Shown: piece by piece, positions 1 through 64,000 of the stretch | Layout of the letters: the number at the start of each line of letters is the position of its first letter | Position numbering within the stretch: position 1 is the first letter of the stretch | Sequence record: NC_048748.1 | Source: Escherichia phage vB_EcoS_HdH2 | DNA: 64,000 nt | Reading direction: 5' to 3' (one strand) | Made by a program: the position numbers and the translations under genes | Notes under the pieces: model-generated | The model's database searches: none | Told to the model about the DNA's origin: nothing | What the model saw: the letters and a program-made list of their open reading frames with translations, nothing else

Positions 1-49
1 CGACCCGAAGCATCCAAGGCTCCCACGCTACCAACTGCGCTACGCACTG
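1..49 (-). tRNA. tRNA-Pro (anticodon UGG), 5' portion only, truncated by window edge
   Basis: Reverse complement gives acceptor CAGTGCG, D-arm GCGC-AGTTGGTA-GCGT, anticodon stem-loop GGAGC-CTTGGAT-GCTTC (U33, UGG, A37); T-arm and 3' end lie beyond position 1. Confidence 0.45.
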
Positions 50-70
50 TTAATTTTTGTTAACTCACTT

Positions 71-120
71 TATAAAATATATTATACAGATAATTAAGCA
101 TAATAGCAAATGAATTTTTA
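71..120 (-). promoter_or_regulatory. T5-type early sigma70 promoter (AT-rich upstream, -35 TTTGCT, extended -10 TGTATAAT)
   Basis: Member of a conserved motif family seen about 17 times in the window; reverse complement carries -35 and TGTATAAT followed by a TATAAA-type downstream box. Confidence 0.55.
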
Positions 121-257
121 ATAAATTTACTTATTGTGTAGGCCACCTGGAGGCTACCAACCCCACGGCTGACAAAGAAGTTTGCGAGACTTCTCTTAAA
201 AGCCAGAATAGACCCGCCGATCTATCGGAACCTACATAATAAGTAAACTTTATAGTG

Positions 258-379
258 TCATTCTAGACAGGATTCGAACCTGTTATCCCTTGTGCGGACT
301 TACGAGAACCCTTCTTTCACTCGAATCGAACGAGCTTCTGCCCTCGCCAAGTTGGTTTCCCCATCAACCACGCTAGAAT
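258..379 (-). tRNA. tRNA-like element with about 50-nt internal insertion (atypical or degenerate tRNA)
   Basis: Perfect 7-bp acceptor pairing ATTCTAG/CTAGAAT, D-arm TGGT-loop-ACCA, canonical T-arm ACAGG-TTCGAAT-CCTGT next to the 3' acceptor strand; the two halves are about 120 nt apart; no encoded CCA. Confidence 0.3.
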
Positions 380-501
380 GTTTGGTTGTTTTCAGTGCAA
401 GAGTCCGAGTCTTGGACACGACCGCTTCGCAAGTACATAGGCAGCTTATCATGAGTCAGCACTTCCGAATTGCTAGCTCCGTGTTCTGCACTGAAATTTT
501 A

Positions 502-849
502 TTAGTTTAACCGTAAAGTATTATCTACTTCAACATTAATTGTTCGGCATTCCTCTGGGATTGCTGGGGTGGCCTTGTATTCCCACCACTCAGCACCGTC
601 ATACTCCCCACGTTCTAGCCAAGTTCCATCGGCAAACCATACATTACCATAAAGTAATTGTCCACCGTATCCAGAATCATATTCAAAGTCTAGGTTATTA
701 AGAAAATCCTCAATATCTTCTTCTGTATAGCCTAAAGGTAGTACCCAAATTTTTTTATCCCCATAATACCCGAATTCTATTTTAATACACTTAACTTTAG
801 AATTGGTATTTTTTAAGGCGAGTAACAGCTCTTCTTTAGCATTACGCAT
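502..849 (-). CDS. hypothetical protein (115 aa)
   Basis: ORF immediately downstream of tRNA-Asp in the same transcription direction; no recognisable motif. Confidence 0.5.
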   Translation of the reverse strand: MRNAKEELLLALKNTNSKVKCIKIEFGYYGDKKIWVLPLGYTEEDIEDFLNNLDFEYDSGYGGQLLYGNVWFADGTWLERGEYDGAEWWEYKATPAIPEECRTINVEVDNTLRLN

Positions 850-874
850 AGTATATTCTCATACTGAATTAATT

Positions 875-951
875 TGGCGCGACCGATGGGATTTGAACCC
901 ACATTCCCTCCCGTGACAGGGGAGTACCATTACCAAGCCAGCCCCGGTCGC
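875..951 (-). tRNA. tRNA-Asp (anticodon GUC)
   Basis: Reverse complement GCGACCG...CGGTCGC-G-CCA; anticodon loop CTGTCAC; T-loop GGTTCAAATCC; CCA encoded. Confidence 0.75.
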
Positions 952-960
952 ATAATTTAT

Positions 961-1146
961 TTACTCAGCTTTGAGTTTTTCAATAGCTGCATTAAGTTCT
1001 TTAAGAAACTCTTTTCGTACATTAAGACGATTGAGACTTACTAGTATATCATGTTTAAGTTCTTCGATGTATTTCTTCTCAACTTCAATATTGTTGATAG
1101 TGCTATCACGATGAACTTCTAGCTGCGCAATCACATTCTTGGACAT
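961..1146 (-). CDS. hypothetical protein (61 aa, coiled-coil-like)
   Basis: ORF between two tRNA genes; charged helical composition. Confidence 0.4.
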   Translation of the reverse strand: MSKNVIAQLEVHRDSTINNIEVEKKYIEELKHDILVSLNRLNVRKEFLKELNAAIEKLKAE

Positions 1147-1248
1147 GCTTGTTTCCTCAGTTATTAATGAAAATGGTATCTGTGGCTGAATTCGATGTCA
1201 GCAATGATAGCTGGTTGGCTACCGGTTTACTTAACTCTACACAGAATT

Positions 1249-1331
1249 TGGCGGGCCGTGTAGGATTCGAACCTACGTTGTCTTTCGACATGGATTAACA
1301 GTCCACCGCCAAACCGCTTGGCTAACGACCC
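1249..1331 (-). tRNA. tRNA with Asn anticodon GUU but a 13-nt variable arm
   Basis: Acceptor GGGTCGT/ACGGCCC, anticodon stem GTGGA/TCCAT with loop CTGTTAA, variable arm GTC-GAAA-GAC, T-arm GTAGG-TTCGAAT-CCTAC, G-CCA 3' end. Confidence 0.6.
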
Positions 1332-1483
1332 TAAATTTATATTGCTGACTAGGATTTTCACCTAGACGGAGTTAGCACCGTAGCGTGTAGCGGCATACCT
1401 CTCCAAACCGTGCCTCATCTTTCAATTACGGAGACAGTGTTCCTACGCGTGCCTGAATTGATTTAACAATTCTTTCAGCAAAT

Positions 1484-1559
1484 TGGACGACCGCATGAGA
1501 TTTGAACTCACATAAAAAGGATTTGCAATCCTTCGCCTAAGCCATTCAGCCAACGGTCG
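1484..1559 (-). tRNA. tRNA-Cys (anticodon GCA)
   Basis: Acceptor CGACCGT/GCGGTCG, anticodon loop TTGCAAA, T-loop GTTCAAATC, T-CCA end. Confidence 0.7.
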
Positions 1560-1595
1560 GTTTATCTTGTTCTGTTATGTTGCTTCTCCAGTTCA

Positions 1596-1650
1596 ATTTA
1601 TGTAATTATTATACAGAACTTTCGGAAACTAAGCAACTACATTTTTTAAG
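1596..1650 (-). promoter_or_regulatory. T5-type early promoter upstream of tRNA-Cys
   Basis: Reverse complement has TTGCTT -35 and TGTATAATAAT extended -10 followed by CATAAATTG box. Confidence 0.55.
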
Positions 1651-1901
1651 AATTTGATGCCTTTCTTTTTCTTCTTATATTTCCACGTTAATGGATTCTG
1701 TCGATTATGAACGCTTGAGATCTTCGTCTCGTCAAAGTTCTTCAATATCATGTAATCACAAGATAATTGTTCTAGTGGAATGTGATCACCGTCAAAAGCA
1801 TATACATAAGGCTGTTGACTAGCACGATAATGATAGACTTTATTAATTCTACGTTTCAGCGACTTATCCGCGCAGTAAATAAAGAAGTTTTCAGGATGCA
1901 T
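1629..1901 (-). CDS. hypothetical protein (90 aa)
   Basis: ORF in early-region orientation; no recognisable domain. Confidence 0.45.
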   Translation of the reverse strand: MHPENFFIYCADKSLKRRINKVYHYRASQQPYVYAFDGDHIPLEQLSCDYMILKNFDETKISSVHNRQNPLTWKYKKKKKGIKFLKNVVA

Positions 1902-1918
1902 CAGCAGCTCCTTTAATT

Positions 1919-1993
1919 TGGTGCACCCTGTTCGTATCGAACGAACCTCTCAAGCTCTTCAGGCAAGCGCTAATCCATCTCAGCTAAAGGTGC
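1919..1993 (-). tRNA. tRNA-Phe-like (anticodon GAA) with two U-U mismatches in the anticodon stem
   Basis: Acceptor GCACCTT/AGGGTGC, D-stem GCTG/TAGC, anticodon loop CTGAAGA, T-arm GTTCG-TTCGATA-CGAAC, A-CCA end; not in the ORF track. Confidence 0.55.
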
Positions 1994-1998
1994 AAATT

Positions 1999-2078
1999 TT
2001 GGCAAACCTACTAGGACTCGAACCTAGACCGTACGGTTTTGGAGACCGACATGCTGTCCAGTAACACTCTAGGAATGC
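1999..2078 (-). tRNA. tRNA-like (possible Trp, anticodon CCA) with non-canonical acceptor stem
   Basis: Canonical T-arm CTAGG-TTCGAGT-CCTAG and G-CCA end, candidate anticodon loop CTCCAAA, but no clean 7-bp acceptor pairing could be drawn. Confidence 0.3.
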
Positions 2079-2084
2079 AGAAAT

Positions 2085-2161
2085 TGGCGTCCTGTGCGGG
2101 GATCGAACCCGCAAATCCTACCTTGAAAGGGTAGTGACTTTACCAGTTTGTCTAACAGGAC
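2085..2161 (-). tRNA. tRNA-Glu (anticodon UUC)
   Basis: Acceptor GTCCTGT/ACAGGAC, anticodon stem-loop CTACC-CTTTCAA-GGTAG, T-loop GGTTCGATCC, G-CCA end. Confidence 0.75.
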
Positions 2162-2168
2162 TTAAATT

Positions 2169-2259
2169 TGGTGTTGGATGATGGAGTCGAACCACCCGAG
2201 ACCCTTCCGAGTCGGCAGATTTACAGTCTGCTTCGCTACCTCTACGATACTAATCCAAC
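2169..2259 (-). tRNA. tRNA-Tyr (anticodon GUA), type II with long variable arm
   Basis: Acceptor GTTGGAT/ATCCAAC, anticodon stem-loop GCAGA-CTGTAAA-TCTGC, long variable arm, T-loop GGTTCGACTCC, A-CCA end. Confidence 0.7.
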
Positions 2260-2314
2260 ATATTTAAAAGTATTCAAATACTAGTTTAAACACTTTTAAA
2301 TATGTTTCCGAATT

Positions 2315-2360
2315 AGATAACTATTATACCAAGTTTTAAGGCACTGAGCAAGTCAAATTT
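2315..2360 (-). promoter_or_regulatory. early promoter upstream of tRNA-Tyr, overlapping a 12-bp-stem hairpin
   Basis: Reverse complement has TTGACTTGCT -35 and TGGTATAATAG -10; inverted repeat GCACTGAGCAAG...CTTGCTCAGTGC at about 2341-2380 just after the stop of the 2388-2663 gene. Confidence 0.5.
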
Positions 2361-2387
2361 TAAAGAACTTGCTCAGTGCTGTATTAG

Positions 2388-2663
2388 TTAGTCGAACTTA
2401 GGAGTGACAGTTAAGGAGAACGGAAGTTCGAAAACTTCTTCGCCCTCATTACTAACGGTAACTACACGACCTTTAAGTTCAGACATTAAAATATCAATAT
2501 CAGCTTTTGCATCTGGAGCCATGCCAGCTTCAATACATTTAGCTTTAACTTCCGGTAAAAGCTCTACGTTATAGAGATAGAGCCACTCAATCTCACCTTC
2601 CCAGTCTTCCCAGGATTTGCAGATTGCACTTTCAATACCAGTTGCTACAACACGATTTTGCAT
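2388..2663 (-). CDS. hypothetical protein (91 aa)
   Basis: ORF with GAAGGAG RBS and upstream early promoter (2684-2730). Confidence 0.55.
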   Translation of the reverse strand: MQNRVVATGIESAICKSWEDWEGEIEWLYLYNVELLPEVKAKCIEAGMAPDAKADIDILMSELKGRVVTVSNEGEEVFELPFSLTVTPKFD

Positions 2664-2753
2664 TCGTTAACTCCTTCATCAATTTATACAACTATTATAT
2701 CAGAAATTTAAAGCAAAAGGCAAGTACATTTTTAAAAATTCTGTTTGGAGGAG

Positions 2754-2960
2754 CTAAACTCCAGATTCTTCAGCTAAGTCTAGACTAATAAGAGTTATAG
2801 CCATAATTGCTGCACCGTGTTCTTTTTCTCCGGTGTTTTTAGCAGAGTCTATAATATCCTTAATCTGTTCGTAATAACTTTTTACTTCTTGTTCAATGCC
2901 TGCCTCGGCTATCATGCCTTTAGCCATGAATCGTTGCATGGTAATTTCAGGATTAGCCAT
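2754..2960 (-). CDS. hypothetical protein (68 aa)
   Basis: ORF in operon orientation; start overlaps the stop of an upstream small ORF (ATGGCTAA). Confidence 0.45.
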   Translation of the reverse strand: MANPEITMQRFMAKGMIAEAGIEQEVKSYYEQIKDIIDSAKNTGEKEHGAAIMAITLISLDLAEESGV

Positions 2961-3120
2961 GTTGTTTCTCCAGTTTCATTTTTAATAGTTTACAGAGGAA
3001 ATCAACGTCTTCATCTGTGCCTAAGTCTCTATCCTCAAGGGTCGCCTTGAAGTTTTTCGTCAATTCCATGAGGATGACTTCCCTAGAACGACGTGTTAGC
3101 GGAGGTGGATGTCTATACAT
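2957..3120 (-). CDS. small hypothetical protein (about 54 aa), below the ORF-track threshold
   Basis: ATG at about 3118-3120 just downstream of the tRNA at 3136-3212; stop overlaps the next start. Confidence 0.35.
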
Positions 3121-3135
3121 CTTATTTCCTTAATT

Positions 3136-3212
3136 TGGTAGGGGTGGTGGGATTCGAACCCACAAAACCTGAATTTTAAGTCCAGTACCTATGCCAATTC
3201 GATTACACCCCC
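3136..3212 (-). tRNA. tRNA with anticodon UAA (Leu by anticodon) but a short 5-nt variable arm
   Basis: Acceptor GGGGGTG/CACCCCT, anticodon stem-loop CTGGA-CTTAAAA-TTCAG, T-arm GTGGG-TTCGAAT-CCCAC, A-CCA end. Confidence 0.55.
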
Positions 3213-3428
3213 GTGTAATTTAGTCAATTACTTTTGAAGCTTCAAGGTAGTCGATATAGTGTACGTTTTCTACCGTAATCATATAATCTGCCACTTTATC
3301 CATAGCTTGGGCTTCAGAGGTAGCTCTGGCTAACCTATATCCTTTTTTATATTCATCAGGGTATTCTCTATCTTGAATAAACACAACATAAACTATGTAT
3401 AATTCCACTTGTAATCCCCTAATTAAGT

Positions 3429-3506
3429 TGGTGGCTCCCCGAGGATTCGAACCTACGTACCTTCCGGTTATGAGCCGGGTGCTCATACCATATGAGCTTG
3501 AGAACC
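3429..3506 (-). tRNA. tRNA-Met/Ile-like (anticodon CAU) with imperfect T-stem
   Basis: Acceptor GGTTCTC/GGGAGCC, D-stem GCTC/GAGC, anticodon loop CTCATAA, T-loop TTCGAAT with two mismatches at the base of the T-stem, A-CCA end. Confidence 0.45.
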
Positions 3507-3512
3507 AGAATT

Positions 3513-3601
3513 TGGCGGAAGAAGTGGGAATCGAACCCACAAGGCTATATTTCAAACCGACAGATTAGCAATCTGCTGCAATACCGTTATGCTATTCTTC
3601 C
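3513..3601 (-). tRNA. tRNA-Ser (anticodon GCU), type II
   Basis: Acceptor GGAAGAA/TTCTTCC, anticodon stem-loop GCAGA-TTGCTAA-TCTGT, long variable arm, T-loop GGTTCGATTCC, G-CCA end; early promoter directly upstream (3603-3660). Confidence 0.7.
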
Positions 3602-3621
3602 GAATTTATAAATATATTATA

Positions 3622-4140
3622 TTAGAAATTTAACTTCATAGCAAGAAAATTTTTCAAGTTTTCGGTAGACATCTCATCCACATCTATAGGAGAAACAAAC
3701 CCATTTAATTGTCTAGCAAACTTTTCGCCAGCAGGATCATTATCCCCAACAGCTACCAATTTAAAAGGTAGTAATTTCAATTGCTTTAACAACGCTTTTC
3801 CGGGGGAAGAACCCAACATTGCTAGGGCAGGATAACCAGCGTTATGTAACGCAACTGCCTTAAATACAGATTCAGCAATCAATACTACTTTTTCATCTCC
3901 ATTGAGAGTTTCTAGTCCCCATACACACTGTGTAGTAGAATAAGTAAAATATTTAGCCTCAAAGGGACACTTACCATGACCTTTTGGAGCAGAAGGATTA
4001 TAAGTCTGATAGCCTCTCAACATCCCAGAGAAGTCATACAATGGGACTGTTAGCCAGCCTTCTGGGCTTAACCAGCAATGATATTTATCTGTATCAAACC
4101 CTCTAGATAAGAGATGTTCTGTTAGTTCATCAACAGTCAT
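3622..4140 (-). CDS. Toprim-domain protein (primase/topoisomerase-like fold)
   Basis: Acidic motif LIAESVFKAVAL ... VAVGDNDPAGEKFA typical of Toprim; start moved to the internal ATG (MTVDELTE) that sits behind RBS GAGAGG and the promoter at 4155-4205. Confidence 0.45.
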   Translation of the reverse strand: MTVDELTEHLLSRGFDTDKYHCWLSPEGWLTVPLYDFSGMLRGYQTYNPSAPKGHGKCPFEAKYFTYSTTQCVWGLETLNGDEKVVLIAESVFKAVALHNAGYPALAMLGSSPGKALLKQLKLLPFKLVAVGDNDPAGEKFARQLNGFVSPIDVDEMSTENLKNFLAMKLNF

Positions 4141-4313
4141 ATTAGATTCCTCTCTCAAATTTATAAATATATTATACAGAGAATTTAGCATTCAAGCAAT
4201 TGAATTTTTTAACTTTTTAGAGGAAAATCATAGGATGCTTAAGGGTAGCAGATAAGTGGTGAGTACCGAAATTTGTGACCCCACTAAAAATCTGGGGGCA
4301 ATTTTTAAAGACC

Positions 4314-4345
4314 CCTTGACATTTTCGCCGGGGTAGTGTAAAGTA
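4314..4345 (+). promoter_or_regulatory. consensus-like sigma70 promoter (TTGACA, 17-nt spacer, TAAAGT) driving the plus-strand cassette
   Basis: -35 TTGACA at 4316-4321 and -10 TAAAGT at 4339-4344; shares the 15-mer TTGACATTTTCGCCG with the promoter at 33382. Confidence 0.6.
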
Positions 4346-4406
4346 TATGTTATGGATGAGTGATCAAAGAGACACACATTTTCTATATACTAGGAGGTGT
4401 CAAAAA

Positions 4407-5396
4407 ATGACAGAAGAAGTAGCTAAGAGTCCTGAAACCGTCGCTAGCGTAGCAGCAGAACTGCATCGTCACGAGGAATCAGATAAGAAAAAGTGGGAGA
4501 AAGTCAAAGCCTACGAAGAAGAACATCGTGAACACGATGATAAAGATGAAGAAGATGACGATGATGAACATTGTCATAAATATGGAAAACATAAAATGCA
4601 AGAACCAGTAAACGTATTTACTAACGGCTTCCCTGGCATGGGTGCATTCCCAGCTAACGCAAGTGCTTTCGGTGGAGAAGGTATGGGCCTATTCGGAGCT
4701 ATCCTAATCGGTGCTCTATTAACAGGCGGATTTGGTGGTTTCGGTGGATTCGGTGGACGTGGTGTAGTTAGTGATGGTACCGCAGTTGATGCAGTACTTC
4801 AGAACCAAGATACCGCTAGTATTCTAGCAGCTATTAACACTACTCGTACAGAAGCTAATCAGGGTACTGGAGCTGTTTTAAGCGCAGTTAACAATGGTTT
4901 TAGCCAGACATCCCAAAACCAGAGCCGTGATACTCAGTCTGTACTAACTACGATCTATGGTACAGGTGCTAATCTGTCTAATCAGATCTGCCAGGAAACT
5001 CGCAACGTTATTCAGGGTCAGTTCGATCTTTCTCGCCAGATTGATCAATCTTTCGCAGCTAACCAGATAGCTCGTGCACAAGATAAGTTTGATTCTGCAC
5101 AGATCGCTTTCCAGCAGACTTTACAAACTAATAACCAGTTTGCCGCTGTTCAGGCTCAGATGTGTGCTAACCAGAACTCTCTGGAACGTCAGATCGCTGA
5201 ATGTTGCTGTGAACTTCAGACTGCGATCGCTGGTGTAACTACTGCGCGTATCCAGGATGAGTTAGACGCATGTCGCCTACGTGAAGCAATCGCTGCGGGT
5301 AGCGGTGCTAACGGTCAGGTAATTAATCAAATCGCTTTAAGTCTTGGTGCTATCACTCAGACTCTGGCTGGTCTGCAGGCTAAACTGCCGGCTTAA
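4407..5396 (+). CDS. hypothetical membrane-anchored protein: acidic His-rich N-terminus, Gly-rich TM helix, Q/N-rich C-terminal domain with CCC motif
   Basis: ORF with AGGAGGTG RBS before ATG 4407; hydrophobic segment GLFGAILIGALLTGGFGGFGGFGG; codon usage resembles highly expressed genes; opposite strand to its neighbours. Confidence 0.55.
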   Translation: MTEEVAKSPETVASVAAELHRHEESDKKKWEKVKAYEEEHREHDDKDEEDDDDEHCHKYGKHKMQEPVNVFTNGFPGMGAFPANASAFGGEGMGLFGAILIGALLTGGFGGFGGFGGRGVVSDGTAVDAVLQNQDTASILAAINTTRTEANQGTGAVLSAVNNGFSQTSQNQSRDTQSVLTTIYGTGANLSNQICQETRNVIQGQFDLSRQIDQSFAANQIARAQDKFDSAQIAFQQTLQTNNQFAAVQAQMCANQNSLERQIAECCCELQTAIAGVTTARIQDELDACRLREAIAAGSGANGQVINQIALSLGAITQTLAGLQAKLPA

Positions 5397-5417
5397 TATT
5401 AAGGGGAGGAGCCCATT

Positions 5418-5837
5418 ATGAGTAAATATGGTTTTGTAAATAACGGACTTAATCAAAGTATGGGCTCCCAGCAGCCCATTCCGGGTCTGGATAATCCCTA
5501 CTTACAACAGTTGCAACAGCGTTTAGCAGAAGCGCAACAGATGCAGCAACAACTCCAGCAAAACCCTGGAAGTGTGAGTCCTATGCAAATGATGCAGCAA
5601 ATGAGTGGGCAGTCGCAAATGCCTCAACAAATGCAGCAACAGATGCCGCAGCAGCAGCAAGTTCAGCAACAAACCCATCAACCGCAGGTTTCTGCGGAAG
5701 GACAGGCAGTACTAGCCCTTTTCGAAGACTTCGCAAAGACAGAGGATGGGAAGCAGCTTGTATCACTTATGGGTAAGTTTAATAGCTTCTGCCAAAGCCA
5801 AATTGCAAAAGCTCAAAATAGCGGTGATAACTCCTAA
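5418..5837 (+). CDS. hypothetical glutamine-rich low-complexity protein (139 aa)
   Basis: ORF with GGGGAGGAG RBS; extremely Q-rich (QQMQQQLQQ, MPQQMQQQMPQQQQVQQQ). Confidence 0.5.
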   Translation: MSKYGFVNNGLNQSMGSQQPIPGLDNPYLQQLQQRLAEAQQMQQQLQQNPGSVSPMQMMQQMSGQSQMPQQMQQQMPQQQQVQQQTHQPQVSAEGQAVLALFEDFAKTEDGKQLVSLMGKFNSFCQSQIAKAQNSGDNS

Positions 5838-5846
5838 GGAGGAATT

Positions 5847-6041
5847 ATGTGTTGCAGAAAATCTGTTTCGTGCTGCCCAATGCCTGTAGCACGTTGTTGC
5901 TCTCCAGCAATGTTTACGCAAATACCGGCGTTCAATCCGTTTGCCTTTAAGCCTACTCTTATCCTGCCCCCTAGAGTAGATTTTCAGTCAAGATTGGCCT
6001 CCCGTATGGGTGGTTGCTGTAACAAGAGTATATGGTTCTAA
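5847..6041 (+). CDS. hypothetical Cys-rich small protein (64 aa) with four CC doublets
   Basis: ORF with AGGAGG RBS directly after the previous gene; CC at residues 2-3, 9-10, 17-18 and 57-58; followed by terminators. Confidence 0.4.
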   Translation: MCCRKSVSCCPMPVARCCSPAMFTQIPAFNPFAFKPTLILPPRVDFQSRLASRMGGCCNKSIWF

Positions 6042-6056
6042 AGAACCAAACAATAA

Positions 6057-6090
6057 AGCCCCTAGTCGAAAGACTTAGGGGCTTTTTCTT
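6057..6090 (+). terminator. rho-independent terminator ending the plus-strand cassette
   Basis: Hairpin AGCCCCTAGTC-GAAA-GACTTAGGGGCT followed by TTTTT. Confidence 0.65.
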
Positions 6091-6107
6091 TTGCCTTAAA
6101 ATACAGA

Positions 6108-6140
6108 AAAGCCCGCGCTCTCGGAGAAAACGCGGGCTTA
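6108..6140 (-). terminator. rho-independent terminator after the SPFH gene (hairpin shared with the plus-strand cassette end)
   Basis: Inverted repeat AAGCCCGCG...CGCGGGCTT; on the minus strand it is followed by TTTTCTGTATTTT. Confidence 0.55.
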
Positions 6141-6162
6141 GTTCGAAGATTACGTGTAACTA

Positions 6163-7110
6163 TTACTTGTTACGCATATCCATGATCATTTGACCATCAT
6201 AGCCAGTGCCAACTACAGTCTGAGGTACACCACCTTGATATTTCTGAGCACGAATCATCTCAACTTCCAGTTGTTTCCAACGAATCATCTCAGGAGTAAT
6301 GGTACGTTGTAGTGCGGCGTTAGCTTCAGCTTCTTTCTTAGCTGCGTACAGTTTAGCATCTGCGTCACGTTCATTAGCAATAGCTTGGTTATTGCGAGCT
6401 TCACGATCTGCTTCTGCTTGTTTAACTTTTTGCTGTGCTTCCTGTTCAACGCGGGCAAGTTCAGCTTTCGCAGCGTTAACTTGCTCTTCACGAACTTTGG
6501 TATTCTGTACCTGTTCCATGATTACCGGTGGCAAAGTAATATCCTGAAGAAACACCTGCTTAACTGTGTAACCATATGGGCGTGCATACTCTTCAACTTC
6601 CTGTTGAATTGCAGTTTGCAATTGAGCCTGAATTTTAGCATCAAACAAATCTTGTGCTTTAGGTACAGACTTACCAAACTCACGAATAGTAGACAGTAAT
6701 TTTTCAGTTACATATTTGTCTAACGCTTGATCCTGAGTACCTGCATTAATACGGTTAATCGGTGCCTTAGAACCATCAAACTGCAACATAACAGTCAGGT
6801 CAACAGTGGATTTAAACTTATCCTGACTAGGGACCTGAAGTTTATCTAATTTTAGAGCAATATCTTTAGTACTAAAAGTATCGAAAGAAGCAAAAGGATT
6901 TACAATATGAAAGCCGGGTAATACTGGGCTAGGGTCAACCTTACCCAGGAAGGTCTGGGTTTTAACAGTACCGTCTTGAACAACAGTGTAAGAGTTAAGA
7001 GCCAGAACTAAACCTACCAAACCAACTGCAGCCCCAATACCCCAACGTTTGATATTACGCATTAATTTTTGCTCATAAGTCAGTTCTTTAGTGTTTTTAG
7101 TAGCAAACAT
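6163..7110 (-). CDS. SPFH/band-7 family membrane protein (HflC/stomatin-like)
   Basis: N-terminal TM helix (IGAAVGLVGLVLAL), SPFH-like core (YTVVQDGTVKTQTFLGKV), charged Ala/Glu/Gln-rich coiled-coil tail; RBS AAAGGAAAT; directly downstream of tRNA-Arg. Confidence 0.6.
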   Translation of the reverse strand: MFATKNTKELTYEQKLMRNIKRWGIGAAVGLVGLVLALNSYTVVQDGTVKTQTFLGKVDPSPVLPGFHIVNPFASFDTFSTKDIALKLDKLQVPSQDKFKSTVDLTVMLQFDGSKAPINRINAGTQDQALDKYVTEKLLSTIREFGKSVPKAQDLFDAKIQAQLQTAIQQEVEEYARPYGYTVKQVFLQDITLPPVIMEQVQNTKVREEQVNAAKAELARVEQEAQQKVKQAEADREARNNQAIANERDADAKLYAAKKEAEANAALQRTITPEMIRWKQLEVEMIRAQKYQGGVPQTVVGTGYDGQMIMDMRNK

Positions 7111-7144
7111 ATATTTCCTTTATTTTAGTTACAGTTAATAAAAT

Positions 7145-7219
7145 TGGCCGAGGTGACAGGATTCGAACCTGCATAAAGGAATTTAGAAGACTCCTGCCTC
7201 TCCCTTAGACTACACCCCG
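7145..7219 (-). tRNA. tRNA-Arg (anticodon UCU)
   Basis: Acceptor CGGGGTG/CACCTCG, anticodon stem-loop GGAGT-CTTCTAA-ATTCC, T-arm GCAGG-TTCGAAT-CCTGT, G-CCA end. Confidence 0.7.
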
Positions 7220-7229
7220 TTTAAGTATT

Positions 7230-8010
7230 TTTAAGAACTCTCGTAAAAACTCTTAAAAATACAGACGATACCGGGAGAGTCATAAGTCTCACTCATTAAG
7301 TATTTCAAGACAAAATACGGTAACGTCTATTATTTTCCAGTTTAAGTCAGGGTGACTTAGTGGTTATGTCCTGCGGTATATTGAGGACTCGGTTAGGCTT
7401 GGGGTCATGACTTCCCACCTTTTGCTGCTACTCAACAGGAGTTATCGCGAATTACCTGTGCTATTGTGCACCATTAGTGACATCTCTCATGTCAGCATTT
7501 CCCACTTTGTGGATAGCTTGAAAAACTACTCCGATATGGAGAAAGAACTTCACTACCCTAGAATACCTTCTAAAGTTCTTCTTTAGCCTGGACATAGTTA
7601 AATCGTAATAAAACTATTCAGCAGACTGGTTGGTTAGTCTGGAACCAACTACCGCGTGGTTTAGGCAGTGCGCAACTAACCTCGGAAGCTTTTACGTTAA
7701 AAGCATCAGTTATCCAGTTCTTACCGACCGTAGGATTCGAACCTACATCTTCCACCAGTTACGGCTTGATAATACCAATTATACTAGGACGGCAGTGTTA
7801 CTACATAAGTGATTTCCACACCCCACTATTTATAAATTAGAGAAGAGTTTAGGGGAGAGGTTTCAGACGCCTCATTTTACACGTTCTAGCCACTAACCGG
7901 GATTGCCGCCCCCTGTGTACTAGTTTTACAACTAACCCACCGACTCTATTCAACGAATCTTAGTGCTCGACGCATCTTACATTAAGACAAGTTCAGCGTA
8001 ATCGGCTCGC
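7230..8010 (-). ncRNA. promoter-driven non-coding transcript region; candidate stable RNA(s), includes a tRNA-like 3' domain at about 7720-7795
   Basis: About 780 nt without a credible ORF, lying between the early promoter at 8020-8070 and tRNA-Arg; contains canonical T-arm GTAGG-TTCGAAT-CCTAC with acceptor-like GCCGTCC/GGTCGGT but no anticodon stem, plus several local hairpins. Confidence 0.3.
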
Positions 8011-8019
8011 TGTTCCCTA

Positions 8020-8070
8020 ATTTATGAATATATTATACAGAATTTAAAGGCATTTAGCAAATAAATTTTT
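8020..8070 (-). promoter_or_regulatory. T5-type early promoter firing into the 7230-8010 non-coding region
   Basis: Reverse complement has TTTGCTA -35, TGTATAATATAT extended -10 and CATAAATT box. Confidence 0.55.
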
Positions 8071-8512
8071 AATTAAATTCGCCAGCAATCTGAGCAGCAG
8101 TACCACCATCATAACGCCCAGAAAATTCTTCCTTAATCGCTTTCATCAGCATACCTTTTGTAATTCCAGGGTTTAGCTTAACTAATTCTGCAAAGTATTT
8201 ACGAATCTCAGTATCAGATAACTGAGGAGGCAGATACTCCTGCAACCACTTAGTTAGAATGTATTCATACTGAGCAGACTGCAAGCTATAACTATCAAGA
8301 TCTTGACCATGAAGTTTAGCTTTCATCTGGTTAATGCTTTTTAGTTGAGCTTTGAGATAAGACACAAATTGTTCAGAAGTGATGAAATCTTTATCAATAC
8401 GCTGAAGATCCCCGATTATGGTCTGATAGCTTTTAGCGACTTCTTTATCAGAACCATTAAACTTAGAATCCTGCAAAGCTCTACGCAAAACATCTAAAAT
8501 ATTCTCTTCCAT
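8069..8512 (-). CDS. GatB/YqeY-domain protein
   Basis: YqeY-like signature (YLPPQLSD, GRYDGGTAAQI); start overlaps the stop of the upstream small ORF (TAATG). Confidence 0.55.
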   Translation of the reverse strand: MEENILDVLRRALQDSKFNGSDKEVAKSYQTIIGDLQRIDKDFITSEQFVSYLKAQLKSINQMKAKLHGQDLDSYSLQSAQYEYILTKWLQEYLPPQLSDTEIRKYFAELVKLNPGITKGMLMKAIKEEFSGRYDGGTAAQIAGEFN

Positions 8513-8680
8513 TATTTCATTCCTAACGCTTGGTTAAAAGATTGTTCTGTCATAACTGCTGAGACTTTGGCGAAATCAAACTTTTTAGGGTTCGTAGTGA
8601 TCTCAGCAACGTTAGAAGTTTTAACAGTTTTCGTAGTACGAATACCGCGAGTGTTAACGCCAATAATTACAACTGATTTC
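8510..8680 (-). CDS. small hypothetical protein (about 54 aa, MKSVVIIGVNTRGIR...), not in the ORF track
   Basis: ATG behind RBS GAGAGGAAG and the promoter at 8703-8755; stop overlaps the next start. Confidence 0.4.
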
Positions 8681-8750
8681 ATATTTCGCTTCCTCTCATT
8701 AATTTATGAAAGTATTATACAGAAATTTAAGTACTTAAGCAAGTAAATTT

Positions 8751-9200
8751 TTAAGTTTTAGTGACAACAGGTTTATAGAATGTATGTCCCTTAATCTTAG
8801 TTGTTTTCTTAAATTTCTTTGTCCAGTAAGGTTTATCTTTACCACTATGGAAGTATAGTGCTCCATGTGTAGGATCTTGTGGTAAATCAACGTAGTATAT
8901 CACTCTAGCTAAATTCTTAGCAGTTTGCCAAGCCTCATCAGTTTTATCAACTTTTGGTCTCTTAGATACCCAAGAGAACTGGTTAGACTGATATACTACT
9001 TTACAGTAGGAATCTGGGAATTTACCGGAGTTTACACGGTTTTTAGTAACATGTGCAATCGCTGTCATTCCCTTTATGCCCTCACCACGACTTTCGAAAT
9101 AGATATTTTTAGCAATGCAATCTATTTCTTTTGCATCGTGCGATGCCTGACTACTAAAGCTGAAGGTAAGGGCAGCTACTAAAAGCAAAGCTGCCTTCAT
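8751..9200 (-). CDS. secreted cell-wall hydrolase, SleB/CwlJ-like (Hydrolase_2 family); candidate lysis or entry enzyme
   Basis: Signal-peptide-like N-terminus (MKAALLLVAALTFSFSSQA) and family motif FESRGE...AIAHVTKNR; start set at second ATG behind GGCAGGAG RBS. Confidence 0.5.
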   Translation of the reverse strand: MKAALLLVAALTFSFSSQASHDAKEIDCIAKNIYFESRGEGIKGMTAIAHVTKNRVNSGKFPDSYCKVVYQSNQFSWVSKRPKVDKTDEAWQTAKNLARVIYYVDLPQDPTHGALYFHSGKDKPYWTKKFKKTTKIKGHTFYKPVVTKT

Positions 9201-9205
9201 TCTTT

Positions 9206-9523
9206 TTACTCCTGCCAATCATATTCAACACGATTGGGATTTTCTTTATACCCTAAGTCAAGCAAATCATTACGCATACTTTGCTTAGCTACTGGGTTCG
9301 AGGTTACTAGTACCACTTTCTTTGGTCTCTGCCCAAATTCTAAGAGTAAACGAAGAATTTGATAACCTTCCATACCATCTACAGCCAAGTCATTATCCAT
9401 ATAAACGAAATGGCCTGTGGTATCAGTTTTATTCAGAAACTCTACAGCGGCTTCTGGGGTTCGAATGATAATGTCCATTCCGTGAAGATTACGCACATCA
9501 TCAATCAAAATATGAAAAGTCAT
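9206..9523 (-). CDS. hypothetical protein (105 aa), possibly a CheY-like receiver fold
   Basis: ORF behind the promoter at 9541-9595; acidic pocket-like motif DNDLAVDGMEGY; assignment weak. Confidence 0.4.
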   Translation of the reverse strand: MTFHILIDDVRNLHGMDIIIRTPEAAVEFLNKTDTTGHFVYMDNDLAVDGMEGYQILRLLLEFGQRPKKVVLVTSNPVAKQSMRNDLLDLGYKENPNRVEYDWQE

Positions 9524-9965
9524 AATAGCCTCGTTTCATCAATTTAAAAATATATTATACATATAATTTAGTAGATTAGCAAATACATTTTTAAATTGTG
9601 AAACTAGTAAACCGATAAACAGCCTAGAGGCGCCACAGGCCCTATCTTATGAGCCATGTACCTTTGATCTAGGGTTTGAATCATCAACGAATACTTTGCA
9701 TCTTTTAGCTTTAGAAGTTTAGAAGTTTGAGTTCTTTAAACTTTTCAGCTTTCATACTTAAATGTTGATCTTTGAAGTTGTGTCGGTAATATCAACGACG
9801 CTTTGTTCTTACGTGTCAGCTTAAAAGGCTGGTGTAATAAACATAATCTCCAATAGATTATACTTTATAGTATGGTCAGCGGTCTTATTTAACCTCGTAT
9901 TTCAACCGCTGCTGCGAGGTAAGATGCTTGGGCTTTCGTCTACCGATTTACTAGCTTTTAAATTA

Positions 9966-10604
9966 TTACTCTACTTCAATGAAGGTAGAGGCATTAGACT
10001 CGGACAGAACAAAGTCAACATTTGTTGCAAAGTCCTGGTATTCCTCGTCATGCTGTTTAATCAGCTTCTCCAGTTCCAGCGGATCAATCAAGAATGGAGT
10101 ATTCTTGAGTTCCAGCAGGTTGAGCTGCATTTTAACTTCATCTTCGGAAGTTTTCTTATCGCGGGTAGCCATGCTATCCTGCAAACGCTCATATTTAGCA
10201 TCAAACTGTGCTTTCTGTGTATTAAACTTAACCGTAGCGGCATGGAACTGCTTACGCATGTTAGCCAGCAGCTGAGCTTTAAGCTCCATAGAACGCTTAG
10301 CTTCAATTGCTTCCGCAACAGTCATTTTACGAGAACCGATCTCAACGATTGTTTCTGCATTGCTCTTAATCAGAGCAGCTTTGATACGATCACGCTGGGA
10401 CATCATATCTAGGAGAGATTGGAAATCTGCCTTAATACGAGCAGATAGATCGTCTACTTCGATTGCAGCGCCAACTACAACCTTATTTTTATCCTTACCT
10501 TCACCAACAGCGATCAGAAGCTGTTGTTCAGTAGCTTTACGAATTTTAGCTTCCAGAGATTTGATAGTTGCCAGAGCGCGAGTTTTAGAAATACGAGTAG
10601 TCAT
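9966..10604 (-). CDS. hypothetical protein (212 aa), charged and helical
   Basis: Long ORF in operon orientation; no recognisable catalytic motif. Confidence 0.55.
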   Translation of the reverse strand: MTTRISKTRALATIKSLEAKIRKATEQQLLIAVGEGKDKNKVVVGAAIEVDDLSARIKADFQSLLDMMSQRDRIKAALIKSNAETIVEIGSRKMTVAEAIEAKRSMELKAQLLANMRKQFHAATVKFNTQKAQFDAKYERLQDSMATRDKKTSEDEVKMQLNLLELKNTPFLIDPLELEKLIKQHDEEYQDFATNVDFVLSESNASTFIEVE

Positions 10605-10657
10605 TATTTGCTTCCTTATATGAAGTTTGAGATTTGAATTTGTTTAAATTTGATCTA

Positions 10658-10840
10658 TTACAGACCAATTGCCAGCAGAGTGCGCAGAACAGTATCGTTA
10701 CTGTTATCAATTTTAGGATTAGCACGATTTAGCAGATCAAAGATTTTCTGGACACCTGATTGACGTTCAGCCATACGACGGATACCCAGATTACGAGTAG
10801 CTTTCTTACCATTTTTACGAACATTTTTAGATACTGGCAT
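10658..10840 (-). CDS. hypothetical small basic protein (60 aa)
   Basis: ATG preceded by RBS and the early promoter at 10861-10915. Confidence 0.5.
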   Translation of the reverse strand: MPVSKNVRKNGKKATRNLGIRRMAERQSGVQKIFDLLNRANPKIDNSNDTVLRTLLAIGL

Positions 10841-10910
10841 ATTTGTTTTCCTTTTATTGTTTTCTCAAATTTATGAATATATTATACAGAATTTTGGGGC
10901 CGGAAGCAAA

Positions 10911-11612
10911 TCAAATTTTCATTTTTTCGATCATAGCCGCAACACAATAGCTCTCAACTAAGGCATCGAATGCTGGGTCGTGCTTAACCGGATATATCCC
11001 ATAACGAATGGTGTCCATCTTCTCCATTTTAGCTATTGCCCAGCTAATACCTTCGGTCTCTAGAGCCTTATAACTGTATCCAGCTTGCATCCAGAGATTA
11101 CGAAGAGATCGAACATTACCCAAATTCCAGAATTTCCACGGAACTACCTCTTCATTGGTTCCAGCATGGAACGTGTTTGCAGAGTAGATAGTCATATCAA
11201 ACTCTGGGCCATTGCCATAATACAAAGCATTTTCTCCTAGAGCCAACTCCATAATATTTTGAGCCATAGAGAAGGCAGCATAGTTTGAGCCTAATTTATT
11301 AGTGCAATGATGTTTACCATTTTGGAAGGCAATCAGTTTTGGATTACGTTCCTTCATAGCTTCCATAATGTGAATAGCAGACGGGCTATTTTTAGCTTGA
11401 TCCATCCAGAATGCTAGAGTAGATGCTGTAACTTTGGCACCAGAATTAAGCTGATCCTGCACATCCAAAGTAACAAATACTAAGTCAGGGTCTTTATCAA
11501 TCCCATGCATAGCCACAAAAGCGAAAGAAGGCATTGCGATATGAGTAGTACCACAATCTCCTGGGGTTCCTAGAGATTCAATATCTAACATACCAAATGG
11601 TTTTACTTTCAT
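10911..11612 (-). CDS. DEDDh-family 3'-5' exonuclease (DnaQ/DexA-like)
   Basis: Exo I motif LDIESLG near the N-terminus and H-x4-D motif (KHDPAFDAL) near the C-terminus. Confidence 0.55.
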   Translation of the reverse strand: MKVKPFGMLDIESLGTPGDCGTTHIAMPSFAFVAMHGIDKDPDLVFVTLDVQDQLNSGAKVTASTLAFWMDQAKNSPSAIHIMEAMKERNPKLIAFQNGKHHCTNKLGSNYAAFSMAQNIMELALGENALYYGNGPEFDMTIYSANTFHAGTNEEVVPWKFWNLGNVRSLRNLWMQAGYSYKALETEGISWAIAKMEKMDTIRYGIYPVKHDPAFDALVESYCVAAMIEKMKI

Positions 11613-11640
11613 AACTTATCCTTTATTGTGTAGAAAACTA

Positions 11641-11877
11641 TTAAAGAGCTGTCTCTTTAATAGACTCCCACTTCTTGGGGTCTTTAAAACCAGGAAGCAT
11701 ATCCTCACTGACATCCCAGTTTTCTTCCATAGAAAAGTCTGGCCATTCATTCCAGTTATCTTCCAGCTCTTCATAACAGGTATCCATTACCTCATGACTA
11801 GAAAGTCGTGTATAATCTCTAGCGGACTTATGAGTGCTAGCACGGTTAAAATCATTCTTTGCTACAAAATTACGCAT
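11641..11877 (-). CDS. hypothetical acidic protein (78 aa)
   Basis: ORF in operon orientation; Trp/acidic-rich. Confidence 0.4.
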   Translation of the reverse strand: MRNFVAKNDFNRASTHKSARDYTRLSSHEVMDTCYEELEDNWNEWPDFSMEENWDVSEDMLPGFKDPKKWESIKETAL

Positions 11878-11919
11878 AGTTTCTCCAAACTAAGAGGGGC
11901 TTTCGCCCCCTAACTTAAA

Positions 11920-12135
11920 TTACTTGCCCAGCAGTTTAAGGATATTTTCCATAATAGTTTGGGCAGATTTTTCACTCTTAGTAGTTTCGGCCAGTTTCAG
12001 GGCAAGTTCTTCCTGTTGTTTCTGAATATCAGCAGCAATTTTCTGATCAGCCTCAATACGAGCTTGAAGTTCATCAGTAATAGTAGTAAAGGAAGCAACG
12101 ATTTCAGTAACGGAACGTGGTTTCTTAGAGAACAT
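11920..12135 (-). CDS. hypothetical protein (71 aa), flanked by two copies of a GGGGC-TTTCG-CCCC hairpin
   Basis: ORF between hairpins at about 11893-11912 and 12174-12192. Confidence 0.45.
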   Translation of the reverse strand: MFSKKPRSVTEIVASFTTITDELQARIEADQKIAADIQKQQEELALKLAETTKSEKSAQTIMENILKLLGK

Positions 12136-12194
12136 AAAAATATCCTTGATTGGTTAGAGAATTAGTTGACTGTAGGGGCTTTCGCCCCTATCTA

Positions 12195-12710
12195 TTACTT
12201 CACTTTACGTTTGCGAGCTGGTTTAGCAGATTTACGAGCAGAATCGCCTGTGAATTTAATACCCACACCGTAACACAGAGCACGAACATTATCCTTGCTA
12301 TATTCTACGCCAAAGATATTTGGCTTAACAGAACCAAACTGGCCACGAGTATCACGCAGTACATCTGCCGTTGGTTTGCGCTTCTGGTTAACTGCTTTTT
12401 CGTAATCTTTCATGGCCATGCCATTACGAGAGAACAATTCAGCTCCAGCATTGAAACTCAGTGTTACTGGAACAGATTTGTGACCATAACCCTGTACATA
12501 GGTCACAAGGCGGGCTACAGAACGAGTAGCATTCTTAGCCTTCGGCTTTTGACGAATCGGAGCCGGACGATTCAGTGCCTGTGCAGCTTGAGCATCAGTA
12601 GGATGCTTGCGCAGGTGGCGTTCCAGACGAGCTTTGCGGTTAGCCTCAGTCTGCGGGAAAGTTTTAACTGTAGTAGCTGCTTGAGTTTTTGCGTTTTTCT
12701 GCTTAGCCAT
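12195..12710 (-). CDS. hypothetical basic protein (171 aa), possibly nucleic-acid binding
   Basis: Lys/Arg-rich termini; behind the early promoter at 12736-12790. Confidence 0.5.
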   Translation of the reverse strand: MAKQKNAKTQAATTVKTFPQTEANRKARLERHLRKHPTDAQAAQALNRPAPIRQKPKAKNATRSVARLVTYVQGYGHKSVPVTLSFNAGAELFSRNGMAMKDYEKAVNQKRKPTADVLRDTRGQFGSVKPNIFGVEYSKDNVRALCYGVGIKFTGDSARKSAKPARKRKVK

Positions 12711-12785
12711 TATTTGTTTTCCTTTTTGTTTATCAATTTATGAAGTATATTATACGAGAATTTGAAGCGTTTAGCAAATGAATTT

Positions 12786-13235
12786 TTAATTTATTAACTG
12801 TAAGCTTCTTTTAATTTCAGACCTTACCTGCATCAAAAGAACTCCTAAAGTATTATCCCCGATGCCTCGGCAAACACCCCAATATGTATCTCCCCAGGTA
12901 TTTCCTTCAATCAAAGTTGCATTTTCTGTTGCTAACAGTTTGTCTCTCAAATCAGGGATTGCAAACTTTAACCGTAAAAGCTCTAGCATTACATCATCTT
13001 TTACCTTATCCCAGTCAGGGCGTATAATTAATTTACGTCCTCTACGTTTAGCAACTCCTGCATTTAGGGAACGTAATATATGAGCTACATCATCTTTTTG
13101 GTCGGATTTCATAGCCTGAAAAGCATGTTCTACAGTATCAGCATGCCATATTTCATTTAGGTATTCGAAAGTAATTGGTGATAAATAAAAGTTAGATAAG
13201 AAACTATAAGCACCTTTAAATTCAGTAATCTTCAT
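12786..13235 (-). CDS. NADAR / YbiA-like (DUF1768) family protein
   Basis: Family-typical motifs FLSNFY, EHAFQA, NTWGD...WG, LG.LLM. Confidence 0.6.
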   Translation of the reverse strand: MKITEFKGAYSFLSNFYLSPITFEYLNEIWHADTVEHAFQAMKSDQKDDVAHILRSLNAGVAKRRGRKLIIRPDWDKVKDDVMLELLRLKFAIPDLRDKLLATENATLIEGNTWGDTYWGVCRGIGDNTLGVLLMQVRSEIKRSLQLIN

Positions 13236-13516
13236 TTTTTACGCCCCGCATCTTTGGCCTCTTCGGCTGTATAGATATACTGATAAGCCCCTTTGGAGTA
13301 AGCTGGAGCAGTACACATTTTCTTACGCTCAATCTCTTCTTGAGCTTTTCTTTCGCGTTCAGCTAATTCTTCATCCAGATAAACTAAACGTTGTTCTGGA
13401 GGAGGTGGAAGACGTGTTTCTGGCTCACCAATATTAGCCTTTCTTATTTGACGAGGTGATTGTGCACGTTTTCTCAACGGTTTAAATCCTAATGAATTTG
13501 AGTTATAAATTCGCAT
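13232..13516 (-). CDS. hypothetical protein (94 aa)
   Basis: ATG behind AGGAGG RBS and the early promoter at 13530-13590. Confidence 0.5.
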   Translation of the reverse strand: MRIYNSNSLGFKPLRKRAQSPRQIRKANIGEPETRLPPPPEQRLVYLDEELAERERKAQEEIERKKMCTAPAYSKGAYQYIYTAEEAKDAGRKK

Positions 13517-13592
13517 AAAGCCCTCCTCACTTTCAATACGAATATTATACTAAATTAGAGGGCTTTAAGCAAGAAGATTTTTAATTTATTTA

Positions 13593-14069
13593 TCACATCT
13601 CGGCCATTTCAGCTTCAGTAATAACTGTGTTACACAATGCATCTACAGCTTCATTACCACTAATACCAGAATGTCCTTTAACCTTAATAAAGGTAGGATT
13701 AGTATTATGAAAGTTGATATACTGCTGTGTTAATTTAAATGCTTCCTGCCAAAGTTCTAGATTAAGAGGAACTTCACCATCTGCTTTCTTCCAGCCTTTC
13801 CTTTGCCAAGAAAACATCCAACTTTCCATACCATTTTTGCAATAAGCAGAATCAGTATAGATAACAATTGGTCTATTATCTTTTTTAACTGACCAACGTA
13901 GAGCCTCTACAATAGCCGTGAGTTCCATCTCATTATTTGTAGTTTTAGGACTATATCCAGATTTAGAACCTAAACGATCGTCGTTATCATCATAGACAAT
14001 AAAGCCCCAAGCACCTGGACCTGGGTTAGACTTACAAGCACCATCTGTGTAAATGTGGAAAACCGACAT
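13593..14069 (-). CDS. rnhA: ribonuclease H (RNase HI-like)
   Basis: RNase H motifs: YTDGAC, ELTAIVEAL, IYTDSAYC, KGHSGISGNE. Confidence 0.7.
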   Translation of the reverse strand: MSVFHIYTDGACKSNPGPGAWGFIVYDDNDDRLGSKSGYSPKTTNNEMELTAIVEALRWSVKKDNRPIVIYTDSAYCKNGMESWMFSWQRKGWKKADGEVPLNLELWQEAFKLTQQYINFHNTNPTFIKVKGHSGISGNEAVDALCNTVITEAEMAEM

Positions 14070-14338
14070 TATTTGCTCCAGTCAATTTCAAGCCAAAAAC
14101 CTTCACGCTGCTCATACTTAGCTTCTACGACATAGCCTAGTTTAGTGAGTCGTTGCATAACGCTGTTTCTGGCGTTTTCTGAATATTCAGTTAACCCCTG
14201 AATATGGCAGTTAAATTCTTTTTCTTTGATTGCTTTATCAATCTCTACGGCAATAAGTGACTCTAGATTAAGTACTTCCTGTTTAATAACAGCAATAGTA
14301 TTTTGTTTTGCTTCTAAAGCAGATAAAAGAATAGACAT
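14069..14338 (-). CDS. hypothetical protein (89 aa)
   Basis: ORF with start/stop overlap to neighbours in the same operon. Confidence 0.45.
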   Translation of the reverse strand: MSILLSALEAKQNTIAVIKQEVLNLESLIAVEIDKAIKEKEFNCHIQGLTEYSENARNSVMQRLTKLGYVVEAKYEQREGFWLEIDWSK

Positions 14339-14592
14339 TAGTTTTCGCCTTCTATAATTACCCTAGTCGCTGGAGGAATTGGCGGCATAGGAGGAATACA
14401 TGGATGACCTCTTTGTGCATCATTTGGTACTCTTGGCGGTTCAGGTCTAATTGCCTTTAATTCCTTTTCTAGGAATTGTTCTAACGCCCGTTCTACAAAA
14501 TGATCGAAAGGTAAGTGATAATACTGAGACAGAGCTAAGAACCTACGTTCTTGACTTTGTGTTAAATAAACTTTCTTTTTAAAGAGTCCCAT
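14338..14592 (-). CDS. hypothetical protein (about 84 aa)
   Basis: Start moved to the internal ATG (MGLFKKK) behind GGAGACAACT RBS because the upstream codons overlap the promoter at about 14598-14650. Confidence 0.45.
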   Translation of the reverse strand: MGLFKKKVYLTQSQERRFLALSQYYHLPFDHFVERALEQFLEKELKAIRPEPPRVPNDAQRGHPCIPPMPPIPPATRVIIEGEN

Positions 14593-14684
14593 AGTTGTCT
14601 CCGATTTATAAAATATATTATATCTAAATTTCACTCAGTAAGCAAATGAAATTTAAATATAATAGCCCCGAAGGGCTATTTGAG

Positions 14685-15524
14685 TTAGGAAGACATTTTA
14701 GCTTTAAGAGCTGGGTGAGGATCATACCCTTCCAAATGGAATGACCAAGCTGCCGTATTATTTTCTAGCAAGTCGTAAAGATCTACAAACTCTGGCATTA
14801 CTAGAGTTGGCAGAGGGCGTGGCTTGCGTTTTACCTGTTCTTCTACCTGTTCCATGTGGTCATTATAGATATGAGTATCCCCGCCACTAAAGATAAGATA
14901 ACGAGGTTTTAATCCTGTCAGTTTTGCTAATATATGCGTTAATAAAGCATAACTAGCAATATTGAAAGGTAAACCGAGGAAACAATCCACAGAGCGTTGT
15001 GTCCATTTAAGATCTAGGTATCCATCGTTACTTACATAGCACTGGAAGCCGTAGTGACAAGGTGGTAATGCCATTTTATCAAGTTCAGCTACGTTCCACG
15101 CAGAAACTAGATGTCTGCGGCCATGAGGATTATTCTTGAGTCCTTCAATAAGTTCTAGAATCTGATCTCGCCCACCAAAGTTACGCCACTGTTTACCATA
15201 TACTGGTCCTAGATTACCCTTATCATACCCCATACTTATAGCTTGGTCTTCATAATTTGGAGTCCAGATGGTCCACTGTCCTTCGTCACGACCAAATGTG
15301 AATACACGTAGATCATGAAGATTTGTGGAACCAGACAAGAACCATAAGAGTTCTCCTACTACGGATTTCCAAGCTAGACGTTTGGTAGTGACGGCAGGAA
15401 ACCCATCACGTAGATCGAATTTAGCGTAAGAATCAAAAATTGAAACTGTGCCTGTTCCTGTACGGTCATTACGGGGTTCACCTAGTAAAATTACATCTGT
15501 CAAAATTTTTAAGTATTGTTGCAT
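14685..15524 (-). CDS. thyA: thymidylate synthase
   Basis: Active-site motif ALPPCHYGFQCYV and overall ThyA-like sequence; terminator hairpin ATAGCCC-CGAA-GGGCTAT at about 14662-14680. Confidence 0.85.
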   Translation of the reverse strand: MQQYLKILTDVILLGEPRNDRTGTGTVSIFDSYAKFDLRDGFPAVTTKRLAWKSVVGELLWFLSGSTNLHDLRVFTFGRDEGQWTIWTPNYEDQAISMGYDKGNLGPVYGKQWRNFGGRDQILELIEGLKNNPHGRRHLVSAWNVAELDKMALPPCHYGFQCYVSNDGYLDLKWTQRSVDCFLGLPFNIASYALLTHILAKLTGLKPRYLIFSGGDTHIYNDHMEQVEEQVKRKPRPLPTLVMPEFVDLYDLLENNTAAWSFHLEGYDPHPALKAKMSS

Positions 15525-16057
15525 TAATAAGTAACCAATTCCTGTACAAATCGCAGGCTGTTATCACTGTTTGCGCCAACTGCATAGACTAATCGAGTGG
15601 ATTCATAGTTATAATCCAGTATCATACTATCTAGGTGTACATCTGACTCTAGCTTCTGCTCACTAAAGATTGTAGATACAAAAGCACTTTCTATATGCCC
15701 ATGCTGATACATTTCTAGGAGAAGATTAGCTCCGCCTAGAACTACTGTCTGTTGATCTTTTAAGAATGTAGGTAATGTATCCCCAATCTTTGAAATTGGG
15801 GTATAGATACCCTGTTTAATATCATCAGGCAGAGGACGATCCGCACGAATAAAGAGGTCGGATTCTCCAATCATACGTTGCCGAACAACTTCTGGAAGTG
15901 CTAAATAAGTACCCGCACCAATGATGATGTTATCTGGATTCAACACGTCCAGTTGAGAATAGAAAGCATCTAGCTCTTCTTTGAAGGAACCCCAGGGAAG
16001 TTTACCTCGGAGGCCGAACTCTCCATTCGGCCCAACTGCATACATTGCTGTAATCAT
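15524..16057 (-). CDS. frd: dihydrofolate reductase
   Basis: DHFR-like N-terminus (MITAMYAVGPNGEFGLRGKLPW), Gly-rich loop, size 177 aa, adjacent to thyA. Confidence 0.7.
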   Translation of the reverse strand: MITAMYAVGPNGEFGLRGKLPWGSFKEELDAFYSQLDVLNPDNIIIGAGTYLALPEVVRQRMIGESDLFIRADRPLPDDIKQGIYTPISKIGDTLPTFLKDQQTVVLGGANLLLEMYQHGHIESAFVSTIFSEQKLESDVHLDSMILDYNYESTRLVYAVGANSDNSLRFVQELVTY

Positions 16058-17199
16058 AAGAAATCTCCAAATTCATTACCCAGATCTTTCAGAGTATCAG
16101 TAGAGGTCTCAGTTACCTGACCTACACGGTAGGCTGCACCAATCTGGATTTCTTGCGGAGCAGGCTGTAGAGAAGTAGTATCCAACCAGTTCATGATCCA
16201 CGGAATAGGGTTTTTGGTGATTACCGGCAGATTACTTGGCCATTCTACACCGATGTGCATAAATGCATTACGCCCCACAAAGTACAAGTATTCTTCTAGA
16301 AGTTCTGCATTCAAACCGATTAGACTACGACCTTTGAAGATGAAATGACCCCATTCAATTTCAGTTTTCAGAGTTTTCAGGAGCTGTGCTGGTGCTTTAG
16401 CCACTGCTTCATCTACCAGATCTTTGTCAAACTGCTGGAACATAATCTGGATGATTGCTTTAGACATCTGGGTGTGCAGAGCCTCATCTTTAGCGATTAA
16501 TTGCAGGTTCTTAGCAATACCTTGCAGAATATCGTTCTCTGCTAGAGCAAAAGTACATGCAAAGGATGCGTAGAACTGCATTGCTTCCAGACCGTAGATT
16601 GCAAAATAAGCATCTAACAGTTTAGCCTGAGTTTCACGCTTAACTTCAGGGAACTCAGTTTCTGGATATGTATTGTCACCACGATGATCACGTACTGCGA
16701 TGAAATACTGACCTAACTGGTACAGTTCATCGAACAGTTCAACAGAATCTGCGATACGTGCAAATGCTTCTTGGTTTTTAGTTACAGAATCAATAAATTC
16801 TGCTGGATCAGTCAGCACATTACGAATAATATTGCTATAGGCACGACTATGCAGGTCTTCGAAGTAGCTCCACTGCTTTAGCATACCTTCCAATTCTGGA
16901 CGACTTACAAGTGGCATAATAGCTGCTTCAGGCGCTCGACTGATAAAGGAATCAGTTTGAGTCTGCCATGCTAAATTCAGAAGTGTAATTTCCTGAATTT
17001 CACGTGGGAGGTTAGGCCATTGTTTCTTATCGGCTTCTAAACTGATTTCTGTCTCAGTCCAAAATTGAGAGCGTTGCAGAAGTGCCAGACGTTCTAGTTC
17101 TGGATGTGCTACACGTACATAATCTGCGATACCTAGAGAATCGCCCAGGAAAAGATCAGCGTTAGTATGATCCCAATTCAGGTTTAGTAAAGTAGTCAT
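16054..17199 (-). CDS. nrdB: ribonucleotide reductase small subunit (class Ia R2)
   Basis: 381-aa ORF with iron-ligand and tyrosyl-radical region typical of NrdB; adjacent to nrdA. Confidence 0.8.
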   Translation of the reverse strand: MTTLLNLNWDHTNADLFLGDSLGIADYVRVAHPELERLALLQRSQFWTETEISLEADKKQWPNLPREIQEITLLNLAWQTQTDSFISRAPEAAIMPLVSRPELEGMLKQWSYFEDLHSRAYSNIIRNVLTDPAEFIDSVTKNQEAFARIADSVELFDELYQLGQYFIAVRDHRGDNTYPETEFPEVKRETQAKLLDAYFAIYGLEAMQFYASFACTFALAENDILQGIAKNLQLIAKDEALHTQMSKAIIQIMFQQFDKDLVDEAVAKAPAQLLKTLKTEIEWGHFIFKGRSLIGLNAELLEEYLYFVGRNAFMHIGVEWPSNLPVITKNPIPWIMNWLDTTSLQPAPQEIQIGAAYRVGQVTETSTDTLKDLGNEFGDFL

Positions 17200-17269
17200 T
17201 GATTTTCCTCTTTCTCACTATTTCAGGAATATTATAGCAAATCAGGTAGCGATTAGCAAGTAAAATTTC

Positions 17270-17298
17270 AAAGAAAAAGGAGACCCGAAGATCTCCTT
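17270..17298 (-). terminator. rho-independent terminator after nrdA, followed by the nrdB promoter
   Basis: Stem AGGAGA/TCTCCT with 8-nt loop, followed on the minus strand by TTTTTCTTT. Confidence 0.55.
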
Positions 17299-17306
17299 GT
17301 CTTTTA

Positions 17307-19637
17307 TTACAACTGGCAACCACCAGAAGCACAACCCGCTGCTTCTTCACCCGCTCCTCCACCATTCGCAGTGTTGAAGTTTGCGTAGTACCAAGTCTTC
17401 CAACCATATTTAACAGCAGTCATGAAATCACGAACTACTACTGGGCCAGGAATGATTTCATTCTCAAACTTGGTGTAGTCGTAGTACATATTAGTACTGA
17501 TAGACTGGCTGAAGAATTTCTGCATAGTTGCTACCCATTTGATCCATTCAATACGATCCACATCATAAGCCAGTTTATAGCTCATTAAAGTTTCCCAATC
17601 AGTTGCACCTGGGGCAATTGCAATTACTTTATTCACTGCACTACCCTTGATAGATACAATCTTACGAGGTGGTTCAATAGAGTTAGTAACGCCTAACAGA
17701 ACAGAAGAACTTTCTCCCGGCATCTGCGCAGTCAGAACAGAGTTACGCATACCGTACTTCAGAATATCTGCACGCAGAGACTCCCAATCCATTTCTAGAC
17801 CTACTGATACCAGTTCATCAACAGTTTTCTTGTACGTGTCGATTACTAGTATTCCTTTAGATGGTTTAGTACGATCGAACCACTCACATGCACCTTGCTC
17901 TTTGGCTAGACGTACAGAGGCTTTATGCAGGAAGTAAGACAGTTTTTCAGCTTCACGATGGATCCAGTTACGTGCTTCAACGCCTTCATAAGCCAGACCT
18001 TCTGCTGCCATTGCACCTGCTGCGTTCATAAGGCCAATACCAACGTTACGACGTTTCTTAGCTGTATATTCCATAGTTGGGAACGGATAGTCCTGAATTT
18101 CAATGATGGTATCAACGAATTTCAGAAGAATATAGCAAGTCTTTTCCCACTCAGCCAGAGATTCCATGCGTCCTAGTACAACACCACCTAAGTTACACAG
18201 AGATACTTCACCAATATCCTCCGGCTTCATTTGATCAAGTTGTTCTTTTGTTTTATACAGTTCCGTGATATGATGGAACGGACGTGTAGGCTGAGTAATT
18301 TCAACACAAAGGTTTGTCATACGGATCGGATCAAGGAAGTTACCGTGACGATTAGATTCCCCGATGTGGTGAGCATACATACGTCCTGTTTCCATTCGGA
18401 TACGTAGCCAAGTATCTAGGATTTCTTTTGCAGAGACTTTAGGAGCTGCTGGAACTGTTTTTCCTTCGTGGTCGATCTTTGTAAGAGATGCCACACGTTT
18501 CTCCGCTGCCACATAGATTTTTTCAAATTTAGCCTCGTCATCACTATAAAACGCTTCATGAACTTCTGGGGCATAGAAGTATGACATTAGCGTAATATCT
18601 TCATTTTTCAGATAACGTTTTAACAAAAGATTGTTGAAGCTCAGAGAATAATCCATCTTATCGATTTTATTCTCATCTGTAGCACGTTGTTGCTTAACCT
18701 GCATCAACTGAATGATTTCAGGGTCAAAGTAAGGATAAGACACTGTAGCAGAACCACCACGAGTTTGCTGAGTATTGGCCTTTACTGAGCGGTCAATGTG
18801 TCGATAATATGGCAGTTTTCCGGAATGCGGGAATGCCCCATTTCGCACCGGATCAGCAATTGATCGGCTTTCAAGATGATACCCGATTCCCGCTCTGGCT
18901 GCGACCATTTTGAAGACGATGTGCTCGGCTGTGTCGATTGAATCCAATGTGTCAGTGGAATCAACGAGGCAACAACTAGCAAATCCACGGTCACTAGAGC
19001 GCAAGCCAACCAATGGCGGCGTAGGAACGTTGATTTTGTGGAGCGACATTGCATTGTAGAGATCGATTGCATCTAGAATTGTCCAGTTAGGTTGAGATAG
19101 CATCGCCATTGCCATACCCATGTAGGCAAACTGCGGGGTTTCGTAAATTTCGCCAGTTGCGATATTACGACGGGAATACTTATCAAAGAATTGTTTCAAT
19201 CCTCCGCTAGTGAAAAGACGGTCGCGATCATGGTCGATAACCTGATTCAGAGCTTCAAATTGCTCATCGGTAATCCATGCACTCATGTCTTCCCATGCAC
19301 CTACACTAACCATATGATCGTGGAAAAAGCGTAGAGAAGGTGGTTCGAAGGAATCATAAAGGCGTTTACGCATCTGCGCAAGACGTAATTCCTTTGCTGG
19401 CACGTCGTATGCTGGATTATCTTTGATAAGACTTTCAGCAGCTTTAATTAAAGCATCCATCAGAGTGTCGGAATCTACAACCCCTTTAGGCAGAGTTTTT
19501 TGAGCAGCCATAGTAATGGCTGACCAACTTACATCAACTGTTTTGCAACCATACTCTGCCCAACCATTGAGTTTTTCAGGAGCAAAGTCTTCTACAGTAC
19601 CGTCACGTTTAATTACTTTTTCGATGCGATGGCTCAT
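17307..19637 (-). CDS. nrdA: ribonucleotide reductase large subunit (class Ia R1)
   Basis: ATP-cone N-terminus (MSHRIEKVIKRDGT), catalytic Cys regions, C-terminal CxxC tail; start moved to the ATG behind AAAGGAAAG RBS and the promoter at 19665-19720. Confidence 0.85.
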   Translation of the reverse strand: MSHRIEKVIKRDGTVEDFAPEKLNGWAEYGCKTVDVSWSAITMAAQKTLPKGVVDSDTLMDALIKAAESLIKDNPAYDVPAKELRLAQMRKRLYDSFEPPSLRFFHDHMVSVGAWEDMSAWITDEQFEALNQVIDHDRDRLFTSGGLKQFFDKYSRRNIATGEIYETPQFAYMGMAMAMLSQPNWTILDAIDLYNAMSLHKINVPTPPLVGLRSSDRGFASCCLVDSTDTLDSIDTAEHIVFKMVAARAGIGYHLESRSIADPVRNGAFPHSGKLPYYRHIDRSVKANTQQTRGGSATVSYPYFDPEIIQLMQVKQQRATDENKIDKMDYSLSFNNLLLKRYLKNEDITLMSYFYAPEVHEAFYSDDEAKFEKIYVAAEKRVASLTKIDHEGKTVPAAPKVSAKEILDTWLRIRMETGRMYAHHIGESNRHGNFLDPIRMTNLCVEITQPTRPFHHITELYKTKEQLDQMKPEDIGEVSLCNLGGVVLGRMESLAEWEKTCYILLKFVDTIIEIQDYPFPTMEYTAKKRRNVGIGLMNAAGAMAAEGLAYEGVEARNWIHREAEKLSYFLHKASVRLAKEQGACEWFDRTKPSKGILVIDTYKKTVDELVSVGLEMDWESLRADILKYGMRNSVLTAQMPGESSSVLLGVTNSIEPPRKIVSIKGSAVNKVIAIAPGATDWETLMSYKLAYDVDRIEWIKWVATMQKFFSQSISTNMYYDYTKFENEIIPGPVVVRDFMTAVKYGWKTWYYANFNTANGGGAGEEAAGCASGGCQL

Positions 19638-19779
19638 TTGGCTTTCCTTTTTATAGTTATCAGGATTTAAGGAATATTCTACTTTATTATTGGTCATTAG
19701 GCAAATAAAATTTTCTGATAGAAAAGGCCCGAGTATTTTCATACCCAGGCCCTGTATATTACCAGTCTAGCTTTTTAGC

Positions 19780-20070
19780 TTATTCAATTACTTTAGCTCT
19801 AGCTACTTCTTTTAATAGAATATCTATGGAGGTGCTCAGCTCGTTATAATTGAATGGTTTATTTGGATTTGAGGTTACAATTTTCCACGCTAGGGTTGTC
19901 TTAGGACTTTCTTCCCCTTCCTTACGTGTAATCATATTAGCAGCACTCAGTGAAGTACGATGTATTTTAGTTTTACGGCTCAGATGAACGACGTTTTCCA
20001 TATTACACCTTCCCCATGTCTTTAAAAATATCATAGAATGCTTTAGACTCAACAGAACGAACGTTATCAA
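19780..20070 (-). CDS. hypothetical protein (96 aa)
   Basis: ORF overlapping the phoH 3' end in another frame; weakly supported. Confidence 0.3.
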   Translation of the reverse strand: MITFVLLSLKHSMIFLKTWGRCNMENVVHLSRKTKIHRTSLSAANMITRKEGEESPKTTLAWKIVTSNPNKPFNYNELSTSIDILLKEVARAKVIE

Positions 20071-20755
20071 TCAATTCGATCATTGAGAATGGAGCATTTT
20101 CATATTTCTCATAAACTTCCATAAGAAGTGCTAGACCTGAGTCACCTTTAATGTCTTTCTGAGCTATATCCCCGCAGATAATTAAACGGCAGTCTTGTCC
20201 TACACGAGTTAGGAGACAAACCATTGCCTCAACGGAAATATTCTGAGCTTCATCGACAATTACATAGGAGTTGTTGAAAGTTCTGCCACGAGCATGTTCT
20301 ATAGCCAAAAATTTAATTTTCTGACGTTCGACATATCCCTTATAGGCATGATCACCGATGGCCCATTTCATACCATCAGCTATTGGCTCTAACCAAGGCT
20401 CTAGCTTTTCTGCTAGATCACCAGGAAGCATACCAAGAGACTTACCTAGAGGTTCATTAGGACGTACGAGGATCACTTGCTCAATATCTGAGTGAATGTC
20501 TATGAGTTCCTGAGCTGCAAGAACAGACGGGATAAAGGTTTTACCAGTACCTGGCTCACCAATACCCACAGTCACTGTGTTGTTCTTGATCATATTGATA
20601 TATGATTTTTGCTCGCGGTTTTTACCTACTAGGGATTTAGCAACTGGGTTAGCGTAATCATTAGAAAAATCAGCCTGAATTACGTTATTCTCATATTTGT
20701 TGCCACGCTTTCTTGAACCATTGCGGTTCTCTCTTTTTTGACGTGCTTTTCCCAT
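20003..20755 (-). CDS. phoH: PhoH-like ATPase
   Basis: Walker A GEPGTGKTF, Walker B VIVDEAQN; start at ATG (MGKARQ) behind AGGAG RBS and the promoter at 20815-20870. Confidence 0.75.
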   Translation of the reverse strand: MGKARQKRENRNGSRKRGNKYENNVIQADFSNDYANPVAKSLVGKNREQKSYINMIKNNTVTVGIGEPGTGKTFIPSVLAAQELIDIHSDIEQVILVRPNEPLGKSLGMLPGDLAEKLEPWLEPIADGMKWAIGDHAYKGYVERQKIKFLAIEHARGRTFNNSYVIVDEAQNISVEAMVCLLTRVGQDCRLIICGDIAQKDIKGDSGLALLMEVYEKYENAPFSMIELIDNVRSVESKAFYDIFKDMGKV

Positions 20756-21049
20756 AAATAACACTCCTATAGTGTACTTCGCTAACAGAGGATCAACAAA
20801 AAGATCTTGTTTATCAACTTACAAATATATTATACCAATATGTACAGTAAAAAGCAACTACAATTTTAAATAAGCCTATGATATTGCATTTAAATAAAAA
20901 ATTTGCTTGCTTTTAACGTGAGATGTGTGATACTAGATAATCATTTTATATCGCGTGCACGAGTGCGTGATTATACAATTTTTAATAGAGATTGGCAAAT
21001 AAAATTTTTTGACTCAGATCATGTTACAGAACTTTATAGTAAAATATTG

Positions 21050-21078
21050 TTGACATCCGCCCTCGAATGAGTTATAAT
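21050..21078 (+). promoter_or_regulatory. consensus sigma70 promoter (TTGACA, 17 nt, TATAAT) upstream of nrdD
   Basis: TTGACA at 21050-21055 and TATAAT at 21073-21078; RBS GAGAAGGAGAG precedes ATG 21108. Confidence 0.65.
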
Positions 21079-21107
21079 AGTAGTCTTAGTTAGAGAAGGA
21101 GAGTATA

Positions 21108-23079
21108 ATGAATCGCAATGAAGAACTAAAGTATAAAGAAATGCAGGCGTTAATTAGAAACTGCAAAGAGATTATCGAAGGGTCAGCAGATGAAGAGCTG
21201 CTGTTTAATAATGCCAATAAACCCTCAGAACGTTTCCCTACACAAAGGGATATGCTTGCAGGTGAATTGAGTAAGTATCTGATTCTAGAAGAAATGCCAA
21301 TTCAGATTCGAAATGCTCATATGATTGGGGATATTCATTTCCATGATGCTGATTATGCTGCATTAGGCATGACTAACTGTTGCCTGGTAGCTCTGGAAGA
21401 TATGTTGAAGAATGGTATGAAGGTTGGTAATGCTGAAATTAGCACTCCAAACTCTATCACTACTGCGGCGGCTATCACTGCTCAGATTATCACTCAAGTT
21501 AGCTCCCATCAGTATGGTGGTACTTCTGTAGACCGATTAGATGAAGTATTGGCTCCTTATGTTCGTAAGTCTTATGATAAGAATCATGCGTTTGCAAAAC
21601 GTTGGACTAAGGATGAAGCCAAAGCATCCGTAATGGCTACGGAGATGACTGAAAAAGAAGTCTATGATGCTTGTCAAGGTTTAGAATATGAAATCAATAC
21701 CATGTTCAACTCTAATGGTCAGAGCCCATTTATTACCTTTGGTTTTGGTCTAGGGACTTCTTGGGAAGCTCGTCTAGTACAGAAAGCAATACTGAAAGTA
21801 CGTATGGATGGTTTAGGTATCAATAAACGTACAGCTATCTTTCCGAAACTGGTGTTTGTTCTGCGTGATGGCGTAAATATGAAGCCAGGAGATGTTAATT
21901 ATGACATCAAGAAGTTAGCTATGAAATGTACTGCTGAACGTATGTATCCCGACTATATCAGCTACGATAAGGTTGTGGAAGTTACTGGTGACTATAAAGT
22001 TTCTATGGGCTGCCGTTCATTCCTAGCTGCTACAGAAGATGGTGAAACTGCAGGTCGTAATAACTTAGGTGTTGTTTCTGTAAACTTGCCTAGAATTGCT
22101 ATCGAAGCTGAAGGGAATATTGATCTATTCTTTGATTTGCTTGAGCTACGTGTGGATACAGCGTTAAAAGCATTGGAGTGGAGAGTTGATCGCTTAAAAT
22201 ACATTCAAGCTAAAGCCGCGCCCATCCTCTATATGTCAGGAGCCTTTGGGTTACGCTTGGGGCCTGATGAATATGTATTCGATCATTTCTATAACCGTGC
22301 TTTTATGCAGGTCTCGGACATTGTGTCTACATCTTTGCCAAACATGAACTGTAGCATTTCATGGCAACCAATATACCCTAGAGATACAGAAGCACCGTTC
22401 TGTATCTCTAGGGTATATTGGTTGCCATGAAATGCTACAGTTCATGTTTGGCAAAGATGTAGACACAATGTCCGAGACCTGCATAAAGTTTGTTCAGCGT
22501 GTATTGCAGTACATGCGAGATAGAGTCGATCAGAAGAAGGAAGAAACTAAGTTAGGTTATAGCCTGTATGCTACACCATCAGAATCCCTATGTGACCGTT
22601 TTTGTCGTCTAGACCGGGAATATTTCCCGGAGCATGAAGATATTCTGTCCAAAGGATACTACACTAACTCTCACCACCTTGATGTGGAACGTAAAGTTGC
22701 TCCTAACGTGAAATTTGATTATGAATCTAACTTTACTCCTATTGCTTCTGGTGGGTGTATTTCCTATGTAGAACTACCGGATATGAAACGATTCCCAGAT
22801 GCACTGGAATGGGTTATTAATTATGCTGCTAGTAAAGTTCATTACTTCGGTATTAATACTCCAGTGGATTCTTGTGGTAAATGTGGATTCTTAGGTGAAA
22901 CAATAGCATCCGAAGATGGGTTTAAGTGCCCTATCTGTGGTAATCATGACCCAGAAACTCTTGAAGTAACTCGTCGAGTTTGTGGATATCTTGGAAATCC
23001 AGGTGCTCGTCCATTTAACCCTGGCAAACAGCACGAGGTTATGGGCAGGGTGAAACACCAGGATATTCGAGCTAAATAA
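21108..23079 (+). pseudogene. nrdD: anaerobic ribonucleoside-triphosphate reductase gene, reading frame interrupted at 22391-22487 by an inverted duplication
   Basis: ORF 21108-22430 carries the NrdD N-terminal and core regions; ORF 22432-23079 carries the glycyl-radical motif RVCGYLG and a CxxC/CPICG zinc ribbon; deleting 22391-22487 (97 nt) joins the two in frame into about 624 codons. Confidence 0.75.
22302..22487. repeat. perfect inverted repeat: two 89-bp arms (22302-22390 and 22399-22487) around an 8-nt loop AGCACCGT
   Basis: Right arm is the exact reverse complement of the left arm as read base by base; left arm is in-frame nrdD coding sequence, right arm introduces a TGA. Confidence 0.9.
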
Positions 23080-23121
23080 GATAATCAGCCGGGTTGCTAG
23101 TCGACCTGGCTTTTATTTTAT

Positions 23122-23150
23122 TTGCTTTCAGCCAAAAATTTATATATAAT
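23122..23150 (+). promoter_or_regulatory. P-N25-like early promoter
   Basis: TTTGCTTTCAG...TATATAATAGATTTATAAATTTGAGAGG, near-identical architecture to the promoter at 29861-29915. Confidence 0.65.
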
Positions 23151-23177
23151 AGATTTATAAATTTGAGAGGAGAGTAT

Positions 23178-23537
23178 ATGGAACTAAAGCCATTTATTGT
23201 TGTATCTAAGTTAGGACATTATCACTTAGGAGTAGATACTATTCAGGAAGCTATTTTTGCTGCTACAGGTGATTACTCATTACTAGAAGGTATTGGATAT
23301 CCTACATTACTAGGTGACTTTGTAGAGCAAGAATTAGATATTACTGTTTATAATCCTATATATGAAGAACCTGAAGACTTAAAAGAGACCCTAGAATTTG
23401 TATATTGGAACCACCTGCAAGTGTTTAATGTTACCTCTAATGGCACAGAGGATTTCTCTTCTGTTATTAAACATCATATTAAGCAGGTTTACTACGATTA
23501 TTTCTATGAGGATATTGGAACGGAGCTAAAAGTATGA
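23178..23537 (+). CDS. hypothetical protein (about 119 aa)
   Basis: Start at ATG (MELKPF) behind GAGAGGAGAG RBS, downstream of the promoter at 23122. Confidence 0.55.
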   Translation: MELKPFIVVSKLGHYHLGVDTIQEAIFAATGDYSLLEGIGYPTLLGDFVEQELDITVYNPIYEEPEDLKETLEFVYWNHLQVFNVTSNGTEDFSSVIKHHIKQVYYDYFYEDIGTELKV

Positions 23538-23737
23538 AAAACGTAAAACATCTTAAATATCGCTTAATTTACAACGGACGTATGGAAACAGAAGACCTGG
23601 CCCAGTTAGCTATTAATTCTAATGAGGTTATAGTGCGTGCGCTGGCAATTGAAAAGTTGCGTGCTTCTTATGAAAATCGTGTTATGGAACTAGAGGAGAA
23701 ACTTTATGGCATTCTCGAAGCCGATGCTACCAGATAA
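23534..23737 (+). CDS. hypothetical protein (67 aa)
   Basis: Overlapping start/stop with neighbours in a compact operon. Confidence 0.45.
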   Translation: MKNVKHLKYRLIYNGRMETEDLAQLAINSNEVIVRALAIEKLRASYENRVMELEEKLYGILEADATR

Positions 23738-23927
23738 GGGTTTAAACTCCGTTTTGGAAAACGCATTAATGCAGCACTGGGAAACTGGCTATAAGGATGG
23801 TGTTGAATCCTGCGCTACTATGCTAGAAGTTATTGCTAATACCTTAATGGAGAAAGACAATAAAGAATTAGCTGAGCTATTAGACAGTATTGGGCAAAAC
23901 TTCAGAGAACAGGTGAAAAATGCGTAG
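23706..23927 (+). CDS. hypothetical protein (73 aa)
   Basis: ORF in operon; no recognisable domain. Confidence 0.4.
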   Translation: MAFSKPMLPDKGLNSVLENALMQHWETGYKDGVESCATMLEVIANTLMEKDNKELAELLDSIGQNFREQVKNA

Positions 23928-24744
23928 ATTAATTATTATTAGCGGTGCAGGTTTGAGTGTTGAAAGTGGCGTACGAGCTTTTCGTACTGATACTGCTAGT
24001 GGTAAAGCACTGTGGGATGATTATGATCTAGAAGAAGTATGTAATATTCATGCCTTTCGTGGTAATTTTTATCATAAAACCCATATGTTTTACAACAAGC
24101 GTCGTGAAGAGTTAGAAACTGTTGAACCTAATCTTGCACACTTGCGTATTGGTGAATGGTATAAGAAATATCCGGGTCAAGTAGTAAATTTGACTACTAA
24201 CGTTGATGACCTTATTGAGCGTGCTGGTGTTCCGCATAGTGACATTTTGCATATTCATGGATATTTAAAAGAGGTTGTTGTAGCTGACAGCTACAATAGT
24301 AGCAATAAACGAGTTATTGATGTTGGGTATAGCTCTATTGACCCAGATGATTATAAATGGGCTAAACCTAATGTAATCTTCTTTGGTGAGCATGCTCCAG
24401 CGTACGCAGAAATGTACAATATTTTTGATGGTATTACCAGTCAAGATATGATCGTTGTGGTTGGTTGCTCTAACCAAGTAATTAACTTCTACTGGGAATT
24501 ATTTCCTGTTCTTAATTTGACTGCTGCCAAATTAATGGTAGTTAACTACTATGATAGTGCCCTAGCGACAGAGCCAGGCTATCAAGGTATGACTCGTAGT
24601 GAGATGTACCAGCTGGAAGAACGCGGTATCCCTTACTGGAGTAAAGGGGCTGTAGATGCCTTCAGTGACCCTGATTTTATTGCTCGTGTAGAAGCTCATC
24701 TAGAGGGTAGACCTTATATGCCGGGGAAACAAATATGTCCATAA
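23920..24744 (+). CDS. SIR2/sirtuin-family protein lacking the zinc-ribbon cysteines
   Basis: Sirtuin motifs IIISGAGLSVESGVRAFR, NVDDLIERAG, HIHGYL; no CxxC pairs. Confidence 0.55.
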   Translation: MRRLIIISGAGLSVESGVRAFRTDTASGKALWDDYDLEEVCNIHAFRGNFYHKTHMFYNKRREELETVEPNLAHLRIGEWYKKYPGQVVNLTTNVDDLIERAGVPHSDILHIHGYLKEVVVADSYNSSNKRVIDVGYSSIDPDDYKWAKPNVIFFGEHAPAYAEMYNIFDGITSQDMIVVVGCSNQVINFYWELFPVLNLTAAKLMVVNYYDSALATEPGYQGMTRSEMYQLEERGIPYWSKGAVDAFSDPDFIARVEAHLEGRPYMPGKQICP

Positions 24745-24917
24745 TTAAATCTGTGTATACACACCCTGATGATATATTTGTATGGGCGGACGGTAGTTGG
24801 TGCTATCGCTGTGAGTTGTGGGAAATGGACTATAAATCCGATGACTATGGTGTTATATATGTGGATACGGTTGAGTATGATACGTTCTTAGAAAGGAACA
24901 AAAATGGAAATAAGTAA
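24735..24917 (+). CDS. hypothetical protein (60 aa)
   Basis: Short ORF overlapping neighbours. Confidence 0.35.
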   Translation: MSIIKSVYTHPDDIFVWADGSWCYRCELWEMDYKSDDYGVIYVDTVEYDTFLERNKNGNK

Positions 24918-25410
24918 TACTCCAATTATTTTTCTAGACATTGATGGGGTGCTCAATTCGAGCATCTCCCACCATCATGCACCTGATGATGAAAAGATTT
25001 TCTTTGGAAGTGACTGGGTTTTCAAACCGCTTCTCAAGGCTTTTCAGGACTTTATTCGTCCTTCTCCGATAATGATTGTTGGAGTATCCTCATGGTTCTC
25101 TGTCAGGAATGAGATGGAGAACGTTCAGATTATGACCGGATTAGGTCTTATCGATCGTTTTCTTGGTACAACGGATTTTACTGGTGGTGGGCTATCTAGG
25201 GGTAATTCTGTTCTTCGCTTCGTTGAAAAGCATAAGCTCAAACATTGGTGTGTGCTGGATGATGCCGGTGCTATGATGTATCAGTATCCAACGGTTATAG
25301 TCAATGGTAGAACAGGAATAAATCTTCAGGATTTAAAAGCTGTTAGCTATATGCTAGAATTTAGCCCAGATCTTGAAATGTGTAAATCCTTACAACAATT
25401 TAAGGTGTAA
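24904..25410 (+). CDS. HAD-superfamily hydrolase-like protein
   Basis: HAD motif I FLDIDGVLN near the N-terminus and acidic motif VLDDAG. Confidence 0.45.
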   Translation: MEISNTPIIFLDIDGVLNSSISHHHAPDDEKIFFGSDWVFKPLLKAFQDFIRPSPIMIVGVSSWFSVRNEMENVQIMTGLGLIDRFLGTTDFTGGGLSRGNSVLRFVEKHKLKHWCVLDDAGAMMYQYPTVIVNGRTGINLQDLKAVSYMLEFSPDLEMCKSLQQFKV

Positions 25411-25412
25411 AT

Positions 25413-25841
25413 ATGTTCAATAATGTATTCTCTAAAGAAGCTAACCCAATTTTGGTTAACTTTTGGCGTACTCTCCCGGCTAGCCTGTATAATGAGGCTA
25501 TTAACTCCTTGAAAATATGGTGTGAGAATAACGAAATCTCCTTTGCTTTTAAAGATGATATTGATGAGGCCCCCTGTATTGGTTTAATTGTTCAGGTAGA
25601 GGAGGGTCTTGAAGAAATTGTCGGCTGGAAAGAGTTAGATGAAATGGGCTTAGTTTTTGCGTTAAACTATAAGCTGTTTATGCCTGCTAAGCATCGCCTC
25701 GTTGTTAACTATAAAACCAGTGAATCTCCTGGCTTTCAAGTTAATGAACATTACGGTTGGTCTTACTCACCGGAAGAAGTAAATGAGGGGATTCAGAAAC
25801 TTCGACGTTTCGGGTATATGATCCCAGGTTTAACCGCCTAA
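25413..25841 (+). CDS. hypothetical protein, paralog 1 of a tandem pair
   Basis: Shares DDPCIG, GW(K/N)ELxxMGLxxALN and C-terminal GYxxPGL motifs with the next ORF. Confidence 0.5.
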   Translation: MFNNVFSKEANPILVNFWRTLPASLYNEAINSLKIWCENNEISFAFKDDIDEAPCIGLIVQVEEGLEEIVGWKELDEMGLVFALNYKLFMPAKHRLVVNYKTSESPGFQVNEHYGWSYSPEEVNEGIQKLRRFGYMIPGLTA

Positions 25842-25850
25842 GGGGGCACA

Positions 25851-26243
25851 ATGGAACAAGTATATTGGCGTCAGATTGATCCTAGTTTGGTGAAGCGTGC
25901 GGAGAAGCTGCTACAACGTTGGTTGGTGGTAAGACAAGCCTCCTTCACTTTTCCGGAGCAGCAAACGGATGATCCATGCATTGGCGTTTTCCTGTCTGGA
26001 TATGCCGGGGAGTGGGAATTGGATTGGAATGAATTGTCTGCTATGGGCTTGATTGTTGCCCTAAACTTCTCTATATTCCATCCACGTGGTTTGGCCATAT
26101 GTCGTGTGCCTGATGACGGTTGTTCGCCCCATCTTTTACAGGTGGAAGATGATATTTGGGAGTACACTCCAGGTATTCTCAAAGAAGCTAAAGAACAATT
26201 AAATCGTGTTGGGATCTATGTTCCGGGGCTAAATGATGAATGA
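25851..26243 (+). CDS. hypothetical protein, paralog 2 of a tandem pair
   Basis: Same motif set as 25413-25841. Confidence 0.5.
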   Translation: MEQVYWRQIDPSLVKRAEKLLQRWLVVRQASFTFPEQQTDDPCIGVFLSGYAGEWELDWNELSAMGLIVALNFSIFHPRGLAICRVPDDGCSPHLLQVEDDIWEYTPGILKEAKEQLNRVGIYVPGLNDE

Positions 26244-26265
26244 GTTTTATTAGCTGAACTCTGAT

Positions 26266-26292
26266 TACCGAGTCATTTTGGCTCGGTTTTAT
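26266..26292 (+). terminator. rho-independent terminator
   Basis: Hairpin CCGAG-TCATTTTGG-CTCGG followed by TTTT. Confidence 0.5.
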
Positions 26293-26334
26293 CCGTACTC
26301 AAGACCAGTGATAGCATCTTTGGAAAAAATTTAC

Positions 26335-26363
26335 TTGCATGATGCTCAAAATCTTGATATAAT
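26335..26363 (+). promoter_or_regulatory. sigma70 promoter (TTGCAT, 17 nt, TATAAT) with long leader to the 26861 gene
   Basis: TTGCAT at 26335-26340 and TATAAT at 26358-26363, followed by about 490 nt of non-coding sequence. Confidence 0.5.
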
Positions 26364-26860
26364 ATTTATATTGAATCGAGAGACATTAGTAAAAATTAAT
26401 TTTGCTAATTTTTCTTGTTTACAATCCGCGATACGGAACAGTTAGGCTGCCCCATTAAGGGTTGTTTTAACTATTACTAGTGTTTATATTGCATTAGTTA
26501 ATCTTCAATTAAGTGATCTGTGTACCCTGAATTCGGAAAGGTAAATCCAAACCGTGCATATTTAGCTCGTTATATAGGCAGAGTTTTATATGGGGGTGCG
26601 AACGAAAAGAGCAGCGAATGGCGGCACGTACAGTAGTCACCTACCAATAGGATAGTGAGGACAAATAGAATCGGCTTAGCGGCCAATGACCTAGGTTCTA
26701 TTCTGTATATGAGCGAAGAGAGCACAGCACTGAGATATGATAACTTATTCATATTGTTTGATGATAATTGATGTTTACGTAAATAGTAGTAATAGTTGTT
26801 CTATTCTTTCTGAATAGTCCTAAAGAAAAGATTTCGATTAACCAACACAGGAGTATTGTT

Positions 26861-29650
26861 GTGTTTTCTATCCTCCAAGGTCACGCTGGGTTTTCTCGTG
26901 ATTTAGCAACAGGTATTTGGCGAGAAATCAAAGCGGAAGATTATACCTTTGCCAAGCGATTCTCGAAAGAGCATCCAGAAGGTAAACCAGCTTCTATGCC
27001 CTTCAAATTTGATGTAATAGAAGAGCACGACCCTCAAAGCCTTGCCGAAATGTTACCACTTATGAGACGTTTAACGTCTGACCCTCATATCGTTGCGGTA
27101 CGAGGTCGGTGTCTTGCACCTAAAAATAACGTGCGACGTAAGAAAGGTAACTTTAATGTATCTAATCCTAGTAATATTATTGCTATGGACGTGGATGGTA
27201 TCCTAGATACCGGTGGGTATGACAAGTTTAACCTTGTTGGTATGGCCCGCCACATTATTAAGATGTTGAATAGTATTAGTGAGGACATGTTCCCTCTTGA
27301 TGCAGGCTTTATAGCTCATGCATCGTCTTCGGCTGGGCTAAAACCAGGTATCCGAATGCACTTAATGCTAGAATCTAACGTCAAGGTAACTCAGGGTCAG
27401 TTAAAGTTCTTATTTACATCTATCAACGATAGTAGTAAGCAAAAATTTGGTTTTGATATTGCCGACTTAGCTTATTATTCATCTGTCCAGCTCCACTATT
27501 TTGCCGACCCCTTATTTAGTGATGGTATTGTTGATCCGTTTAAAGCGGAGAGTAAGCCACGTCTGGTGTATGTTAAAGGTTCGAAAGTAAATTTGCCCAA
27601 TAATCTGGTTGACTATGAAACAACTAGAGGGGAGTTTAAGGAAGAGTTTTATTCTTTACTTGATCAAATTAAAGGCAAAAAGATCGCGTCTGATAAAGTA
27701 GAAGAAACCATCAGCGAATTGGAAGAAGCTGAGGATGGGGTGTACCTGCGTATTATCCCCAAACTCTACCATAGAGCATTAGAGGATGGTGTTGATTTTG
27801 CATGGCTAGAACGTGAGATTAAACCCGCTTTATCTGAATATATTGCAACTAAAGATAACAGTCGTAATATTCAAGATTACTTTAATAACGGTCGTAAGCA
27901 GGCTCTCAAAGCGTTTGTTAATAATTCTAAACGTGAGATTCCATTAAATCTGAAAGGTGTTCCGCTCAAGAAATTAGAAGTGGATTCTCCACCAGAAGTT
28001 CCGTACCTGAAGATTAACATTGTGCCTCCAAAAGGCCATATAACATTTGTTAAAGCAAGTCTTGGTACTGGTAAGACTACGGCAGTAACTAAATGGCTGG
28101 ACGCAGGTGTTCTTCCTGGCAACTTTTTAGCAGTTACAAATACTAGAGCACTGGTATCTTCAAACGCTAAGAAATTTAGCGCAGGACAATATGATAAGTC
28201 TGTAGATATGCTCAACTTTAAACGTGGAGCTATTGATCGTATGTCCACGACTATTCACTCTTTGCATAAGTTCAAAAGTTTTATTGGTCAAATAGATACC
28301 ATTTTTATTGATGAATGTGATGCTGTAATGAATGATCTATTATTCGCACCTGTTGTTAAGCAACGTCGCGAATGTATTCAAGTTCTACGTGACATCCTCA
28401 TGACAGCTAAAACTGTAATTCTATCAGATGGTGATATTAGTGCCGAAACTATTGAAGCATATGGTTCTCTAATTGATTTTGATAAACCAGTAGCATTTTA
28501 TAATCATCACCGTAAGATGCTGTCAAAAGCTCATGCTTATGAGTTCCCTGATGAATCCAGTATTTGGGTTGCACTTCAGACTTCCCTGGAGATGGGTGAG
28601 AAATCTATCCTAGTATCTGACTGTGGGCCAGATGAACTGAATGAGAAGGGCATGGCGTTGCGTCGTAATACGGGTGCGTTAGTTAAGGAAATCCACTCAA
28701 ACTCTACGTCTGATGTAGATATTAGACGTATTCTGGATTACACAACTAATGAACTAATTGATCAACAAATTGATTGCTTATTATGTAGTCCATCCGTAAC
28801 GAGTGGTGTTGACTTTAACTATTTTGATAACGTATTTGTTATTACTAGAACTAGTAATCAAGCGCCAAACATGCGCTTTCAAGCAATCAGGCGCGACCGT
28901 GGTGCTCAGAATATCTATTATTTTATTGATAAATCCACTAGTGGATTCTCCGCAGGTTCTGAACAGTATAATATTGATGAAGGTTGGCTGGAGTTAGCAC
29001 AGCAATTATACGCACGTCGCAGGGAGCTGGAATCTAGGAACTATACTAGTACTTTACGTTATTACTTGCTTGATCAAGGTGCAACTATTGATATTTTCAG
29101 CGAAAGCTGGGGAACTATTGAAGGTGCTGGTAAAGAATATACAGAAGAGCGAATCAAAGCCATTCTGCATTCAACTCCGGATTATTGTGCTCCACGTCAT
29201 GCGGATGCGTATGAAGCTAAACTACTTCTTGTTCGCTATTATCATCTTGAGTCTATTAAAGATGTAACAGTTGAGCATGTTGAACAATATATCAAAGATA
29301 AACCGAATGATCGAGCCGCCTTCTTCCATAAGATGCACGAGATGTTTTGGGAAGATATTAAGAAGTGTTCAAATGTAACCATTAAACCATTCATAGAAGC
29401 TCTGAAAGGTAAGAAAAAGGACTTCTTCCTTAAAACAGGTCAAAGTGCTAACCCAAAATATGCTAGAATGTATCTTGGTATGATGGGTATTGGTAAGGAT
29501 ATGAACACTGAAAATATCGTAGACTGGTATAGAACCTATTGTAAAATCGAGTGTATGCCAATCCCTTATAAGTTCATGACTGACGAGGAAAGACATATGC
29601 ACGATGAAGCAATGGCAGAGCTAGGTGCTAGAAATGACAGTGAAGAATAA
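26861..29650 (+). CDS. large P-loop helicase-like protein (929 aa), possible replication-origin-binding helicase
   Basis: Walker A ASLGTGKTTA, Walker B IFIDECD; GTG start behind ACAGGAG RBS. Confidence 0.5.
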   Translation: MFSILQGHAGFSRDLATGIWREIKAEDYTFAKRFSKEHPEGKPASMPFKFDVIEEHDPQSLAEMLPLMRRLTSDPHIVAVRGRCLAPKNNVRRKKGNFNVSNPSNIIAMDVDGILDTGGYDKFNLVGMARHIIKMLNSISEDMFPLDAGFIAHASSSAGLKPGIRMHLMLESNVKVTQGQLKFLFTSINDSSKQKFGFDIADLAYYSSVQLHYFADPLFSDGIVDPFKAESKPRLVYVKGSKVNLPNNLVDYETTRGEFKEEFYSLLDQIKGKKIASDKVEETISELEEAEDGVYLRIIPKLYHRALEDGVDFAWLEREIKPALSEYIATKDNSRNIQDYFNNGRKQALKAFVNNSKREIPLNLKGVPLKKLEVDSPPEVPYLKINIVPPKGHITFVKASLGTGKTTAVTKWLDAGVLPGNFLAVTNTRALVSSNAKKFSAGQYDKSVDMLNFKRGAIDRMSTTIHSLHKFKSFIGQIDTIFIDECDAVMNDLLFAPVVKQRRECIQVLRDILMTAKTVILSDGDISAETIEAYGSLIDFDKPVAFYNHHRKMLSKAHAYEFPDESSIWVALQTSLEMGEKSILVSDCGPDELNEKGMALRRNTGALVKEIHSNSTSDVDIRRILDYTTNELIDQQIDCLLCSPSVTSGVDFNYFDNVFVITRTSNQAPNMRFQAIRRDRGAQNIYYFIDKSTSGFSAGSEQYNIDEGWLELAQQLYARRRELESRNYTSTLRYYLLDQGATIDIFSESWGTIEGAGKEYTEERIKAILHSTPDYCAPRHADAYEAKLLLVRYYHLESIKDVTVEHVEQYIKDKPNDRAAFFHKMHEMFWEDIKKCSNVTIKPFIEALKGKKKDFFLKTGQSANPKYARMYLGMMGIGKDMNTENIVDWYRTYCKIECMPIPYKFMTDEERHMHDEAMAELGARNDSEE

Positions 29651-29867
29651 AAAATGGGAAACAAGGAAGTTTCCAGTAAAAGAACGTAAAGTTCCTGTTT
29701 ACGATACTTCGGAAAAGCTATGTAGGGTGGTACCGCACAGATTAGCTGGCATCCCTAACATATCCGAATGGTTACTTAAACAACGGAGGACTAACGTATC
29801 TCTTCGCATAGGGTTTGAGTTAGATAAAGTATATGCTGAACTTTCTTCTTTGCTCAAAGAATCATAA
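29634..29867 (+). CDS. hypothetical protein (about 77 aa)
   Basis: ORF overlapping the helicase 3' end in another frame; start uncertain. Confidence 0.35.
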   Translation: MTVKNKKWETRKFPVKERKVPVYDTSEKLCRVVPHRLAGIPNISEWLLKQRRTNVSLRIGFELDKVYAELSSLLKES

Positions 29868-29915
29868 AAAATTTATTTGCTTTCAGGAAAATTTTTCTGT
29901 ATAATAGATTCATAA
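29861..29915 (+). promoter_or_regulatory. phage T5 P-N25-type early promoter
   Basis: TCATAAAAAATTTATTTGCTTTCAGGAAAATTTTTCTGTATAATAGATTCATAAATTTGAGAG matches the T5 N25 promoter as I recall it; -35 TTGCTT at 29877-29882, -10 TATAAT at 29900-29905, 17-nt spacer. Confidence 0.8.
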
Positions 29916-29938
29916 ATTTGAGAGAGAGGAGTTTAAAT

Positions 29939-30643
29939 ATGGCTGGTTCTCGCAGAAAGAAACATATCCATGAAATCCCGGATGAAGTCTTTAAAAAAGT
30001 TATAGAGCATCTGGAGAACGGTGGTACTAAGAAAGCAGCATGTGAAATGCTCGGCGTATCATCCAACCCAACTATGGAAAGGATGATAGAAGAGTGGCAA
30101 GATCGCCAAATTCAAGTTGCCGAGATGAAGAAAAAGAAACGTGGCACACTCATTGAAGGCATTGAGTTAGCTAACGTTATTGAGCAGTATTTATCTGGTG
30201 ATTCTTTTGAAGAAATTGCCGATCGTAATTACCGCTCTGTAGCAATGGTTAAATCTGTTCTGGAACGATATGGTGCTCTACTTCGTTTGAACGATATTGT
30301 AGATCCATTGAATCCTCCAATTATTCCTGATGATGCTGTAGCAGAAGAATTTGCAGTTGGTGAGCTTGTTTGGGTTCCTGGGTACCAGTGTATCGGTGAA
30401 ATCAAAAAAGCAATGGATAATCCTGTTGGCTGTTATCGAGTCTGGTTACTATCGGAAGGCAAACAACAGAACGTTCATTATATGAATTACGAGCTGGCCT
30501 CTGTTAAACATCTGGAAAAGTTAGGGGTTGATGTAAAGTCTCTGGGGTATAAATGGACTCGGGAAGAAGTCATTACGTTGATTAACGAAGCTGTTAAGGC
30601 CGCCTTGAAACTTGATAAAGAAAAAGGAAAACGCCGTGAGTAG
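29939..30643 (+). CDS. helix-turn-helix DNA-binding protein (234 aa), possible early transcription regulator
   Basis: HTH-like segment GGTKKAACEMLGVSSNPTMERMI; ATG behind GAGAGAGGAG RBS directly downstream of the N25-type promoter. Confidence 0.5.
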   Translation: MAGSRRKKHIHEIPDEVFKKVIEHLENGGTKKAACEMLGVSSNPTMERMIEEWQDRQIQVAEMKKKKRGTLIEGIELANVIEQYLSGDSFEEIADRNYRSVAMVKSVLERYGALLRLNDIVDPLNPPIIPDDAVAEEFAVGELVWVPGYQCIGEIKKAMDNPVGCYRVWLLSEGKQQNVHYMNYELASVKHLEKLGVDVKSLGYKWTREEVITLINEAVKAALKLDKEKGKRRE

Positions 30644-30887
30644 ACTAACTGATTTACTTAAAGATGGGGAAGTAAAAACACTATATCGTAGAAGCTGGGA
30701 TAACGATAATAACGGCTTAGTGTTACTAACTTTAGATGCTGACTCGGATGTAGCTACTCAGCATACCTGGGTAGCCGGTAACTATCCATACAGCGAGGTT
30801 GTTTCATTAACAGTATGCGAAGCTATTGCAGACGATTGGGAGGTTGCCAGCATCGAGGATATGCTCGCTGTTGGCCTGGTGGAGTAA
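30612..30887 (+). CDS. hypothetical protein (84-91 aa, start uncertain: TTG 30612 or GTG 30636)
   Basis: ORF overlapping the stop of the previous gene. Confidence 0.35.
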   Translation: MIKKKENAVSRLTDLLKDGEVKTLYRRSWDNDNNGLVLLTLDADSDVATQHTWVAGNYPYSEVVSLTVCEAIADDWEVASIEDMLAVGLVE

Positions 30888-30904
30888 CTACTTAAAAATT
30901 TCAG

Positions 30905-30932
30905 TTGCTTAATCCTACAATTCTTGATATAA
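30905..30932 (+). promoter_or_regulatory. early sigma70 promoter (TTGCTT ... TGATATAAT)
   Basis: -35 and extended -10 with 17-nt spacing upstream of the 30991 gene. Confidence 0.55.
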
Positions 30933-30990
30933 TATTCTCATAGTTTGAAAGAACTATTCTGTTTAATTCTTAATTAAGGAAATATAAAAT

Positions 30991-31401
30991 ATGACTACTC
31001 CAACTCAGTGGACTGATGAACTGTTCGAAAAAATGTCTTCCGAATACGTTGCTCGTATGGAGCAATTCCCAGAGGATGAACGTCCGGGTGTTAGCATGGA
31101 AATTGTTAGCGAAATTGCCCAGGAAAACGGCGTAACTCCGAACGGTTTTCGTATGAAGCTGACTAAAGCAGGTTTGTATATCAAGAAAGCTGCTGGCTCT
31201 GCTTCTAAATCTAGCGCATCTACTGGAGAAAAAGCTTCCAGTGGTTCTCGTACCTCCAAAGCCCAGGCTCATGCCGACCTTCGTTCAGCATTCTCTGATG
31301 CTGGCCTAGCACCAGATTTTCTGGATGATGCAATTATCGACAAACTGACCGGCAAAGCGGCTGCTCATCTGGCAGAAGCAATCCGAGCTATCACTAAGTA
31401 A
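30991..31401 (+). CDS. hypothetical protein (136 aa) with Ser/Ala-rich linker
   Basis: ORF with AAGGAAAT RBS. Confidence 0.5.
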   Translation: MTTPTQWTDELFEKMSSEYVARMEQFPEDERPGVSMEIVSEIAQENGVTPNGFRMKLTKAGLYIKKAAGSASKSSASTGEKASSGSRTSKAQAHADLRSAFSDAGLAPDFLDDAIIDKLTGKAAAHLAEAIRAITK

Positions 31402-31437
31402 TTTTTAGATAAATCCACCAACAAAAGGAACACAGTT

Positions 31438-31734
31438 ATGACCAAAGCTGAAATTATTGCACAATGTGAAAAATTTGGTGAGTTTTATCTTCATTACGAG
31501 AAACTTCGTCAGAAAGGAACCACATACCTTCAGGGTACGATGGAATTTGATCCAGCCCAGGATAAATATCTGGCTGAGCGTATTAAACGTGAACGTATTC
31601 GTAAAGCGAAAGATGATGAAATCCTTGTCTTCTCTCGTACTAATGATAGTTTCCGTTTTATTCCTGTCGAGAAAGTCCGTCGTGTGACTAGCCTCCAATC
31701 AGAGTTAGATCGTGCCTCTCCAGTAGGCCGATAA
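31438..31734 (+). CDS. hypothetical protein (98 aa)
   Basis: ORF with AAGGAACAC RBS; followed by a terminator. Confidence 0.5.
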   Translation: MTKAEIIAQCEKFGEFYLHYEKLRQKGTTYLQGTMEFDPAQDKYLAERIKRERIRKAKDDEILVFSRTNDSFRFIPVEKVRRVTSLQSELDRASPVGR

Positions 31735-31744
31735 GAAACCAATT

Positions 31745-31767
31745 AGCCCCTATATGGGGCTTTTTGT
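31745..31767 (+). terminator. rho-independent terminator
   Basis: Hairpin AGCCCC-TATAT-GGGGCT followed by TTTTTGT. Confidence 0.65.
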
Positions 31768-31784
31768 GTATTTGGGATATGTAA

Positions 31785-32093
31785 ATGAGCGAACAGGTAA
31801 ATCAAAACTATGAAGGACACGTTGATGACCAGTCCATCATACTTTGGGAGAAGGAGGGAGAACAAGTAAGATTAACAGTATCTGAATTTCGTGGGAATCT
31901 ATACATGGGTATTCGTTACTGGCTTCTTGATATTAATGATGAATGGTTTCCAACGAAATCTGGCTTCTCTTTTCCTTACACTCTAGAAACAACATCACAG
32001 CTTTTCTATGCGTTTACACAGATTCTTAGCGAATCTGAGGTTTTACATGAAGTACAGAAACGAGCTGAAGAACTCAAAGCCAAGAATGCCTAG
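31785..32093 (+). CDS. PC4-like single-stranded DNA-binding protein
   Basis: PC4-fold-like core (SIILWEKEG, RLTVSEFRGNLYMGIRYW, WFPTKSGFSF); a PC4 homolog has been described in T5. Confidence 0.5.
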   Translation: MSEQVNQNYEGHVDDQSIILWEKEGEQVRLTVSEFRGNLYMGIRYWLLDINDEWFPTKSGFSFPYTLETTSQLFYAFTQILSESEVLHEVQKRAEELKAKNA

Positions 32094-32108
32094 TTCTTGG
32101 CTTTTTCT
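32078..32108 (+). terminator. rho-independent terminator
   Basis: Hairpin AGCCAAGAA-loop-TTCTTGGCT followed by TTTTTC. Confidence 0.55.
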
Positions 32109-32119
32109 TTATAAATGTA

Positions 32120-32150
32120 TTTGCTTTCAACTCAGTTTTGTTATATAATA
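32120..32150 (+). promoter_or_regulatory. early sigma70 promoter (TTGCTT ... TATATAAT)
   Basis: Same architecture as the N25-type promoters; precedes the 32179 gene. Confidence 0.55.
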
Positions 32151-32178
32151 TTTATATAAATTGATAAGAGGATCAATT

Positions 32179-32367
32179 ATGAAAGTAACACTTCCAAAAA
32201 TTCAAGCAAAGCTAAATCTAGTATCGAATGCTAGAAATAACTATCTAGATAACTTTGGTGGAATCAACGATAAAGCGTACAAAGATGCGTGGTTGAAAGA
32301 AGCGCAAGAGTTAGCCGATCTCATTGCTCAGTATAATAAAGAACTACGGGTAGAAATGAATGACTAA
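32179..32367 (+). CDS. hypothetical protein (62 aa)
   Basis: Start at ATG (MKVTLPK) behind AGAGGA RBS. Confidence 0.45.
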   Translation: MKVTLPKIQAKLNLVSNARNNYLDNFGGINDKAYKDAWLKEAQELADLIAQYNKELRVEMND

Positions 32368-33331
32368 TGTAAAAGACTTTATTAAACGCTGTCAAGAAGC
32401 ATATTATCAAGGCATGTCTTTAATCTCTGATGAAGAATATGATCGCCTGGTAAAACGCTTCCCATTAGAAGAAGAGATTGGGCCTAAGGGTGATATTCCA
32501 CATCTGTACCGTATGTATTCTTTACAGAAAGTTTATTATAATCGTGGAGATAAACCTCCGTTTAACCCATTAGGTCAGGTAGAAACTGATAAGTTAGATG
32601 GTTGTGCGATTTCTCTGCTATATATTAATGGCGAATTTGTTCAAGCACTAACTCGTGGTAATGGTATTCTAGGAAATGATGTCACAAGCAACGTAAGATT
32701 GCTGAACATCCCCAAAAAGATTTCCCAAAAAGTACCTACTCAAATCACTGGTGAAGTTCTAATTACAAAAGAAGTAGAAAATAAACGTAACTTTGCCTCT
32801 GGTGCTATTAACCTCAAAGATAGCGATGATTTCGTACAACGTATCGGGGAAGGTGGTTTAATCTTCGTTGCATATGGTATCCAGTGTTCTGCTGAATCTG
32901 TAGGTATTACAGAAGCGTATTTAAAAGATATGCTTTGGCTGGAGAATGAGAACTTCTTAACAGTTGTTAATGTGCGTTCCTTCTTTAAATGGATTCCTAC
33001 TGATGGTAAAGTTGTTCGTATTAATGACAACAACAAATTCTTCCGAGAAGGCTGGACTAATAAATTCCCTCGTGGAGCATTCGCTATTAAAGAGGATGAA
33101 GAAGGCGAGATTACAACTCTTACTAAAGTTGAGTGGCAGGTAGGGGCTTCTGGTAAAGTAACTCCAGTTGGTTATTTCGAACCGGTAATTATTGATGATG
33201 CTACGATTGTTAAAGCGACTCTCAATAACGTTGATTATATTAACTCTCTCGATCTAGAGATCGGTTGCCAGATTCGAGTGATTCGTGCTGGTGGTGTAAT
33301 CCCGTGCATAGTAGAGCGAGTATACGATTAA
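32360..33331 (+). CDS. ligA: NAD-dependent DNA ligase, N-terminal adenylation/OB part (separate ORF)
   Basis: LigA-like Ia region and KxDG adenylation motif (TDKLDGCAISLLY); ends at a stop at 33331. Confidence 0.7.
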   Translation: MTNVKDFIKRCQEAYYQGMSLISDEEYDRLVKRFPLEEEIGPKGDIPHLYRMYSLQKVYYNRGDKPPFNPLGQVETDKLDGCAISLLYINGEFVQALTRGNGILGNDVTSNVRLLNIPKKISQKVPTQITGEVLITKEVENKRNFASGAINLKDSDDFVQRIGEGGLIFVAYGIQCSAESVGITEAYLKDMLWLENENFLTVVNVRSFFKWIPTDGKVVRINDNNKFFREGWTNKFPRGAFAIKEDEEGEITTLTKVEWQVGASGKVTPVGYFEPVIIDDATIVKATLNNVDYINSLDLEIGCQIRVIRAGGVIPCIVERVYD

Positions 33332-33381
33332 TACATAACCCTTTGCTACCCATCTACCATATCGGAATTATAAAGTGGTTA

Positions 33382-33410
33382 TTGACATTTTCGCCGCTTA
33401 GGTATATACT
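33382..33410 (+). promoter_or_regulatory. sigma70 promoter (TTGACA, 17 nt, TATACT) between the two ligase ORFs
   Basis: TTGACATTTTCGCCG 15-mer shared with the promoter at 4316; a second TGCTATAAT-type promoter lies at about 33480-33505. Confidence 0.55.
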
Positions 33411-33533
33411 ATTATCATTCAGTTGAGGGATAGAAAGTTATGGCGAGGGTAAGCAAAGTTAATTAAAATTGTAGTTGCTAAATGCTTAAATACTTGCTAT
33501 AATATTTATATAAATTGATAAGGAAGAAATTTG

Positions 33534-34310
33534 ATGAAAATCGAAATTCCAACACAATGTCCCTCTTGTGGTTCTAAGCTAGATCTTGTCAACGGACAAT
33601 TATTCTGTCGTAATAAGTCCAACTGTCCAGCGCAATCAAGTAAGTTAATTGAGAACTTCTGTACAAAAATGAAGTTAAAGGGCTTTGGCCCGAAAACTAT
33701 TGAGAAGCTGGAGCTGACGAAGATTTCAGAACTATTTTACCTAACCGAAGAAGATTTGGTTAGAGCCGTGGGTAGCAAGGTTGCCGCTAAGTTAATTAGC
33801 GAATTAAATACTAAAGTTCGCGGAGACATTGACTTTGGTTCAGTTCTCGGTTCTTTAGGAATCCCTCTAATTGGAGAGGTTGCAGCAAAGAAATTATCCC
33901 AAAATTGCACTAGCTTTCAAGATGTGAGAGCTGACGGCAAGGCTGGAGAAAACTATAAAGCCTGGCTAAATTCCCCACAAGGCAAGGATGTTATCGAATT
34001 ACCGTGGAAATTCTCAAATGGTATTAAGGGTGCTAAAGCTGAGGTCATCACTGATGGTCTAGTAGCCCAACCAAACGGAATAACGGTATGTATTACCGGA
34101 TCTTTGCAAGATTTTGCAAATCGAACGGATGCAACAAACTATTTAGAAGGTCTAGGATATACGGTTAAGAAATCCGTTACTAAAGACGTCAAATACCTAA
34201 TCTGTGAGGATGAATCGAAGCGTTCTTCCTCATCTTATAAGAAAGCCGAAACGAATGGGATAGAAATCCTGTCGATTAAAGAACTATTGGAGAAAAATAA
34301 TAATGTCTAA
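33534..34310 (+). CDS. ligA: NAD-dependent DNA ligase, C-terminal Zn-finger/HhH/BRCT part (separate ORF)
   Basis: Zinc-finger cysteines CPSCGSKL...CRNKSNC, HhH-like region, BRCT-like C-terminus. Confidence 0.7.
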   Translation: MKIEIPTQCPSCGSKLDLVNGQLFCRNKSNCPAQSSKLIENFCTKMKLKGFGPKTIEKLELTKISELFYLTEEDLVRAVGSKVAAKLISELNTKVRGDIDFGSVLGSLGIPLIGEVAAKKLSQNCTSFQDVRADGKAGENYKAWLNSPQGKDVIELPWKFSNGIKGAKAEVITDGLVAQPNGITVCITGSLQDFANRTDATNYLEGLGYTVKKSVTKDVKYLICEDESKRSSSSYKKAETNGIEILSIKELLEKNNNV

Positions 34311-35070
34311 ACTGAACTGGAACGTAGAAGGTGTAACCGAGTCTCTGAAAGCAAAAGCCACTGCTCTGGGTGTTGATGTAATCTCTCAAGAACAAGTAGC
34401 TGCTATCGCCGCTGAACTGGCTGCTGAAACTGGCAAAGACGTTACCGCTCGCTCTGTTGGCTCTAAGCTGCGTAAAGAAGGTTTCGAAGTACAGAAAGCT
34501 AACGAAGTACAGAAATCCCCGTGGACTCCTGAGCAGGAAGCTGAACTGGTTGATTTCCTGAACGCTCATGCTGGTCAGTATACTTATGCTGAAATCGCTG
34601 CTGCTGTAGCTGGTGGTCAGTTCGGTGCTAAACAGGTACAGGGTAAGATCCTGAGTCTGGAAATGACCGCTTCTGTTAAACCAACTGAAAAAGCTGCTGC
34701 TGTTCGTTCCTTCACTCCTGATGAAGAAACTGATTTTGTTAATCAGGTTGTTGCTGGGGCTACTATTGAAGCTATCGCTGCTCACTTCGGTCGTAATATC
34801 AAACAGATCCGTGGTAAAGCTCTGAGTCTGCTCCGTGAAGGTCGTATCGCTGCTATGCCGGTACAGGAAACTTCAAGTGCTAAAACTCGTGAAGATCTGC
34901 TAGAAGGTCTGGATCTGGTTAACATGACCGTTGCTGAGATCGCTGAGAAAACTGGTAAGTCTGAGCGTGGTGTTAAATCTATGCTGTCTCGTCGTGGTCT
35001 GGTTGCTAAGGACTATGATGGTGCCGCTAAGCGTGCTAAACTGGATGCAAAAGCTGCGGCTGCTGAATAA
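34303..35070 (+). CDS. hypothetical protein with internally repeated Ala-rich domains; codon usage suggests high expression
   Basis: Repeats around ...EIAAAVAGG... / ...EAIAAHFG... / ...EIAEKTG...; strongly biased codons; followed by a strong terminator. Confidence 0.5.
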   Translation: MSKLNWNVEGVTESLKAKATALGVDVISQEQVAAIAAELAAETGKDVTARSVGSKLRKEGFEVQKANEVQKSPWTPEQEAELVDFLNAHAGQYTYAEIAAAVAGGQFGAKQVQGKILSLEMTASVKPTEKAAAVRSFTPDEETDFVNQVVAGATIEAIAAHFGRNIKQIRGKALSLLREGRIAAMPVQETSSAKTREDLLEGLDLVNMTVAEIAEKTGKSERGVKSMLSRRGLVAKDYDGAAKRAKLDAKAAAAE

Positions 35071-35085
35071 TCTGGTAAATTAAAC

Positions 35086-35120
35086 CTAAGGGGAGGGGGC
35101 TATGCTCCTTCCCCTTTTTG
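35086..35120 (+). terminator. rho-independent terminator
   Basis: Hairpin AAGGGGAGGG-loop-CCTTCCCCTT followed by TTTTG. Confidence 0.65.
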
Positions 35121-35152
35121 CATTTAGAAGGCACGAAAGCGTGCAAAGGAGA

Positions 35153-36625
35153 ATGACCTTGTTTAACGTGCAAGCTGTAGTGTTGAAGATGCTTCTAGCT
35201 TCCGAACAGAAGCAAATAGCATTGGAAACATTCTCAAAACTGCATAAAGATCATTTTAATGACGCTTTCTCCTCAATTTACCAAGCCGTCCAGAATTATT
35301 ATAAAAAATATAACACAATGCCGTCCATTGACGCACTTATGCTTGAAGCTAATAGGAACGCCCGCCTTTCTCAAGCTCTAGTCGTCTTAGCTAACACTCA
35401 AATTCCAGAAGTGAGCATGGAACAGGCACTTGAAGTCCTAGAAGCCGAATATACACAGGATTTATTCCTGAAGCTTCTAGAAACAGACGTGCTTCAAGAT
35501 TTAACAATGCTGGATCAGGGAGAAATTCTCAACCGAGTTGCCTCCCTTCACTTAAAATTAGAAGAGAAAGTAACGAATACTGGAAAAGTATTCAACGCAG
35601 ATAACATGCGTATTTTCCAGAGAGAAGAAGATACCAAACTGAACTTAATCGCTCTTGGTATTTGTAATGAGTTCGACGCTCAAATCGGTTTAGCTCGCAC
35701 AGAAACGTTACTGCTTGGTGGTTGGCGTGGTACTGGTAAATCCATTATCTGTTCAAACATACAGGTTCAGCAATATTTGAATGGGGATATTGCTCCATAC
35801 TTCTCAATTGAGATGAAAGAACATGAAGTATTTAGACGTAATCTAGCCATGTTAGCTGGTGTATCAGCATTAGCAATGCGTAATAATACTCTAGAAGGTG
35901 CACCTCTATTGAGATTAGCCAGAACTAGAGCTAGAATGTTTAATGGGGGTGAAGAGCTTTTCGACAACTTCGTTAAACAGTACACAATGGCTAAGATGAG
36001 TGATTTCTACGATATGGAAAGTAAGCTAATAGAAGGGTATGAGCTACATACTCCTATGATTATTGTTTATGATCCTGAGCTGTCTATTACAACAGTTGAC
36101 GTAGAATTAAATAAATTAGTTGCTAGATATGGGGATAAAGTTACAGTAGCTTTATTGGACTATATTAACCAAACCCGACTTCCAGATTCTAAAACCATTG
36201 ATATGTATGACTGGAAAGAACAGATGGTTGTTAGCTCGTCTTTCAAATCTATCTGTCAGAAACATAACGTGGCTGGTGTAGCTCCTTACCAGATCGATCA
36301 AGATGGTAGAACACGTATGTCAAAAGGGATTCTTGATTCCGCAGACATGGCTGCTAATCTTAATGCTGCAAAAGCTGATAATGGTCAAGGTGCTATTATG
36401 TTTGACTTCGTTAAGACCCGTTCTTCTGATAGCGTGAAGTTTATGCCTAAAATGAACTGGGAAACCCTGCGGATGGATAACACTACCAACCTAGCAATGG
36501 AAGATATATCTCAAATGGAAGCTGAGTTCGTTATCCCTATTGAGAAGGATAAGCCAGCTCAATCTAAACGTGCTAAGAAAGACAAAGCTGAAAATTCAAC
36601 AGGTGAACAGGCCAGCGATATATGA
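35153..36625 (+). CDS. P-loop replicative-helicase-like protein (DnaB/RecA-fold)
   Basis: Walker A GGWRGTGKS and Walker B-like IIVYDPE; start at ATG (MTLFNV) behind AAAGGAGA RBS, because the upstream ORF-track codons overlap the terminator. Confidence 0.5.
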   Translation: MTLFNVQAVVLKMLLASEQKQIALETFSKLHKDHFNDAFSSIYQAVQNYYKKYNTMPSIDALMLEANRNARLSQALVVLANTQIPEVSMEQALEVLEAEYTQDLFLKLLETDVLQDLTMLDQGEILNRVASLHLKLEEKVTNTGKVFNADNMRIFQREEDTKLNLIALGICNEFDAQIGLARTETLLLGGWRGTGKSIICSNIQVQQYLNGDIAPYFSIEMKEHEVFRRNLAMLAGVSALAMRNNTLEGAPLLRLARTRARMFNGGEELFDNFVKQYTMAKMSDFYDMESKLIEGYELHTPMIIVYDPELSITTVDVELNKLVARYGDKVTVALLDYINQTRLPDSKTIDMYDWKEQMVVSSSFKSICQKHNVAGVAPYQIDQDGRTRMSKGILDSADMAANLNAAKADNGQGAIMFDFVKTRSSDSVKFMPKMNWETLRMDNTTNLAMEDISQMEAEFVIPIEKDKPAQSKRAKKDKAENSTGEQASDI

Positions 36626-37155
36626 TAACACAGGAACGACTAAAAGAACTGTTTGACTACTCCCCAGAGACTGGGGAGTTTATTAGAAAAGTATCTAGAG
36701 GCAGCCAGAAAGCCGGGAGTATAGTAACTAGAAAGGATTCAAACGGTTATATAATTATCGGTATAGATGGTAGGGATTATAAAGCCCATCGTATGGCCTT
36801 CCTATTTATGGAAAACACGTTACCTGAAAAAGTAGACCATGTAAATAGAATACCCTTTGATAACCGATGGTGTAATCTAAGAGACGCCACAGCCCAGGAA
36901 AATAGTAGAAATAAAACCGCATGTAGTAAGTCTGGATATTTGGGAGTTGCTTGGGATATAGAAAAACAAAGATGGAGAGTTCAAGTAAGAGACTCTAATA
37001 GCACTCTTAAAAATGGTGGCAGATTTAAGTATGAAGAGCTAGAGCTAGCTGTAAATTCAGCAAATATATTAAGGGCTAAGTTACATGGAGAACGTGCTGT
37101 TATAGAAATTTTTGATACATCTAATTATCCTTCGCTGGAGGAGTTAAATTCATGA
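36622..37155 (+). mobile_element. HNH homing endonuclease with AP2-like DNA-binding domain
   Basis: HNH motif (AHRMAFL...VDHVNRIPFDNRWCNLR) and AP2-like segment YLGVAWDIEKQRWRVQV; AT-rich codon usage; inserted between helicase and primase. Confidence 0.65.
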
Positions 37156-38042
37156 GTAGAATAACAGAGTTACTTGATCTAAAAGGAATTGAGTACAAGG
37201 ATACAGGCGGGGATATTCTTATATGCTGTCTCAATCCAGATCATGACGATAAACACCCGAGTTTGCGTATTGACCCTGAAACAGGTATTATGCACTGCTT
37301 GAGTTGTGGCTTCGGTAAAGGTATACCGAGCATTTACCATTATTTTAATGAGACTCAGTACAGACAGTCCCCAAGGCTATCGCAAGTACGTAAAAAGATT
37401 TCAGAGATTAGGAATGGATCAACGAATCTTGCAATTCCTGAATCTGCTTACCTTTTCGAAGGTGATTTCCGAGGTATAAGTTCTAAGACCTTGAAGAAAT
37501 ATTTTGCTTTCCAACATCAAGCAGACTGGGAAGGCAGAATTGTATTCCCAATCACAGATGCTGTTGGACGCAATATCCTATTTTTGGGTCGTTCTATAAA
37601 CAGTTCTGCCCCTCCTAAATACTTAGTAAAACCAAAACAAGTTTCACCACCAATTTTTCCTGTACGATATAATACTCCAGTTCTTATTCTAGTTGAAGGC
37701 ATCTTTGATATGCTGAACCTAGAGGATAATGGTATAGACTATGCTTCTTGCTGCTTTGGTACACATCAGTTTACTTCGGATAACATTGCAGATAAGTTCA
37801 GTCCTTACATTATTGCCGGTGTAAAAGTTGTTGTTATCTTACTAGATAATGATGCTTCTGGTAATAAAGCTGCACAAGCACTGGCCAAGCTAATTCGTAC
37901 AAAAACGCGTTTAACACCTGTAGTTGCTAACTTTCTTCTGCCTGAAGGTAAGGACCCTGGTGACTTAAATAAAGAAGAGATTGATATGTTAGCAAAACGT
38001 ATTGAAATTTTAGTTGCTGAATCGCTTAAAGATTTGGTATAA
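37152..38042 (+). CDS. DNA primase (DnaG-like zinc finger plus Toprim)
   Basis: CHC2 zinc finger (CCLNPDHDDKHPSLRI...HCLSCG) and Toprim acidic motifs (LVEGIFDM, LLDNDASG). Confidence 0.7.
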   Translation: MSRITELLDLKGIEYKDTGGDILICCLNPDHDDKHPSLRIDPETGIMHCLSCGFGKGIPSIYHYFNETQYRQSPRLSQVRKKISEIRNGSTNLAIPESAYLFEGDFRGISSKTLKKYFAFQHQADWEGRIVFPITDAVGRNILFLGRSINSSAPPKYLVKPKQVSPPIFPVRYNTPVLILVEGIFDMLNLEDNGIDYASCCFGTHQFTSDNIADKFSPYIIAGVKVVVILLDNDASGNKAAQALAKLIRTKTRLTPVVANFLLPEGKDPGDLNKEEIDMLAKRIEILVAESLKDLV

Positions 38043-38104
38043 TATATTGGTAAGTTAGAGAAGAAACACTGAAGTTATACTTACTTACCAAGAGGAGATT
38101 AAAT

Positions 38105-40672
38105 TTGAAAATCGCAGTAGTTGATAAAGCTCTAAATAATACTCGTTATGATAAACATTTCCAGCTATACGGCGAGGAAGTTGATGTATTCCATATGTGT
38201 AACGAGAAGTTATCTGGTCGTTTGCTTAAAAAGCACATTACTATTGGAACACCAGAAAACCCATTTGATCCGAATGATTATGATTTTGTTATACTAGTAG
38301 GTGCTGAACCTTTCCTGTACTTTGCAGGTAAGAAAGGTATTGGTGATTATACCGGTAAACGTGTAGAGTATAATGGATATGCTAACTGGATTGCGAGTAT
38401 CAGCCCAGCCCAGTTACACTTTAAACCTGAAATGAAACCAGTTTTTGATGCAACAGTAGAGAATATCCACGATATTATCAATGGTCGTGAGAAGATTGCA
38501 AAAGCTGGTGATTACCGTCCTATTACTGACCCTGATGAGGCAGAAGAATATATCAAGATGGTGTATAATATGGTTATCGGACCTGTCGCATTCGACTCCG
38601 AAACCTCAGCACTATACTGTCGAGATGGTTATCTGCTTGGTGTTTCTATGTCTCACCAAGAGTATCAGGGTGTATATATCGATTCTGATTGTCTCACAGA
38701 GGTTGCAGTATATTATCTCCAGAAAATTCTAGATAGTGAAAACCACACTATTGTTTTTCACAACTTGAAGTTTGATATGCACTTTTATAAGTACCATCTG
38801 GGACTTACTTTTGATAAAGCACATAAAGAACGCAGGCTCCATGATACCATGTTGCAGCACTATGTTCTAGATGAACGTCGTGGTACTCATGGCTTGAAAT
38901 CTCTAGCAATGAAGTATACCGATATGGGTGACTACGACTTCGAACTAGATAAGTTCAAAGATGATTACTGCAAAGCACATAAAATCAAGAAAGAAGATTT
39001 CACCTATGATTTAATTCCATTTGATATTATGTGGCCGTATGCTGCGAAAGATACAGATGCTACCCTACGTTTACACAACTTCTTTTTACCAAAAATTGAG
39101 AAGAATGAAAAACTTTGCAGTCTGTATTACGATGTTCTAATGCCTGGTTGTGTATTCCTACAGCGTGTCGAAGATCGTGGAGTACCTATATCTATTGATC
39201 GTTTGAAAGAAGCTCAGTATCAGTTAACTCATAACCTGAATAAAGCCCGTGAGAAACTGTATACTTATCCAGAAGTTAAACAGCTAGAACAAGATCAGAA
39301 TGAAGCATTTAACCCGAATTCTGTTAAGCAACTTCGTGTTCTTCTGTTCGATTATGTTGGTTTGACTCCAACTGGTAAGTTAACGGATACTGGTGCAGAT
39401 TCTACAAACGCAGAAGCTCTGAATGAACTGGCTACGCAGCATCCGATTGCTAAAACTCTTCTAGAGATTCGTAAACTGACTAAGCTGATCTCTACTTATG
39501 TTGAGAAGATTCTACTGAGTATTGATGCAGATGGTTGCATTCGTACTGGTTTCCATGAACATATGACTACTTCTGGTCGTCTAAGTTCTTCTGGTAAACT
39601 GAACCTGCAACAGTTACCTCGTGATGAATCTATCATTAAGGGTTGTGTAGTTGCACCACCTGGATACCGTGTAATCGCATGGGACTTAACAACTGCGGAA
39701 GTTTATTATGCTGCTGTTCTATCTGGTGATAGAAATATGCAACAAGTATTTATCAACATGAGAAATGAACCTGATAAATACCCTGACTTCCACTCTAACA
39801 TCGCCCACATGGTATTTAAATTGCAATGTGAACCCCGTGATGTTAAAAAGTTGTTCCCAGCTCTGCGTCAGGCTGCTAAGGCAATTACCTTCGGTATTCT
39901 GTATGGCTCTGGCCCGGCTAAAGTAGCTCATTCTGTTAATGAAGCTCTTCTGGAACAGGCTGCTAAGACAGGAGAACCGTTTGTTGAATGTACTGTTGCG
40001 GATGCGAAGGACTATATCGAAACTTACTTCGGTCAGTTCCCACAGCTTAAGCGTTGGATTGATAAGTGCCACGATCAAATCAAGAATCATGGGTTTATCT
40101 ATAGTCACTTTGGTCGTAAACGTCGTCTGCATAATATCCATTCCGAAGACCGTGGCGTTCAGGGTGAAGAAATTCGTTCTGGATTTAACGCAATCATTCA
40201 GTCTGCTTCTTCTGATAGTCTCCTTTTAGGTGCTGTAGATGCAGATAATGAAATCATTTCTCTTGGTTTAGAACAAGAGATGAAGATTGTTATGCTGGTT
40301 CATGACTCCGTAGTTGCTATTGTTCGTGAGGATTTGATCGACCAATACAATGAAATCCTGATTCGTAATATTCAGAAAGACCGTGGTATCAGTATTCCTG
40401 GCTGTCCGATTGGTATTGATTCAGATTCTGAAGCTGGAGGTTCTCGTGACTATTCTTGTGGTAAGATGAAGAAACAGCACCCATCAATCGCTTGTATTGA
40501 TGATGATGAATATACTCGTTATGTCAAGGGTGTATTACTTGATGCAGATTTCGAGTATAAGAAATTAGCTGCAATGGATAAAGAGCATCCAGACCACAGC
40601 AAGTACAAGGATGATAAGTTTATTGCTGTATGCAAAGATCTGGATAACGTGAAAAGGATTCTCGGTGCTTAA
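38105..40672 (+). CDS. pol: family-A DNA polymerase with 3'-5' exonuclease domain (T5 polymerase-like, 855 aa)
   Basis: Exo motifs (FDSETS, YAAKD) and Pol A motifs (DLTTAEVY, RQAAKAITFGILYG, HDS); TTG start behind AAGAGGAG RBS; size and sequence match recalled T5 polymerase. Confidence 0.9.
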   Translation: MKIAVVDKALNNTRYDKHFQLYGEEVDVFHMCNEKLSGRLLKKHITIGTPENPFDPNDYDFVILVGAEPFLYFAGKKGIGDYTGKRVEYNGYANWIASISPAQLHFKPEMKPVFDATVENIHDIINGREKIAKAGDYRPITDPDEAEEYIKMVYNMVIGPVAFDSETSALYCRDGYLLGVSMSHQEYQGVYIDSDCLTEVAVYYLQKILDSENHTIVFHNLKFDMHFYKYHLGLTFDKAHKERRLHDTMLQHYVLDERRGTHGLKSLAMKYTDMGDYDFELDKFKDDYCKAHKIKKEDFTYDLIPFDIMWPYAAKDTDATLRLHNFFLPKIEKNEKLCSLYYDVLMPGCVFLQRVEDRGVPISIDRLKEAQYQLTHNLNKAREKLYTYPEVKQLEQDQNEAFNPNSVKQLRVLLFDYVGLTPTGKLTDTGADSTNAEALNELATQHPIAKTLLEIRKLTKLISTYVEKILLSIDADGCIRTGFHEHMTTSGRLSSSGKLNLQQLPRDESIIKGCVVAPPGYRVIAWDLTTAEVYYAAVLSGDRNMQQVFINMRNEPDKYPDFHSNIAHMVFKLQCEPRDVKKLFPALRQAAKAITFGILYGSGPAKVAHSVNEALLEQAAKTGEPFVECTVADAKDYIETYFGQFPQLKRWIDKCHDQIKNHGFIYSHFGRKRRLHNIHSEDRGVQGEEIRSGFNAIIQSASSDSLLLGAVDADNEIISLGLEQEMKIVMLVHDSVVAIVREDLIDQYNEILIRNIQKDRGISIPGCPIGIDSDSEAGGSRDYSCGKMKKQHPSIACIDDDEYTRYVKGVLLDADFEYKKLAAMDKEHPDHSKYKDDKFIAVCKDLDNVKRILGA

Positions 40673-41162
40673 TTTCAAATTGCCCGTCTATGCGTTACGG
40701 GCGTTTGTATCAATTGAGCAAGAAGGTGATTATTCCGTAATTACAACAAGATATAATAAATATGTGCTAGATAACAGGAAGTTGCCTGGCACGTTTTCTC
40801 AACGTAGGCTTATTCTATTTGAGAAACGGAAAGAATTACCATACAAGCTCTATCCTATTAGGGGTAGAATATCAATGTTGTCTCAATTAGTTGGGTCAAA
40901 GCGTAACCAATTTATAGATTCTGATGGAAATCTTATTAATTGGAAGAAAACTACGTTCTATGATGTTGTCACCTCTAAAGTTTTGCATTCAGCTAGAATT
41001 TATAATGGAAAATACCAATGCTATGTGGCTAAAGTCCCTTATCCGTTTGTATTATCCTATGTTCCAGCTTATATAAGCTATATTCTGGTAAATAATAGCC
41101 CTGTTATTTATCAAGTCCATCAAGAGGAGCCTGAAATTCCTAGACTTAGAATAAAATTATGA
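40665..41162 (+). CDS. hypothetical protein (165 aa), AT-rich codon usage
   Basis: ORF between polymerase and helicase with composition unlike its neighbours; possible inserted gene. Confidence 0.4.
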   Translation: MLNFKLPVYALRAFVSIEQEGDYSVITTRYNKYVLDNRKLPGTFSQRRLILFEKRKELPYKLYPIRGRISMLSQLVGSKRNQFIDSDGNLINWKKTTFYDVVTSKVLHSARIYNGKYQCYVAKVPYPFVLSYVPAYISYILVNNSPVIYQVHQEEPEIPRLRIKL

Positions 41163-42511
41163 AGGTTGTTATATCTAATAAAGCCTATTTCAAGCCCGAT
41201 GATGAACTTTGGGATTATTGTAGTAAGCAAACCACTTATCACATAGAGACAATGACTAGTAAATACCCTATTATGTATAAGAATAGTGGTGTTGTTGCCA
41301 AAGAGATTAAGTGGATTCCTATTACGCGTCTGGACTTACTAGATGCTAAAGGAGTAAAATACGAATTAGTCGATAAACGCACATTAGCTCCGGTAGATAT
41401 ACCAAAACCTAAGTTCAAACTGCGTGAAGAAGATCAGCTTCCAATATACGAAGAATGCGATGATACTTGTATTATTAATGGTAAGCCTGGATTTGGTAAA
41501 ACTATCCTAGCCCTTGCACTTGCGTATAAATTTGGCCAGAAAACTCTGGTAATTTGTACGAATACATCCATTCGTGAAATGTGGGCGGCAGAAGTTCGTA
41601 AATGGTTTGGGTTTGAACCAGGCATCATAGGTTCTGGGAAATACAATATCGATCCACCAATTGTAGTCAGTAATATTCAAACAGTGAATAAACATGCGAA
41701 TAATCTTTCTAAAGTATTCGGTACTGTTATAGTTGATGAAGTTCACCATTGTGTGGCTACAACTTTCACTAACTTCCTAGAAATATCATGTGCTCGCTAT
41801 AAAATTGGACTATCCGGTACACTAAAACGAAAAGATGGTTTGCAAGTTATGTTCAAAGATTTCTTTGGGTATAAAATCTTTAGTCCTCCAGTTAATAATA
41901 CTGTTGCTCCTACAATCCACAGGTACTCAGTACCAGTTGAATTGTCTGGAAACCAAAACGTACCGTGGGCATTACGTGCTAACGATGTGTATAATCATCC
42001 TGAATATCGAGAGACTATTATAAACCTAGCACATTTATATGTGAATATGGGACATAAAGTACTCATTGTAAGTGATAGAACAGAGTTAATCCAAACAGTA
42101 CTAGAAGCACTATCTCAGAGAGGAATCACAACCTATGAAATTATAGGAGCAACCCACTTAGATGACCGATTAAAAATTCAGGAAGATATAGCAAAAGGTG
42201 GGCCTTGTGTACTTGCAGCAGCTCAAAGTATCTTCTCTGAAGGTATTTCCCTTAATGAGCTGTCTTGTTTAATAATGGGAAGCCTCATTAATAATGAATC
42301 TCTCATTGAACAGCTTGCAGGCCGTGTTCAACGTATTGTCGAGGGCAAACTCGACCCTATTGTTGTAGATCTAATTATGAAAGGTGGTACTGGTCTAAGA
42401 CAGGCTTCTGGACGTATGGCAGTATATCGTAACAACGGGTGGAAAACTATTACCATGACTCCTGAGAAAGCAGTTCAATTAGCTAAAATTGCATTTGGCA
42501 ACAGCTCATAA
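41159..42511 (+). CDS. SF2 DExH-box helicase (T5 D10-like)
   Basis: Walker A GKPGFGKT, DExH VDEVHH, helicase C-terminal motifs (QLAGRVQR). Confidence 0.65.
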   Translation: MKVVISNKAYFKPDDELWDYCSKQTTYHIETMTSKYPIMYKNSGVVAKEIKWIPITRLDLLDAKGVKYELVDKRTLAPVDIPKPKFKLREEDQLPIYEECDDTCIINGKPGFGKTILALALAYKFGQKTLVICTNTSIREMWAAEVRKWFGFEPGIIGSGKYNIDPPIVVSNIQTVNKHANNLSKVFGTVIVDEVHHCVATTFTNFLEISCARYKIGLSGTLKRKDGLQVMFKDFFGYKIFSPPVNNTVAPTIHRYSVPVELSGNQNVPWALRANDVYNHPEYRETIINLAHLYVNMGHKVLIVSDRTELIQTVLEALSQRGITTYEIIGATHLDDRLKIQEDIAKGGPCVLAAAQSIFSEGISLNELSCLIMGSLINNESLIEQLAGRVQRIVEGKLDPIVVDLIMKGGTGLRQASGRMAVYRNNGWKTITMTPEKAVQLAKIAFGNSS

Positions 42512-42735
42512 ATGATGTATAATATATACATAAATTTGAGAGAGAAAGTTTCGGATTGATAAGAAAGTCCGAAGCAGAAAAATAAAAATTTTAGTTGCTA
42601 AATTCTCTCGAAATCTAGTATAATATATATATACATAAATTCGAGGAGAAAACAAAAATTAAATTCTTCGATTATGAAAAGCTATACTTACTAGCTAGAG
42701 GAAATTCCGACCTAATTATTAAGCTCTTCAAAAGA

Positions 42736-43020
42736 ATGCTTACAGAGCCTGATGCTCACCAATTATTGGTCGGTTCCTCATTCATTTTAAATGAATCAAC
42801 AATAGTTAATAATCCAAATAAATTGTCTAATAGACAACTGGCAGAATATCTAGGAATTTTAAGTCTACGAAATTATGCCGAATACAAGTTTACAAACGAT
42901 CCTAGTTTGGACATGCAATATGTTCCAGTATGGATACCACGTTTAGTAATCGACACTAACCCACTAATCGCAATTAACAAATCGAAATTAATCTTTAAAG
43001 AGGAAATAAAATATGGCTAA
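42736..43020 (+). CDS. hypothetical protein (94 aa), weakly supported
   Basis: ORF overlapping the RBS of the next gene; weak RBS; AT-rich. Confidence 0.3.
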   Translation: MLTEPDAHQLLVGSSFILNESTIVNNPNKLSNRQLAEYLGILSLRNYAEYKFTNDPSLDMQYVPVWIPRLVIDTNPLIAINKSKLIFKEEIKYG

Positions 43021-43786
43021 GTCTTGGGGCGAAACTACTGGCGGTTCTAACGATAAAATCGAATTCCTGAAGTTCAACAACGGTATCACTCGTGTCCGTA
43101 TCGTTTCTGGTGTTCTTCCACGTTATGTCTATTGGCTGACTAATAAAGAGGGTAGCGTAGCTCCTTTCGAATGTCTTCGTTTCAACCGTGACAAAGAGAG
43201 CTTTGTTCGTGGTAAAGCTGATCCGGTTCATGAGATGGGTTTCTTCGAGAAAGAGCTGGATAAAGATGGTAATCGTGTTCCGCTGAAACCGAAGAAAAAC
43301 TATATCGCTTTTGTTATCGACCGTTCTGATAACAAACTGAAAGTAATGGAAGTCAAAGCTACTATTCTGAAAGGCATCCAGTCTATCATGAAGCAGTTGA
43401 ATCTGGCAACTCCGTTTGATATTGATATTTCTATCGAGAAAAAAGGCAAAGGTTTCGATACTGAGTATGATGTACAGCAGATTGCTGCTATGCAGTTCCA
43501 GATTAAGCTGCAAGATCCTAACAGTGCAGAATCTAAGCAATATGCTGCGGATGTAGATCTGATTGGTGAAGCTATGTGTGATGAAGATGGCGACATCATT
43601 AAGTTCGAAAAAGTTCCTTCTCTGGAACAAACCTATCCGGTTCCTACCTATGAAGAGCAGAAAGAAGCAATTCTAGCCTTCATGGAGGGTCGCGAGAATA
43701 AAGATGATGATGCCAAATCTGGTAATAGCAATGCAGGCTCCCAGAAAGGTATTGACTCAGAAGCTGCAAGCGATCTGGATGACTAA
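43013..43786 (+). CDS. putative single-stranded DNA-binding protein with acidic C-terminal tail
   Basis: AAAGAGGAAAT RBS, codon usage typical of highly expressed genes, acidic tail ...SEAASDLDD; followed by terminator. Confidence 0.45.
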   Translation: MAKSWGETTGGSNDKIEFLKFNNGITRVRIVSGVLPRYVYWLTNKEGSVAPFECLRFNRDKESFVRGKADPVHEMGFFEKELDKDGNRVPLKPKKNYIAFVIDRSDNKLKVMEVKATILKGIQSIMKQLNLATPFDIDISIEKKGKGFDTEYDVQQIAAMQFQIKLQDPNSAESKQYAADVDLIGEAMCDEDGDIIKFEKVPSLEQTYPVPTYEEQKEAILAFMEGRENKDDDAKSGNSNAGSQKGIDSEAASDLDD

Positions 43787-43792
43787 TAGATA

Positions 43793-43818
43793 GAGGGGCT
43801 TCGGCCCCTTTCTTTTTA
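43793..43818 (+). terminator. rho-independent terminator
   Basis: Hairpin GAGGGGC-TTCG-GCCCCTT followed by TCTTTTT. Confidence 0.65.
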
Positions 43819-43822
43819 ACTT

Positions 43823-44800
43823 ATGAGAATATTATTTAGTGCTGATCATCATATCAAACTAGGACAAGATAAAGTTCCAAAGGAATGGCAGAAGCGTCGC
43901 TTCCTGATGCTAGGAGAACGGTTAAATGATATATTCCATAATCATAACTGTGATCTTCATATTGCTGGTGGTGATATACTTGACGTTGCCGACCCGTCGT
44001 CAGAAGAAATAGAACTGCTTGAACAGTTCATGTCAAGACTCGACCATCCAGGCAAAATCTTTACTGGAAATCATGAAATGTTAACTAAAACCATTTCATG
44101 TCTATATCATTATGCAGGAGTTATTAATAAAGTAACGAGTGGTAAGTGGGAAGTAATTACTAAACCATATCGTTCCCCTGAATTTGATATTGTTCCATAT
44201 GACGAAATCCATAAATCTAAGTGGAAACCATCTGAATCAAAACTATGTTTCACACATGTTCGTGGTGAAATCCCTCCACATGTAAAACCAGAAATTGATC
44301 TAACTAAGTATAACTGTTATGATACTGTAATTGCTGGCGATTTACATTCTTATACTAATAGCCAGACTATCGGATCTACTAGACTTCTCTACCCAGGGTC
44401 TCCATTAACTACATCGTTCCATAGAGAACGCACAAAAGGTACAAATGGTTGCTTTATCATTGATACCGACACATTAAAAGTAGAATGGATTGAACTAGGG
44501 GATTTACCACAACTGATTCGTAAAACAATCGGAGCTGGTGAAGAGATGGAACCTAGTGATTATGATCGTGTAGTCTATGAAGTTACTGGTGACGTTGTTC
44601 AATTAAAGTCTATTAAAGACTCTGATTTATTAGATAAGAAGATTAACCATCGAGTTACTAAAGATGCTAAGTTAAATCTTGTTGATCTTGATATGTTAGG
44701 TGAACTTGAACTTTACTTCCGTGAAGTCGAGAAGCTATCTCAAGGCGACATTGATAGAATCTTGGCTAGAGCTGCGAAATATGTCAAAGATTACAATTAA
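43823..44800 (+). CDS. Mre11/SbcD-like nuclease (calcineurin-like phosphoesterase)
   Basis: Phosphoesterase motifs SADHH, GGDILD, GNHE. Confidence 0.7.
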   Translation: MRILFSADHHIKLGQDKVPKEWQKRRFLMLGERLNDIFHNHNCDLHIAGGDILDVADPSSEEIELLEQFMSRLDHPGKIFTGNHEMLTKTISCLYHYAGVINKVTSGKWEVITKPYRSPEFDIVPYDEIHKSKWKPSESKLCFTHVRGEIPPHVKPEIDLTKYNCYDTVIAGDLHSYTNSQTIGSTRLLYPGSPLTTSFHRERTKGTNGCFIIDTDTLKVEWIELGDLPQLIRKTIGAGEEMEPSDYDRVVYEVTGDVVQLKSIKDSDLLDKKINHRVTKDAKLNLVDLDMLGELELYFREVEKLSQGDIDRILARAAKYVKDYN

Positions 44801-46619
44801 GACACTAAAATTTAGTAACGTTATGTCTTACGGTAAGGACATCGTAATTCATTTCGATAAGAATCCAGTTACTCAACTAATTGGTGGCAATGGGCTAGGG
44901 AAATCCACCATCGCTACGGTTATCGAGGAATTGTTTTATAACAAGAACTCACGTGGTATTAAGAAAGATGCTCTGTTCTCTTGGAATGCCCCTAAGAAAG
45001 AATACGATATGCACGCTTACTTTTCAAAAGATGATGATGAGTATGAGCTGCATAAAGTAGTTAAGTCAACTGCTAAAGTAACGTTGATTAAGAATGGGGA
45101 AGATATTAGTGGACATACGGCAACCCAAACATACAAGATAATTGAAGAGATTATGGGTGGTGACTTTCAAACATTCACCAAACTGATTTATCAATCAGTG
45201 GGTTCCAACCTAGATTTTCTAAAAGCAACAGATGCAACACGTAAGGCTTTTCTTGTTAACTTGTTCAATCAAGAGCAATACAAAGAAATGTCGGAAACTG
45301 TTAAGGCTGACCGTAAAGAAATAGCAAATACCTTAAATAATTTGCAGGGCCAGATGGCTGTAATTACGAAAATCCTTAATGGGAAAAATAATCTCGGGAG
45401 TTTACAGGAACCGGTTGAAGTTCCTGAGTTTGATGAAGAACCATTAGCACAAGAACTTACTGAATCGAAAATTAAGGCGGCATTAGCCAAGTCTCAAGAG
45501 GCTAATATTACTAAATTGCGTAATTTGGACAAAGCTGTACAAGTTGCCGAACAATCTTTCGAGCCTTTCAAAAATTTGCCCGCGCCCACTGACCAAAACG
45601 AAGAGATCTCAAGTGTTACGCGTGACCTAACGATTGTGACCTCACGTGCGGGCGAAGTTAAGAAACGTTATCAGAAGTTCAAGCAAGAAGCTTCAAATAC
45701 TGAATGCCCTACTTGTGGTACTCATCTGGATACAACTGCTGCTCAAAAAGCAATGGATATGGCTAGAATAGAATATGATCCTCTGTTCAAAGAGAAGCAA
45801 TCTCTTGAAGCTAAGCTAGAACAGTTGAAGAAAGAACAACTTGAGTACGTTGCGTATACTAGAGCAAAGGATGCTTTGGATAAAGCGGTGGTAGCTAGAG
45901 ACGAGTTCAAAAATTCAATGAGTGATGCTTCTTTTGAAGAACTCAATGTGCAAATCCTACAGGTGCAAATCCGACAATTAGAACAGGCAATCGCTGATGG
46001 ACGTTCTAAGGTTGCAATTGCCAAAGAGCATAATGCAAATGTCGAATTAGCTAATGCAAAATATAAAGCGAAAATAGAACAGATTGAGAAAGCTGAAGCA
46101 GAAATGTCTGAGATTACTTCCAAACTGAATGGAGTATCAGAAGCTGTAGCTGATCTTGATATTCTAATTGCTGCTTTGAAAAATCTGGTGGGATATAAAT
46201 TAGAGCATAGTGTGAAAGTATTTGAAGAACTAATTAATAAATACCTTTCCATTATGACTGGAGGTAAATTCGCACTTGGATTTGAACTTGATGAAACAAA
46301 ATTACAAGTAGTAATCTTCAATGATGGAAACCGTACCAGTATGGAGAACTGCTCTACTGGTCAGCAAAGTCGAATTAATCTAGCAACATTGTTAGCGATT
46401 CGTATGCTGTTAACATCTATTAGTAAAGTTAATATTAATCTTCTATTCCTTGATGAAGTAATTAGCTTTATTGATACGAAAGGACTTGATACTCTCGTTG
46501 AACTATTAAATGAGGAAGAAAGTCTAAATTCTATCATTGTTTCTCATGGGCATACGCATCCATTAGCTCATAAGATTACTGTCAAAAAAGATGCAGAAGG
46601 ATTTTCCTACTTAGAATAA
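44781..46619 (+). CDS. Rad50/SbcC-like ATPase with zinc-hook coiled coil
   Basis: Walker A GGNGLGKST, CPTCG hook inside a long coiled coil, signature STGQQSR, Walker B LLFLDEV; start at ATG (MSKITIK) overlapping the Mre11-like gene. Confidence 0.75.
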   Translation: MSKITIKTLKFSNVMSYGKDIVIHFDKNPVTQLIGGNGLGKSTIATVIEELFYNKNSRGIKKDALFSWNAPKKEYDMHAYFSKDDDEYELHKVVKSTAKVTLIKNGEDISGHTATQTYKIIEEIMGGDFQTFTKLIYQSVGSNLDFLKATDATRKAFLVNLFNQEQYKEMSETVKADRKEIANTLNNLQGQMAVITKILNGKNNLGSLQEPVEVPEFDEEPLAQELTESKIKAALAKSQEANITKLRNLDKAVQVAEQSFEPFKNLPAPTDQNEEISSVTRDLTIVTSRAGEVKKRYQKFKQEASNTECPTCGTHLDTTAAQKAMDMARIEYDPLFKEKQSLEAKLEQLKKEQLEYVAYTRAKDALDKAVVARDEFKNSMSDASFEELNVQILQVQIRQLEQAIADGRSKVAIAKEHNANVELANAKYKAKIEQIEKAEAEMSEITSKLNGVSEAVADLDILIAALKNLVGYKLEHSVKVFEELINKYLSIMTGGKFALGFELDETKLQVVIFNDGNRTSMENCSTGQQSRINLATLLAIRMLLTSISKVNINLLFLDEVISFIDTKGLDTLVELLNEEESLNSIIVSHGHTHPLAHKITVKKDAEGFSYLE

Positions 46620-46622
46620 AAC

Positions 46623-47105
46623 ATGGCTGTAGATAGTAGAGAGAAAGGTAAACGTGGTGAATATCAGGTAAGAGATATTCTACGTGAGCGTACAGGTCTT
46701 GAGTGGGAACGTGTTCCTGGCTCTGGTGCTTTTGGCCAGAGCCACGGACTGAAGGGTGACATCTACCTTCCACCACAAAGCGGACACATTAGTAAATACT
46801 GCTTCGAGGTTAAGTGGTATAAAGATGATAATATATCAAGTAATTTATTTAATGTTGGTGAATCCACTCTAGAGAAGTGGTGGCAGCAGTGCTCACGTGA
46901 AGGTGAGCAGATGAACTCCAAACCTGCATTAATATTCAAGAAAGACAGAGGACAGTGGTTAATAGCTTTGGATAGCTCAGACCCGATGGTTGACAACTTA
47001 ATGAGTCGTACCCATATGGTGTTAAATAAGAAAGACATGGAAATCGTAATTGGTTTATTTGAGCCATGGCTACATCATGCATCTGTTGAGGACTTAATTA
47101 AATAA
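46623..47105 (+). CDS. PD-(D/E)xK nuclease-fold protein, possible Hjc-like Holliday-junction resolvase
   Basis: Pattern KGKRGEYQVRDIL...GSGAFGQ...GDIYL...CFEVKW resembles the Hjc catalytic core. Confidence 0.45.
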   Translation: MAVDSREKGKRGEYQVRDILRERTGLEWERVPGSGAFGQSHGLKGDIYLPPQSGHISKYCFEVKWYKDDNISSNLFNVGESTLEKWWQQCSREGEQMNSKPALIFKKDRGQWLIALDSSDPMVDNLMSRTHMVLNKKDMEIVIGLFEPWLHHASVEDLIK

Positions 47106-47980
47106 TGAGTAAATCCTGGGGAAAATTTATTGAAGAAGAGGAAGCTGAAATGGCTTCCCGTCGTAACCTAATGATTGTCGATGGAACTAACTTAGGCTTT
47201 CGCTTCAAACATAACAACAGTAAAAAACCATTTGCCTCAAGTTATGTTTCCACTATTCAGTCTCTAGCAAAATCTTATTCTGCTAGAACTACAATAGTTT
47301 TAGGGGATAAAGGGAAGTCTGCATTCCGCTTAGAGCATCTCCCCGAGTATAAGGGAAATCGAGATGAGAAATACTCACAGCGTACGGAAGAGGAGAAAGC
47401 GCTAGATGAGCAGTTCTTTGAGTATTTAAAGGATGCTTTCGAATTATGTGAAACTACATTCCCAACTTTCACTATTCGTGGTGTAGAAGCAGACGACATG
47501 GCAGCTTATATTGTTAAGCTCATCGGGCATCTATATGATCACGTTTGGTTGATTTCTACTGACGGTGACTGGGATACCTTATTAACTGATAAAGTTTCTC
47601 GCTTCTCTTTCACAACACGTCGTGAATATCATCTTCGTGATATGTACGAGCATCATAATGTTGACGATGTAGAGCAGTTTATCTCTCTGAAAGCAATTAT
47701 GGGTGATTTAGGGGATAATATCCGAGGTGTTGAAGGTATTGGGGCAAAACGCGGTTATAACATTATTCGTGAATTCGGTAACGTTCTGGATATTATTGAT
47801 CAGCTCCCATTGCCTGGAAAACAGAAATATATACAAAATTTAAATGCTTCGGAAGAGTTGCTTTATCGAAACCTAATTCTGGTTGATTTACCTACCTACT
47901 GTGTGGATGCTATTGCTGCTGTAGGTCAAGATGTATTAGATAAGTTTACAAAAGATATTTTGGAGATTGCAGAACAATGA
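47105..47980 (+). CDS. D15: flap endonuclease / 5'-3' exonuclease (T5 D15-like, 291 aa)
   Basis: FEN motifs (MIVDGTNLGFR, GVEADD, ISTDGDWD, GIGAKRG); length and N-terminus match recalled T5 5'-exonuclease. Confidence 0.85.
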   Translation: MSKSWGKFIEEEEAEMASRRNLMIVDGTNLGFRFKHNNSKKPFASSYVSTIQSLAKSYSARTTIVLGDKGKSAFRLEHLPEYKGNRDEKYSQRTEEEKALDEQFFEYLKDAFELCETTFPTFTIRGVEADDMAAYIVKLIGHLYDHVWLISTDGDWDTLLTDKVSRFSFTTRREYHLRDMYEHHNVDDVEQFISLKAIMGDLGDNIRGVEGIGAKRGYNIIREFGNVLDIIDQLPLPGKQKYIQNLNASEELLYRNLILVDLPTYCVDAIAAVGQDVLDKFTKDILEIAEQ

Positions 47981-48423
47981 TTAAAATTAAATTAACTCAT
48001 CCAGATTGTATGCCTAAGATTGGTTCCGAGGATGCCGCAGGTATGGATCTGCGAGCATTCTTTGGTACTAACCCTGCTGCAGATTTACGAGCTATTGCAC
48101 CAGGTAAATCTCTAATGATTGACACCGGTGTCGCGGTGGAAATTCCGCGAGGTTGGTTCGGTTTGGTAGTTCCACGTAGTTCTTTAGGTAAACGCCATCT
48201 GATAATTGCAAATACCGCAGGGGTGATCGACTCAGATTATCGTGGAACTATTAAGATGAACCTGTTTAACTACGGTTCTGAAATTCAAACATTAGAAAAT
48301 TTCGAGAGACTTTGTCAACTAGTAGTAGTACCACACTACTCAACTCATAATTTTGAAATCGTTGATAAACTAGAGGAGACTGATCGTGGAGAAGGTGGAT
48401 TTGGAAGCTCAGGAAGTAAGTAA
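47977..48423 (+). CDS. dut: dUTPase
   Basis: dUTPase motifs (AGMDLRA, PRSSLG, GVIDSDYRG, GGFGSSG). Confidence 0.8.
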   Translation: MIKIKLTHPDCMPKIGSEDAAGMDLRAFFGTNPAADLRAIAPGKSLMIDTGVAVEIPRGWFGLVVPRSSLGKRHLIIANTAGVIDSDYRGTIKMNLFNYGSEIQTLENFERLCQLVVVPHYSTHNFEIVDKLEETDRGEGGFGSSGSK

Positions 48424-48658
48424 TTTTACTGATCCTAATGGAGTAGGCCTAGACTTAGCTGAACCTACTAATTTCTATCATGTGGCTGTTGCTCAGCCTG
48501 ATCTTAACAAAATTGTACTTAAAGTCGATATGTTTGGTAATGTGGAACAGTGGGATGAGGAAGGATTCTTGAACCTATGTAATGAGTCTCAAGATCCAAC
48601 TCTCAAAGCCATGTTAGCCGTGTATAACTTAGGTATTATCAAAGGAAGTAAAGATTAA
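48386..48658 (+). CDS. hypothetical protein (about 90 aa)
   Basis: ORF overlapping the dut 3' end, last gene before the bidirectional terminator. Confidence 0.4.
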   Translation: MEKVDLEAQEVSNFTDPNGVGLDLAEPTNFYHVAVAQPDLNKIVLKVDMFGNVEQWDEEGFLNLCNESQDPTLKAMLAVYNLGIIKGSKD

Positions 48659-48662
48659 TAAA

Positions 48663-48695
48663 AACCCCAGTGGATTGTCCACTGGGGTTTTCTTT
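48663..48695. terminator. bidirectional rho-independent terminator between the convergent replication and tail modules
   Basis: Hairpin CCCCAGTGGA-TTG-TCCACTGGGG flanked by AAAAA on one side and TTTTCTTTT on the other. Confidence 0.7.
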
Positions 48696-50938
48696 TACTT
48701 AGCCTTTAACTCAGCTATCTGAAGTTTTAGCTCCTCTATCTGATTGCTTAGATTTTGAATTGCCGCTAGAGCATCTAATAGAAGCACATTCTCATCTAGG
48801 GCCAGAGAAGTAGAACCGTCGGAAGATTCGTATTTTCTTACATATTGACTATCAATCTCCTCTAGTTGTTGCGCGATAAAACCTCTACGTACCTGATTCC
48901 CTTTATCATATATGTACTTAAATGAGGTATACTCCATCTGCTTAATATTCTCCAGAGCAATGGAAGTACTTAAGGATTCAATATCCTTTTTCTTATTACG
49001 ATCTGAAACTGGGGACTTACTAAATATATAGTTAACAGTACCTGCATTATCACCAAAAGTAATATCATAACTAGTACCATTAAAGATAGTATTTCTAACA
49101 GCGTTACCACTAGGGGATTCCCCCGTACTAAGATCGTAATCCCAGCATTGCGTAAGCATTGCATTTGGGTGGGCGTTAATATCACTCCCCATAGTAAGTG
49201 TACCTAGAGCCGTATAGCTTCTCCAAGCGCCTCCAGGCCCTCCTGTACCTCCACCAACAATAGGGACAAAAGCTCCATAGAGGGAAGTATTCCACCAATC
49301 TTGTGCTCTAAAAGGAGTGTACCCATAAGCTAAAGGAGTTGCAGAACCCCCTGTAGCTCTTCCCAGTCTAATTGCACCGTCTAACCCGAAATTAAAGTGG
49401 GCCACATCTATCTCACTTACTAATTGGTTTTCTACAGCTATAACACCCACTAAGTTTCGTGCATAGGCACCTTGAGCATACATACGCATCCTATAGGCAT
49501 CTGTTGTACCCACTCTGTATTGAGAGGTTAGTTTACCACCTAATACAGTTGTACTAACTGCAGGAGCCGAGGCATCAGCATTAATAGAAGAAAAGTCTGT
49601 ATTAGCAGCATTAAAAGAACCATTAGCACGGATAATCCAAATACCTGTTGCATGGTTAGGGTATAGGTCACCAATAGGGCCAGTACCGCCGGGGTCTGAT
49701 TGGTAAGCAGGACCACGTCCATATGTCTTGTTACTTCTAGAGGCCGAAAATCCTAAGTGGTCTCCCTTATCTGAACCTCCTACAGTAAAGGAACTACCTG
49801 TATCTTGAGCATTTAAATAAAAAGCCCCCATGGCATCTGCAGCATCAGCGTTACTACCATGAGTATAGAAAGTACCAGTAATATTGGGGGCAGTCTGATT
49901 CCACACCTGATTAGCAGACGGTTCATTAGTGGCTCCAGAACTACCAGATAAGAATAGATGCTTAATACTATTTAACTGTGTACCATTAAGATCAGGAACT
50001 CGGAAAGTAGTAGAACCATCACCAGTAGAGTAGGAAGCTCTCCAAGCGCTAGGTCTATTAGGATCCCCACTATTAATCCATAAAGCGTCGGAAACAGCGT
50101 AAAATAGACCACTAGATACCGCAGACCATAGATCTGCTGTTTTAGCATCAGTACGGCTAACTAACTGACCATCTGCTGGTATATAGCCGGCTGGCAGGTT
50201 AGTACGGTTACCATTGAACCATTCAACAGCACCAATACGGTTATTCATAACTCCACTCATGCTAGCACCACCTCCTCCTGAGATATTAGCTAGCTGACGA
50301 ACAGTAACAGCATCATAAGGTGCTTGACCATCGGCGGCTAATGCTAGAGGTTTACCATCTAGCAGCTTAGTTAAGGCCTCCGCAGGAGTACTAGCACCGG
50401 TACCACCAGATTGAATAGGTAAAGGTATAAATGTACCAGAAGCTGTGCTATAAACTCCCCATGTAGTACCTTCACCAACAGTAAGATAGTTTGTCGCATA
50501 AGGACTATATACTAGAGTTTCACCGGGGAACTGCTTAAACCTATTAAGCTCTAAGTTAGCTCTAGCATTTTCCGCAGTGCTAGCCCCTGTACCACCCTGA
50601 GCAACCGTAATAGCCTTAGTAAGTGCGTTTAGTTCAGTAATATCGTTATTAGCACCTTTAGCAGCTTTAGTGTTAAGAGTACTATTAATACTACCAATTG
50701 CAGTATTAATATTCCCAATAGCATCAGTGTTACTTTTGATAGAGCTATCAATACCAGTTAAACGCGTATTAAGTTCTTGCTGATCTAAGTTATATTTAGA
50801 AATTTGTAGATATTTGGATGTTAGTACGACAGCACCAGCTTCTCCATCAACAGAGAAAACGCCGGCAACTGCGGCGTCTCTATTAACTACAACATAGGGG
50901 GCCATAGCCCCACTTTTTGGCATTAAATTACGTGACAT
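48695..50938 (-). CDS. ltfB: L-shaped tail fibre protein, second gene (LtfB-like) with C-terminal intramolecular chaperone domain
   Basis: Gly/Thr/Ser-rich fibre repeats; C-terminus has a chaperone-domain-like segment paralogous to that of the upstream gene. Confidence 0.6.
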   Translation of the reverse strand: MSRNLMPKSGAMAPYVVVNRDAAVAGVFSVDGEAGAVVLTSKYLQISKYNLDQQELNTRLTGIDSSIKSNTDAIGNINTAIGSINSTLNTKAAKGANNDITELNALTKAITVAQGGTGASTAENARANLELNRFKQFPGETLVYSPYATNYLTVGEGTTWGVYSTASGTFIPLPIQSGGTGASTPAEALTKLLDGKPLALAADGQAPYDAVTVRQLANISGGGGASMSGVMNNRIGAVEWFNGNRTNLPAGYIPADGQLVSRTDAKTADLWSAVSSGLFYAVSDALWINSGDPNRPSAWRASYSTGDGSTTFRVPDLNGTQLNSIKHLFLSGSSGATNEPSANQVWNQTAPNITGTFYTHGSNADAADAMGAFYLNAQDTGSSFTVGGSDKGDHLGFSASRSNKTYGRGPAYQSDPGGTGPIGDLYPNHATGIWIIRANGSFNAANTDFSSINADASAPAVSTTVLGGKLTSQYRVGTTDAYRMRMYAQGAYARNLVGVIAVENQLVSEIDVAHFNFGLDGAIRLGRATGGSATPLAYGYTPFRAQDWWNTSLYGAFVPIVGGGTGGPGGAWRSYTALGTLTMGSDINAHPNAMLTQCWDYDLSTGESPSGNAVRNTIFNGTSYDITFGDNAGTVNYIFSKSPVSDRNKKKDIESLSTSIALENIKQMEYTSFKYIYDKGNQVRRGFIAQQLEEIDSQYVRKYESSDGSTSLALDENVLLLDALAAIQNLSNQIEELKLQIAELKAK

Positions 50939-53900
50939 TAACTAGTACCTTTCATTTTGTCTAACTCTGCTTCTATATTTGATAATCTAGTCATCAAATC
51001 AAGCTTTTCGTTAATGTTGTCAATAACAGTGGACATCTCCTGTAATTTAGTCTCAAGAGACTTATTTCTTTCAGATAATACTTTAATAGCAGCTAAAGCA
51101 TCCATTAATAATGGGTTGGTATCTAGAGTTAAAGTAATATCGTCAGTTTCAGGGTTGCCAACAGATTTAACATATTGAGGATCAATCAACTCTAATTGTT
51201 GTGCAATAACACCACGTCTAATATTCTTTTTCTTATCAAACTTATATGTGAATTTCTTGAACTCCATTTTTTCAATATTTTCAAGAGATTCTTCACCCGA
51301 TACGTCCTGAATATTATCTTTTAAATTGATATCAGATACCGCATTTTTAGTATAAGTAAAGTTAAAGACAACGTTATCATAGTCTGATCCCCATCCGTTA
51401 ATATCCCCTGACATGTGGAACTGGTAGGTGCATGCCCAATTAGAGTCCCCGCGCAGTCTAAATACATAGGCAGGCCAAGCAGTAGGGCCACTGGCTATTA
51501 ATCCAGTAGTAGCCCTCATCGGGTAACCACCTGTAGATTGAGTTCTGGCACTAATAATAGGCACAAACCCGTGATCATTATCTACTACATCAGAAGCTTG
51601 AAAAGGAGCGAAGAAACCAAATGAATCCCCATCCCAGGGTTTCTGGTATCCTTGAGTATGCATGCGCTCTGCATTCCAAGCCCCGGAATCCATATACAGA
51701 TTAGCATATTTAGTAGCAGTAAAGGAACCGTCTGCAGTACGTCTATAGGCAGCTATCGTAGCTCTTTCAGTAAGAGATTGGCCATAATTACCTTCTGAGT
51801 AAAATAGCGCTTCTAAACGAGGTGTGTCTGGATCCACCGAGTTATCCAACTGGACTTGTGCAGAAAAAACCTCCGATCCTATGTAAGATCCCGCCGAAGG
51901 AACCGCGTGGTATTTACGGGAAATAACACCACCATTCTTAATATTAATAGGCCAACCTTCCAGATTACGTAGCTGAGTAATATCGAAGTTAATACCAGCA
52001 CTTGCAGCCTCTAGGTTTTTTCTAGCTTGAGCTGGCTCAGTAGCTCCAGTACCCCCATGCTCAACAGGTAAAGATACCCACTTGTTCTCAGAATGGTCGT
52101 ATACTCCCCAGTTTTTAGTGTCTTGGACCATAAACACTATATTTTGATCCTGAGAGGTTATATGTGTTCCTCCTTCTAGCTGCTTTACTCTATCCACTTC
52201 TAGGTTAGTTTTGGCGGAACTAACTGTAGAAGCTCCTGTCCCTCCTTTAGCTAGACTTAAGACACCTTGAGTATCACCATTTAGATCTGGCTTGTTAACA
52301 GTACCATAAAGAATATTAGTATGAACAATAGGGTTTTCACTATCTAAACCAGCATCATTGATTGCAGCTACAAATACTGCGGCACTACCATACCCAGCAC
52401 AGATAAATGAATTAGTATCTGCTACCCTAGAGTAGAAACCTGCAGAATACGAGGGCAAGCCCTCAACTCCAGTATCATTGCGATAATATCCAGAACCAAA
52501 AGCTCTCATAGCTTTAAAGAAGGATACTAGATCTGGCTCATTTAACGTAATACCAGCACCACCTAAGCCAAAAGCACCGCGAAGTAGAACTTCCCCATCA
52601 GTACCATTCCAAGCATTCTTAGTAACAACGTTACCTAGTGCTAGGTTACCATTCTCGTCTGGTATAATAGTTCCATTAACCATAGCCACGTAAGGGAGCT
52701 TAATAGCTCCAGTATCGTCAGCAGGACTAATCCCATTCACAGTGGTAATATAAGGAATTTGTTCTTTGATAGCACCAGCATCTTCTTCACCCTTAGTTGG
52801 TGCACGGAATGCCTGTCCCTGCATCATATCTGGTAGACGGAAAGTAGTAGTACCATTACCAGTGGAGAAATAGAGAGTTGCACCTGCTTGCCATTGTTCT
52901 TCGGTAACAGAAGGGATTAAGCCAGCCTCAATAGCTTCCCAAGTATCTGGGTAGTCTACACGAAGAACTTCACGACCATCAGCAGGAAGAACACCAGGGT
53001 AGCCAACACCTGAATCTTTATCATAAGGGAACCAAGTAACTTCACCCAGCCATAAAGAGGGGTTACCACCAGGAAGAGTAATCTGTACGTTACCTGCGTC
53101 ATCTGCACGAACGTTGTTAATAGAAACTAGCTTTTGCTCTGTCTCTACTAACTCTAATACTGGAGTCTCAGCAGTTCCAGCTACTTTGTACCAACCGTAC
53201 TTTGAATCAGTTTGATTCCATACTAAAATCTTTTCACCTAATACACGACTAGATACATCTGCATCAGCTTCAGCTTTAGTTTTATATACTTTGATAAATC
53301 CAGAAATATCTTCTTTATCAAGTTTAGTGTCTACTATTTGAGCAGCACGATCAGCTTCTGCTTTAGCGCGATTAGCCTCAGTAGTTGCATTTCCTGCCTG
53401 ATTAGTGGCTTCACCCTCAGATGCAGCAGCATTAATCTCAGACGTTTTAGCATTTAATTCCGATTGCTTAGCAGCAGCAGCATGTTCTCCAGCAGTTGTA
53501 GCAGAATTAGCAGCTTTTATTTCGGAAGAGGCGGTTCTTTTCTCAGCAGCTTCTGCACCAGTTTGGGCTGTCTGTGCAGCTATTTTAGCCTGTTCAGCTA
53601 ATAAACGACTTTGTTCAGCATTCTGCGCTGCCAATTCGGCAGAGTCTCTAAATCCCTTTGATTCTTGCGCAGAAGCTGCAGAATTATCTGCACTGCTTTG
53701 GGCTAATCCCGCCTGTTTTTCTGACTCAGTAGCAGAGGCAGCAGATTGAGTTGCTGAAGCTTCGGAAGCACCAGCATGAATACCTGCCTGAATCTCTGAA
53801 TCTTTAGCTTTATTTTCAGAGTCTTTAGCTGCTATTTCAGAACCTTTAGCAGCAGCAGCGGATCCTGCAGCGGCCTCTACAGCAGCAGTTAATTCACCAG

Positions 53901-54021
53901 CAGTAATAGAACTAATAGAATTACCTAAAACTACTGTATATTTAGGATACTTACTAGCAGTAGTTGTAGTATCATCTATGTTCAGAATCTGCTGTACAAT
54001 AATTTTAGTTTTAAGTGCCAT
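50938..54021 (-). CDS. ltfA: L-shaped tail fibre protein, first gene (LtfA/pb1-like) with C-terminal intramolecular chaperone domain
   Basis: N-terminus [41 protein letters not shown] matches recalled T5 pb1; Ala-rich coiled coil; C-terminal chaperone-like segment. Confidence 0.7.
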   Translation of the reverse strand: MALKTKIIVQQILNIDDTTTTASKYPKYTVVLGNSISSITAGELTAAVEAAAGSAAAAKGSEIAAKDSENKAKDSEIQAGIHAGASEASATQSAASATESEKQAGLAQSSADNSAASAQESKGFRDSAELAAQNAEQSRLLAEQAKIAAQTAQTGAEAAEKRTASSEIKAANSATTAGEHAAAAKQSELNAKTSEINAAASEGEATNQAGNATTEANRAKAEADRAAQIVDTKLDKEDISGFIKVYKTKAEADADVSSRVLGEKILVWNQTDSKYGWYKVAGTAETPVLELVETEQKLVSINNVRADDAGNVQITLPGGNPSLWLGEVTWFPYDKDSGVGYPGVLPADGREVLRVDYPDTWEAIEAGLIPSVTEEQWQAGATLYFSTGNGTTTFRLPDMMQGQAFRAPTKGEEDAGAIKEQIPYITTVNGISPADDTGAIKLPYVAMVNGTIIPDENGNLALGNVVTKNAWNGTDGEVLLRGAFGLGGAGITLNEPDLVSFFKAMRAFGSGYYRNDTGVEGLPSYSAGFYSRVADTNSFICAGYGSAAVFVAAINDAGLDSENPIVHTNILYGTVNKPDLNGDTQGVLSLAKGGTGASTVSSAKTNLEVDRVKQLEGGTHITSQDQNIVFMVQDTKNWGVYDHSENKWVSLPVEHGGTGATEPAQARKNLEAASAGINFDITQLRNLEGWPINIKNGGVISRKYHAVPSAGSYIGSEVFSAQVQLDNSVDPDTPRLEALFYSEGNYGQSLTERATIAAYRRTADGSFTATKYANLYMDSGAWNAERMHTQGYQKPWDGDSFGFFAPFQASDVVDNDHGFVPIISARTQSTGGYPMRATTGLIASGPTAWPAYVFRLRGDSNWACTYQFHMSGDINGWGSDYDNVVFNFTYTKNAVSDINLKDNIQDVSGEESLENIEKMEFKKFTYKFDKKKNIRRGVIAQQLELIDPQYVKSVGNPETDDITLTLDTNPLLMDALAAIKVLSERNKSLETKLQEMSTVIDNINEKLDLMTRLSNIEAELDKMKGTS

Positions 54022-54443
54022 TATTGAGTTACTCCATCGCTGATGTATACTTTACCTTCCATAATACGGAAAGAACTGACTTCAGAGCCAATTACATCAC
54101 GAGTCATTAGGATATCATAATAACCAGCAAAGCGTTGTCTTGGGTTATACTTATCACGTTCTTTAGATGCTTTTTCACCAATATTAGTAACGTCTGCAAC
54201 GGAAAGACTAATTGCAGCAGCACCTTGAGCAGCATCAATAACGCGAGTTTTAAAGTTAGCTAGAACTTCGGCGTTCTCGTCTAAGCTAGACTTAATAGTT
54301 CCTCGGAGTGAATATCCGGTTAAGTTAACAGGAACTTCTGTTGGTGGATACACACTATCATCAACATCCATAAATTGCATGATAAGACCATAAGGTACTT
54401 TTTCATCAATAACAATATCAATAACTCTATTTTCAGTACTCAT
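54021..54443 (-). CDS. hypothetical tail-module protein (140 aa)
   Basis: ORF between the pb4-like and ltfA genes in the late operon. Confidence 0.5.
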
Positions 54444-54449
54444 TATTTA

Positions 54450-56507
54450 TTACCTTATATGAATATACCCGCTATTTAGGTCTATCTTCATCTTGTAGTA
54501 TGCCTCAGGGTTTCCTGATAACGCAGCGTTCCTATCATAAATGATGTTAACACCGATCTGAGATAAGAAAGCATTTCCTGCTACAATTTTATCTGCCGTC
54601 ACCGTCCCATTAACAATCATGTTTCCGTGGAGAACCATTGCAGGGTTAACCCAACCAGACCCATTCCATTGTCTTGTAAATGCTGATTGTGGAGCATTAC
54701 TATTAAATTCGGTTAATACATCATATCTAACAGGAGGACTACCAAAGTTATTCTGGAAGAAGGCATTAGCCTGCCCATCATCCCAACCCCCAAGACCAGG
54801 AATACCTAAGGAGTACATTCCAGGACCACGTTGTCCATCATGTCCTATAGTACCTTCAGTACCACTCCACTGAACTACATCAGACCAGCTAGTACCTTCA
54901 AGAAGTTTGTTAGTAACGGGATCAAGCGTACCTGTAGTGGCATAGATATTTTGTGTCATATCTGTACGGTTAGGTGGAGTTTTTGACCAACCAGGAGGCG
55001 GATAATCTTGTTCTAGTGGTTTAGCAGGTAGAGATGTTGCTAACTTATAAACAAATACTGTTTGCTTACCTTGCATACCAGTACCTAGATCTACATCGCC
55101 ATTAGGAGTTCCAATAACTACTCCACTAGAAATACGTAGCACATCACCATCATAACGAATCCACTGTGTGGCATTACCAATGTCTAGTTTTGCTTTGGCT
55201 GAAGTATTATCCATACCCATCCAAATACCAGAGTTATTATCCCCCCAGGATTTACCTTGTGTGTAGATTGCTGGATTATCTTTACCAGATAAGTTAGTCA
55301 TGATAAAGTTAGCAGCATTGATATCTCTAGTAATTACTTTACCATCAACGTTAACAACACGGTTTATAGGGTCAAAAGAAATGGGTGCTTTCCCTTCTTC
55401 ATCTAGTAGACCAATGTTAATAGCACCAGTAGCTGCGTCGATTAAGAATGTCTGTCTCCAGATTTCTCCATCTTTCATACTACCCTTAATAAAGGCATAG
55501 TTAACATCAATACCCGTCTCATTGACAAAGCTGTTGTCTAGAGGAGTATCTTCATTCAATATAAATGTTACAGGAGCTGATTCTGTTATATCCTGTTTAT
55601 TTGGTCCCCAGGCAATTGACGAAACCTTAAAGGTATGTTCAACTTTCCACGGGAATGATATAATCGTTGCAGCTCTAGCAGCCCCAACGTTTATCTTTTG
55701 AGCTTTAGCCCAGCCAGTCTTAGCGTATTCTTCAGAGTTTATATAAGTAACCAGAAATTCACGGACATTAGCACCCGCACCACGTTCCCAGTCCCACTCT
55801 ATTCTAACATCATATCGTTCCTTACCATCTGCGATTCGTGCAGCTTTAAAGGCAATATTAGTAGGTGCGGTAGGTGGTACGAAATTATAAGCTACAGTGA
55901 AAACGCTAGGATATTCATAATAACCAGATGAGTCAACTGTAACACCATCTGGCATCGTAATTTGACCAGATATTCTGATCTTATAGTCGCCAACAGGAAC
56001 ACCACCAAATTTGATAGTAGGTCCCAGTGCGCCTATATAATATTTAACCCATTCACTATCTTCTGATGCAGTACTTTTTAATTCAATAGTGCAGTAACTA
56101 GCTTCACCAGCCGTCTCTACAACAACTATTGGAGCACCAACACCAACGTCAACGGGTTCTGATTCAGATCTTGCTGCAGTAATTATTGGCTTTTCCTTTG
56201 TTCTAAAGTTAGTTTCATTAGAGAGGTTGATACCAATCTTAGCTTCCAGTAACTCTGAGTCAATAATTGAGTCATAGAAAGCCCCCTGGATCTCATAGGA
56301 GGTAGAGGGGGTTAGATTATTAATCATTACGAAGAAAGTATCTATACCGGTGTAATCACGTCTATCTATACTTTCTCCTATTTTTAACCAAAAAGATCTA
56401 CCAATAACATCATAATCAGTATAAATGGAGTGCTGGACATAAGCCAAAGTATATCCAGTCATTATACTATTTAAGACCATTTTGGCTGGTGCATTATTTG
56501 AAATCAT
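54450..56507 (-). CDS. pb4: baseplate / straight-fibre protein (T5 pb4-like)
   Basis: Size and position as T5 pb4; start taken as ATG (MISNNAPAKMV) overlapping the pb3 stop (TAATG) rather than the upstream GTG. Confidence 0.55.
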   Translation of the reverse strand: MISNNAPAKMVLNSIMTGYTLAYVQHSIYTDYDVIGRSFWLKIGESIDRRDYTGIDTFFVMINNLTPSTSYEIQGAFYDSIIDSELLEAKIGINLSNETNFRTKEKPIITAARSESEPVDVGVGAPIVVVETAGEASYCTIELKSTASEDSEWVKYYIGALGPTIKFGGVPVGDYKIRISGQITMPDGVTVDSSGYYEYPSVFTVAYNFVPPTAPTNIAFKAARIADGKERYDVRIEWDWERGAGANVREFLVTYINSEEYAKTGWAKAQKINVGAARAATIISFPWKVEHTFKVSSIAWGPNKQDITESAPVTFILNEDTPLDNSFVNETGIDVNYAFIKGSMKDGEIWRQTFLIDAATGAINIGLLDEEGKAPISFDPINRVVNVDGKVITRDINAANFIMTNLSGKDNPAIYTQGKSWGDNNSGIWMGMDNTSAKAKLDIGNATQWIRYDGDVLRISSGVVIGTPNGDVDLGTGMQGKQTVFVYKLATSLPAKPLEQDYPPPGWSKTPPNRTDMTQNIYATTGTLDPVTNKLLEGTSWSDVVQWSGTEGTIGHDGQRGPGMYSLGIPGLGGWDDGQANAFFQNNFGSPPVRYDVLTEFNSNAPQSAFTRQWNGSGWVNPAMVLHGNMIVNGTVTADKIVAGNAFLSQIGVNIIYDRNAALSGNPEAYYKMKIDLNSGYIHIR

Positions 56508-59356
56508 TAAATGGATGCCCACTCCACAGACTGTTCTCCATCATCCCCTTCTGCCCTAATACGAAAATACAATTTTCTATTTATACCTAGAGCACCGCTG
56601 TTCTGGAGAGCAAAGTCTGCCTTATTATATGTTAATAAATAGTCATAAGTATACTGATTTTCAATACGTACACTTCTTAACATCCTATTTTGCGAATCGT
56701 GTATTTCAAGGGTATAAAATATACTCTCTATTATATCTTCTTCAGGTATTCTATCCCAGGCTAGTTTCACATCTGGGCCAACAAACTCAGTTACATCTCC
56801 AGAGGCAGTATTAGTTACCCTAAAATTAGATACTACGCTTAGGTTTTTAGCAGAGTTAAGTTCTATAGATAATGTTACTGGAGAACTTCTTCTACCATTA
56901 ATATCTACTGCCCTTATTTCAAATATTGCTAAACCTGCAGGCTCTCCAATTATCTCTTGGATCATGCGTTCATTGGGATTTGTTTCTAGTTGCTGCACAA
57001 TATAAGGTTCAGCATGACCGGAATGCACAATAGAGTAGTAAACTACATTATTGGTTAGACTCGGAAGCCAGGATAACTCACCATTTTTACCTATAGAGCC
57101 TACTAAACCGCTAGGAGTAGGAGTATATTTAAAGTCTCTAGGAGGAAGGACATTGTTACTAATATCAGGAATATCATTACCGCTATTATCAACCTGCTCA
57201 GAGTTGATGAATACATCCTCTCCATACTCCTGTAAGGTAACATTTATCTTTCCTTCTCTAGAGTTTTCCACTTCGTCTACTAGGAAATACTTTTTGTCCC
57301 ATCCATAACGATCATATGTGAATGCAATAGCATCATTAGGCTCAATACCAATGAATTGATATGGCAATGAGAAAGAAAGTGTTCTTGAGTATCTGGATTT
57401 CTTAAGTTCTCTATCCGCAAAACTTCTTGCAGTATAGTAATTAGTAATATTAGCAAAAGATAGTTGTAATTTTTTATCTAGGTTCTTGTCCTGTTCCTTA
57501 TACTTAGAGTTATAGAATGTAATGGAATTAGTTTTCCAGCTAAGGGCTGGATCTACGATAGATGCTTGAACTGAGTTGAATTTATTTCTACCAGTAGTAT
57601 CTGATAGCTCCAAATCACCGTAAGTATCTAGAAAATTAATCTCTAATGGAGTATTAGAGTATTTTTCTACAGTAACCCTGTACTGGCCAGATAAGTTGTT
57701 AATAGCCCCACCGTAGGACTCTAATAAACCTTGCACATTTTTAAATACTGATTCAGATGTATCCAGAATAGTATTCATTTGTACTATTTGTCTATTTTCT
57801 GCTAGTGGATCAGTCCACCCAACGTATCTCCAATATGGCTGCCAAGATACCTGATAGGATTCATCTATAATATCTAAAATAGCTGCTTCCTGTATTAATT
57901 GCTGAAGGGGGAACTGATCAATGGTAATATTAGCGCCGTATCTATCAGAGGTTAAGTAATCAAGTGTTTGCCAAATACCATTTAAACTAGTACTATTAGC
58001 AGTTACTCTACCATCAGAATGGTAAATTTTTATCTTCTTACCCTGAATCTCAGCACTAACTTCAGGAATCTCAGTCCTATTTTCATTAATAGTGAAGCGC
58101 ACCACTGCGTATGCAGTATCTAGTAGTTTATACCTAGCATCCCAGTACTCCGGTCCATTGCCATTCATATTCTGAAGGTAGAACCCACGTTCTTTAGCTA
58201 TATCTACTAGTACTTCAGAAGCCGTTTGGTCAGGTTTTCCATGATACGTCCAAATTCTTATGTCACCATTACCATCATTATACTTATACTCCTGCCCATG
58301 CACGGAAGGGCTACTAGAGGAGGTTCCGGATGCTATCCTCTGCATTGTATCTCCTGCTATTTTTTTAGTACCAAAGCAGGTTCTAGCAGAGCTATCATTA
58401 GCATCTACACAAATCATAGGGTTATCACCAAAGGAGAAATCAAGAAAACCATCAATCTCTCCCTCAGCAAAAGCGTATACGACATAAACTATATTGGGAT
58501 TGTGTAGTTCTGTATCAGCAAAAATGGGTATTCCAGGAATTTTTTGAACTCCATAAACCACCGGTATGTATTTAGCAGCAAGGTTAAAATCTATATCCAC
58601 TTCTTTAGTGACAGTTTCATAGTATTTTTTAAGGCTGTAGCTTCTAGATAAACCGAATAATTTTTTCTTTGATTTTAGCTTGTATCTTTCTTCCTGAACC
58701 TGATATTTTGCTAGGATAGAGATACTTTTATTAGAGTGGAAGAAGCCGTAGTCTTCTTGATACTCTGGTCTTTTAGCACCATTAGATGGTACTAACTGTC
58801 CAGCTACAACTTCAAGCCCCCTATGGGAAGCGTCATCAGTATATCTACCATTAACTCTATCAAAGTCATAGAATTGGTTAGAACAATTCCAGGTAATTGT
58901 AGAGGTTCCCACTCCAGAGGTACTAATGTTATCTTTAATACCCCCTCCAGTAATCCTCCCCCTAAAATATAGTAAAGGACCATTTGTATCTGGGTCTACT
59001 GGCAGAATAGAACCATCTTCAGTAATAATTGCTTGATGAATTGATACGGTTCTATCTAAGAAGGACACACCATTTTGTACTAGTTTTAGTACTTCATCCT
59101 GTGCTGTACCAGTAATAGTAAAAGATAGACTACCAATAGATAAATCTCTATTTTGTTTGTGTGAGCTAATAGACTTAACTTTACCCGCCTGGTATAAGAT
59201 GCCATTATATAGTACATCCCTAAAATAATCAGTTAAATAAATAAAAGCAGTACTAGTACCAGTAGAGCCAGGTAACTCTAGAGAAATTAGACTAGCAGTT
59301 TTTATTCTGCTATTATTTTTTAAGTAGTTTCTAGCACTATCTAGTATTTTTTTCAT
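56507..59356 (-). CDS. pb3: baseplate hub protein (T5 pb3-like, 949 aa)
   Basis: 949-aa ORF directly downstream of the Dit-like gene, same length as T5 pb3. Confidence 0.6.
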   Translation of the reverse strand: MKKILDSARNYLKNNSRIKTASLISLELPGSTGTSTAFIYLTDYFRDVLYNGILYQAGKVKSISSHKQNRDLSIGSLSFTITGTAQDEVLKLVQNGVSFLDRTVSIHQAIITEDGSILPVDPDTNGPLLYFRGRITGGGIKDNISTSGVGTSTITWNCSNQFYDFDRVNGRYTDDASHRGLEVVAGQLVPSNGAKRPEYQEDYGFFHSNKSISILAKYQVQEERYKLKSKKKLFGLSRSYSLKKYYETVTKEVDIDFNLAAKYIPVVYGVQKIPGIPIFADTELHNPNIVYVVYAFAEGEIDGFLDFSFGDNPMICVDANDSSARTCFGTKKIAGDTMQRIASGTSSSSPSVHGQEYKYNDGNGDIRIWTYHGKPDQTASEVLVDIAKERGFYLQNMNGNGPEYWDARYKLLDTAYAVVRFTINENRTEIPEVSAEIQGKKIKIYHSDGRVTANSTSLNGIWQTLDYLTSDRYGANITIDQFPLQQLIQEAAILDIIDESYQVSWQPYWRYVGWTDPLAENRQIVQMNTILDTSESVFKNVQGLLESYGGAINNLSGQYRVTVEKYSNTPLEINFLDTYGDLELSDTTGRNKFNSVQASIVDPALSWKTNSITFYNSKYKEQDKNLDKKLQLSFANITNYYTARSFADRELKKSRYSRTLSFSLPYQFIGIEPNDAIAFTYDRYGWDKKYFLVDEVENSREGKINVTLQEYGEDVFINSEQVDNSGNDIPDISNNVLPPRDFKYTPTPSGLVGSIGKNGELSWLPSLTNNVVYYSIVHSGHAEPYIVQQLETNPNERMIQEIIGEPAGLAIFEIRAVDINGRRSSPVTLSIELNSAKNLSVVSNFRVTNTASGDVTEFVGPDVKLAWDRIPEEDIIESIFYTLEIHDSQNRMLRSVRIENQYTYDYLLTYNKADFALQNSGALGINRKLYFRIRAEGDDGEQSVEWASI

Positions 59357-59967
59357 AAACTTTCCCGTAAATTTAATGAGATGCCGGAATATGTTCCGTT
59401 ATTATTTAATGTAGATCCGAAAGCATCACCATTCATGAGTTTTGTTCTAAATAGTATCCCATTAAATACTGGTTTTTCAGCTCCAGTAGTAGTTACAAAT
59501 AAATCAGGATATATGTTAATAGACCATGAATTACCAGATCTATTAAATGATGTTATTTTATAAACTTTTGGGTGATTGGATAATTTAAATAAATCACCTG
59601 GTTTAGGGATACCGGTAAGAACACCTTTTGTATCCATAGTAATATTGGAACCTTTTTGTCCTGCTGGTATATTTACTAAGTTAGTATTACCCCTAACCCT
59701 AAAAGCCTCATACTGAGGTAATATAACATCAATGTAACCTCCTGTCCTCTTATACTCTAGAATAAAGGAATCTAGAACACTATATTCATCAGGAAACAAT
59801 TCTGGGTAAGAAATATTTATACCCCAGTACTGAGCAGATACCTTAACTTCGTTAACTTTACCATTAGGTAACTCATCACGAATTACTGGGTCATTATCAA
59901 TCAGGTTAACACTTTCGAATCCTAATCCTGAAAGTTCTGGATTCGTGTATGGGTCTGGTAATCTCAT
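59353..59967 (-). CDS. pb9: distal tail protein (Dit, T5 pb9-like, 204 aa)
   Basis: 204-aa ORF directly downstream of the tape measure gene, same length and position as T5 pb9. Confidence 0.55.
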   Translation of the reverse strand: MRLPDPYTNPELSGLGFESVNLIDNDPVIRDELPNGKVNEVKVSAQYWGINISYPELFPDEYSVLDSFILEYKRTGGYIDVILPQYEAFRVRGNTNLVNIPAGQKGSNITMDTKGVLTGIPKPGDLFKLSNHPKVYKITSFNRSGNSWSINIYPDLFVTTTGAEKPVFNGILFRTKLMNGDAFGSTLNNNGTYSGISLNLRESL

Positions 59968-60039
59968 AGTTAATTTCTCCTCTTAGATACAATTATTATA
60001 ATAGTATTAGAAAATTTTATCAAGAAATTTTTATTTTTC

Positions 60040-60072
60040 CATAAAGAAAAGGAGGACTCAAAGTCCTCCTCC
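60040..60072 (-). terminator. rho-independent terminator after the tape measure gene, followed by a sigma70-like promoter
   Basis: Minus-strand hairpin GGAGGACTT-TGA-GTCCTCC followed by TTTTCTTT; downstream TTGATA, 17 nt, TATAAT and RBS TAAGAGGAG before the Dit start. Confidence 0.5.
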
Positions 60073-60076
60073 AGTT

Positions 60077-63000
60077 TTAAGAATTTCCTAGTGTTTTTAG
60101 GCTAGCACCGTTCTCATTCAGAGCTAATTCTACTGCGTCTCTTAGAGCACCACTATTACTAGAAGCAAACTCTCTAAAACTTGCAGCATCCATAGCACTA
60201 ATATTCAAGATGATAGGTCTTCCTGAAGTTGAGTTAGATGAGGTTTTTAGCTCATCATTAGGCGTAGCTTTCATAGGAACCATAGGGGTAACTACTTCTG
60301 TACCATGCTCACCCATTTGATAGCTAACCCCAGGGTACATATTACCACCCTCAGCACGAGGAACGAAAGAGTTAGCACTACCTATACCTTGATCGCCACG
60401 AATATAAGATAGTTCACCTGCATTAGCAGACATGGACACATCTATATTCTTTTGACGCTCTCCTAAGGTTAAGTAACTAGTTGTATCCGCTCCAGAATCT
60501 GCAATAGAAGACATACCAGATGCAGAAGATGCTTGAGCAAGAGCTAAGGCACCTGCCAAACCTGCTGCCACCATCAAAGGAATAGAGAATGGGTACGGTA
60601 CAGCTGTCGCCGCCTGCATTACAGCTACTGCAGTTTGGATGATGATCTGCTTCTTAGCTGCGTCTTGTTGAATCTTCAACTTTTCAGCTTCCAACTTCTT
60701 CAACTTAGCTTTAGATGCTTCTGATTTACCATCACGTTTCTGTTCTGCTGCAATAGCCTGATCAATTGCACTAACCTGTTGACTAGTACTATATTGAATC
60801 ATAGAGGCTACGGTCTGCATACCGGAAGCAATCATAGATGTAGTATCTAAAGATCCCTGAGAGAATTGAATCATAGCATTAGTTAGGTTACCCATGCTTT
60901 GAGCTACAGCGGTTGCTTCAGAGTTTAGCTCAGATAGTTTAGAGATTGCCTGATCATAGGAGGCCATTCTATTTTGCATATCAGCAAAATCTTTATCCTC
61001 CCCAGATAGTCCAGTTGTAGGAGTATATACAGCACCTACAGAAGATCCCACCTGTTGCTGCATCTGGGTATCTCTCTGTTTTCTAAGCTGCTCTAAGGCC
61101 GCCGAAGTTTTATAAATCTCATTACGATATTTAATTTCTTCCTCAGTATTGCCCTTAGACAGCTCCAGCTGTTGCTGCAGAATGGATAATCTTTCAGTAA
61201 GAATTTGAGATTGACCAGTAACATTCCTCTGCGTTTGGCTGACCTCTAGCGCATCCATGAGAGCTGATACATGTGAGGCAGTTGCCTGTTTCTCCGCTTC
61301 CCATATTTCTCTACTTATTTGTGCTTGAGCACGTCTAGACTGTTCTGCCTCTTTCTGTTTGTCCGCTTGTTTTGTATACCATTCGTACTTCTCTTTCTCT
61401 ATAGTTAGTTCTAGTTTTAGCTGAGCTAATCTATATTGAGTAGTAGTCATAGTGCGGTCATTCAGAAGAGCTATCTCACGATCTACACCAAGAATTTTAT
61501 CTGTGTAATCTTTAACCTTCTTCTGGGCTTCCATACCCTGATTAGTAAGTTTAAGCTTCTCCAGCTGAATTTTTTCAATTTCTTTTTCAACAGCTTTATT
61601 TCCCTGGTTTGTTTGAAGAACACGGCGTAAAGCAGCTTCTTGCTCTTCTAACTGTTGCAACTCTAAACGTCTACCAGCTTCCTGAGCCTTTTCCTTATCC
61701 TTAGTTTGATTATACACATCGGCTATTTTCTGTTGAACTGCTAACTGATTTTTAGTTTCATTACCAGTTAGTTTAACATACTCGGACAAGGCCTGAGAAG
61801 CAGTTTTCATCTCAGATAACGTATTATAGCCTAAATTAAGATTTTTAACATACTCATCTGCACTTTTACCAGTACCTAGAGATAGAGATTCTATGTTTTT
61901 TATAGCATCTGCTAAAGTAGCACTAGTTTTAGCAGCAGTATCTGTATTCTGAGCAACGTTCTGTATATCATTAGCTAAGTCACTAGCAGTTTTCTTAGTC
62001 TGATTGTACGCTTTCTGCTGCTCGGTTAGTCCTTTTAATACAGTAGAGTTAAAATCGTATACAGCACCAGGATCAGTAGTATCTCTCTGTAGATTAATTT
62101 GCTTCTGAAACTCGGGGTTAGCTTTTGCAGCAGCAGCTCCAGCAGCTTGATACGCTGATTTCCAGGCATTAAGGTTTTCAGTAGAATCCTCTACTTCCTT
62201 ACCAAGTCTAGTTACTTGTAGACCCATAGCTGCAGTTTCTGCTACAAATTGCTTATTGGCCTCCGAAGCACCTGCTGCTGCAAGACCAACAGGAATACCT
62301 TCACCAACTTGACGTATAGCTAGTTTTGTATAGAAATCTGCTTGTTCCATTCGTTTATCGAACTCAGATTTTAGCTTATTACGCTTATCAAGAGATTCCT
62401 TATACATATCTAGAGCTTTATTATAGCCTTCTTCAGAAGCAGCTAAACTTAAAGCAACAGCACCAACGTTGGTAGGGTCTATCTGTCTATTGGTTTTTTC
62501 TTGAGCTCTAGCTGCCTCCGCAGATACAGAAGCCTGAGAAGTATAAAATACTGTGTTGATAGCATCAATTACTGGCCCTAAGTACTTAGCAGCAGCCTGC
62601 TGAATCTTTCTCAGTGCGGCATCAGCATTAGCGGCAAACTGCTCCCACGGAGTAGCACGTAAAACTTCATCTAAGTAACCAAAACGTTTAGTAGACTCTG
62701 CTATAACAGCATTAGCATACGCTTGCTGTTTCTGGAAGGTAGTAAGGCTATTAATATTATATGTTATACCTGTGTTTGCAGCATTTAACTGTTTAACGTA
62801 ATCAGCATAAGCATCGTTAAGACGAATAGTAACACCAAGCTCATCCAGAAGTTCGATTTCCTGTTTAGATACACCCTTAATTACACGGTTAAGTGCATCG
62901 GTCATATCAACGCCAAGAACAGCAGCAGCACGACGAGCTACTAGACCAAATTTATTAAGTTGTTCAGCATCAAATCCGTACGCAGAAGCTGAGGATGCTT

Positions 63001-63757
63001 GTCTCATTGCTTCTTCAAAGGAGATTGCATAGCCAGCTGCCTCTTGTAGTGATCTAGCAAGGGACTGAACAGGAGTACCTGTCTGAGTACCCACTATAAC
63101 ACCAAATTTTTCTAGACGATTTAGCTGATCACCTAGTTTGAGTTGTTCGAATGCAGATTGCAAAACGAAGATGTTAGAAGCAATAGCAGCGTATAATAAT
63201 GGTAAACCACCACCAACTTTAGCCATTGCAGCAAAATCACGGGTAGCACCACGAGCTGAACCAGAAGTATTACCAATGGCTCTAGACGCTCTGCCAGCGG
63301 CACCAGCAGTATCATTAAAGCCTCTAGTTGTACCGCCTAAAACTCTATTGGTGTCATACAATCTATCTTGAACTTTCTCTGTTGCAGCTGCAACATCATT
63401 ACCCATTGCTTTAACAGATCTAGAAACTCCATCGAATCCAATTTCTAGTTTATCTGTTACTTCAATAAGTTGGATAGCCAGGTAATCTAGCTTATCACCA
63501 ATACCATCAATGGATTTAGTGATGCCAGCCATACCCCTACTAGCTTGCATTTTAGTAAGACTTTTTGCTGCTCTGTCTGCTGCCCTCTCAATGGAATATA
63601 GAGTTTTGGGCATTTTACCTAACTGTTCATTTGTCAGTTCGGAAGCAGCAGCAGCATTTTCTAATGCATCAGATACGTTTTCAATAGACTTTGCAGTACG
63701 GGTTGCCCCCTTCTGTTTAACGTCTATTAGTAATTCTCGTATTAGCTTATCAGTCAT
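60077..63757 (-). CDS. pb2: tail tape measure protein (T5 pb2-like, 1226 aa)
   Basis: Very long Ala/Gln-rich coiled-coil protein with hydrophobic segment near the C-terminus; in T5 position and about the T5 pb2 size. Confidence 0.8.
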   Translation of the reverse strand: MTDKLIRELLIDVKQKGATRTAKSIENVSDALENAAAASELTNEQLGKMPKTLYSIERAADRAAKSLTKMQASRGMAGITKSIDGIGDKLDYLAIQLIEVTDKLEIGFDGVSRSVKAMGNDVAAATEKVQDRLYDTNRVLGGTTRGFNDTAGAAGRASRAIGNTSGSARGATRDFAAMAKVGGGLPLLYAAIASNIFVLQSAFEQLKLGDQLNRLEKFGVIVGTQTGTPVQSLARSLQEAAGYAISFEEAMRQASSASAYGFDAEQLNKFGLVARRAAAVLGVDMTDALNRVIKGVSKQEIELLDELGVTIRLNDAYADYVKQLNAANTGITYNINSLTTFQKQQAYANAVIAESTKRFGYLDEVLRATPWEQFAANADAALRKIQQAAAKYLGPVIDAINTVFYTSQASVSAEAARAQEKTNRQIDPTNVGAVALSLAASEEGYNKALDMYKESLDKRNKLKSEFDKRMEQADFYTKLAIRQVGEGIPVGLAAAGASEANKQFVAETAAMGLQVTRLGKEVEDSTENLNAWKSAYQAAGAAAAKANPEFQKQINLQRDTTDPGAVYDFNSTVLKGLTEQQKAYNQTKKTASDLANDIQNVAQNTDTAAKTSATLADAIKNIESLSLGTGKSADEYVKNLNLGYNTLSEMKTASQALSEYVKLTGNETKNQLAVQQKIADVYNQTKDKEKAQEAGRRLELQQLEEQEAALRRVLQTNQGNKAVEKEIEKIQLEKLKLTNQGMEAQKKVKDYTDKILGVDREIALLNDRTMTTTQYRLAQLKLELTIEKEKYEWYTKQADKQKEAEQSRRAQAQISREIWEAEKQATASHVSALMDALEVSQTQRNVTGQSQILTERLSILQQQLELSKGNTEEEIKYRNEIYKTSAALEQLRKQRDTQMQQQVGSSVGAVYTPTTGLSGEDKDFADMQNRMASYDQAISKLSELNSEATAVAQSMGNLTNAMIQFSQGSLDTTSMIASGMQTVASMIQYSTSQQVSAIDQAIAAEQKRDGKSEASKAKLKKLEAEKLKIQQDAAKKQIIIQTAVAVMQAATAVPYPFSIPLMVAAGLAGALALAQASSASGMSSIADSGADTTSYLTLGERQKNIDVSMSANAGELSYIRGDQGIGSANSFVPRAEGGNMYPGVSYQMGEHGTEVVTPMVPMKATPNDELKTSSNSTSGRPIILNISAMDAASFREFASSNSGALRDAVELALNENGASLKTLGNS

Positions 63758-63772
63758 ATTTTATTTTTCCCA

Positions 63773-63806
63773 ATAAAAAAGGCTCTGGGCAAATCACCCA
63801 GAGCCA
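63773..63806 (-). terminator. rho-independent terminator upstream of the tape measure gene
   Basis: Minus-strand hairpin GGCTCTGGG-TGATTTG-CCCAGAGCC followed by TTTTTTATTGGG. Confidence 0.55.
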
Positions 63807-63840
63807 AGCCTCATCGTGGAACGCCCATTGGAGGAAACTT

Positions 63841-64000
63841 TTACCGTGCTCGAGATTTGGCGTGCGGCTTAACGTTAGGTATTCTACCGTTTTGCGGCTT
63901 ATGCTTCTCAGCACGTTTACGTGCAGCGTCTACAGCTTTAGCATCAAATATATTGATAATGTGTAGAACAAATTCTTTTTCTATAGGATCAGTAATCCCA
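63841..64000 (-). CDS. 3' end of an upstream tail gene (partial, start beyond window), possibly a tail assembly chaperone
   Basis: Open minus-strand frame from the window edge to TAA at 63841-63843 (…AKAVDAARKRAEKHKPQNGRIPNVKPHAKSRAR). Confidence 0.4.
   Translation of the reverse strand, partial: GITDPIEKEFVLHIINIFDAKAVDAARKRAEKHKPQNGRIPNVKPHAKSRAR

Follow-up and report, generated by a model that had tools for sequence, protein, structure and literature searches.

In the tRNA cluster of phage T4, 8 true tRNAs and a pair of tRNA-like stable RNAs, species 1 and 2 (rnaC and rnaD), share transcripts that host RNase P processes. T5-like phages carry about 20-25 tRNAs and more tRNA-like RNAs than T4. 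The window analyzed here, the whole 64,000-nt stretch of Escherichia phage vB_EcoS_HdH2 (NC_048748.1), is similar in architecture to the T4 cluster by description, with no sequence relation to it seen; over 8 kb (positions 1-8000) it shares 95-97% nucleotide identity with many T5-like phages (Tequintavirus). Sequence comparison identifies this 8-kb stretch as the tRNA-rich region ('del-1' or TRR) of a T5-like phage, already known as the curated "tRNA gene region" of T5, BF23 and Salmonella phage 5 (NC_005859, NC_042564, AJ604531). The gene order is the same, the named features RNAIV, RNA2, Asp, RNA3, Asn, Cys, Phe, Trp, Glu, Tyr, Leu2, Ile2, Ser3, Arg and RNAX are common to both, and feature by feature the window agrees with the curated entries of phage 5 and T5. 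Identity of the RNA genes to the phage 5 copies is 94-100% (96.4% overall for the 8-kb stretch), and in cassette content the window is nearer to phage 5 than to T5, which carries a different, class-I allele of tRNA-Asn, a different, 71-nt tRNA-Trp, the HNH endonuclease gene hegA at the tRNA-Leu2 site and an ORF at the site of the spacer RNA termed S2 below. The phage 5 ORF trn2.10.1, situated there between RNA2 and RNAIV, is absent from the window. While the tRNA array itself is known, one tRNA-shaped RNA in a gap (S2) is unannotated in the phage records examined.

The initial annotation had described a tRNA array in which several members are non-canonical, and this was confirmed with ARAGORN and the Rfam tRNA model (gathering score, 29 bits). 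The minus strand carries every gene of the array, and CCA is encoded in all 11 complete tRNAs. The chance that the listed irregularities are artifacts of hand alignment is close to nil: some boundaries differ slightly (tRNA-Trp spans 2000-2076 and not 1999-2078) and the T-stem register of tRNA-Ile2 is ambiguous, but tool-based folding with ARAGORN, Infernal and ViennaRNA reproduced the irregularities. Beyond the original list, the region holds RNA3, RNAIV, a tRNA-like element at 7722-7793 and a truncated tRNA-Pro (Table 1). As a whole, the locus is best explained, with a probability of roughly 0.8, as a T5-like tRNA region in which the odd tRNAs would be working genes with selected shapes, and RNA2 and S2 would be non-decoding tRNA-like RNAs.

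Table 1. RNA genes and promoters located in the window, with the evidence for each.
Feature	Position	Strand	Evidence
tRNA-Pro(UGG), 3' part cut by window edge	1-49	-	Rfam tRNA partial match; NBEco001 annotates tRNA-Pro there
Sigma-70 promoter, T5 early promoter P13a, TTGCTA-17 nt-TATAAT	81-109	-	Consensus scan 10/12; P13a of phage 5 and T5 records
RNAIV, annotated stable RNA; structured rod, not tRNA-like	135-237	-	Mapped from AJ604531 and NC_005859; fold z = -2.85
RNA2, tRNA-like stable RNA	255-379	-	Annotated rna2 in T5, phage 5 and BF23 records
Spacer S1, unannotated	380-501	-	Fold z = -1.65
tRNA-Asp(GUC), canonical	875-951	-	ARAGORN, Rfam, phage 5 record
RNA3, annotated tRNA-like RNA	1174-1246	-	Mapped from phage 5 and T5 records; fold z = -3.0
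tRNA-Asn(GUU), 13-nt variable arm (class II-like), G73, CCA	1249-1331	-	ARAGORN, Rfam, fold
S2, unannotated conserved tRNA-like RNA	1342-1481	-	Fold; model R1 matches; covariation
tRNA-Cys(GCA), canonical	1484-1559	-	ARAGORN, Rfam, phage 5 record
tRNA-Phe(GAA), U28·U42 and U29·U41	1919-1993	-	ARAGORN, Rfam
tRNA-Trp(CCA), U2·U71, U3·U70, U27·U43	2000-2076	-	ARAGORN, Rfam
tRNA-Glu(UUC), canonical	2085-2161	-	ARAGORN, Rfam
tRNA-Tyr(GUA), class II, canonical	2169-2259	-	ARAGORN, Rfam, phage 5 record
tRNA-Leu2(UAA), 5-nt variable loop (type I), A73	3136-3212	-	ARAGORN, Rfam
tRNA-Ile2(CAU), irregular, probably bulged T-stem, C27·A43	3429-3506	-	Rfam 40.3 bits; annotated tRNAI2 in phage 5 and T5 records
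tRNA-Ser3(GCU), class II, canonical	3513-3601	-	ARAGORN, Rfam, phage 5 record
Sigma-70 promoter P15b, upstream of tRNA-Ser3 and tRNA-Ile2	3616-3644	-	Consensus scan 10/12; P15b in phage 5 and T5 records
tRNA-Arg(UCU)	7145-7219	-	ARAGORN, Rfam, phage 5 record
RNAX, annotated stable RNA	7220-8004	-	Mapped from phage 5 and T5 records

The anticodon UAA had been read on a tRNA with a short type-I variable arm, and tRNA-Leu2 (77 nt; Rfam tRNA score, 57.4 bits) indeed has the variable loop GUUUU together with the discriminator A73. Copies with at least 99% identity to this gene occur in 291 phage records, and across Tequintavirus loci its mean identity to the window sequence is 99.9%. Type-I tRNA-Leu genes are present in Tequintavirus (UAA and UAG) and in Aeromonas, Vibrio and Mycobacterium phages; within this family the D-loop AAUUGGCAUA is invariant and compensatory changes were found in 15 of 20 pairs, covariation counts here and below resting on few independent lineages (three or four groups). 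The short-arm tRNA-Leu is, from these alignments, a family spread over several phage groups. The long arm of tRNA-Leu is stated in a review to be universal except in animal mitochondria; because that review exempts animal mitochondria alone, the phage type-I tRNA-Leu is an unlisted exception. As with the animal mitochondrial tRNA-Leu, which is likewise type I, recognition is still expected via A73, A14 and D-loop elements, but the phage tRNA differs from it in having full canonical D and T loops (G18G19, UUCGAAU) and a family-wide invariant D-loop. E. coli LeuRS requires A73, A15-U48, G18G19 and A20a, the long arm being dispensable (PMC9976931), and tRNA-Leu2 keeps all of these as well as A14.

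The reverse situation, an Asn anticodon on a tRNA with a 13-nt variable arm, was also upheld. In tRNA-Asn (Rfam tRNA score, 59.0 bits; mean identity across Tequintavirus loci, 99.3%), the variable region GUCGAAAGACAAC forms a 3-bp stem with a GAAA loop and 3 further nt, and in the family alignment this stem co-varies in 7 phages from 4 groups (GUC/GAC, GUCA/UGAC, GUUC/GAAC and GAGC/GCUC), and the long-arm tRNA-Asn too is a family spread over several phage groups. The stem-loop arm has the size of the bacterial tRNA-Tyr arm, and some relatives additionally have a 3-bp D stem, as in the class II bacterial tRNAs (Leu, Ser and Tyr); in contrast, the anticodon GUU, the discriminator G73 and the anticodon stem-loop are those of tRNA-Asn, which in cells is not a class II isotype. 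Asn identity resides in the anticodon and G73 according to a review, and both are kept in the window gene. Its anticodon stem-loop is of the host type, and in the long-arm tRNA-Asn of X20, CC31 and AV125 this element is identical to that of the host.

Three further tRNAs carry irregular stems. The two U-U mismatches that tRNA-Phe (42.4 bits) was drawn with in its anticodon stem recur in the Rfam alignment, where both pairs of CUUGC/GCUUG are marked as non-standard; Mydovirus BIS47 has the identical anticodon arm while its acceptor and T stems are re-paired, and mean identity across Tequintavirus loci is 98.9%. The tRNA-Phe of T5 has been studied as a substrate of PheRS (PMC9976931). For the Trp-like element described as lacking a clean acceptor stem, the imperfect stem stands (AUUCCUA/UAGGUUU pairs at 5 of 7 positions) and the Rfam alignment adds the mismatch U27·U43, while the element itself is refined to a scorable tRNA-Trp (36.3 bits) that keeps the listed identity elements, the CCA anticodon, G73 and A1-U72. 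Its mean identity is 99.8%, and in a related locus (L057) the mismatches persist alongside covariation at pairs 6-67 and 7-66 and in the T stem. The Met/Ile-like tRNA with a mispaired T-stem is now assigned as tRNA-Ile2(CAU), matched by Rfam at 3432-3506; no five contiguous T-stem pairs are possible, the best model containing a single bulged base, and the register is ambiguous. Mean identity of tRNA-Ile2 is 98.0%, and the T5 copy is 97% identical to that of the window.

Some members had been suspected of being decaying pseudogenes, a suspicion that the comparative data do not support. Across Tequintavirus loci, the five odd tRNAs are 98-99.9% identical to the window, as against 88-97% for flanking ORFs and 95-96% for spacers, such that the odd tRNAs are conserved as much as canonical ones and more than the ORFs, although in relatives this close part of the conservation stems from recent shared ancestry and cassette exchange. 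GenBank notes (database annotations) record amber suppression for the CUA derivatives of four phage 5 tRNAs (Asn, Trp, Tyr and Leu2) and for that of T5 Ile2, the Leu2 derivative being called an 'effective amber suppressor' in the phage 5 note; suppression leaves the inserted amino acid unspecified. Asn, Leu2, Phe, Trp and Ile2 therefore look like conserved working genes, none of them pseudogene-like. It is very unlikely that Trp, Phe, Ile2 or RNA2 is instead non-functional and decaying. The mismatched stems do depress scores, most visibly in Trp, whose minimum-free-energy fold is not a cloverleaf (z = +0.31), and Ile2 was missed by ARAGORN; one pseudo-tRNA is annotated in another part of the T5 region, and the Phe and Trp derivatives of T5 do not suppress. 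Decay would nevertheless have to leave the same mismatches in other genera while neighboring pairs compensate, and the RNA2 helices co-vary; the phage 5 tRNA-Trp whose derivative is a reported suppressor is identical to that of the window, and failure of the Phe derivative is expected because PheRS reads the anticodon.

A tRNA-like element with perfect acceptor halves 120 nt apart had been taken to imply an insertion of roughly 50 nt. Its 7-bp acceptor stem (AUUCUAG/CUAGAAU at 373-379 and 260-266) and an insert of ~55 nt were recovered together with a D arm and a T arm; the idea of a decoding tRNA with an insertion was not, since the element is the known RNA2, in which the ~55 nt replace the anticodon loop and include a second T-arm-like hairpin (GCUCG-UUCGAUU-CGAGU), and CCA is not encoded. 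Five helices stay paired in 9 variants, with compensatory changes in 3 of 5. Neither RNA2 nor RNAIV matched an Rfam family.

The suggestion that spacer 1332-1483 may hold further atypical tRNAs led to S2. In its fold, UUGCUGA and UCAGCAA pair as a 7-bp acceptor stem, alongside a D-like hairpin and a large conserved core that itself contains a hairpin, and the T-like hairpin (CUAGG-UGAAAAU-CCUAG) adjoins the 3' acceptor strand; here too CCA is not encoded. S2 is present in 218 phage records, and in the 40 of these that were listed none annotates it as an RNA, the stretch being unannotated or under 'hypothetical protein'. Pairing is retained in 96.9% of cells, 12 of 23 pairs have changed on both sides, a level attained by none of 500 shuffles, and a manual check agrees. 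RNA2 and S2, whose helices are supported by these compensatory changes, are classed by sequence as non-decoding tRNA-like RNAs, each with an expanded domain replacing the anticodon loop. The alternative that both are intron-containing or interrupted genes, spliced into normal decoding tRNAs, has the intact acceptor stem, D arm and T arm in its favor, with the extra 50-70 nt at the place of the anticodon loop, and is still extremely improbable: removal of any contiguous insert rebuilds no 7-nt anticodon loop, the insert is itself conserved and folded, its inner T-arm-like hairpin showing covariation, there was no match to group I introns or to any other intron family, every true tRNA here encodes the CCA that these two lack, and RNA2 appears in the curated records as a stable RNA of 125 nt. 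For the non-decoding RNA2 and S2, the likeliest two roles would be decoys for tRNA-binding enzymes or punctuation for processing or stability of the precursor.

RNA3 combines an acceptor stem, a T-like arm and a 6-bp hairpin whose loop is 6 nt long; it lacks a D stem, encodes ACCA and has compensatory variants in two loci (L024 and L037). The element within RNAX (Rfam tRNA, 35.5 bits) has neither a 7-nt anticodon loop nor CCA, and its acceptor stem co-varies. S1, predicted to be closed by a 10-bp stem (UUUCAGUGCA/UGCACUGAAA) around ~95 nt, is confined to Tequintavirus loci, where its identity of 97.5-99% leaves no covariation.

Strong early sigma-70 promoters would produce polycistronic transcripts in which tRNAs, small ORFs and tRNA-like RNAs succeed one another, in places 2-7 nt apart, and the architecture suggests that host RNase P and 3'-end nucleases excise each unit with a stacked acceptor stem and T arm. 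Asn, Leu2, Phe, Trp and Ile2, which keep the main review-listed identity elements, would be charged by host synthetases; the odd tRNAs would decode codons heavily used by the phage (UUA, AUA, AGA) and could substitute for host tRNAs that tRNA-cleaving defense systems destroy. The most likely role of the array is the supply of host-rare codons combined with replacement of host tRNAs cut by defense nucleases. Phage tRNAs known to evade such defenses come from the same phage group and gene cluster as the window, and Asn is among the targets of AriB of PARIS: T5 Lys, Thr and Asn tRNAs counter PARIS (PMC12409363), T5-like Tyr counters retron Eco7 and Lys counters PrrC (PMC11555353). The Asn allele in the published PARIS rescue was that of T5 itself, a different class-I sequence and not the long-arm allele of the window. 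Published T5-like escape proceeds through anticodon stem-loop changes or overexpression, whereas the window tRNA-Asn combines a host-type stem-loop with an extra arm; escape via loop mutation is inapplicable to it because that stem-loop is host-type.

The non-canonical shapes would be features kept by selection and not decay. Most probably they would hinder host tRNA-targeting nucleases from acting on the phage tRNAs, with charging and decoding unimpaired. We know of no nuclease that is blocked by an extra arm. A possible but rather doubtful alternative is that the tRNAs are codon-usage supplements only, with shapes that are neutral accidents tolerated by permissive host enzymes and unrelated to defense evasion. 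The phage has a GC content of 39.5% and uses UUA, CUA, AUA and AGA heavily (in 37 long window ORFs, UUA makes up 26% of Leu, AUA 17% of Ile and AGA 25% of Arg codons), and since LeuRS and AsnRS rely on other elements, the odd shapes may be invisible to charging. Neutrality would predict drift, yet compensatory changes preserve the extra arm of tRNA-Asn across four phage groups whose tRNA bodies differ, the U·U pairs stay unchanged where other stems vary, and the T5-like tRNAs do counter the defense systems named above. Additionally, one phage family contains several radically different Asn alleles, class-I forms with altered anticodon stem-loops and long-arm forms with a host-type loop, a pattern typical of an arms race. 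The whole region is deletable in the laboratory, and therefore none of its genes is essential.

A total of 608 phage records match positions 1-8000 of the window in nucleotide comparison, and full-length identity of this region to Salmonella phage oldekolle, NBEco001, FFH_1, SP15 and Salmonella phage 5 (all Tequintavirus, Demerecviridae) is 95-97%, which on sequence grounds assigns the window to a T5-like phage and its array to the classic "tRNA gene region". Detailed annotation of this region is available in two curated records, phage 5 (AJ604531) and T5 (NC_005859). Each RNA gene of AJ604531 maps to the window at 94-100% identity, with the annotated tRNA and stable-RNA genes in the same order, so that both the high identity and the gene order of the T5/BF23/phage 5 region were found. 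The array itself is therefore already known, textbook material. Several of its members are separated by small ORFs, and three consensus promoters are the counterparts of P15b, P15c and P13a in the curated annotations (see table). ARAGORN called ten tRNAs and no tmRNA, and Rfam added the CAU tRNA (3432-3506) missed by ARAGORN, a tRNA-like match within the stable RNA RNAX and a partial tRNA-Pro; at permissive thresholds over 1-8000 and 100-1600, tRNA was the only Rfam family matched. CCA is encoded by 11 of the 11 complete tRNAs. Combined, ARAGORN, Rfam and folding agree with the initial annotation's reading of a phage tRNA array with non-canonical members, only boundaries and registers being slightly shifted, and the array is useful mainly as a check that a sequence-only reading spots such tRNAs correctly. 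Three side results could matter: the class-swapped tRNA-Asn and tRNA-Leu, the fixed mismatches of tRNA-Phe and tRNA-Trp, and S2, the spacer between tRNA-Cys and tRNA-Asn.

Features of the tRNA gene region in order of transcription (high to low coordinates; all tRNA and stable-RNA genes are on the minus strand)
Feature	Position	Strand	Remarks
RNAX	7220-8004	-	
tRNA-like element	7722-7793	-	inside RNAX
tRNA-Arg	7145-7219	-	protein-coding genes between tRNA-Arg and tRNA-Ser3
Two ORFs	4347-5837	+	between tRNA blocks
Promoter P15b	3644-3616		consensus
tRNA-Ser3	3513-3601	-	
tRNA-Ile2(CAU)	3429-3506	-	
tRNA-Leu2(UAA)	3136-3212	-	
Promoter P15c	2723-2694		consensus
tRNA-Tyr	2169-2259	-	
tRNA-Glu	2085-2161	-	
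tRNA-Trp	2000-2076	-	
tRNA-Phe	1919-1993	-	
tRNA-Cys	1484-1559	-	unannotated spacer between tRNA-Cys and tRNA-Asn
S2	1342-1481	-	140 nt, in that spacer; folds
tRNA-Asn	1249-1331	-	
RNA3	1174-1246	-	
tRNA-Asp	875-951	-	second unannotated spacer between tRNA-Asp and RNA2
S1	380-501	-	between ORF trn2.10 and RNA2
RNA2	about 255-379	-	
RNAIV	135-237	-	
Promoter P13a	109-81	-	consensus; between RNAIV and tRNA-Pro
tRNA-Pro	1-49	-	truncated

The suggestion that some of the odd members are decaying pseudogenes did not hold. Neither the faster divergence of a pseudogene nor relatives differing in uncompensated stem damage was found for the odd tRNAs. Mean identity to the window element (best match per element in Tequintavirus loci fetched from IMG/VR) was 99.3% for Asn, 99.8% for Trp, 99.9% for Leu2, 98.9% for Phe and 98.0% for Ile2, alongside 99.5% for Glu, 99.5% for Ser3 and 99.7% for Arg among the canonical tRNAs used for comparison; flanking ORFs (88-97%) and promoter spacers (95-96%) were less conserved. 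Overall, conservation of the odd tRNAs was at or above that of the canonical tRNAs and higher than that of the ORFs, and the Phe and Trp mismatches are the same across genera. Codons that are rare in E. coli are in demand: in 37 long ORFs taken from the window, Leu is encoded most often by UUA (26%), and AUA and AGA account for 17% of Ile and 25% of Arg codons, respectively. Additionally, Asn, Leu2 and Trp retain a 3' CCA and the identity elements of their cognate synthetases (sequence compared with PMC9976931). According to GenBank notes (AJ604531/NC_005859), anticodon replacement by CUA gave amber suppressors from Asn, Trp, Tyr and Leu2 of phage 5 and from Ile2 of T5, the phage 5 Leu2 derivative being termed an "effective" suppressor, and the window carries the Asn, Trp and Leu2 genes of phage 5 unchanged (100% identity). 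Because of this conservation, the persistence of the odd features, the reported suppressors, and the identity elements and codon demand, the odd members are predicted to be functional tRNAs and not decaying genes. The earlier interpretation was therefore partly right, in that the odd members are (predicted) functional oddities, while the element at 255-379 is a known tRNA-like RNA.

The tRNA-Asn, for which a long variable arm had been drawn, is an 83-nt gene (59.0 bits on the Rfam tRNA model RF00005, gathering threshold 29 bits) whose variable region, GUCGAAAGACAAC, forms a 3-bp stem with a GAAA loop. This 13-nt arm has the size (>10 nt) and stem-loop of a class II tRNA, whereas the isotype (anticodon GUU, G73) is not one of those that are class II in bacteria (Leu, Ser, Tyr or Sec). 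GUU and G73, read from the sequence against published rules, suffice to transplant Asn identity (PMC9976931). The long-arm tRNA-Asn was found in Tequintavirus and Novosibvirus (Demerecviridae), and also in Winklervirus, Karamvirus and Jiaodavirus (Straboviridae), Phapecoctavirus and Mydovirus. Among seven phage sequences, the variable-arm stem occurs as the compensatory variants GUC/GAC, GUCA/UGAC, GUUC/GAAC and GAGC/GCUC, with both-sided changes in three of four pairs; the loop and three loop-proximal stem pairs, GGACUGUUAAUCC, are invariant. Relatives of the window gene carry the anticodon arm of the host tRNA-Asn, the sequence of which was confirmed in 5,425 E. coli genomes: the anticodon stem-loops of the phage X20, CC31 and AV125 genes are identical to it, and that of the window differs by one compensatory base-pair swap. 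T5 has a different allele, of class I and 78 nt long, in which the anticodon stem is mismatched, and the class-I alleles of other Demerecviridae have altered anticodon stem-loops (one with C33), whereas the long-arm allele has the host-type loop. At least four very different tRNA-Asn alleles occupy equivalent places in Demerecviridae (T5, 7953-8030; comparison loci L074, 453-528, and L051, 1423-1498; and the window).

The tRNA-Leu2 (57.4 bits, same model and threshold) is a 77-nt UAA tRNA with the short variable region originally described, namely the loop GUUUU, and with discriminator A73. The long variable arm of bacterial tRNA-Leu is missing from this gene (5-nt loop) and from five further phage tRNA-Leu; according to an identity review, the arm is kept everywhere but in animal mitochondria (PMC9976931). 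The E. coli LeuRS determinants A73, A15-U48, G18G19 and A20a are all present in Leu2, as is A14 (sequence compared with PMC9976931), and for this enzyme both the anticodon and the long arm are dispensable (PMC9976931). A second type-I tRNA-Leu, with anticodon UAG, occurs in many T5-like phages, and others are encoded by Aeromonas phage Akh-2, Vibrio phage ValDsh2 and Mycobacterium phage I3. Across six type-I phage tRNA-Leu, the D-loop AAUUGGCAUA and A73 are invariant and compensatory changes were seen in 15 of 20 pairs, and 291 phage records contain Leu2 itself at 99% identity or more.

In these comparisons, the long-arm Asn and the short-arm Leu each form a family and are not isolated cases. 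An Asn with an extra arm and a Leu lacking one, conserved over several phage groups, are of note for the study of phage tRNAs and anti-phage tRNases. BLAST of both genes against 5,426 E. coli genomes returned no close host counterpart, and recent capture from the host is therefore rejected; a 67-nt E. coli 'tRNA-Asn' match was set aside as an aberrant copy. No description of either form was found in the open-access literature; the older T5 tRNA papers lie outside that scope, and an earlier mention is possible. PMC10264068 mentions neither T5 nor variable arms, and papers on bacterial Schlafen and retron Kva2 report no link to type II tRNAs or phage Leu.

The tRNAs Phe, Ile2 and Trp score 42.4, 40.3 and 36.3 bits, respectively (RF00005, threshold 29 bits), and none has fully paired acceptor, anticodon and T stems, the departures being conserved. 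Like Asn and Leu2, all three are cloverleaves above the threshold with a 7-nt anticodon loop. In Phe, both U·U mismatches proposed for the anticodon stem (CUUGC/GCUUG) were flagged by Infernal, at 28-42 and 29-41. In BIS47 (a Klebsiella myovirus, Mydovirus), the Phe acceptor (GCAGAGA/UCUCUGC) and T stem (GAAGG/CCUUC) are fully re-paired, and the anticodon arm is identical to that of the window, both U·U pairs included. PheRS accepts T5 tRNA-Phe as a substrate, recognizing it in an unusual, Mg-dependent manner (PMC9976931), which fits the loose anticodon stem. For Trp, the initial annotation was correct in finding the acceptor stem irregular (AUUCCUA/UAGGUUU, with U2·U71 and U3·U70) and the element, at first called Trp-like, is a scorable tRNA; U27·U43 of the anticodon stem is mismatched as well, and the minimum-energy fold is not a cloverleaf. 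Its identity elements are kept (CCA anticodon, G73 and A1-U72; compared with PMC9976931), and the homolog in comparison locus L057 has compensated pairs 6-67 and 7-66 and the whole T stem while retaining U2·U71 and U3·U70. In Ile2, where a mispaired T stem had been noted, five contiguous T-stem pairs are impossible, and C27·A43 is an additional mismatch. The best T-stem model has C49-G65, G50-C64, a bulged base, then A-U, G-C and G-C; its first pair changes from C-G to G-C in loci L023 and L037 and in BIS47, where the bulge is C instead of U. Since the variant of locus L024 fits an unbulged register equally well, the stem is termed irregular and probably bulged. BIS47 belongs to another subfamily and has recognizable homologs of Phe, Ile2 and S2, which points to horizontal movement of single tRNA or tRNA-like genes between phage families.

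The element at 255-379 was initially read as a tRNA-like element with an insertion. Its perfect 7-bp acceptor stem and the approximately 55 nt in place of the anticodon loop were borne out, and D and T arms are present as well. Since both a 7-nt anticodon loop and an encoded CCA are missing, a decoding tRNA with an intron is rejected; the element is RNA2, listed in the T5, phage 5 and BF23 records as a tRNA-like stable RNA of unknown function. For RNA2 and S2 alike, no removal of an insert restores a 7-nt loop, the insert is conserved and structured, and no Rfam intron family matches. RNA2 homologs were found in Epseptimavirus, Yersinia phage phiR2-01 and Pectobacterium phage My1, and a partial one in Acinetobacter phage Acj9. 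In a MAFFT alignment analyzed with RNAalifold, the rows of My1 and phiR2-01 were out of register, and an anchored helix-by-helix count over nine variants was used instead. Five helices were identified (acceptor stem, D stem, 4-bp anticodon-like stem, inner hairpin and T stem), with compensatory changes in the last three. The inner hairpin has a T-loop-like loop (GCUCG-UUCGAUU-CGAGU; UACGG-UUCAAUU-CCGUA in My1). In the T4-like Acj9 (locus L049, 1001-1064), a 64-nt stretch under an annotated 'hypothetical protein', adjoining tRNA genes, is 81% identical to the RNA2 inner domain and T arm. RNA2, RNA3 and S2 did not match the Rfam tRNA model, and RNAIV, RNA2, S1, RNA3 and S2 matched no Rfam family at E up to 10 (tmRNA, bacterial Y RNA, viral 3' tRNA-like and mascRNA among those searched).

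The prediction that the spacer between tRNA-Cys and tRNA-Asn holds a further atypical tRNA was supported by a tRNA-like, covariation-supported fold of S2. This comprises a 7-bp acceptor stem (UUGCUGA/UCAGCAA), a D-like hairpin, a large and highly conserved core with an inner hairpin, and a T-like hairpin (CUAGG-UGAAAAU-CCUAG) abutting the 3' strand of the acceptor; an anticodon loop and CCA are missing. At least 218 phage records, from Demerecviridae and Klebsiella Mydovirus, contain S2, which is annotated as RNA in none of the records examined, the stretch being unannotated or under "hypothetical protein" in the 40 matches listed and unannotated in the curated phage 5 record. tRNA genes adjoin S2 in the loci whose surroundings were examined, and in the window, phiR2-01, Shiner and Mydovirus P8734 it lies 2-4 nt past the CCA of the preceding tRNA. 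A MAFFT alignment with Mydovirus rows misaligned the 5' end, and the alignment to a covariance model was used instead. This model, built from nine Demerecviridae sequences, recovered the Mydovirus copies at 96-97 bits and found none in the T5, BF23, My1, Proteus phage 1 and T4-like loci searched. Paired cells made up 96.9% of the alignment, compared with 80.8% in shuffles and 24-47% with slid partners, and both-sided changes occurred in 12 of 23 pairs, values reached by 0 of 500 shuffles, in an alignment that is fitted to the model and spans three independent lineages only. A manual, model-free count gave the same picture. Exact matches to the S2 core motif CCGCTACACGCTACGG in IMG/VR contigs other than T5-like and Mydovirus were rejected as chance, with no S2 architecture around them.

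We tentatively propose, at a probability of roughly 0.3, that the class-swapped tRNAs (an arm-gained Asn with the host anticodon stem-loop and an arm-less Leu with all LeuRS determinants) may represent structural escape from immune tRNA nucleases in T5-like and other large enterobacterial phages, that RNA2 and S2 may engage the same tRNA-binding effectors as decoys or sponges, and that S2 may constitute a new ncRNA family common to Demerecviridae and Klebsiella Mydoviruses. In the mechanism considered most likely, every acceptor/T-arm unit would be cut out by host RNase P and 3' nucleases, cognate host enzymes would charge the odd tRNAs, and the conserved odd shapes would exist because they lower recognition by host tRNA-targeting nucleases. 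To our knowledge, no nuclease is blocked by an extra arm or by its lack. For this reason, and because the PARIS experiments used the class-I Asn allele of T5 and not the long-arm allele of the window (PMC12409363), the nuclease-evasion step is the weakest. Published work names tRNA-Asn as a target of the PARIS nuclease and reports that Lys, Thr and Asn of T5-like phages neutralize PARIS (PMC12409363), that T5-like Tyr counters retron Eco7 and that Lys counters PrrC (PMC11555353). A serious alternative is neutral, with the odd shapes being tolerated historical accidents in tRNAs that serve codon supply only. The tRNA region is dispensable in the laboratory and deletion-prone (PMC11555353). As fixed features, the Phe and Trp mismatches are candidates for conferring resistance to nucleases or for altering recognition by enzymes.

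Two additional tRNA-like elements were observed in the region. RNA3 starts 2 nt after tRNA-Asn. Its acceptor stem includes U1·U72, a D stem is missing, and a 6-bp hairpin whose loop is 6 nt is present together with a T-like loop of 8 nt; since ACCA is encoded, CCA-end enzymes or synthetases might act on RNA3. The element inside the 785-nt RNAX reaches 35.5 bits with the Rfam tRNA model and has a co-varying acceptor stem, with the 7-nt anticodon loop and CCA missing, and the remainder of RNAX is 99% conserved. The unannotated spacer S1 has a 10-bp closing stem around approximately 95 nt, is 97.5-99% conserved and was found only in near-identical Tequintavirus relatives.

Among phages otherwise 95% identical (loci L003-L037 compared with window 1-8000), tRNA/ORF cassettes are mosaic, being present or absent, a pattern that fits exchange driven by homing endonucleases. 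T5 has the HNH endonuclease gene hegA in place of Leu2 and an ORF in place of S2, Tyr and Trp have alternative alleles among T5-like loci, and the 5' half of S2 is missing in locus L010. On the opposite strand, the two ORFs between the tRNA blocks are of unusual low-complexity composition, one (349 aa) containing an acidic and then a Gly-rich stretch and the other (139 aa) being Gln-rich.

Follow-up and report, generated by a model that had tools for sequence, protein, structure and literature searches.

The interval from 4184 to 6100 of the DNA analyzed here (64,000 nucleotides of Escherichia phage vB_EcoS_HdH2, NC_048748.1; hereafter, the window) is a genuine insert of three genes, self-contained and dispensable, that corresponds to the T5.077/T5.078/T5.079 locus of phage T5. 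We interpret this cassette as a moron-type accessory operon, the T5-lineage copy of an old mobile module for a probably membrane-anchored complex, and we place the probability of this interpretation at about 0.6. The original prediction had seen in its layout a moron or autonomous accessory module; a predicted promoter and terminator of its own, a clean presence or absence among T5-like phages, and the occurrence of the same trio in other lineages all agree with that view. The features discussed below are as follows.

4184-6100, plus strand: the cassette as an indel unit, from the junction in the cassette-less phage AKFV33
4305-4344, plus strand: predicted sigma70-type promoter, equivalent to T5 P12 (A/T tract AATTTTTAAAG, TTGACA, 17-nt spacer, TAAAGT)
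4345-4406, plus strand: 5' leader, with Shine-Dalgarno AGGAGG at 4393-4398, conserved in T5-like phages
4407-5396, plus strand: gene 1 (T5.077 equivalent; PHROG 8119), 329 aa, from its ORF, PHROG match and alignment
4440-4541, plus strand: conserved N-terminal helix of gene 1, residues 12-45 (AAELxRHExxDKK), from the AF2 model (pLDDT 70-85) and alignment
4653-4769, plus strand: predicted membrane anchor of gene 1, residues 83-121 (MQEPVNVFTNG, a Gly-rich hydrophobic segment with core 94-112, and a conserved Arg)
4812-5381, plus strand: predicted continuous helix of gene 1, residues 136-325, ~190 residues and ~28 nm, from the AF2 model and periodicity
5202-5210, plus strand: CCC motif of gene 1, C266-C268, from alignments and periodicity
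5418-5837, plus strand: gene 2 (T5.078 equivalent; PHROG 7894), 139 aa, from its ORF, PHROG match and alignment
5847-6041, plus strand: gene 3 (unnamed CDS AAS77125 in T5), 64 aa, from its ORF, conservation and dN/dS
6055-6093, plus strand: intrinsic terminator of the cassette (hairpin, upstream A-tract, downstream U-tract)
6109-6139, minus strand: second hairpin, outside the cassette, terminator of the convergent SPFH/Band-7 gene (6163-7110, minus strand)

The cassette carries its own predicted expression signals. All of its neighbors lie on the minus strand, and the three opposed plus-strand genes that had been described are present as open reading frames, each preceded by a strong, GGAGG-type Shine-Dalgarno sequence. 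The near-consensus sigma70 promoter is also present: TTGACA-17-TAAAGT at 4316-4344 matches the consensus at 10 of 12 positions, and sigma70 matches of such quality are not enriched across the region (6 found, 7.8 expected). Its hexamers are identical in T5, L027 and the distant T5-like phage L005, despite only ~45% identity of the L005 proteins, and the T5 record AY543070 already annotates this promoter as 'promoter P12'. With the -10 hexamer ending at 4344, transcription should begin some 5 bases past the in-frame ATG at 4347, which leaves 4407 as the likely start codon of gene 1. At the other end, the hairpin at 6055-6085 is followed by a U-run (dG -22.2 kcal/mol, z -4.8); because an A-tract precedes this hairpin and a U-tract follows it, the terminator is likely bidirectional, and the T5 record labels it an 'efficient bidirectional rho-independent terminator'. 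L027 and L005 retain it with an altered stem, and a hairpin terminator also lies ~40 bases 3' of gene 3 in Pseudomonas phage KPP23. Two terminators had been proposed to close the cassette, of which only this first one does so. The second hairpin has its U-run on the minus strand and is kept in T5-like phages that lack the cassette (AKFV33), and thus belongs to the convergent SPFH gene; it contains a GCGC that matches the consensus of the T5 major nick sites, for which the T5 record has a nick annotation. No RNA element from Rfam matched the cassette leader or its 3' end.

The original prediction had called for a comparison of this locus across T5-like genomes. We found that the cassette is a discrete, clean presence/absence polymorphism of 1.9 kb: the T5-like phage AKFV33 aligns only to window positions 3400-4183 and 6101-7300, with a 10-bp overlap at the junction, and the indel edges carry a 10-nt direct repeat with one mismatch (ATACAGAGAA at 4174-4183, ATACAGAAAA at 6101-6110). 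The flanking genes abut in natural T5-like phages without the cassette. The whole cassette stretch is present in 214 of 457 matching phage records; among the matching T5-like records, roughly one in two is without it. Moreover, the record of T5 st0 lacks everything from tRNA-Asp to T5.081 (window ~978-8478), cassette included, and this deletion strain is viable. The defined edges of the indel and its absence from many natural T5-like phages and from T5 st0 are new here. An NfeD-type partner of the adjoining SPFH gene was also considered as a class for the cassette products and rejected, because the SPFH gene persists where the cassette is absent.

The products resemble no characterized protein in the databases searched, in keeping with the earlier failure to recognize a family for any of them. 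Profiles from Pfam, NCBIfam and PADLOC gave no match to a characterized family for genes 1-3, PADLOC gave none for the SPFH neighbor, and PDB sequence profiles gave nothing meaningful for genes 1 and 2. When PDB and BFVD were searched by Foldseek with the gene 1 model, only vimentin-like long helices came up, at E >2. The only family matches were PHROG 8119 for gene 1 (E 4.7e-203 over residues 1-329) and PHROG 7894 for gene 2 (E 3.4e-77 over residues 1-139), both labeled 'unknown function'; gene 3 has no PHROG membership. Literature searches for T5.077, T5.078, T5.079 or their protein accessions found nothing relevant, and we found no data on the locus in the T5 transcriptomics literature. The Apolipoprotein A1/A4/E model (PF01442) matched 4 of 110 remote gene 1 relatives; gene 1 itself gave no match at E up to 1, and we do not assign it to that family.

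Gene 3 is a real gene under purifying selection. The possibility that it is a non-coding 3' UTR, which had been raised, is refuted by a dN/dS of ~0.28 relative to L027 (third codon positions account for 13 of the 24 variable sites) and by homologous MCC..CC ORFs that follow gene 2 in KPP23, L005, L006, L031, L032 and L034; the gene is also intact in all 16 T5-like loci compared. It encodes a basic (+7), Pro-rich micro-protein that begins MCCRKSVSCC and contains 8 Cys (12.5%) in the four CC doublets noted previously, with no hydrophobic h-region, signal peptide or lipobox (maximum 19-residue hydropathy 0.85). The number of Cys (4-11) and their spacing vary by lineage. A metallothionein-like peptide was considered as a class for gene 3 and set aside, given no Pfam or NCBIfam match and only four Cys that are invariant across five lineages. 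Gene 2, correctly singled out for its extreme glutamine content (38 of 139 residues), consists of a conserved heptad helix (28-47) and a conserved C-terminal domain (LFEEFAKTEDGKQLVxxxGKFxxFCQ), joined by a variable P/Q-rich linker.

Gene 1 has the composition first described, with an acidic, His-rich N-terminus, the Gly-rich hydrophobic segment and the CCC motif, and its net charge is -17. His-rich N-terminal tracts occur in gene 1 of some T5-like phages. Its codon usage is indeed of the highly expressed type, with an Fop of 0.67 that ranks among the top five of the 39 long ORFs in the window (median 0.49); the codon usage of genes 2 and 3 is ordinary. Of the seven lineages in which genes 2 and 3 are also found, only L034 lacks the N-terminal helix. 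The hydrophobic segment at 94-112 reaches 1.72 on the Kyte-Doolittle scale (19-residue window) and, as the one such segment, probably anchors the protein in a membrane, a prediction from its sequence; with a core of only ~11-15 hydrophobic residues between Gly-rich flanks, it may be too short to cross the bilayer. Short members of the gene 1 family begin at the MQEPVNVFTNG motif just before it, and in 52 of 64 family members the charge is more positive on its C-terminal side than on its N-terminal side.

Beyond this segment, gene 1 is predicted to form a single long helix. A first AF2 run with 17 close homologues was unusable (pLDDT 51); with the 62-sequence alignment that proved necessary, the model placed the helix at 54-243 of the core, with pLDDT >90 for 112 residues, in a monomer whose pTM is low (0.36). 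Residues 136-260 follow a hendecad (11/3) periodicity, with a hydrophobic period of 3.67-3.68, and the C-terminal end is a perfect heptad zipper. An uninterrupted hendecad helix of ~190 residues suggests that gene 1 would exist only as an oligomeric coiled-coil rod. Within the predicted helix, the CCC motif occupies hendecad positions c, d and e, such that C267 (d) and C268 (e), together with C253 (a), fall on core positions. C268 is invariant in the wider gene 1 family and C266 and C267 are nearly so, and soluble members without a signal peptide retain the motif. The topology is ambiguous: a cytoplasmic rod is favored by the flanking charges, the soluble, signal-less homologues and the putative cytoplasmic partners, and a periplasmic rod by the core cysteines, which resemble a disulfide zipper, and by the long, charged N-terminal domain.

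The trio is not confined to close relatives of T5. Genes 1, 2 and 3 also occur together in the divergent T5-like phage L005, in Pseudomonas phage KPP23 (L004), in the N4-like phage L006, which carries a virion RNA polymerase gene (vRNAP), in two lambdoid phages (L031 and L032), and in the GC-rich phage L034. The trio runs opposite to its neighbors in the T5-like phages, L005, L006, L031 and L032. In the two lambdoid phages, it is inverted, with antiterminator Q on one side and the holin gene on the other; in L034, it lies just 3' of endolysin and Rz/Rz1. A divergent ORF for a zinc-ribbon protein lies upstream of the trio in KPP23, L006, L031, L032 and L034 and is absent from that position in T5-like phages. 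Protein identities between lineages are 25-46% and the GC content of the cassette tracks that of each phage genome, which argues that the spread of the trio is old. Because gene order and invariant cysteines are kept in at least five unrelated lineages, virulent and temperate, from Enterobacteria to Pseudomonas, strong selection for a shared function is likely. The wider gene 1 family shares the Gly-rich segment and a Q.A.CCCE.K motif and was seen in phage contexts only. In eiAU and a Seuratvirus, a family member directly follows the tail-fibre genes on the late strand, and in L008 and L011 remote members lie within ~1.5 kb of endolysin genes; the L008 homologue is followed by a Q-rich ORF, which was examined as a candidate gene 2 and whose relatedness was unsupported (hhalign probability 0.3%). 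No close relative was found among 185,579 bacterial species-representative genomes scanned for prophage copies, and no lambdoid version of the trio in complete E. coli genomes or named phages; a role in lysogenic conversion is thus unsupported by the prophage data. An IMG/VR search returned T5-like loci only.

Taken as an accessory operon for a membrane-anchored complex, the cassette would work as follows. Host RNA polymerase would start at the strong sigma70 promoter once the DNA enters the cell, transcribe three efficiently translated genes, and stop at the bidirectional terminator. The gene 1 product, probably abundant, would consist of the N-terminal helix, an acidic linker and a glycine-zipper-like hydrophobic segment most likely anchored in the inner membrane, followed by the hendecad helix with its heptad-zipper end, which would assemble into an oligomeric coiled-coil rod of ~28 nm. 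The core cysteines C253, C267 and C268 could form a natural 'cysteine zipper' between the chains or, alternatively, coordinate a metal. Because genes 2 and 3 lack signal peptides and always accompany gene 1, we infer that they are its cytoplasmic partners; going by their co-occurrence, they may bind it physically. Membrane insertion, the oligomeric state and the physiological role of the cassette are likewise inferences. It is possible, if rather doubtful, that the complex acts on the envelope of infected or lysogenic cells and alters it to the benefit of the phage, for example by superinfection exclusion. A position right after tail-fibre genes is typical for exclusion genes, and the idea of exclusion is a guess from gene position and architecture. 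Replication, virion structure and the execution of lysis are, in our guess, less likely roles than exclusion or another envelope-level protection.

More tentatively, the cassette may be the T5 copy of an unrecognized four-component system, comprising a zinc-ribbon regulator, a membrane-tethered hendecad rod with a cysteine core, an adaptor with a P/Q linker, and a CC-rich micro-protein, which spread horizontally among Demerecviridae, Schitoviridae-like, lambdoid and Pseudomonas siphoviruses and serves a new envelope-level function. In T5-like phages, the regulator would have been replaced by a constitutive early promoter. The function could be, for example, to exclude superinfecting phages by a new mechanism or to neutralize a membrane-associated host defense.

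A role in lysis would make gene 1 a periplasm-crossing, disulfide-locked protein of the i-spanin type that acts with gene 3, or else an antiholin or lysis-inhibition factor. The proximity of the trio to lysis genes in L031, L032 and L034, and that of the remote members to endolysin genes in L008 and L011, speaks for such a role. The width of the periplasm is comparable to 28 nm, which the predicted rod would match; Rz chains are joined by intermolecular disulfides, which the core cysteines of gene 1 recall; and gene 3 shares with Rz1 its small size and Pro-rich composition. On gene 1 as an N-in/C-out i-spanin the signs are mixed: one hydrophobic segment precedes a long helix, and the flanking charges favor the opposite orientation in the 52 of 64 members noted above. 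Against a lysis role, gene 3 has neither signal peptide nor lipobox. T5-like phages have their own holin, endolysin and Rz-like spanin pair annotated elsewhere (PMC11664485), and L031, L032 and L034 have Rz-type genes of their own. In T5-like phages, moreover, the lysis genes are a long way from the cassette, whose sigma70 promoter is of the early type; hosts are still lysed by T5 st0 and by T5-like phages without the cassette, and the edges of lysis cassettes are also generic hot spots for morons. We therefore consider a lysis role unlikely, and rejected the spanin (Rz/Rz1) class because gene 3 lacks the export signals, the carriers have spanins of their own, and the cassette is dispensable. 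The holin class (small proteins of ~70-220 aa, encoded beside endolysin) was rejected as well: gene 1 has 329 residues and no holin match in Pfam or PHROG, the T5-like holin is elsewhere, and L031 has a separate Phage_holin_2 gene.

An equally improbable alternative is thiol or metal chemistry in the cytoplasm, performed by a membrane-tethered complex whose cysteines bind metal (Zn, Cu or Fe-S) or act in redox reactions, with gene 3 as a metallothionein-type ligand. Invariant cysteines run through all three proteins (C253 and CCC in gene 1, FCQ in gene 2, and those among the 4-11 Cys of gene 3), the upstream regulator outside T5-like phages is a zinc ribbon, the soluble family members keep CCC, the flanking charges favor a cytoplasmic C-terminal domain of gene 1, and some T5-like phages have the His-rich tracts. 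Against this, searches of Pfam, NCBIfam and PDB profiles matched no metal-binding family to the cassette proteins, the arrangement of the gene 3 cysteines differs between lineages, and the benefit to a virulent phage is not evident. The Met- and His-rich tracts were dropped as a sign of metal binding because they are not conserved outside T5-like phages.

Finally, it is very improbable that gene 1 is a virion fibre or ejection protein that would bury its Gly-rich segment in the host membrane during infection, as a fusion peptide does. In favor of this, remote members lie behind tail-fibre genes on the late strand and the predicted shape is a rod; the GLFGAI...G-rich segment, which we take to resemble viral fusion peptides, and the N-terminal xPVV motif, which presumably recalls the N-terminus of the P22 tail needle, may serve as leads only. 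Against it, the cassette of T5-like phages belongs to the early region, is preceded by a sigma70 promoter of the early type and runs counter to its neighbors; it is missing from about half of the matching T5-like records; T5 st0, the standard strain for structural work, is fully infectious without it; and no structural PHROG matched.

T5 is a classical model phage, and this operon has remained 'hypothetical' since its genome was published. Modules of this kind have repeatedly proved to be exclusion, anti-defense or host-takeover systems. New here are the trio in five phages that are not T5-like, the zinc-ribbon gene upstream of it there, the coding status of gene 3, and, as a prediction, the Gly-rich membrane segment and long helix of gene 1, with its invariant cysteines at core positions. 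The gene 1 family emerges as a superfamily of predicted coiled coils, specific to phages, whose core cysteine triplet has no counterpart of known structure or function in the databases covered; should the four-component interpretation hold, gene 1 would become the founding characterized member of a large, phage-only superfamily marked by the Gly-rich anchor and Q.A.CCCE.K. A direct test is feasible, since T5 st0 lacks the cassette (and neighboring genes), natural pairs that are close to isogenic exist, and the indel edges are known to the 10-bp repeat. Several annotations can also be corrected: the frames of gene 3 and the zinc-ribbon ORF in KPP23, both mis-set, the label 'cAMP-dependent protein kinase' that gene 2 bears in several records, and gene 3 where it is uncalled in T5-like records (for example, fp01).

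Among known systems, the cassette is most readily compared with the morons of lambdoid phages, such as lambda bor beside Rz and stx between Q and S. Like these, it has its own promoter and terminator, an independent orientation, and a clean presence or absence among close relatives, and the trio of L031 and L032 occupies exactly the slot between Q and the holin gene. It differs from them in that it resides in a strictly virulent phage, has an early-type promoter, encodes products unrelated to known moron products, and is a unit of three genes (four outside T5-like phages) common to several phage families. With Rz/Rz1, it shares a predicted inner-membrane anchor that precedes a long, Cys-bearing coiled coil and a small, Pro-rich, Cys-containing partner encoded nearby; the gene 1 rod, however, is hendecad-based and about twice as long, there is a third, Q-rich protein, and no similarity is seen in sequence or profile. 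Helices with 11-residue repeats (apolipoproteins, perilipins, alpha-synuclein) share with gene 1 the 11/3 periodicity over >120 residues, the sole property in common with the Apolipoprotein family; gene 1 is rich in Q/N/S/T rather than K/E and has a separate hydrophobic anchor.

The CCC motif at hendecad positions c, d and e finds its closest likeness in the engineered 'cysteine zipper' of RSV F, in which consecutive cysteines in the coiled-coil stalk reportedly form rings of interchain disulfides. In that study, cysteines serve to stabilize a trimeric protein (PMC4476739); this zipper is artificial and belongs to a secreted glycoprotein, whereas that of gene 1 would be natural and may never meet an oxidizing compartment. 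Like phage membrane proteins for superinfection exclusion (T5 Llp, T1/phi80 Cor, T4 Imm and Sp, HK97 gp15), the gene 1 product would be a small, dispensable envelope protein made early or constitutively from an accessory gene, and the remote gene 1 family members directly after receptor-binding tail-fibre genes are placed like cor and llp. The exclusion proteins share no sequence similarity with it, and those known are single small proteins or lipoproteins, in contrast to a predicted 28-nm rod with two partners.

The window derives from a T5-like phage genome (Demerecviridae), and its segment 4200-6200 is 97% identical to Salmonella phage vB_Sen_I1, fp01, SPC35 and many more. The three plus-strand genes of this segment have counterparts in the T5 record (AY543070), namely T5.077, T5.078 and the unnamed CDS AAS77125; all three products are labelled hypothetical there, and we found no literature that mentions them. 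As predicted originally, the genes and tRNAs around the cassette all lie on the minus strand. The elements of the cassette and its 3' edge are as follows.

4316-4344, plus strand: promoter TTGACA-17-TAAAGT, from its sequence motif
4407-5396, plus strand: gene 1 (329 aa)
5418-5837, plus strand: gene 2 (139 aa)
5847-6041, plus strand: gene 3 (64 aa)
6055-6085, plus strand: cassette terminator, a hairpin followed by a U-run, from hairpin analysis
6109-6139, minus strand: second hairpin, minus-strand U-run; terminates the convergent SPFH/Band-7 gene

In the T5 record, the trio is flanked upstream by 'promoter P12' and on its downstream side by an 'efficient bidirectional rho-independent transcription terminator'; thus, the physical features recognised in the original prediction do exist, and GenBank has listed them since 2004. 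The near-consensus sigma70 promoter claimed there is borne out: the same hexamers, together with an upstream A/T tract, are preserved in T5, in a further T5-like locus (L027) and in a distant, divergent T5-like contig (L005) whose proteins share only ~45% identity with their window counterparts, even though consensus-like promoter sites show no overall enrichment in this region. Each of the three ORFs is preceded by a ribosome-binding site of the GGAGG type. The compositions described for the three proteins were correct, as was the assignment of highly-expressed-type codons to gene 1, in which the fraction of E. coli-optimal codons is 0.67 (median of the window's long ORFs, 0.49). Of the two hairpins said to close the cassette, the first does so. 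The second instead serves the SPFH/Band-7 gene (6163-7110), as indicated by its minus-strand U-run and its retention in phages that lack the cassette. Between both terminators, the T5 record places a 'major DNA single-chain interruption' (39746-39747; nick consensus Pu-GCGC), and the second hairpin contains a conserved GCGC at about 6115-6118, so the 3' edge of the cassette adjoins a T5 nick site.

When window 3622-7110 was used to search phage records, the whole stretch was found in only 214 of the 457 that matched. The sequences flanking the cassette lie ~1.9 kb nearer each other in many T5-like phages (AKFV33, HildyBeyeler, phC11, EH4 and JLBYU43), and likewise in Eps7-type phages. The AKFV33 alignment covers only 3400-4183 and 6101-7300, and this gap defines a 1.9-kb indel at 4184-6100 with the edges ATACAGAGAA and ATACAGAAAA. 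Furthermore, the record of T5 st0, a viable laboratory strain, marks a deletion that joins tRNA-Asp to T5.081, and by alignment this strain lacks all sequence equivalent to about 978-8478. Because the cassette is absent from a viable strain, we conclude that it is dispensable for lytic growth.

The trio also occurs in unrelated phages. In each case a gene 1 homologue (34-45% identity) is followed by a gene 2 homologue and then by a short ORF with an MC(C/G) start and CC doublets. In all five non-T5-like loci (L006, L031, L032, L034 and KPP23), gene 1 is immediately preceded by a small, divergently oriented zinc-ribbon ORF.

Carriers of the trio, with coordinates of the zinc-ribbon ORF in each record
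Pseudomonas phage KPP23 (L004) and its relative RSP: trio; zinc-ribbon ORF in KPP23 at 4412-4266, minus strand
L005, divergent T5-like contig: trio
L006, N4-like contig with a virion RNA polymerase: trio; zinc-ribbon ORF at 5911-5756, minus strand
L031 and L032, lambdoid contigs: trio inverted, with antiterminator Q on one side and holin, lysozyme and Rz genes on the other; zinc-ribbon ORF at 4917-4744, minus strand (L031), and 4919-4716, minus strand (L032)
L034, GC-rich contig: trio directly after endolysin and Rz/Rz1; zinc-ribbon ORF at 3914-3759, minus strand

The zinc-ribbon ORF follows the pattern C-x2-CG...C-x2-CG.(W/S)F...C.P.C, then a basic tail, and gave only weak matches, to the NinG N-terminal zinc finger and to generic zinc-ribbon Pfam models. 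T5-like phages lack it and carry the strong sigma70 promoter at that place; its product is probably the regulator of the module. In KPP23 (AB910392), the annotated frames of ORF072 and ORF075 do not match the conserved gene 3 (5936-6118) and zinc-ribbon ORF (4266-4412). The GC content of the cassette (0.45-0.58) tracks that of each genome, which argues for old acquisitions rather than recent transfers. Together, its own signals, the clean 1.9-kb indel, its dispensability and the presence of the trio in unrelated phages support the reading of the cassette as a moron or autonomous accessory module on every point that could be tested.

The Q/N-rich cassette sits amid phage tRNA genes both in T5-like phages (window 875-3601 and 7145-7219) and in L006 (5278-5675), where tRNA-Asn, tRNA-Gln and tRNA-Tyr are directly upstream of it. 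This proximity may be coincidence, since such variable regions gather tRNAs and morons alike.

The original prediction allowed that gene 3 might be a non-coding 3' UTR, a possibility that comparison across genomes contradicts. In all 16 T5-like loci examined, gene 3 is intact. Comparison with the most divergent locus gave changes at 8.5 of 42.7 synonymous and 8.5 of 149.3 non-synonymous sites (dN/dS ~0.28), and third codon positions account for 13 of the 24 variable sites. Homologues across lineages share invariant M1, C2, C3, C17, C18 and F46 and the recurring motifs CCP.PV.RCC, NP(A/V)F and G(G/K)CC. These patterns of substitution indicate that gene 3 is a real gene; it is rarely called, with only three clusters among 5.8 billion protein clusters. 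Nucleotide identity to T5 climbs along the operon, from 86% in gene 1 to 94.5% in gene 2 and 98.5% in gene 3, and the DNA conservation of gene 3 exceeds what dN/dS alone would explain; possible reasons are the history of recombination or an additional constraint on the 3' end.

In agreement with the claim that the proteins belong to no recognisable family, none of the three matched Pfam, NCBIfam, PADLOC or PDB families, and profile searches returned only PHROG 8119 (gene 1) and PHROG 7894 (gene 2), both labelled function-unknown. An exhaustive profile search with gene 1 retrieved only five proteins at E 1e-30 or better, plus ~110 remote proteins, which had phage surroundings in every genomic context examined. 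Many of these carry a Gly-rich hydrophobic segment and/or the motif Q.A.CCCE.K..I, and others are soluble and lack the segment. The remote members include Edwardsiella phage eiAU gp08 and a Seuratvirus protein, both encoded directly 3' of tail-fibre genes.

AlphaFold2 (62 sequences) predicted gene 1 residues 136-325 as a single unbroken helix, with pLDDT >90 for 112 residues. Residues 136-260 have a hydrophobic periodicity of 3.67-3.68 (11/3, a hendecad), and the C-terminal 22 residues are a perfect heptad zipper (I306, I309, L313, I316, L320, L323, L327). C253, C267 and C268 occupy hendecad core positions a, d and e and are invariant among close homologues. From a solitary helix of 190 residues we infer an oligomeric rod of ~28 nm, although the model is itself a monomer (pTM 0.36); fold searches with it returned nothing significant. 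Residues 94-112 are hydrophobic (1.72 on a 19-residue Kyte-Doolittle window), and family-wide this segment has an acidic residue before it and a conserved Arg or Lys after it, the C-terminal flank being the more positive in 52 of 64 members. In the wider family, short proteins start exactly at the motif equivalent to M83-QEPVNVF (window 4653), and thus an internal start or a modular N-terminal extension is possible in the T5-type protein; the Shine-Dalgarno ahead of Met83 looks weak (GGAAAA). For the superfamily with its core cysteine triplet and hendecad-rod prediction, for the cross-family three- or four-gene module and for the coding status of gene 3, we found no description in the libraries searched.

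In the gene 2 protein, a variable P/Q linker connects a conserved heptad helix to a conserved ~45-residue C-terminal domain with an invariant FCQ. Several records (such as ESCO40, EH3, UTK0010 and HMD-P5) label its homologues 'cAMP-dependent protein kinase catalytic subunit'. Neither a kinase domain nor any Pfam family backs this label, so it seems to be an error, copied between records, in the naming of a low-complexity protein rich in Gln.

Among the neighbours, the SPFH/Band-7 (HflC-like) membrane protein at 6163-7110 (minus strand; T5.080), often annotated 'lipoprotein', has an N-terminal transmembrane segment; its gene is kept in cassette-less T5-like phages and is thus not a dependent partner. 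The divergent upstream neighbour at 3622-4191 (minus strand; T5.076), annotated 'DNA primase', encodes a 189-aa Toprim-only protein that lacks the regions by which a complete primase binds zinc and interacts with the helicase, and Epseptimavirus-type relatives have a NadR-like gene in its place. A 719-nt feature just past tRNA-Arg in the T5 record (40848-41566) bears the label 'RNAX, stable RNA with unknown functions'; the equivalent region of the window, about 7220-7950, holds only short ORFs. A SleB-type cell-wall hydrolase with a cleavable-looking signal peptide is encoded at 8751-9218 (minus strand; T5.083), apart from the main lysis cassette, and L005 has a Hydrolase_2 gene 4.4 kb from the cassette.

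Most likely, the module specifies a coiled-coil rod with a cysteine core, abundant and tethered to the membrane, together with two small partners; in T5-like phages it would be made early in infection. We tentatively propose (probability about 0.3) that it provides envelope-level protection, such as superinfection exclusion. This would accord with its accessory status, with expression that is early or autonomous, with the membrane anchor predicted for gene 1, with carriers that include virulent as well as temperate phages, and with the location of remote members behind genes for receptor binding. A lysis-linked role would fit the adjacency of the module to lysis cassettes in three lineages; however, L031, L032, L034 and the T5-like phages have spanins of their own, gene 3 lacks a lipobox and the cassette is dispensable, and we regard such a role as unlikely. 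The flank charges, the soluble homologues without signal peptides and the lack of signal peptides in genes 2 and 3 weakly favour a cytoplasmic rod, whereas the length and charge of the N-terminal domain and an arrangement of cysteines that resembles disulfides point against one. A cytoplasmic metal or thiol function is just as doubtful as a lysis-linked one. That the rod is a virion fibre seems highly improbable. If the module has a new envelope-level function, phage biologists would have good reason to take considerable interest in it. The cassette had been annotated before as a sequence feature; among morons it is a new and well-delimited example.

What the first reader, a model, noticed from the sequence alone, without database searches (positions are those of the whole stretch)
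6163..7110. SPFH/band-7 membrane protein encoded in a phage early operon
A 315-aa protein with N-terminal TM helix, SPFH-like core and long charged coiled coil is expressed directly downstream of tRNA-Arg. Host SPFH proteins such as HflK/HflC scaffold membrane proteases; a phage-encoded copy could modulate host membrane proteolysis or organise membrane microdomains during infection. It sits back-to-back with the plus-strand cassette and shares its terminator hairpin.
Basis: partly seen in the sequence, partly recalled or inferred. Interest (0 to 1): 0.45.

Follow-up and report, generated by a model that had tools for sequence, protein, structure and literature searches.

The report
Phage T5-type SPFH membrane scaffold gene
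This is a real, well-conserved gene of T5-like phages (orthologue of T5 gene T5.080) that encodes a membrane-anchored SPFH/prohibitin-like scaffold protein; the identification is correct but already in public annotation, and what the protein does for the phage is still unknown.

Summary
ORF 6163-7110 (-) encodes a 315-aa protein with one N-terminal hydrophobic helix, a Pfam Band_7 core (E 2.5e-17), a 76-residue helix and a conserved C-terminal segment.

The window is a T5-like phage and the gene is the orthologue of T5.080. It is transcribed after RNAX and tRNA-Arg. Identical proteins exist in GenBank, some already labelled SPFH/band 7.

New details:
- The common "lipoprotein" label is wrong here (no cysteine).
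- Lipoprotein-anchored relatives imply that the domain faces the periplasm.
- It is not a captured host hflK/hflC/qmcA. It belongs to a stand-alone clade absent from E. coli but chromosomal in Morganella, Providencia and methylotrophs.
- It has no partner gene.
- It is under strong purifying selection (dN/dS 0.01-0.06), yet one natural isolate has it deleted.
- Two hairpins, not one, separate it from the plus-strand cassette. The proximal one carries a T5 nick-site consensus.

Function (a periplasm-facing ring that insulates inner-membrane proteins, possibly FtsH) is inferred only.

The parts
7991..8065 (-). Promoter region equivalent to T5/phage 5 'promoter P16-17', which drives RNAX, tRNA-Arg and the SPFH ORF
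   Evidence: Position mapped from the AJ604531 and NC_005859 annotation. A sigma-70-like match, TTGCTA-17-TATAAT (10 of 12), lies at 8060..8032.
7220..8004 (-). RNAX homologue, annotated in T5-like records as a 'stable RNA with unknown functions'; 5' part of the same transcription unit
   Evidence: Coordinates mapped from AJ604531 rnaX. Also annotated in DT57C and T5. No Rfam family matches it apart from an internal tRNA-like element.
7145..7219 (-). tRNA-Arg (anticodon UCU)
   Evidence: ARAGORN; Rfam tRNA at 49.3 bits.
7114..7121 (-). Ribosome-binding site AAAGGAAA, 5 nt before the ATG
   Evidence: Read from the sequence. An RBS is annotated at the same place in AJ604531.
6163..7110 (-). SPFH/band-7 protein gene, 315 aa, orthologue of T5.080 / ORF trn 1.1
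   Evidence: ORF; Pfam Band_7 E 2.5e-17; phrog_200 E 1.5e-85; 100% identical proteins in deposited phages; dN/dS 0.014-0.058.
6982..7044 (-). Codons for residues 23-43: the single hydrophobic N-terminal anchor, preceded by a K/R-rich 22-residue tail
   Evidence: Hydropathy and charge count; helix 12-39 in the model.
6535..6990 (-). Codons for residues 41-192: the SPFH alpha/beta core (SPFH1 + SPFH2)
   Evidence: Secondary structure of the model; Foldseek matches to stomatin SPFH domain crystal structures and to cage subunits; Pfam match.
6301..6528 (-). Codons for residues 195-270: one 76-residue helix, equivalent to the CC1 wall helix of SPFH cages
   Evidence: Model; composition. Insertions in relatives are 11 or 22 residues long.
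6166..6294 (-). Codons for residues 273-315: second helix (CC2, 273-291) and the conserved C-terminal G-G-V-P-x-T-V-x-G segment. In solved cages the equivalent region closes the cap.
   Evidence: Model; conservation; collinear hhalign alignment to the C-terminus of HflC.
6109..6139 (-). Proximal hairpin (14-bp stem, U-rich tail on the minus strand): terminator-like element for the SPFH unit. It contains the T5 major nick-site consensus Pu|GCGC at 6119|6118 (minus strand).
   Evidence: Terminator scan; fold z = -6.3; homology to the T5 misc_feature 'major DNA single-chain interruption'.
6051..6094 (.). Distal hairpin (stem 6055-6085) with U-rich tracts on both strands: the bidirectional rho-independent terminator ('ter1') shared with the plus-strand cassette
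   Evidence: Annotated in AJ604531 and NC_005859; folds on both strands.

Best explanation
The gene encodes the T5.080-family protein, a stand-alone SPFH (stomatin/prohibitin/flotillin/HflK-C) membrane scaffold.

Shown:
- It has the complete module order of cage-forming SPFH proteins: N-terminal anchor, SPFH core, long wall helix, second helix and a conserved C-terminal segment.
- It is transcribed from a host-RNA-polymerase promoter together with RNAX and tRNA-Arg.
- It is kept under strong purifying selection in T5-like and T4-like phages.

Inferred:
- The N-terminal tail stays in the cytoplasm and the SPFH domain faces the periplasm, as in HflK/C, prohibitin and erlin.
- Copies assemble into a homo-oligomeric ring or dome on the outer face of the inner membrane early in infection, fencing off a patch of membrane.

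Most likely role: to insulate or sequester inner-membrane proteins. My best single guess for the client (about 0.2) is the host FtsH-type quality-control protease, because the solved cages with this topology (HflK/C, prohibitin) work with FtsH-family proteases.

The function is accessory: useful in nature but dispensable for plaque formation.
For: - Fold and architecture:
  - Pfam Band_7 at 63.9 bits.
  - AlphaFold model with mean pLDDT 78.
  - Full-length Foldseek matches: erlin1/2 3.8e-14, PHB1/2 9e-13, HflC 1.2e-11, stomatin 2.6e-11, QmcA 5e-10, flotillin 6e-8.
  - hhalign to E. coli HflC: probability 97.6% over 266 columns, from the TM helix to the C-terminus.
- Periplasmic orientation:
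  - The N-flank has net charge +3 and the C-flank 0.
  - 12 family members, including the full-length Morganella phage homologue P0114, carry a signal peptide plus lipobox Cys exactly where the TM helix ends.
  - The three best-matching structural families are all exoplasm-facing.
- Wall-helix behaviour: insertions in the long helix are 11, 11, 11, 11 and 22 residues long.
- Transcription unit.
- Constraint: dN/dS is 0.014-0.058. T5-like and T4-like copies are about 75% identical (80-84% over the tblastn-aligned core) with saturated synonymous sites, pS 0.86.
- Accessory nature: phage NG_S8 carries an in-frame deletion of residues ~17-275. Viable T5 deletion variants in the tRNA region are known (PMC12409363).
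- FtsH link by analogy: HflK/C with FtsH, and prohibitin with the m-AAA protease (abstracts of PMC13220708 and PMC13376388).
Against: - No experiment on this family was found in the searchable literature.
- Oligomerisation was not modelled.
- My simple K/R positive-inside count failed to separate the E. coli controls of known topology, so orientation rests mainly on the lipoprotein variants.
- By sequence the best-scoring solved relative is QmcA, which faces the cytoplasm.
- The query has no match to the HflK or HflC NCBIfam models.
- There is no co-conserved protease or partner gene in any context.
- The h-region is short (about 16 residues) and a VLA|L site could allow signal-peptidase cleavage, which would give a soluble periplasmic protein.
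Confidence: 0.5

Rival explanations
1. Membrane stabiliser or lysis-timing factor. The periplasm-facing SPFH assembly would reinforce or repair the inner membrane after injection damage, or restrain holin rafts. Membrane potential would then be kept until programmed lysis. This is analogous to bacterial SPFH proteins that recruit PspA.
For: - Early expression from a host-type promoter.
- Predicted location on the periplasmic face.
- In Aeromonas phage Aes508 the gene lies three genes from rI, the lysis-inhibition gene.
- A Bacillus SPFH protein links PspA to the membrane (PMC8581546 abstract).
- In T5-likes a secreted SleB-type wall hydrolase (8751-9218) lies in the same early region.
Against: - The tk-rI region of T4-like phages is a plastic gene-insertion zone (my own knowledge, not checked here), so the proximity may mean nothing.
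- No holin, antiholin or Psp-like partner is co-conserved.
- There are no experimental data.
Confidence: 0.2
2. Superinfection exclusion or inter-phage competition. The early periplasmic ring would block DNA entry of later-arriving phages at the inner membrane, complementing T5 Llp, which blocks the FhuA receptor.
For: - It is early, envelope-located, dispensable in the laboratory but conserved in nature. That is the usual profile of exclusion genes.
- In the Vi01-like phage PhiSH19 an SPFH-domain ORF lies next to an annotated superinfection exclusion protein (PMC3220722).
Against: - No known exclusion protein has an SPFH fold.
- Housekeeping chromosomal homologues in Morganella, Providencia and methylotrophs argue for a general membrane function, not a phage-specific blocking function.
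- There is no match to the PADLOC defence models.
Confidence: 0.12
3. Cytoplasm-facing QmcA/stomatin-like scaffold (N-out, C-in) that organises a cytoplasmic-face microdomain, for example for replication or assembly complexes.
For: QmcA is the best-scoring solved relative by sequence: E 1.9e-6 for the single sequence and 3.9e-16 with the family profile.
Against: - The 22-residue N-tail has 6 K/R, whereas QmcA starts directly with its TM helix.
- Lipoprotein-anchored family members must be exported.
- No NfeD partner gene is present, unlike qmcA-ybbJ.
- Profile scores for prohibitin and HflC are nearly as high.
Confidence: 0.1
4. Functionless passenger gene, or an annotation artefact.
For: It lies in a deletion-tolerant region, and one natural isolate has lost it.
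Against: - dN/dS is 0.014-0.058.
- Amino-acid identity is about 75% overall (80-84% over the core) across phage families whose synonymous sites are saturated.
- It was found in 722 phage records.
Confidence: 0.03

Closest known systems
Phage T5 gene T5.080 (YP_006908; 'ORF trn 1.1' in phage 5 / BF23-type records) and PHROG phrog_200
   Same: Orthologue. It has the same length (315 aa) and the same position after RNAX and tRNA-Arg and before the bidirectional terminator. It is 95-100% identical to the proteins of many Tequintavirus/Epseptimavirus genomes. phrog_200 matches at E 1.5e-85.
   Different: Nothing substantive differs. The RefSeq/PHROG product name 'lipoprotein' does not fit this protein, which has no Cys.
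RB43ORF139c, 44RRORF098c and Aeh1ORF064c, plus homologues in Pseudotevenvirus, Tulanevirus and other T4-like phages
   Same: Same family. tblastn identity over the aligned core is 80-84% to the enterobacterial T4-like copies and about 63% to Aeromonas phages. They were assigned to Pfam SPFH/Band 7 in 2006.
   Different: They occur in an unrelated phage family and a different genomic context, the tk-rI region. The N-terminal tail is shorter. Synonymous sites are saturated, so the split is old.
E. coli HflK/HflC (FtsH-modulating periplasmic SPFH cage)
   Same: Same fold and module order, collinear from the TM helix to the C-terminus. The predicted periplasm-facing topology is the same.
   Different: - This is a single gene, not a K/C pair.
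- Against the phage-family profile HflC scores only 19.8 bits and HflK 1.4.
- The query has no hit to TIGR01932 or TIGR01933.
- It lacks the roughly 45-residue insertion that HflC has in its SPFH core.
- Binding to FtsH is untested.
Prohibitin (PHB1/PHB2) and erlin1/2 cages
   Same: These are the best structural matches (E 4e-14 to 9e-13). My own knowledge, not checked here: they are anchored N-in with an exoplasmic SPFH domain, are of similar size, and are linked to membrane protein degradation. Some GenBank records name homologues 'prohibitin family protein'.
   Different: Sequence identity is only 15-20%. The profile E-value to PHB2 is 1e-14, no better than to QmcA. Those proteins form hetero-oligomers in eukaryotic organelles.
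E. coli QmcA (YbbK)-YbbJ SPFH-NfeD complex
   Same: QmcA is the highest sequence score among solved structures. It is a single-gene SPFH homo-oligomer of similar length.
   Different: QmcA faces the cytoplasm and is encoded with an NfeD partner. The phage gene has no NfeD neighbour, and its charge pattern and lipoprotein relatives indicate the opposite orientation.

Membership tests
SPFH / Band 7 superfamily (Pfam PF01145) | Significant match to the Band_7 profile, above the gathering threshold | tested here: met
   63.9 bits against a cut-off of 23.6, E 2.5e-17, residues 52-225.
SPFH / Band 7 superfamily (Pfam PF01145) | SPFH alpha/beta fold | tested here: met
   The AlphaFold model (pLDDT 78) matches stomatin SPFH-domain crystal structures and all the solved cage subunits with probability 1.0.
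SPFH / Band 7 superfamily (Pfam PF01145) | Membrane anchor plus C-terminal helical (CC1/CC2) and terminal segments, collinear with the cage-forming members | tested here: met
   Hydrophobic segment at residues 23-43. Helices at 195-270 and 273-291 and a conserved C-terminus. Alignments of about 300 columns to erlin, PHB and HflK/C, and hhalign to HflC residues 8-321.
SPFH / Band 7 superfamily (Pfam PF01145) | Assembly into a large ring or cage oligomer | not testable with these tools
   Only single-chain prediction was available. This needs a multimer prediction, or EM of the purified protein.
HflK/HflC FtsH modulators | Match to the curated HflK or HflC models (TIGR01933 / TIGR01932 / PRK11029) | tested here: not met
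   The query has no NCBIfam hit at E <= 1 apart from noise. Only 20 of 50 family members give hits to the hflC model (best E 4e-11; not compared with the model's curated cut-off). HflC scores 19.8 bits and HflK 1.4 bits against the phage profile.
HflK/HflC FtsH modulators | Paired hflK-hflC genes encoding a hetero-oligomer | tested here: not met
   A single SPFH gene is present in the window and in every phage and cellular context examined.
HflK/HflC FtsH modulators | SPFH domain in the periplasm | tested here: inconclusive
   The charge bias and the lipoprotein-anchored relatives point to the periplasm. However, the simple charge rule failed on the E. coli controls, and no experiment exists.
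HflK/HflC FtsH modulators | Physical binding and regulation of FtsH | not testable with these tools
   Requires pull-down or cross-linking during infection.
SPFH-NfeD operon proteins (QmcA/YbbK, archaeal stomatin) | An adjacent NfeD-family partner gene | tested here: not met
   The flanking genes are tRNA-Arg/RNAX on one side and a terminator on the other. No NfeD gene occurs in the T5-like, T4-like, Vibrio phage or bacterial loci. Compare qmcA-ybbJ in E. coli.
Bacterial lipoprotein (the product name given by RefSeq and PHROG) | Signal peptide ending in a lipobox with an invariant Cys | tested here: not met
   The protein contains no cysteine. A lipobox is present in only 12 of 249 relatives.
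Known anti-phage defence or counter-defence proteins | Match to a PADLOC model | tested here: not met
   0 families at E <= 0.1.

The most novel reading that the evidence does not exclude
T5-like, T4-like and other virulent phages share an unrecognised strategy. They install their own periplasm-facing, prohibitin-like SPFH cage, of a subtype absent from E. coli and related enteric hosts. The cage captures a conserved host inner-membrane machine, most plausibly FtsH, and so re-programmes membrane proteostasis early in infection. The extreme amino-acid conservation across unrelated phage families would then reflect binding to a conserved host target.
Probability: 0.15. Interest if true: 0.6.

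Novelty: already known. Interest (0 to 1): 0.27.

Why it matters
The identification itself adds nothing new. Proteins identical to this one are in GenBank, several are already named 'SPFH domain / band 7 family protein', and the family was tied to Pfam SPFH in 2006.

What remains open is why at least two unrelated groups of virulent phages keep a stand-alone SPFH scaffold under very tight constraint when it can be lost in culture. No phage SPFH protein has a demonstrated function in the literature I could search.

The gene is easy to test. T5 is a tractable model, a natural deletion (NG_S8) exists, and cryo-EM structures of HflK/C, QmcA, prohibitin and erlin give clear structural expectations. 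A defined host target would link phage biology to the current structural work on SPFH cages.

A practical by-product is that the widely propagated 'lipoprotein' and 'putative membrane protease' product names for T5.080 orthologues should be replaced.

Tried and rejected
- Lipoprotein (the PHROG/RefSeq label): rejected. The protein has zero Cys.
- Recently captured host hflK, hflC, qmcA or yqiK: rejected. Profile scores are 1.4, 19.8, 33.9 and -30 bits, and there is no DNA match in 5,426 E. coli genomes.
- Member of a defence system: no PADLOC hit.
- Conserved partner gene (NfeD, protease or other): none in the T5-like, T4-like, Vibrio phage, Morganella, Providencia or Methylophagaceae loci.
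- Bacterial homologues as prophage cargo: rejected for the three loci scanned. Their neighbours are housekeeping genes (trpBA, accD, folC, mqo, greA and similar).
- Recent horizontal transfer between T5-like and T4-like phages, suggested by the 80-84% core identity: rejected. Nucleotide identity is 67.5% and pS is 0.86, i.e. saturated.
- Simple K/R positive-inside count as a topology test: abandoned as stand-alone evidence, because HflK and HflC (known to be periplasmic) were not called correctly.
- Assignment to one SPFH subfamily: not possible. QmcA, PHB2, PHB1 and HflC score 62, 57, 52 and 48 bits with the broad profile, and Foldseek ranks erlin, PHB and HflC first.
- Literature on T5.080 or on any tested phage SPFH function: nothing found.
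- A 'protease' function (from the old 'putative membrane protease' note): no protease domain. Band_7 is the only significant Pfam match.
Full report
**1. Observation**

The ORF listing finds the ORF exactly as reported: 6163..7110, minus strand, ATG start, 315 aa. ARAGORN and Rfam place tRNA-Arg(UCU) at 7145..7219 (-), 34 nt upstream. An AAAGGAAA ribosome-binding site lies 5 nt before the ATG.

The protein has one hydrophobic stretch, at about residues 23-43. A 22-residue tail with 6 K/R and 2 D/E precedes it, and an A/E/K/Q/R-rich segment spans residues 204-270.

Pfam Band_7 (PF01145) matches residues 52-225 with E 2.5e-17, at 63.9 bits against a cut-off of 23.6. The gene is real and under constraint: Nei-Gojobori dN/dS is 0.014 against phage 5 and 0.056 against DT57C.

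**2. Fold**

An AlphaFold2 model built from a 24-sequence alignment has mean pLDDT 78. It shows:
- helix 12-39;
- an alpha/beta core at 41-192;
- one continuous helix at 195-270;
- a second helix at 273-291;
- a short, low-confidence C-terminal beta segment.

Foldseek against the PDB gives full-length matches, all at probability 1.0:

| Structure | E-value |
|---|---|
| erlin1/2 | 3.8e-14 |
| PHB1/2 | 9e-13 |
| HflC/HflK | 1.2e-11 |
| stomatin | 2.6e-11 |
| QmcA | 5e-10 |
| flotillin | 6e-8 |
| major vault protein | 2e-6 |

hhalign of a 50-sequence family profile against E. coli HflC aligns 266 columns, from the TM helix to the C-terminus, at probability 97.6%.

**3. What genome and which gene**

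The 2.3-kb region is 98.6% identical to Escherichia phage PNJ1902 and matches 455 phage records, nearly all of them T5-like Demerecviridae. The protein is 100% identical to products of the Salmonella phages ABTNLsp4 and HMD-P5.

Curated records identify the gene as 'ORF trn 1.1' of phage 5 (AJ604531) and as T5.080 of T5. Those records annotate the transcription unit as: promoter P16-17, then RNAX (a stable RNA of unknown function), tRNA-Arg, the ORF, and a terminator.

In the window this maps to a promoter region at about 7991-8065, with a 10/12 sigma-70-like match at 8060..8032, and to RNAX at 7220-8004. That T5 tRNA-region genes belong to the early class is established knowledge that I did not test.

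Product names in GenBank vary: 'hypothetical', 'lipoprotein', 'putative membrane protein/protease' and 'SPFH domain / band 7 family protein'. The SPFH assignment of the T4-like homologues RB43ORF139c, 44RRORF098c and Aeh1ORF064c was published in 2006 (PMC1524935). The identification is therefore already known.

**4. Terminator claim**

The 121-nt gap contains two separate strong hairpins (fold z = -6.3 on the minus strand and -4.7 on the plus strand).

- The proximal hairpin, 6109-6139, has a 14-bp stem and is followed on the minus strand by UUUUCUGUAUUUU. On the plus strand its tail is not U-rich, so it serves only the SPFH unit.
- The distal hairpin, stem 6055-6085, is the one annotated as the 'efficient bidirectional rho-independent terminator' in T5 and as 'ter1' in phage 5.

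'Shares its terminator hairpin' is therefore only partly right.

The T5 record also marks a 'major DNA single-chain interruption' 44 nt after the T5.080 stop. The same Pu|GCGC consensus is present at window 6119|6118 (minus strand), inside the proximal hairpin.

**5. Not a lipoprotein, and probably periplasm-facing**

The protein has no cysteine, so the inherited 'lipoprotein' name cannot apply.

Among 249 full-length relatives, 12 have a signal peptide ending in a lipobox (LGSC, LGAC, IGAC, ITSC, FSGC, LTGC and similar). The Cys sits where the TM helix of the query ends. One of the 12 is the full-length Morganella phage homologue P0114.

This explains the origin of the label. It also implies that the SPFH domain is exported in those members. 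By homology, the query is most likely N-in/C-out, with its domain in the periplasm.

The net charge of the flanks (+3 on the N side, 0 on the C side) agrees. However, my crude K/R count did not classify HflK and HflC correctly, so I do not rely on it. Cleavage by signal peptidase at VLA|L cannot be excluded.

**6. Subfamily placement**

The query hits no HflK or HflC NCBIfam model. Scores of the four E. coli paralogues against the phage-family profile are:

| E. coli protein | Bits |
|---|---|
| QmcA | 33.9 |
| HflC | 19.8 |
| HflK | 1.4 |
| YqiK | -30 |

With a broader 50-sequence profile, QmcA, PHB2, PHB1 and HflC score 62, 57, 52 and 48 bits, and stomatin scores 29. The family is thus a separate clade, roughly equidistant from the QmcA/stomatin, prohibitin and HflC groups. 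It is not a captured host gene, and the gene has no DNA match in 5,426 complete E. coli genomes.

An exhaustive search of 1.84 billion representative proteins finds 910 relatives at E <= 1e-3 and 167 at E <= 1e-10.

**7. Distribution and context**

tblastn finds the protein in 722 phage records. Identity over the aligned core is 80-84% in T4-like Straboviridae of Klebsiella, Enterobacter, Cronobacter and Citrobacter, about 63% in Aeromonas T4-likes, and 33-35% in Aeh1 and a Vibrio phage. In T4-likes the gene sits in the tk-rI region, and in Vibrio phage K389 it lies among replication genes. No NfeD, protease or other partner is co-conserved.

T5-like and T4-like copies are 67.5% identical in DNA with pS 0.86, which is saturated. 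The shared sequence therefore reflects an old split under strong constraint, not recent transfer.

BFVD shows SPFH folds in many other phages and in giant viruses.

A scan of GTDB genomes finds chromosomal homologues in Providencia and Morganella (56-60% identity) and in Methylococcales, Methylophagaceae and Desulfocapsaceae MAGs (33-41%). In the three loci whose neighbours I scanned against Pfam, the neighbouring genes are housekeeping or metabolic, for example trpB-trpA-accD-folC-SPFH-mqo-...-greA. The relatives share the same short-tail, TM, 'NSYTxV' start. The phage gene thus derives from an ordinary stand-alone bacterial SPFH family that E. coli and its close relatives lack.

**8. Dispensability**

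Epseptimavirus NG_S8 carries an in-frame deletion that fuses residues ~1-16 to ~276-315. This removes the anchor, the SPFH core and the long helix. Viable T5 variants with large deletions in the tRNA region are in use (PMC12409363; T5st0). I did not establish whether those variants remove T5.080.

The gene is therefore accessory in culture, although it is strongly conserved in nature.

**9. Mechanism**

Shown:
- an SPFH fold with every module used by solved cage-forming relatives;
- transcription-unit placement behind a host-type promoter;
- strong purifying selection;
- no partner gene.

Inferred:
- periplasmic orientation;
- self-assembly into a ring or dome on the outer face of the inner membrane.

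A supporting detail is that the insertions in the long helix among relatives are 11, 11, 11, 11 and 22 residues long. Such lengths preserve the phase of a straight wall helix while changing its length.

The solved SPFH cages with this topology cooperate with FtsH-family proteases: HflK/C with FtsH, and prohibitin with the m-AAA protease (PMC13220708 and PMC13376388). The most economical guess is therefore that the phage ring sequesters or insulates FtsH or another inner-membrane client early in infection.

I put about 0.5 on the periplasm-facing scaffold model as a whole, and about 0.2 on FtsH specifically. Rivals are membrane stabilisation or lysis timing (0.2), superinfection exclusion (0.12), a cytoplasm-facing QmcA-like role (0.1) and no function (0.03).

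**10. Verdict**

Its interest is modest.

The added value here is:
- correction of the 'lipoprotein' and 'protease' labels;
- the orientation argument;
- placement of the family as a distinct stand-alone clade absent from the host;
- the strength of the constraint;
- the natural knockout;
- the two-hairpin and nick-site anatomy downstream of the gene.

Noticed in passing
window 6109-6139 (nick at 6119|6118, minus strand): The terminator-like hairpin immediately after the SPFH stop contains the T5 'major DNA single-chain interruption' consensus Pu|GCGC (window CTCCGAGA|GCGCGGGC, T5 CCTGGAGA|GCGCAGG). It sits at the same 44-nt offset from the stop codon as the feature annotated in NC_005859. One of the site-specific T5 nicks therefore appears to lie inside a conserved hairpin.
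   Followed up: yes
window 7722-7793 (-): A tRNA-like element scores 35.5 bits against Rfam RF00005 (gathering score 29), with good acceptor, D and T arms. ARAGORN did not call it. It lies inside the region homologous to RNAX.
   Followed up: partly
window 7220-8004 (-): Homologue of 'RNAX', annotated in T5, phage 5 and DT57C as a 636-785-nt stable RNA of unknown function. It is co-transcribed with tRNA-Arg and the SPFH gene. No Rfam family covers it apart from the internal tRNA-like element.
   Followed up: partly
window 4347-6041 (+): Convergent three-ORF cassette (T5.077-079 homologues) with no Pfam family. The 349-aa protein (phrog_8119) has a Gly-rich hydrophobic stretch, Q/N-rich repeats and a CCC motif. 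The 139-aa protein (phrog_7894) is Q-rich. The 64-aa ORF has 9 Cys and matches no family. The whole cassette is absent from phage DT57C.
   Followed up: partly
window 9206-9523 (-): A 105-aa protein (T5.084 homologue) matches Pfam cREC_REC, the 'cyclic-phosphate processing receiver domain' (E 1.1e-14). This is an unusual domain for a phage early gene.
   Followed up: no
window 8751-9218 (-): A 155-aa SleB-type cell-wall hydrolase (Pfam Hydrolase_2, E 2.4e-25) with an apparent N-terminal signal peptide, lying in the early region (T5.083 homologue, labelled 'endolysin').
   Followed up: no
window 8069-8512 (-) and 3622-4191 (-): A YqeY-like protein (PHROG label 'tRNA amidotransferase'; T5.081 homologue) and a small Toprim/primase-like protein (T5.076 homologue) flank the locus.
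   Followed up: no
alignment A1, columns about 262-296 (query residues about 245-250): Length variation in the long helix among family members comes only in blocks of 11 or 22 residues, which are repeats of an A-x-x-Y-A-x-K-x-x-A-E-like unit. This suggests a hendecad-phased wall helix of adjustable height.
   Followed up: partly
L072 (phage NG_S8) 3250-3629: A natural in-frame deletion leaves a 55-aa remnant of the SPFH gene (residues ~1-16 fused to ~276-315). An unrelated 66-aa ORF is inserted between tRNA-Arg and the remnant.
   Followed up: yes
L012-L024 (Providencia and Morganella genome contigs), about 6001-6930: Across the Morganella and Providencia genomes hit in the scan, chromosomal genes are 56-60% identical to the phage protein. 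In the two loci whose neighbours were scanned against Pfam (L023 Morganella, L015 Providencia), the context is non-prophage. Whether phages acquired the gene from Morganellaceae-like hosts, or the reverse, was not resolved.
   Followed up: partly
L011 (contig assigned to Flagellimonas marina, 178,077 bp): This contig carries a 76%-identical copy and has the size of a T4-like (Pseudotevenvirus-type) phage genome. It is probably phage DNA in a bacterial assembly, not a Flagellimonas gene.
   Followed up: no
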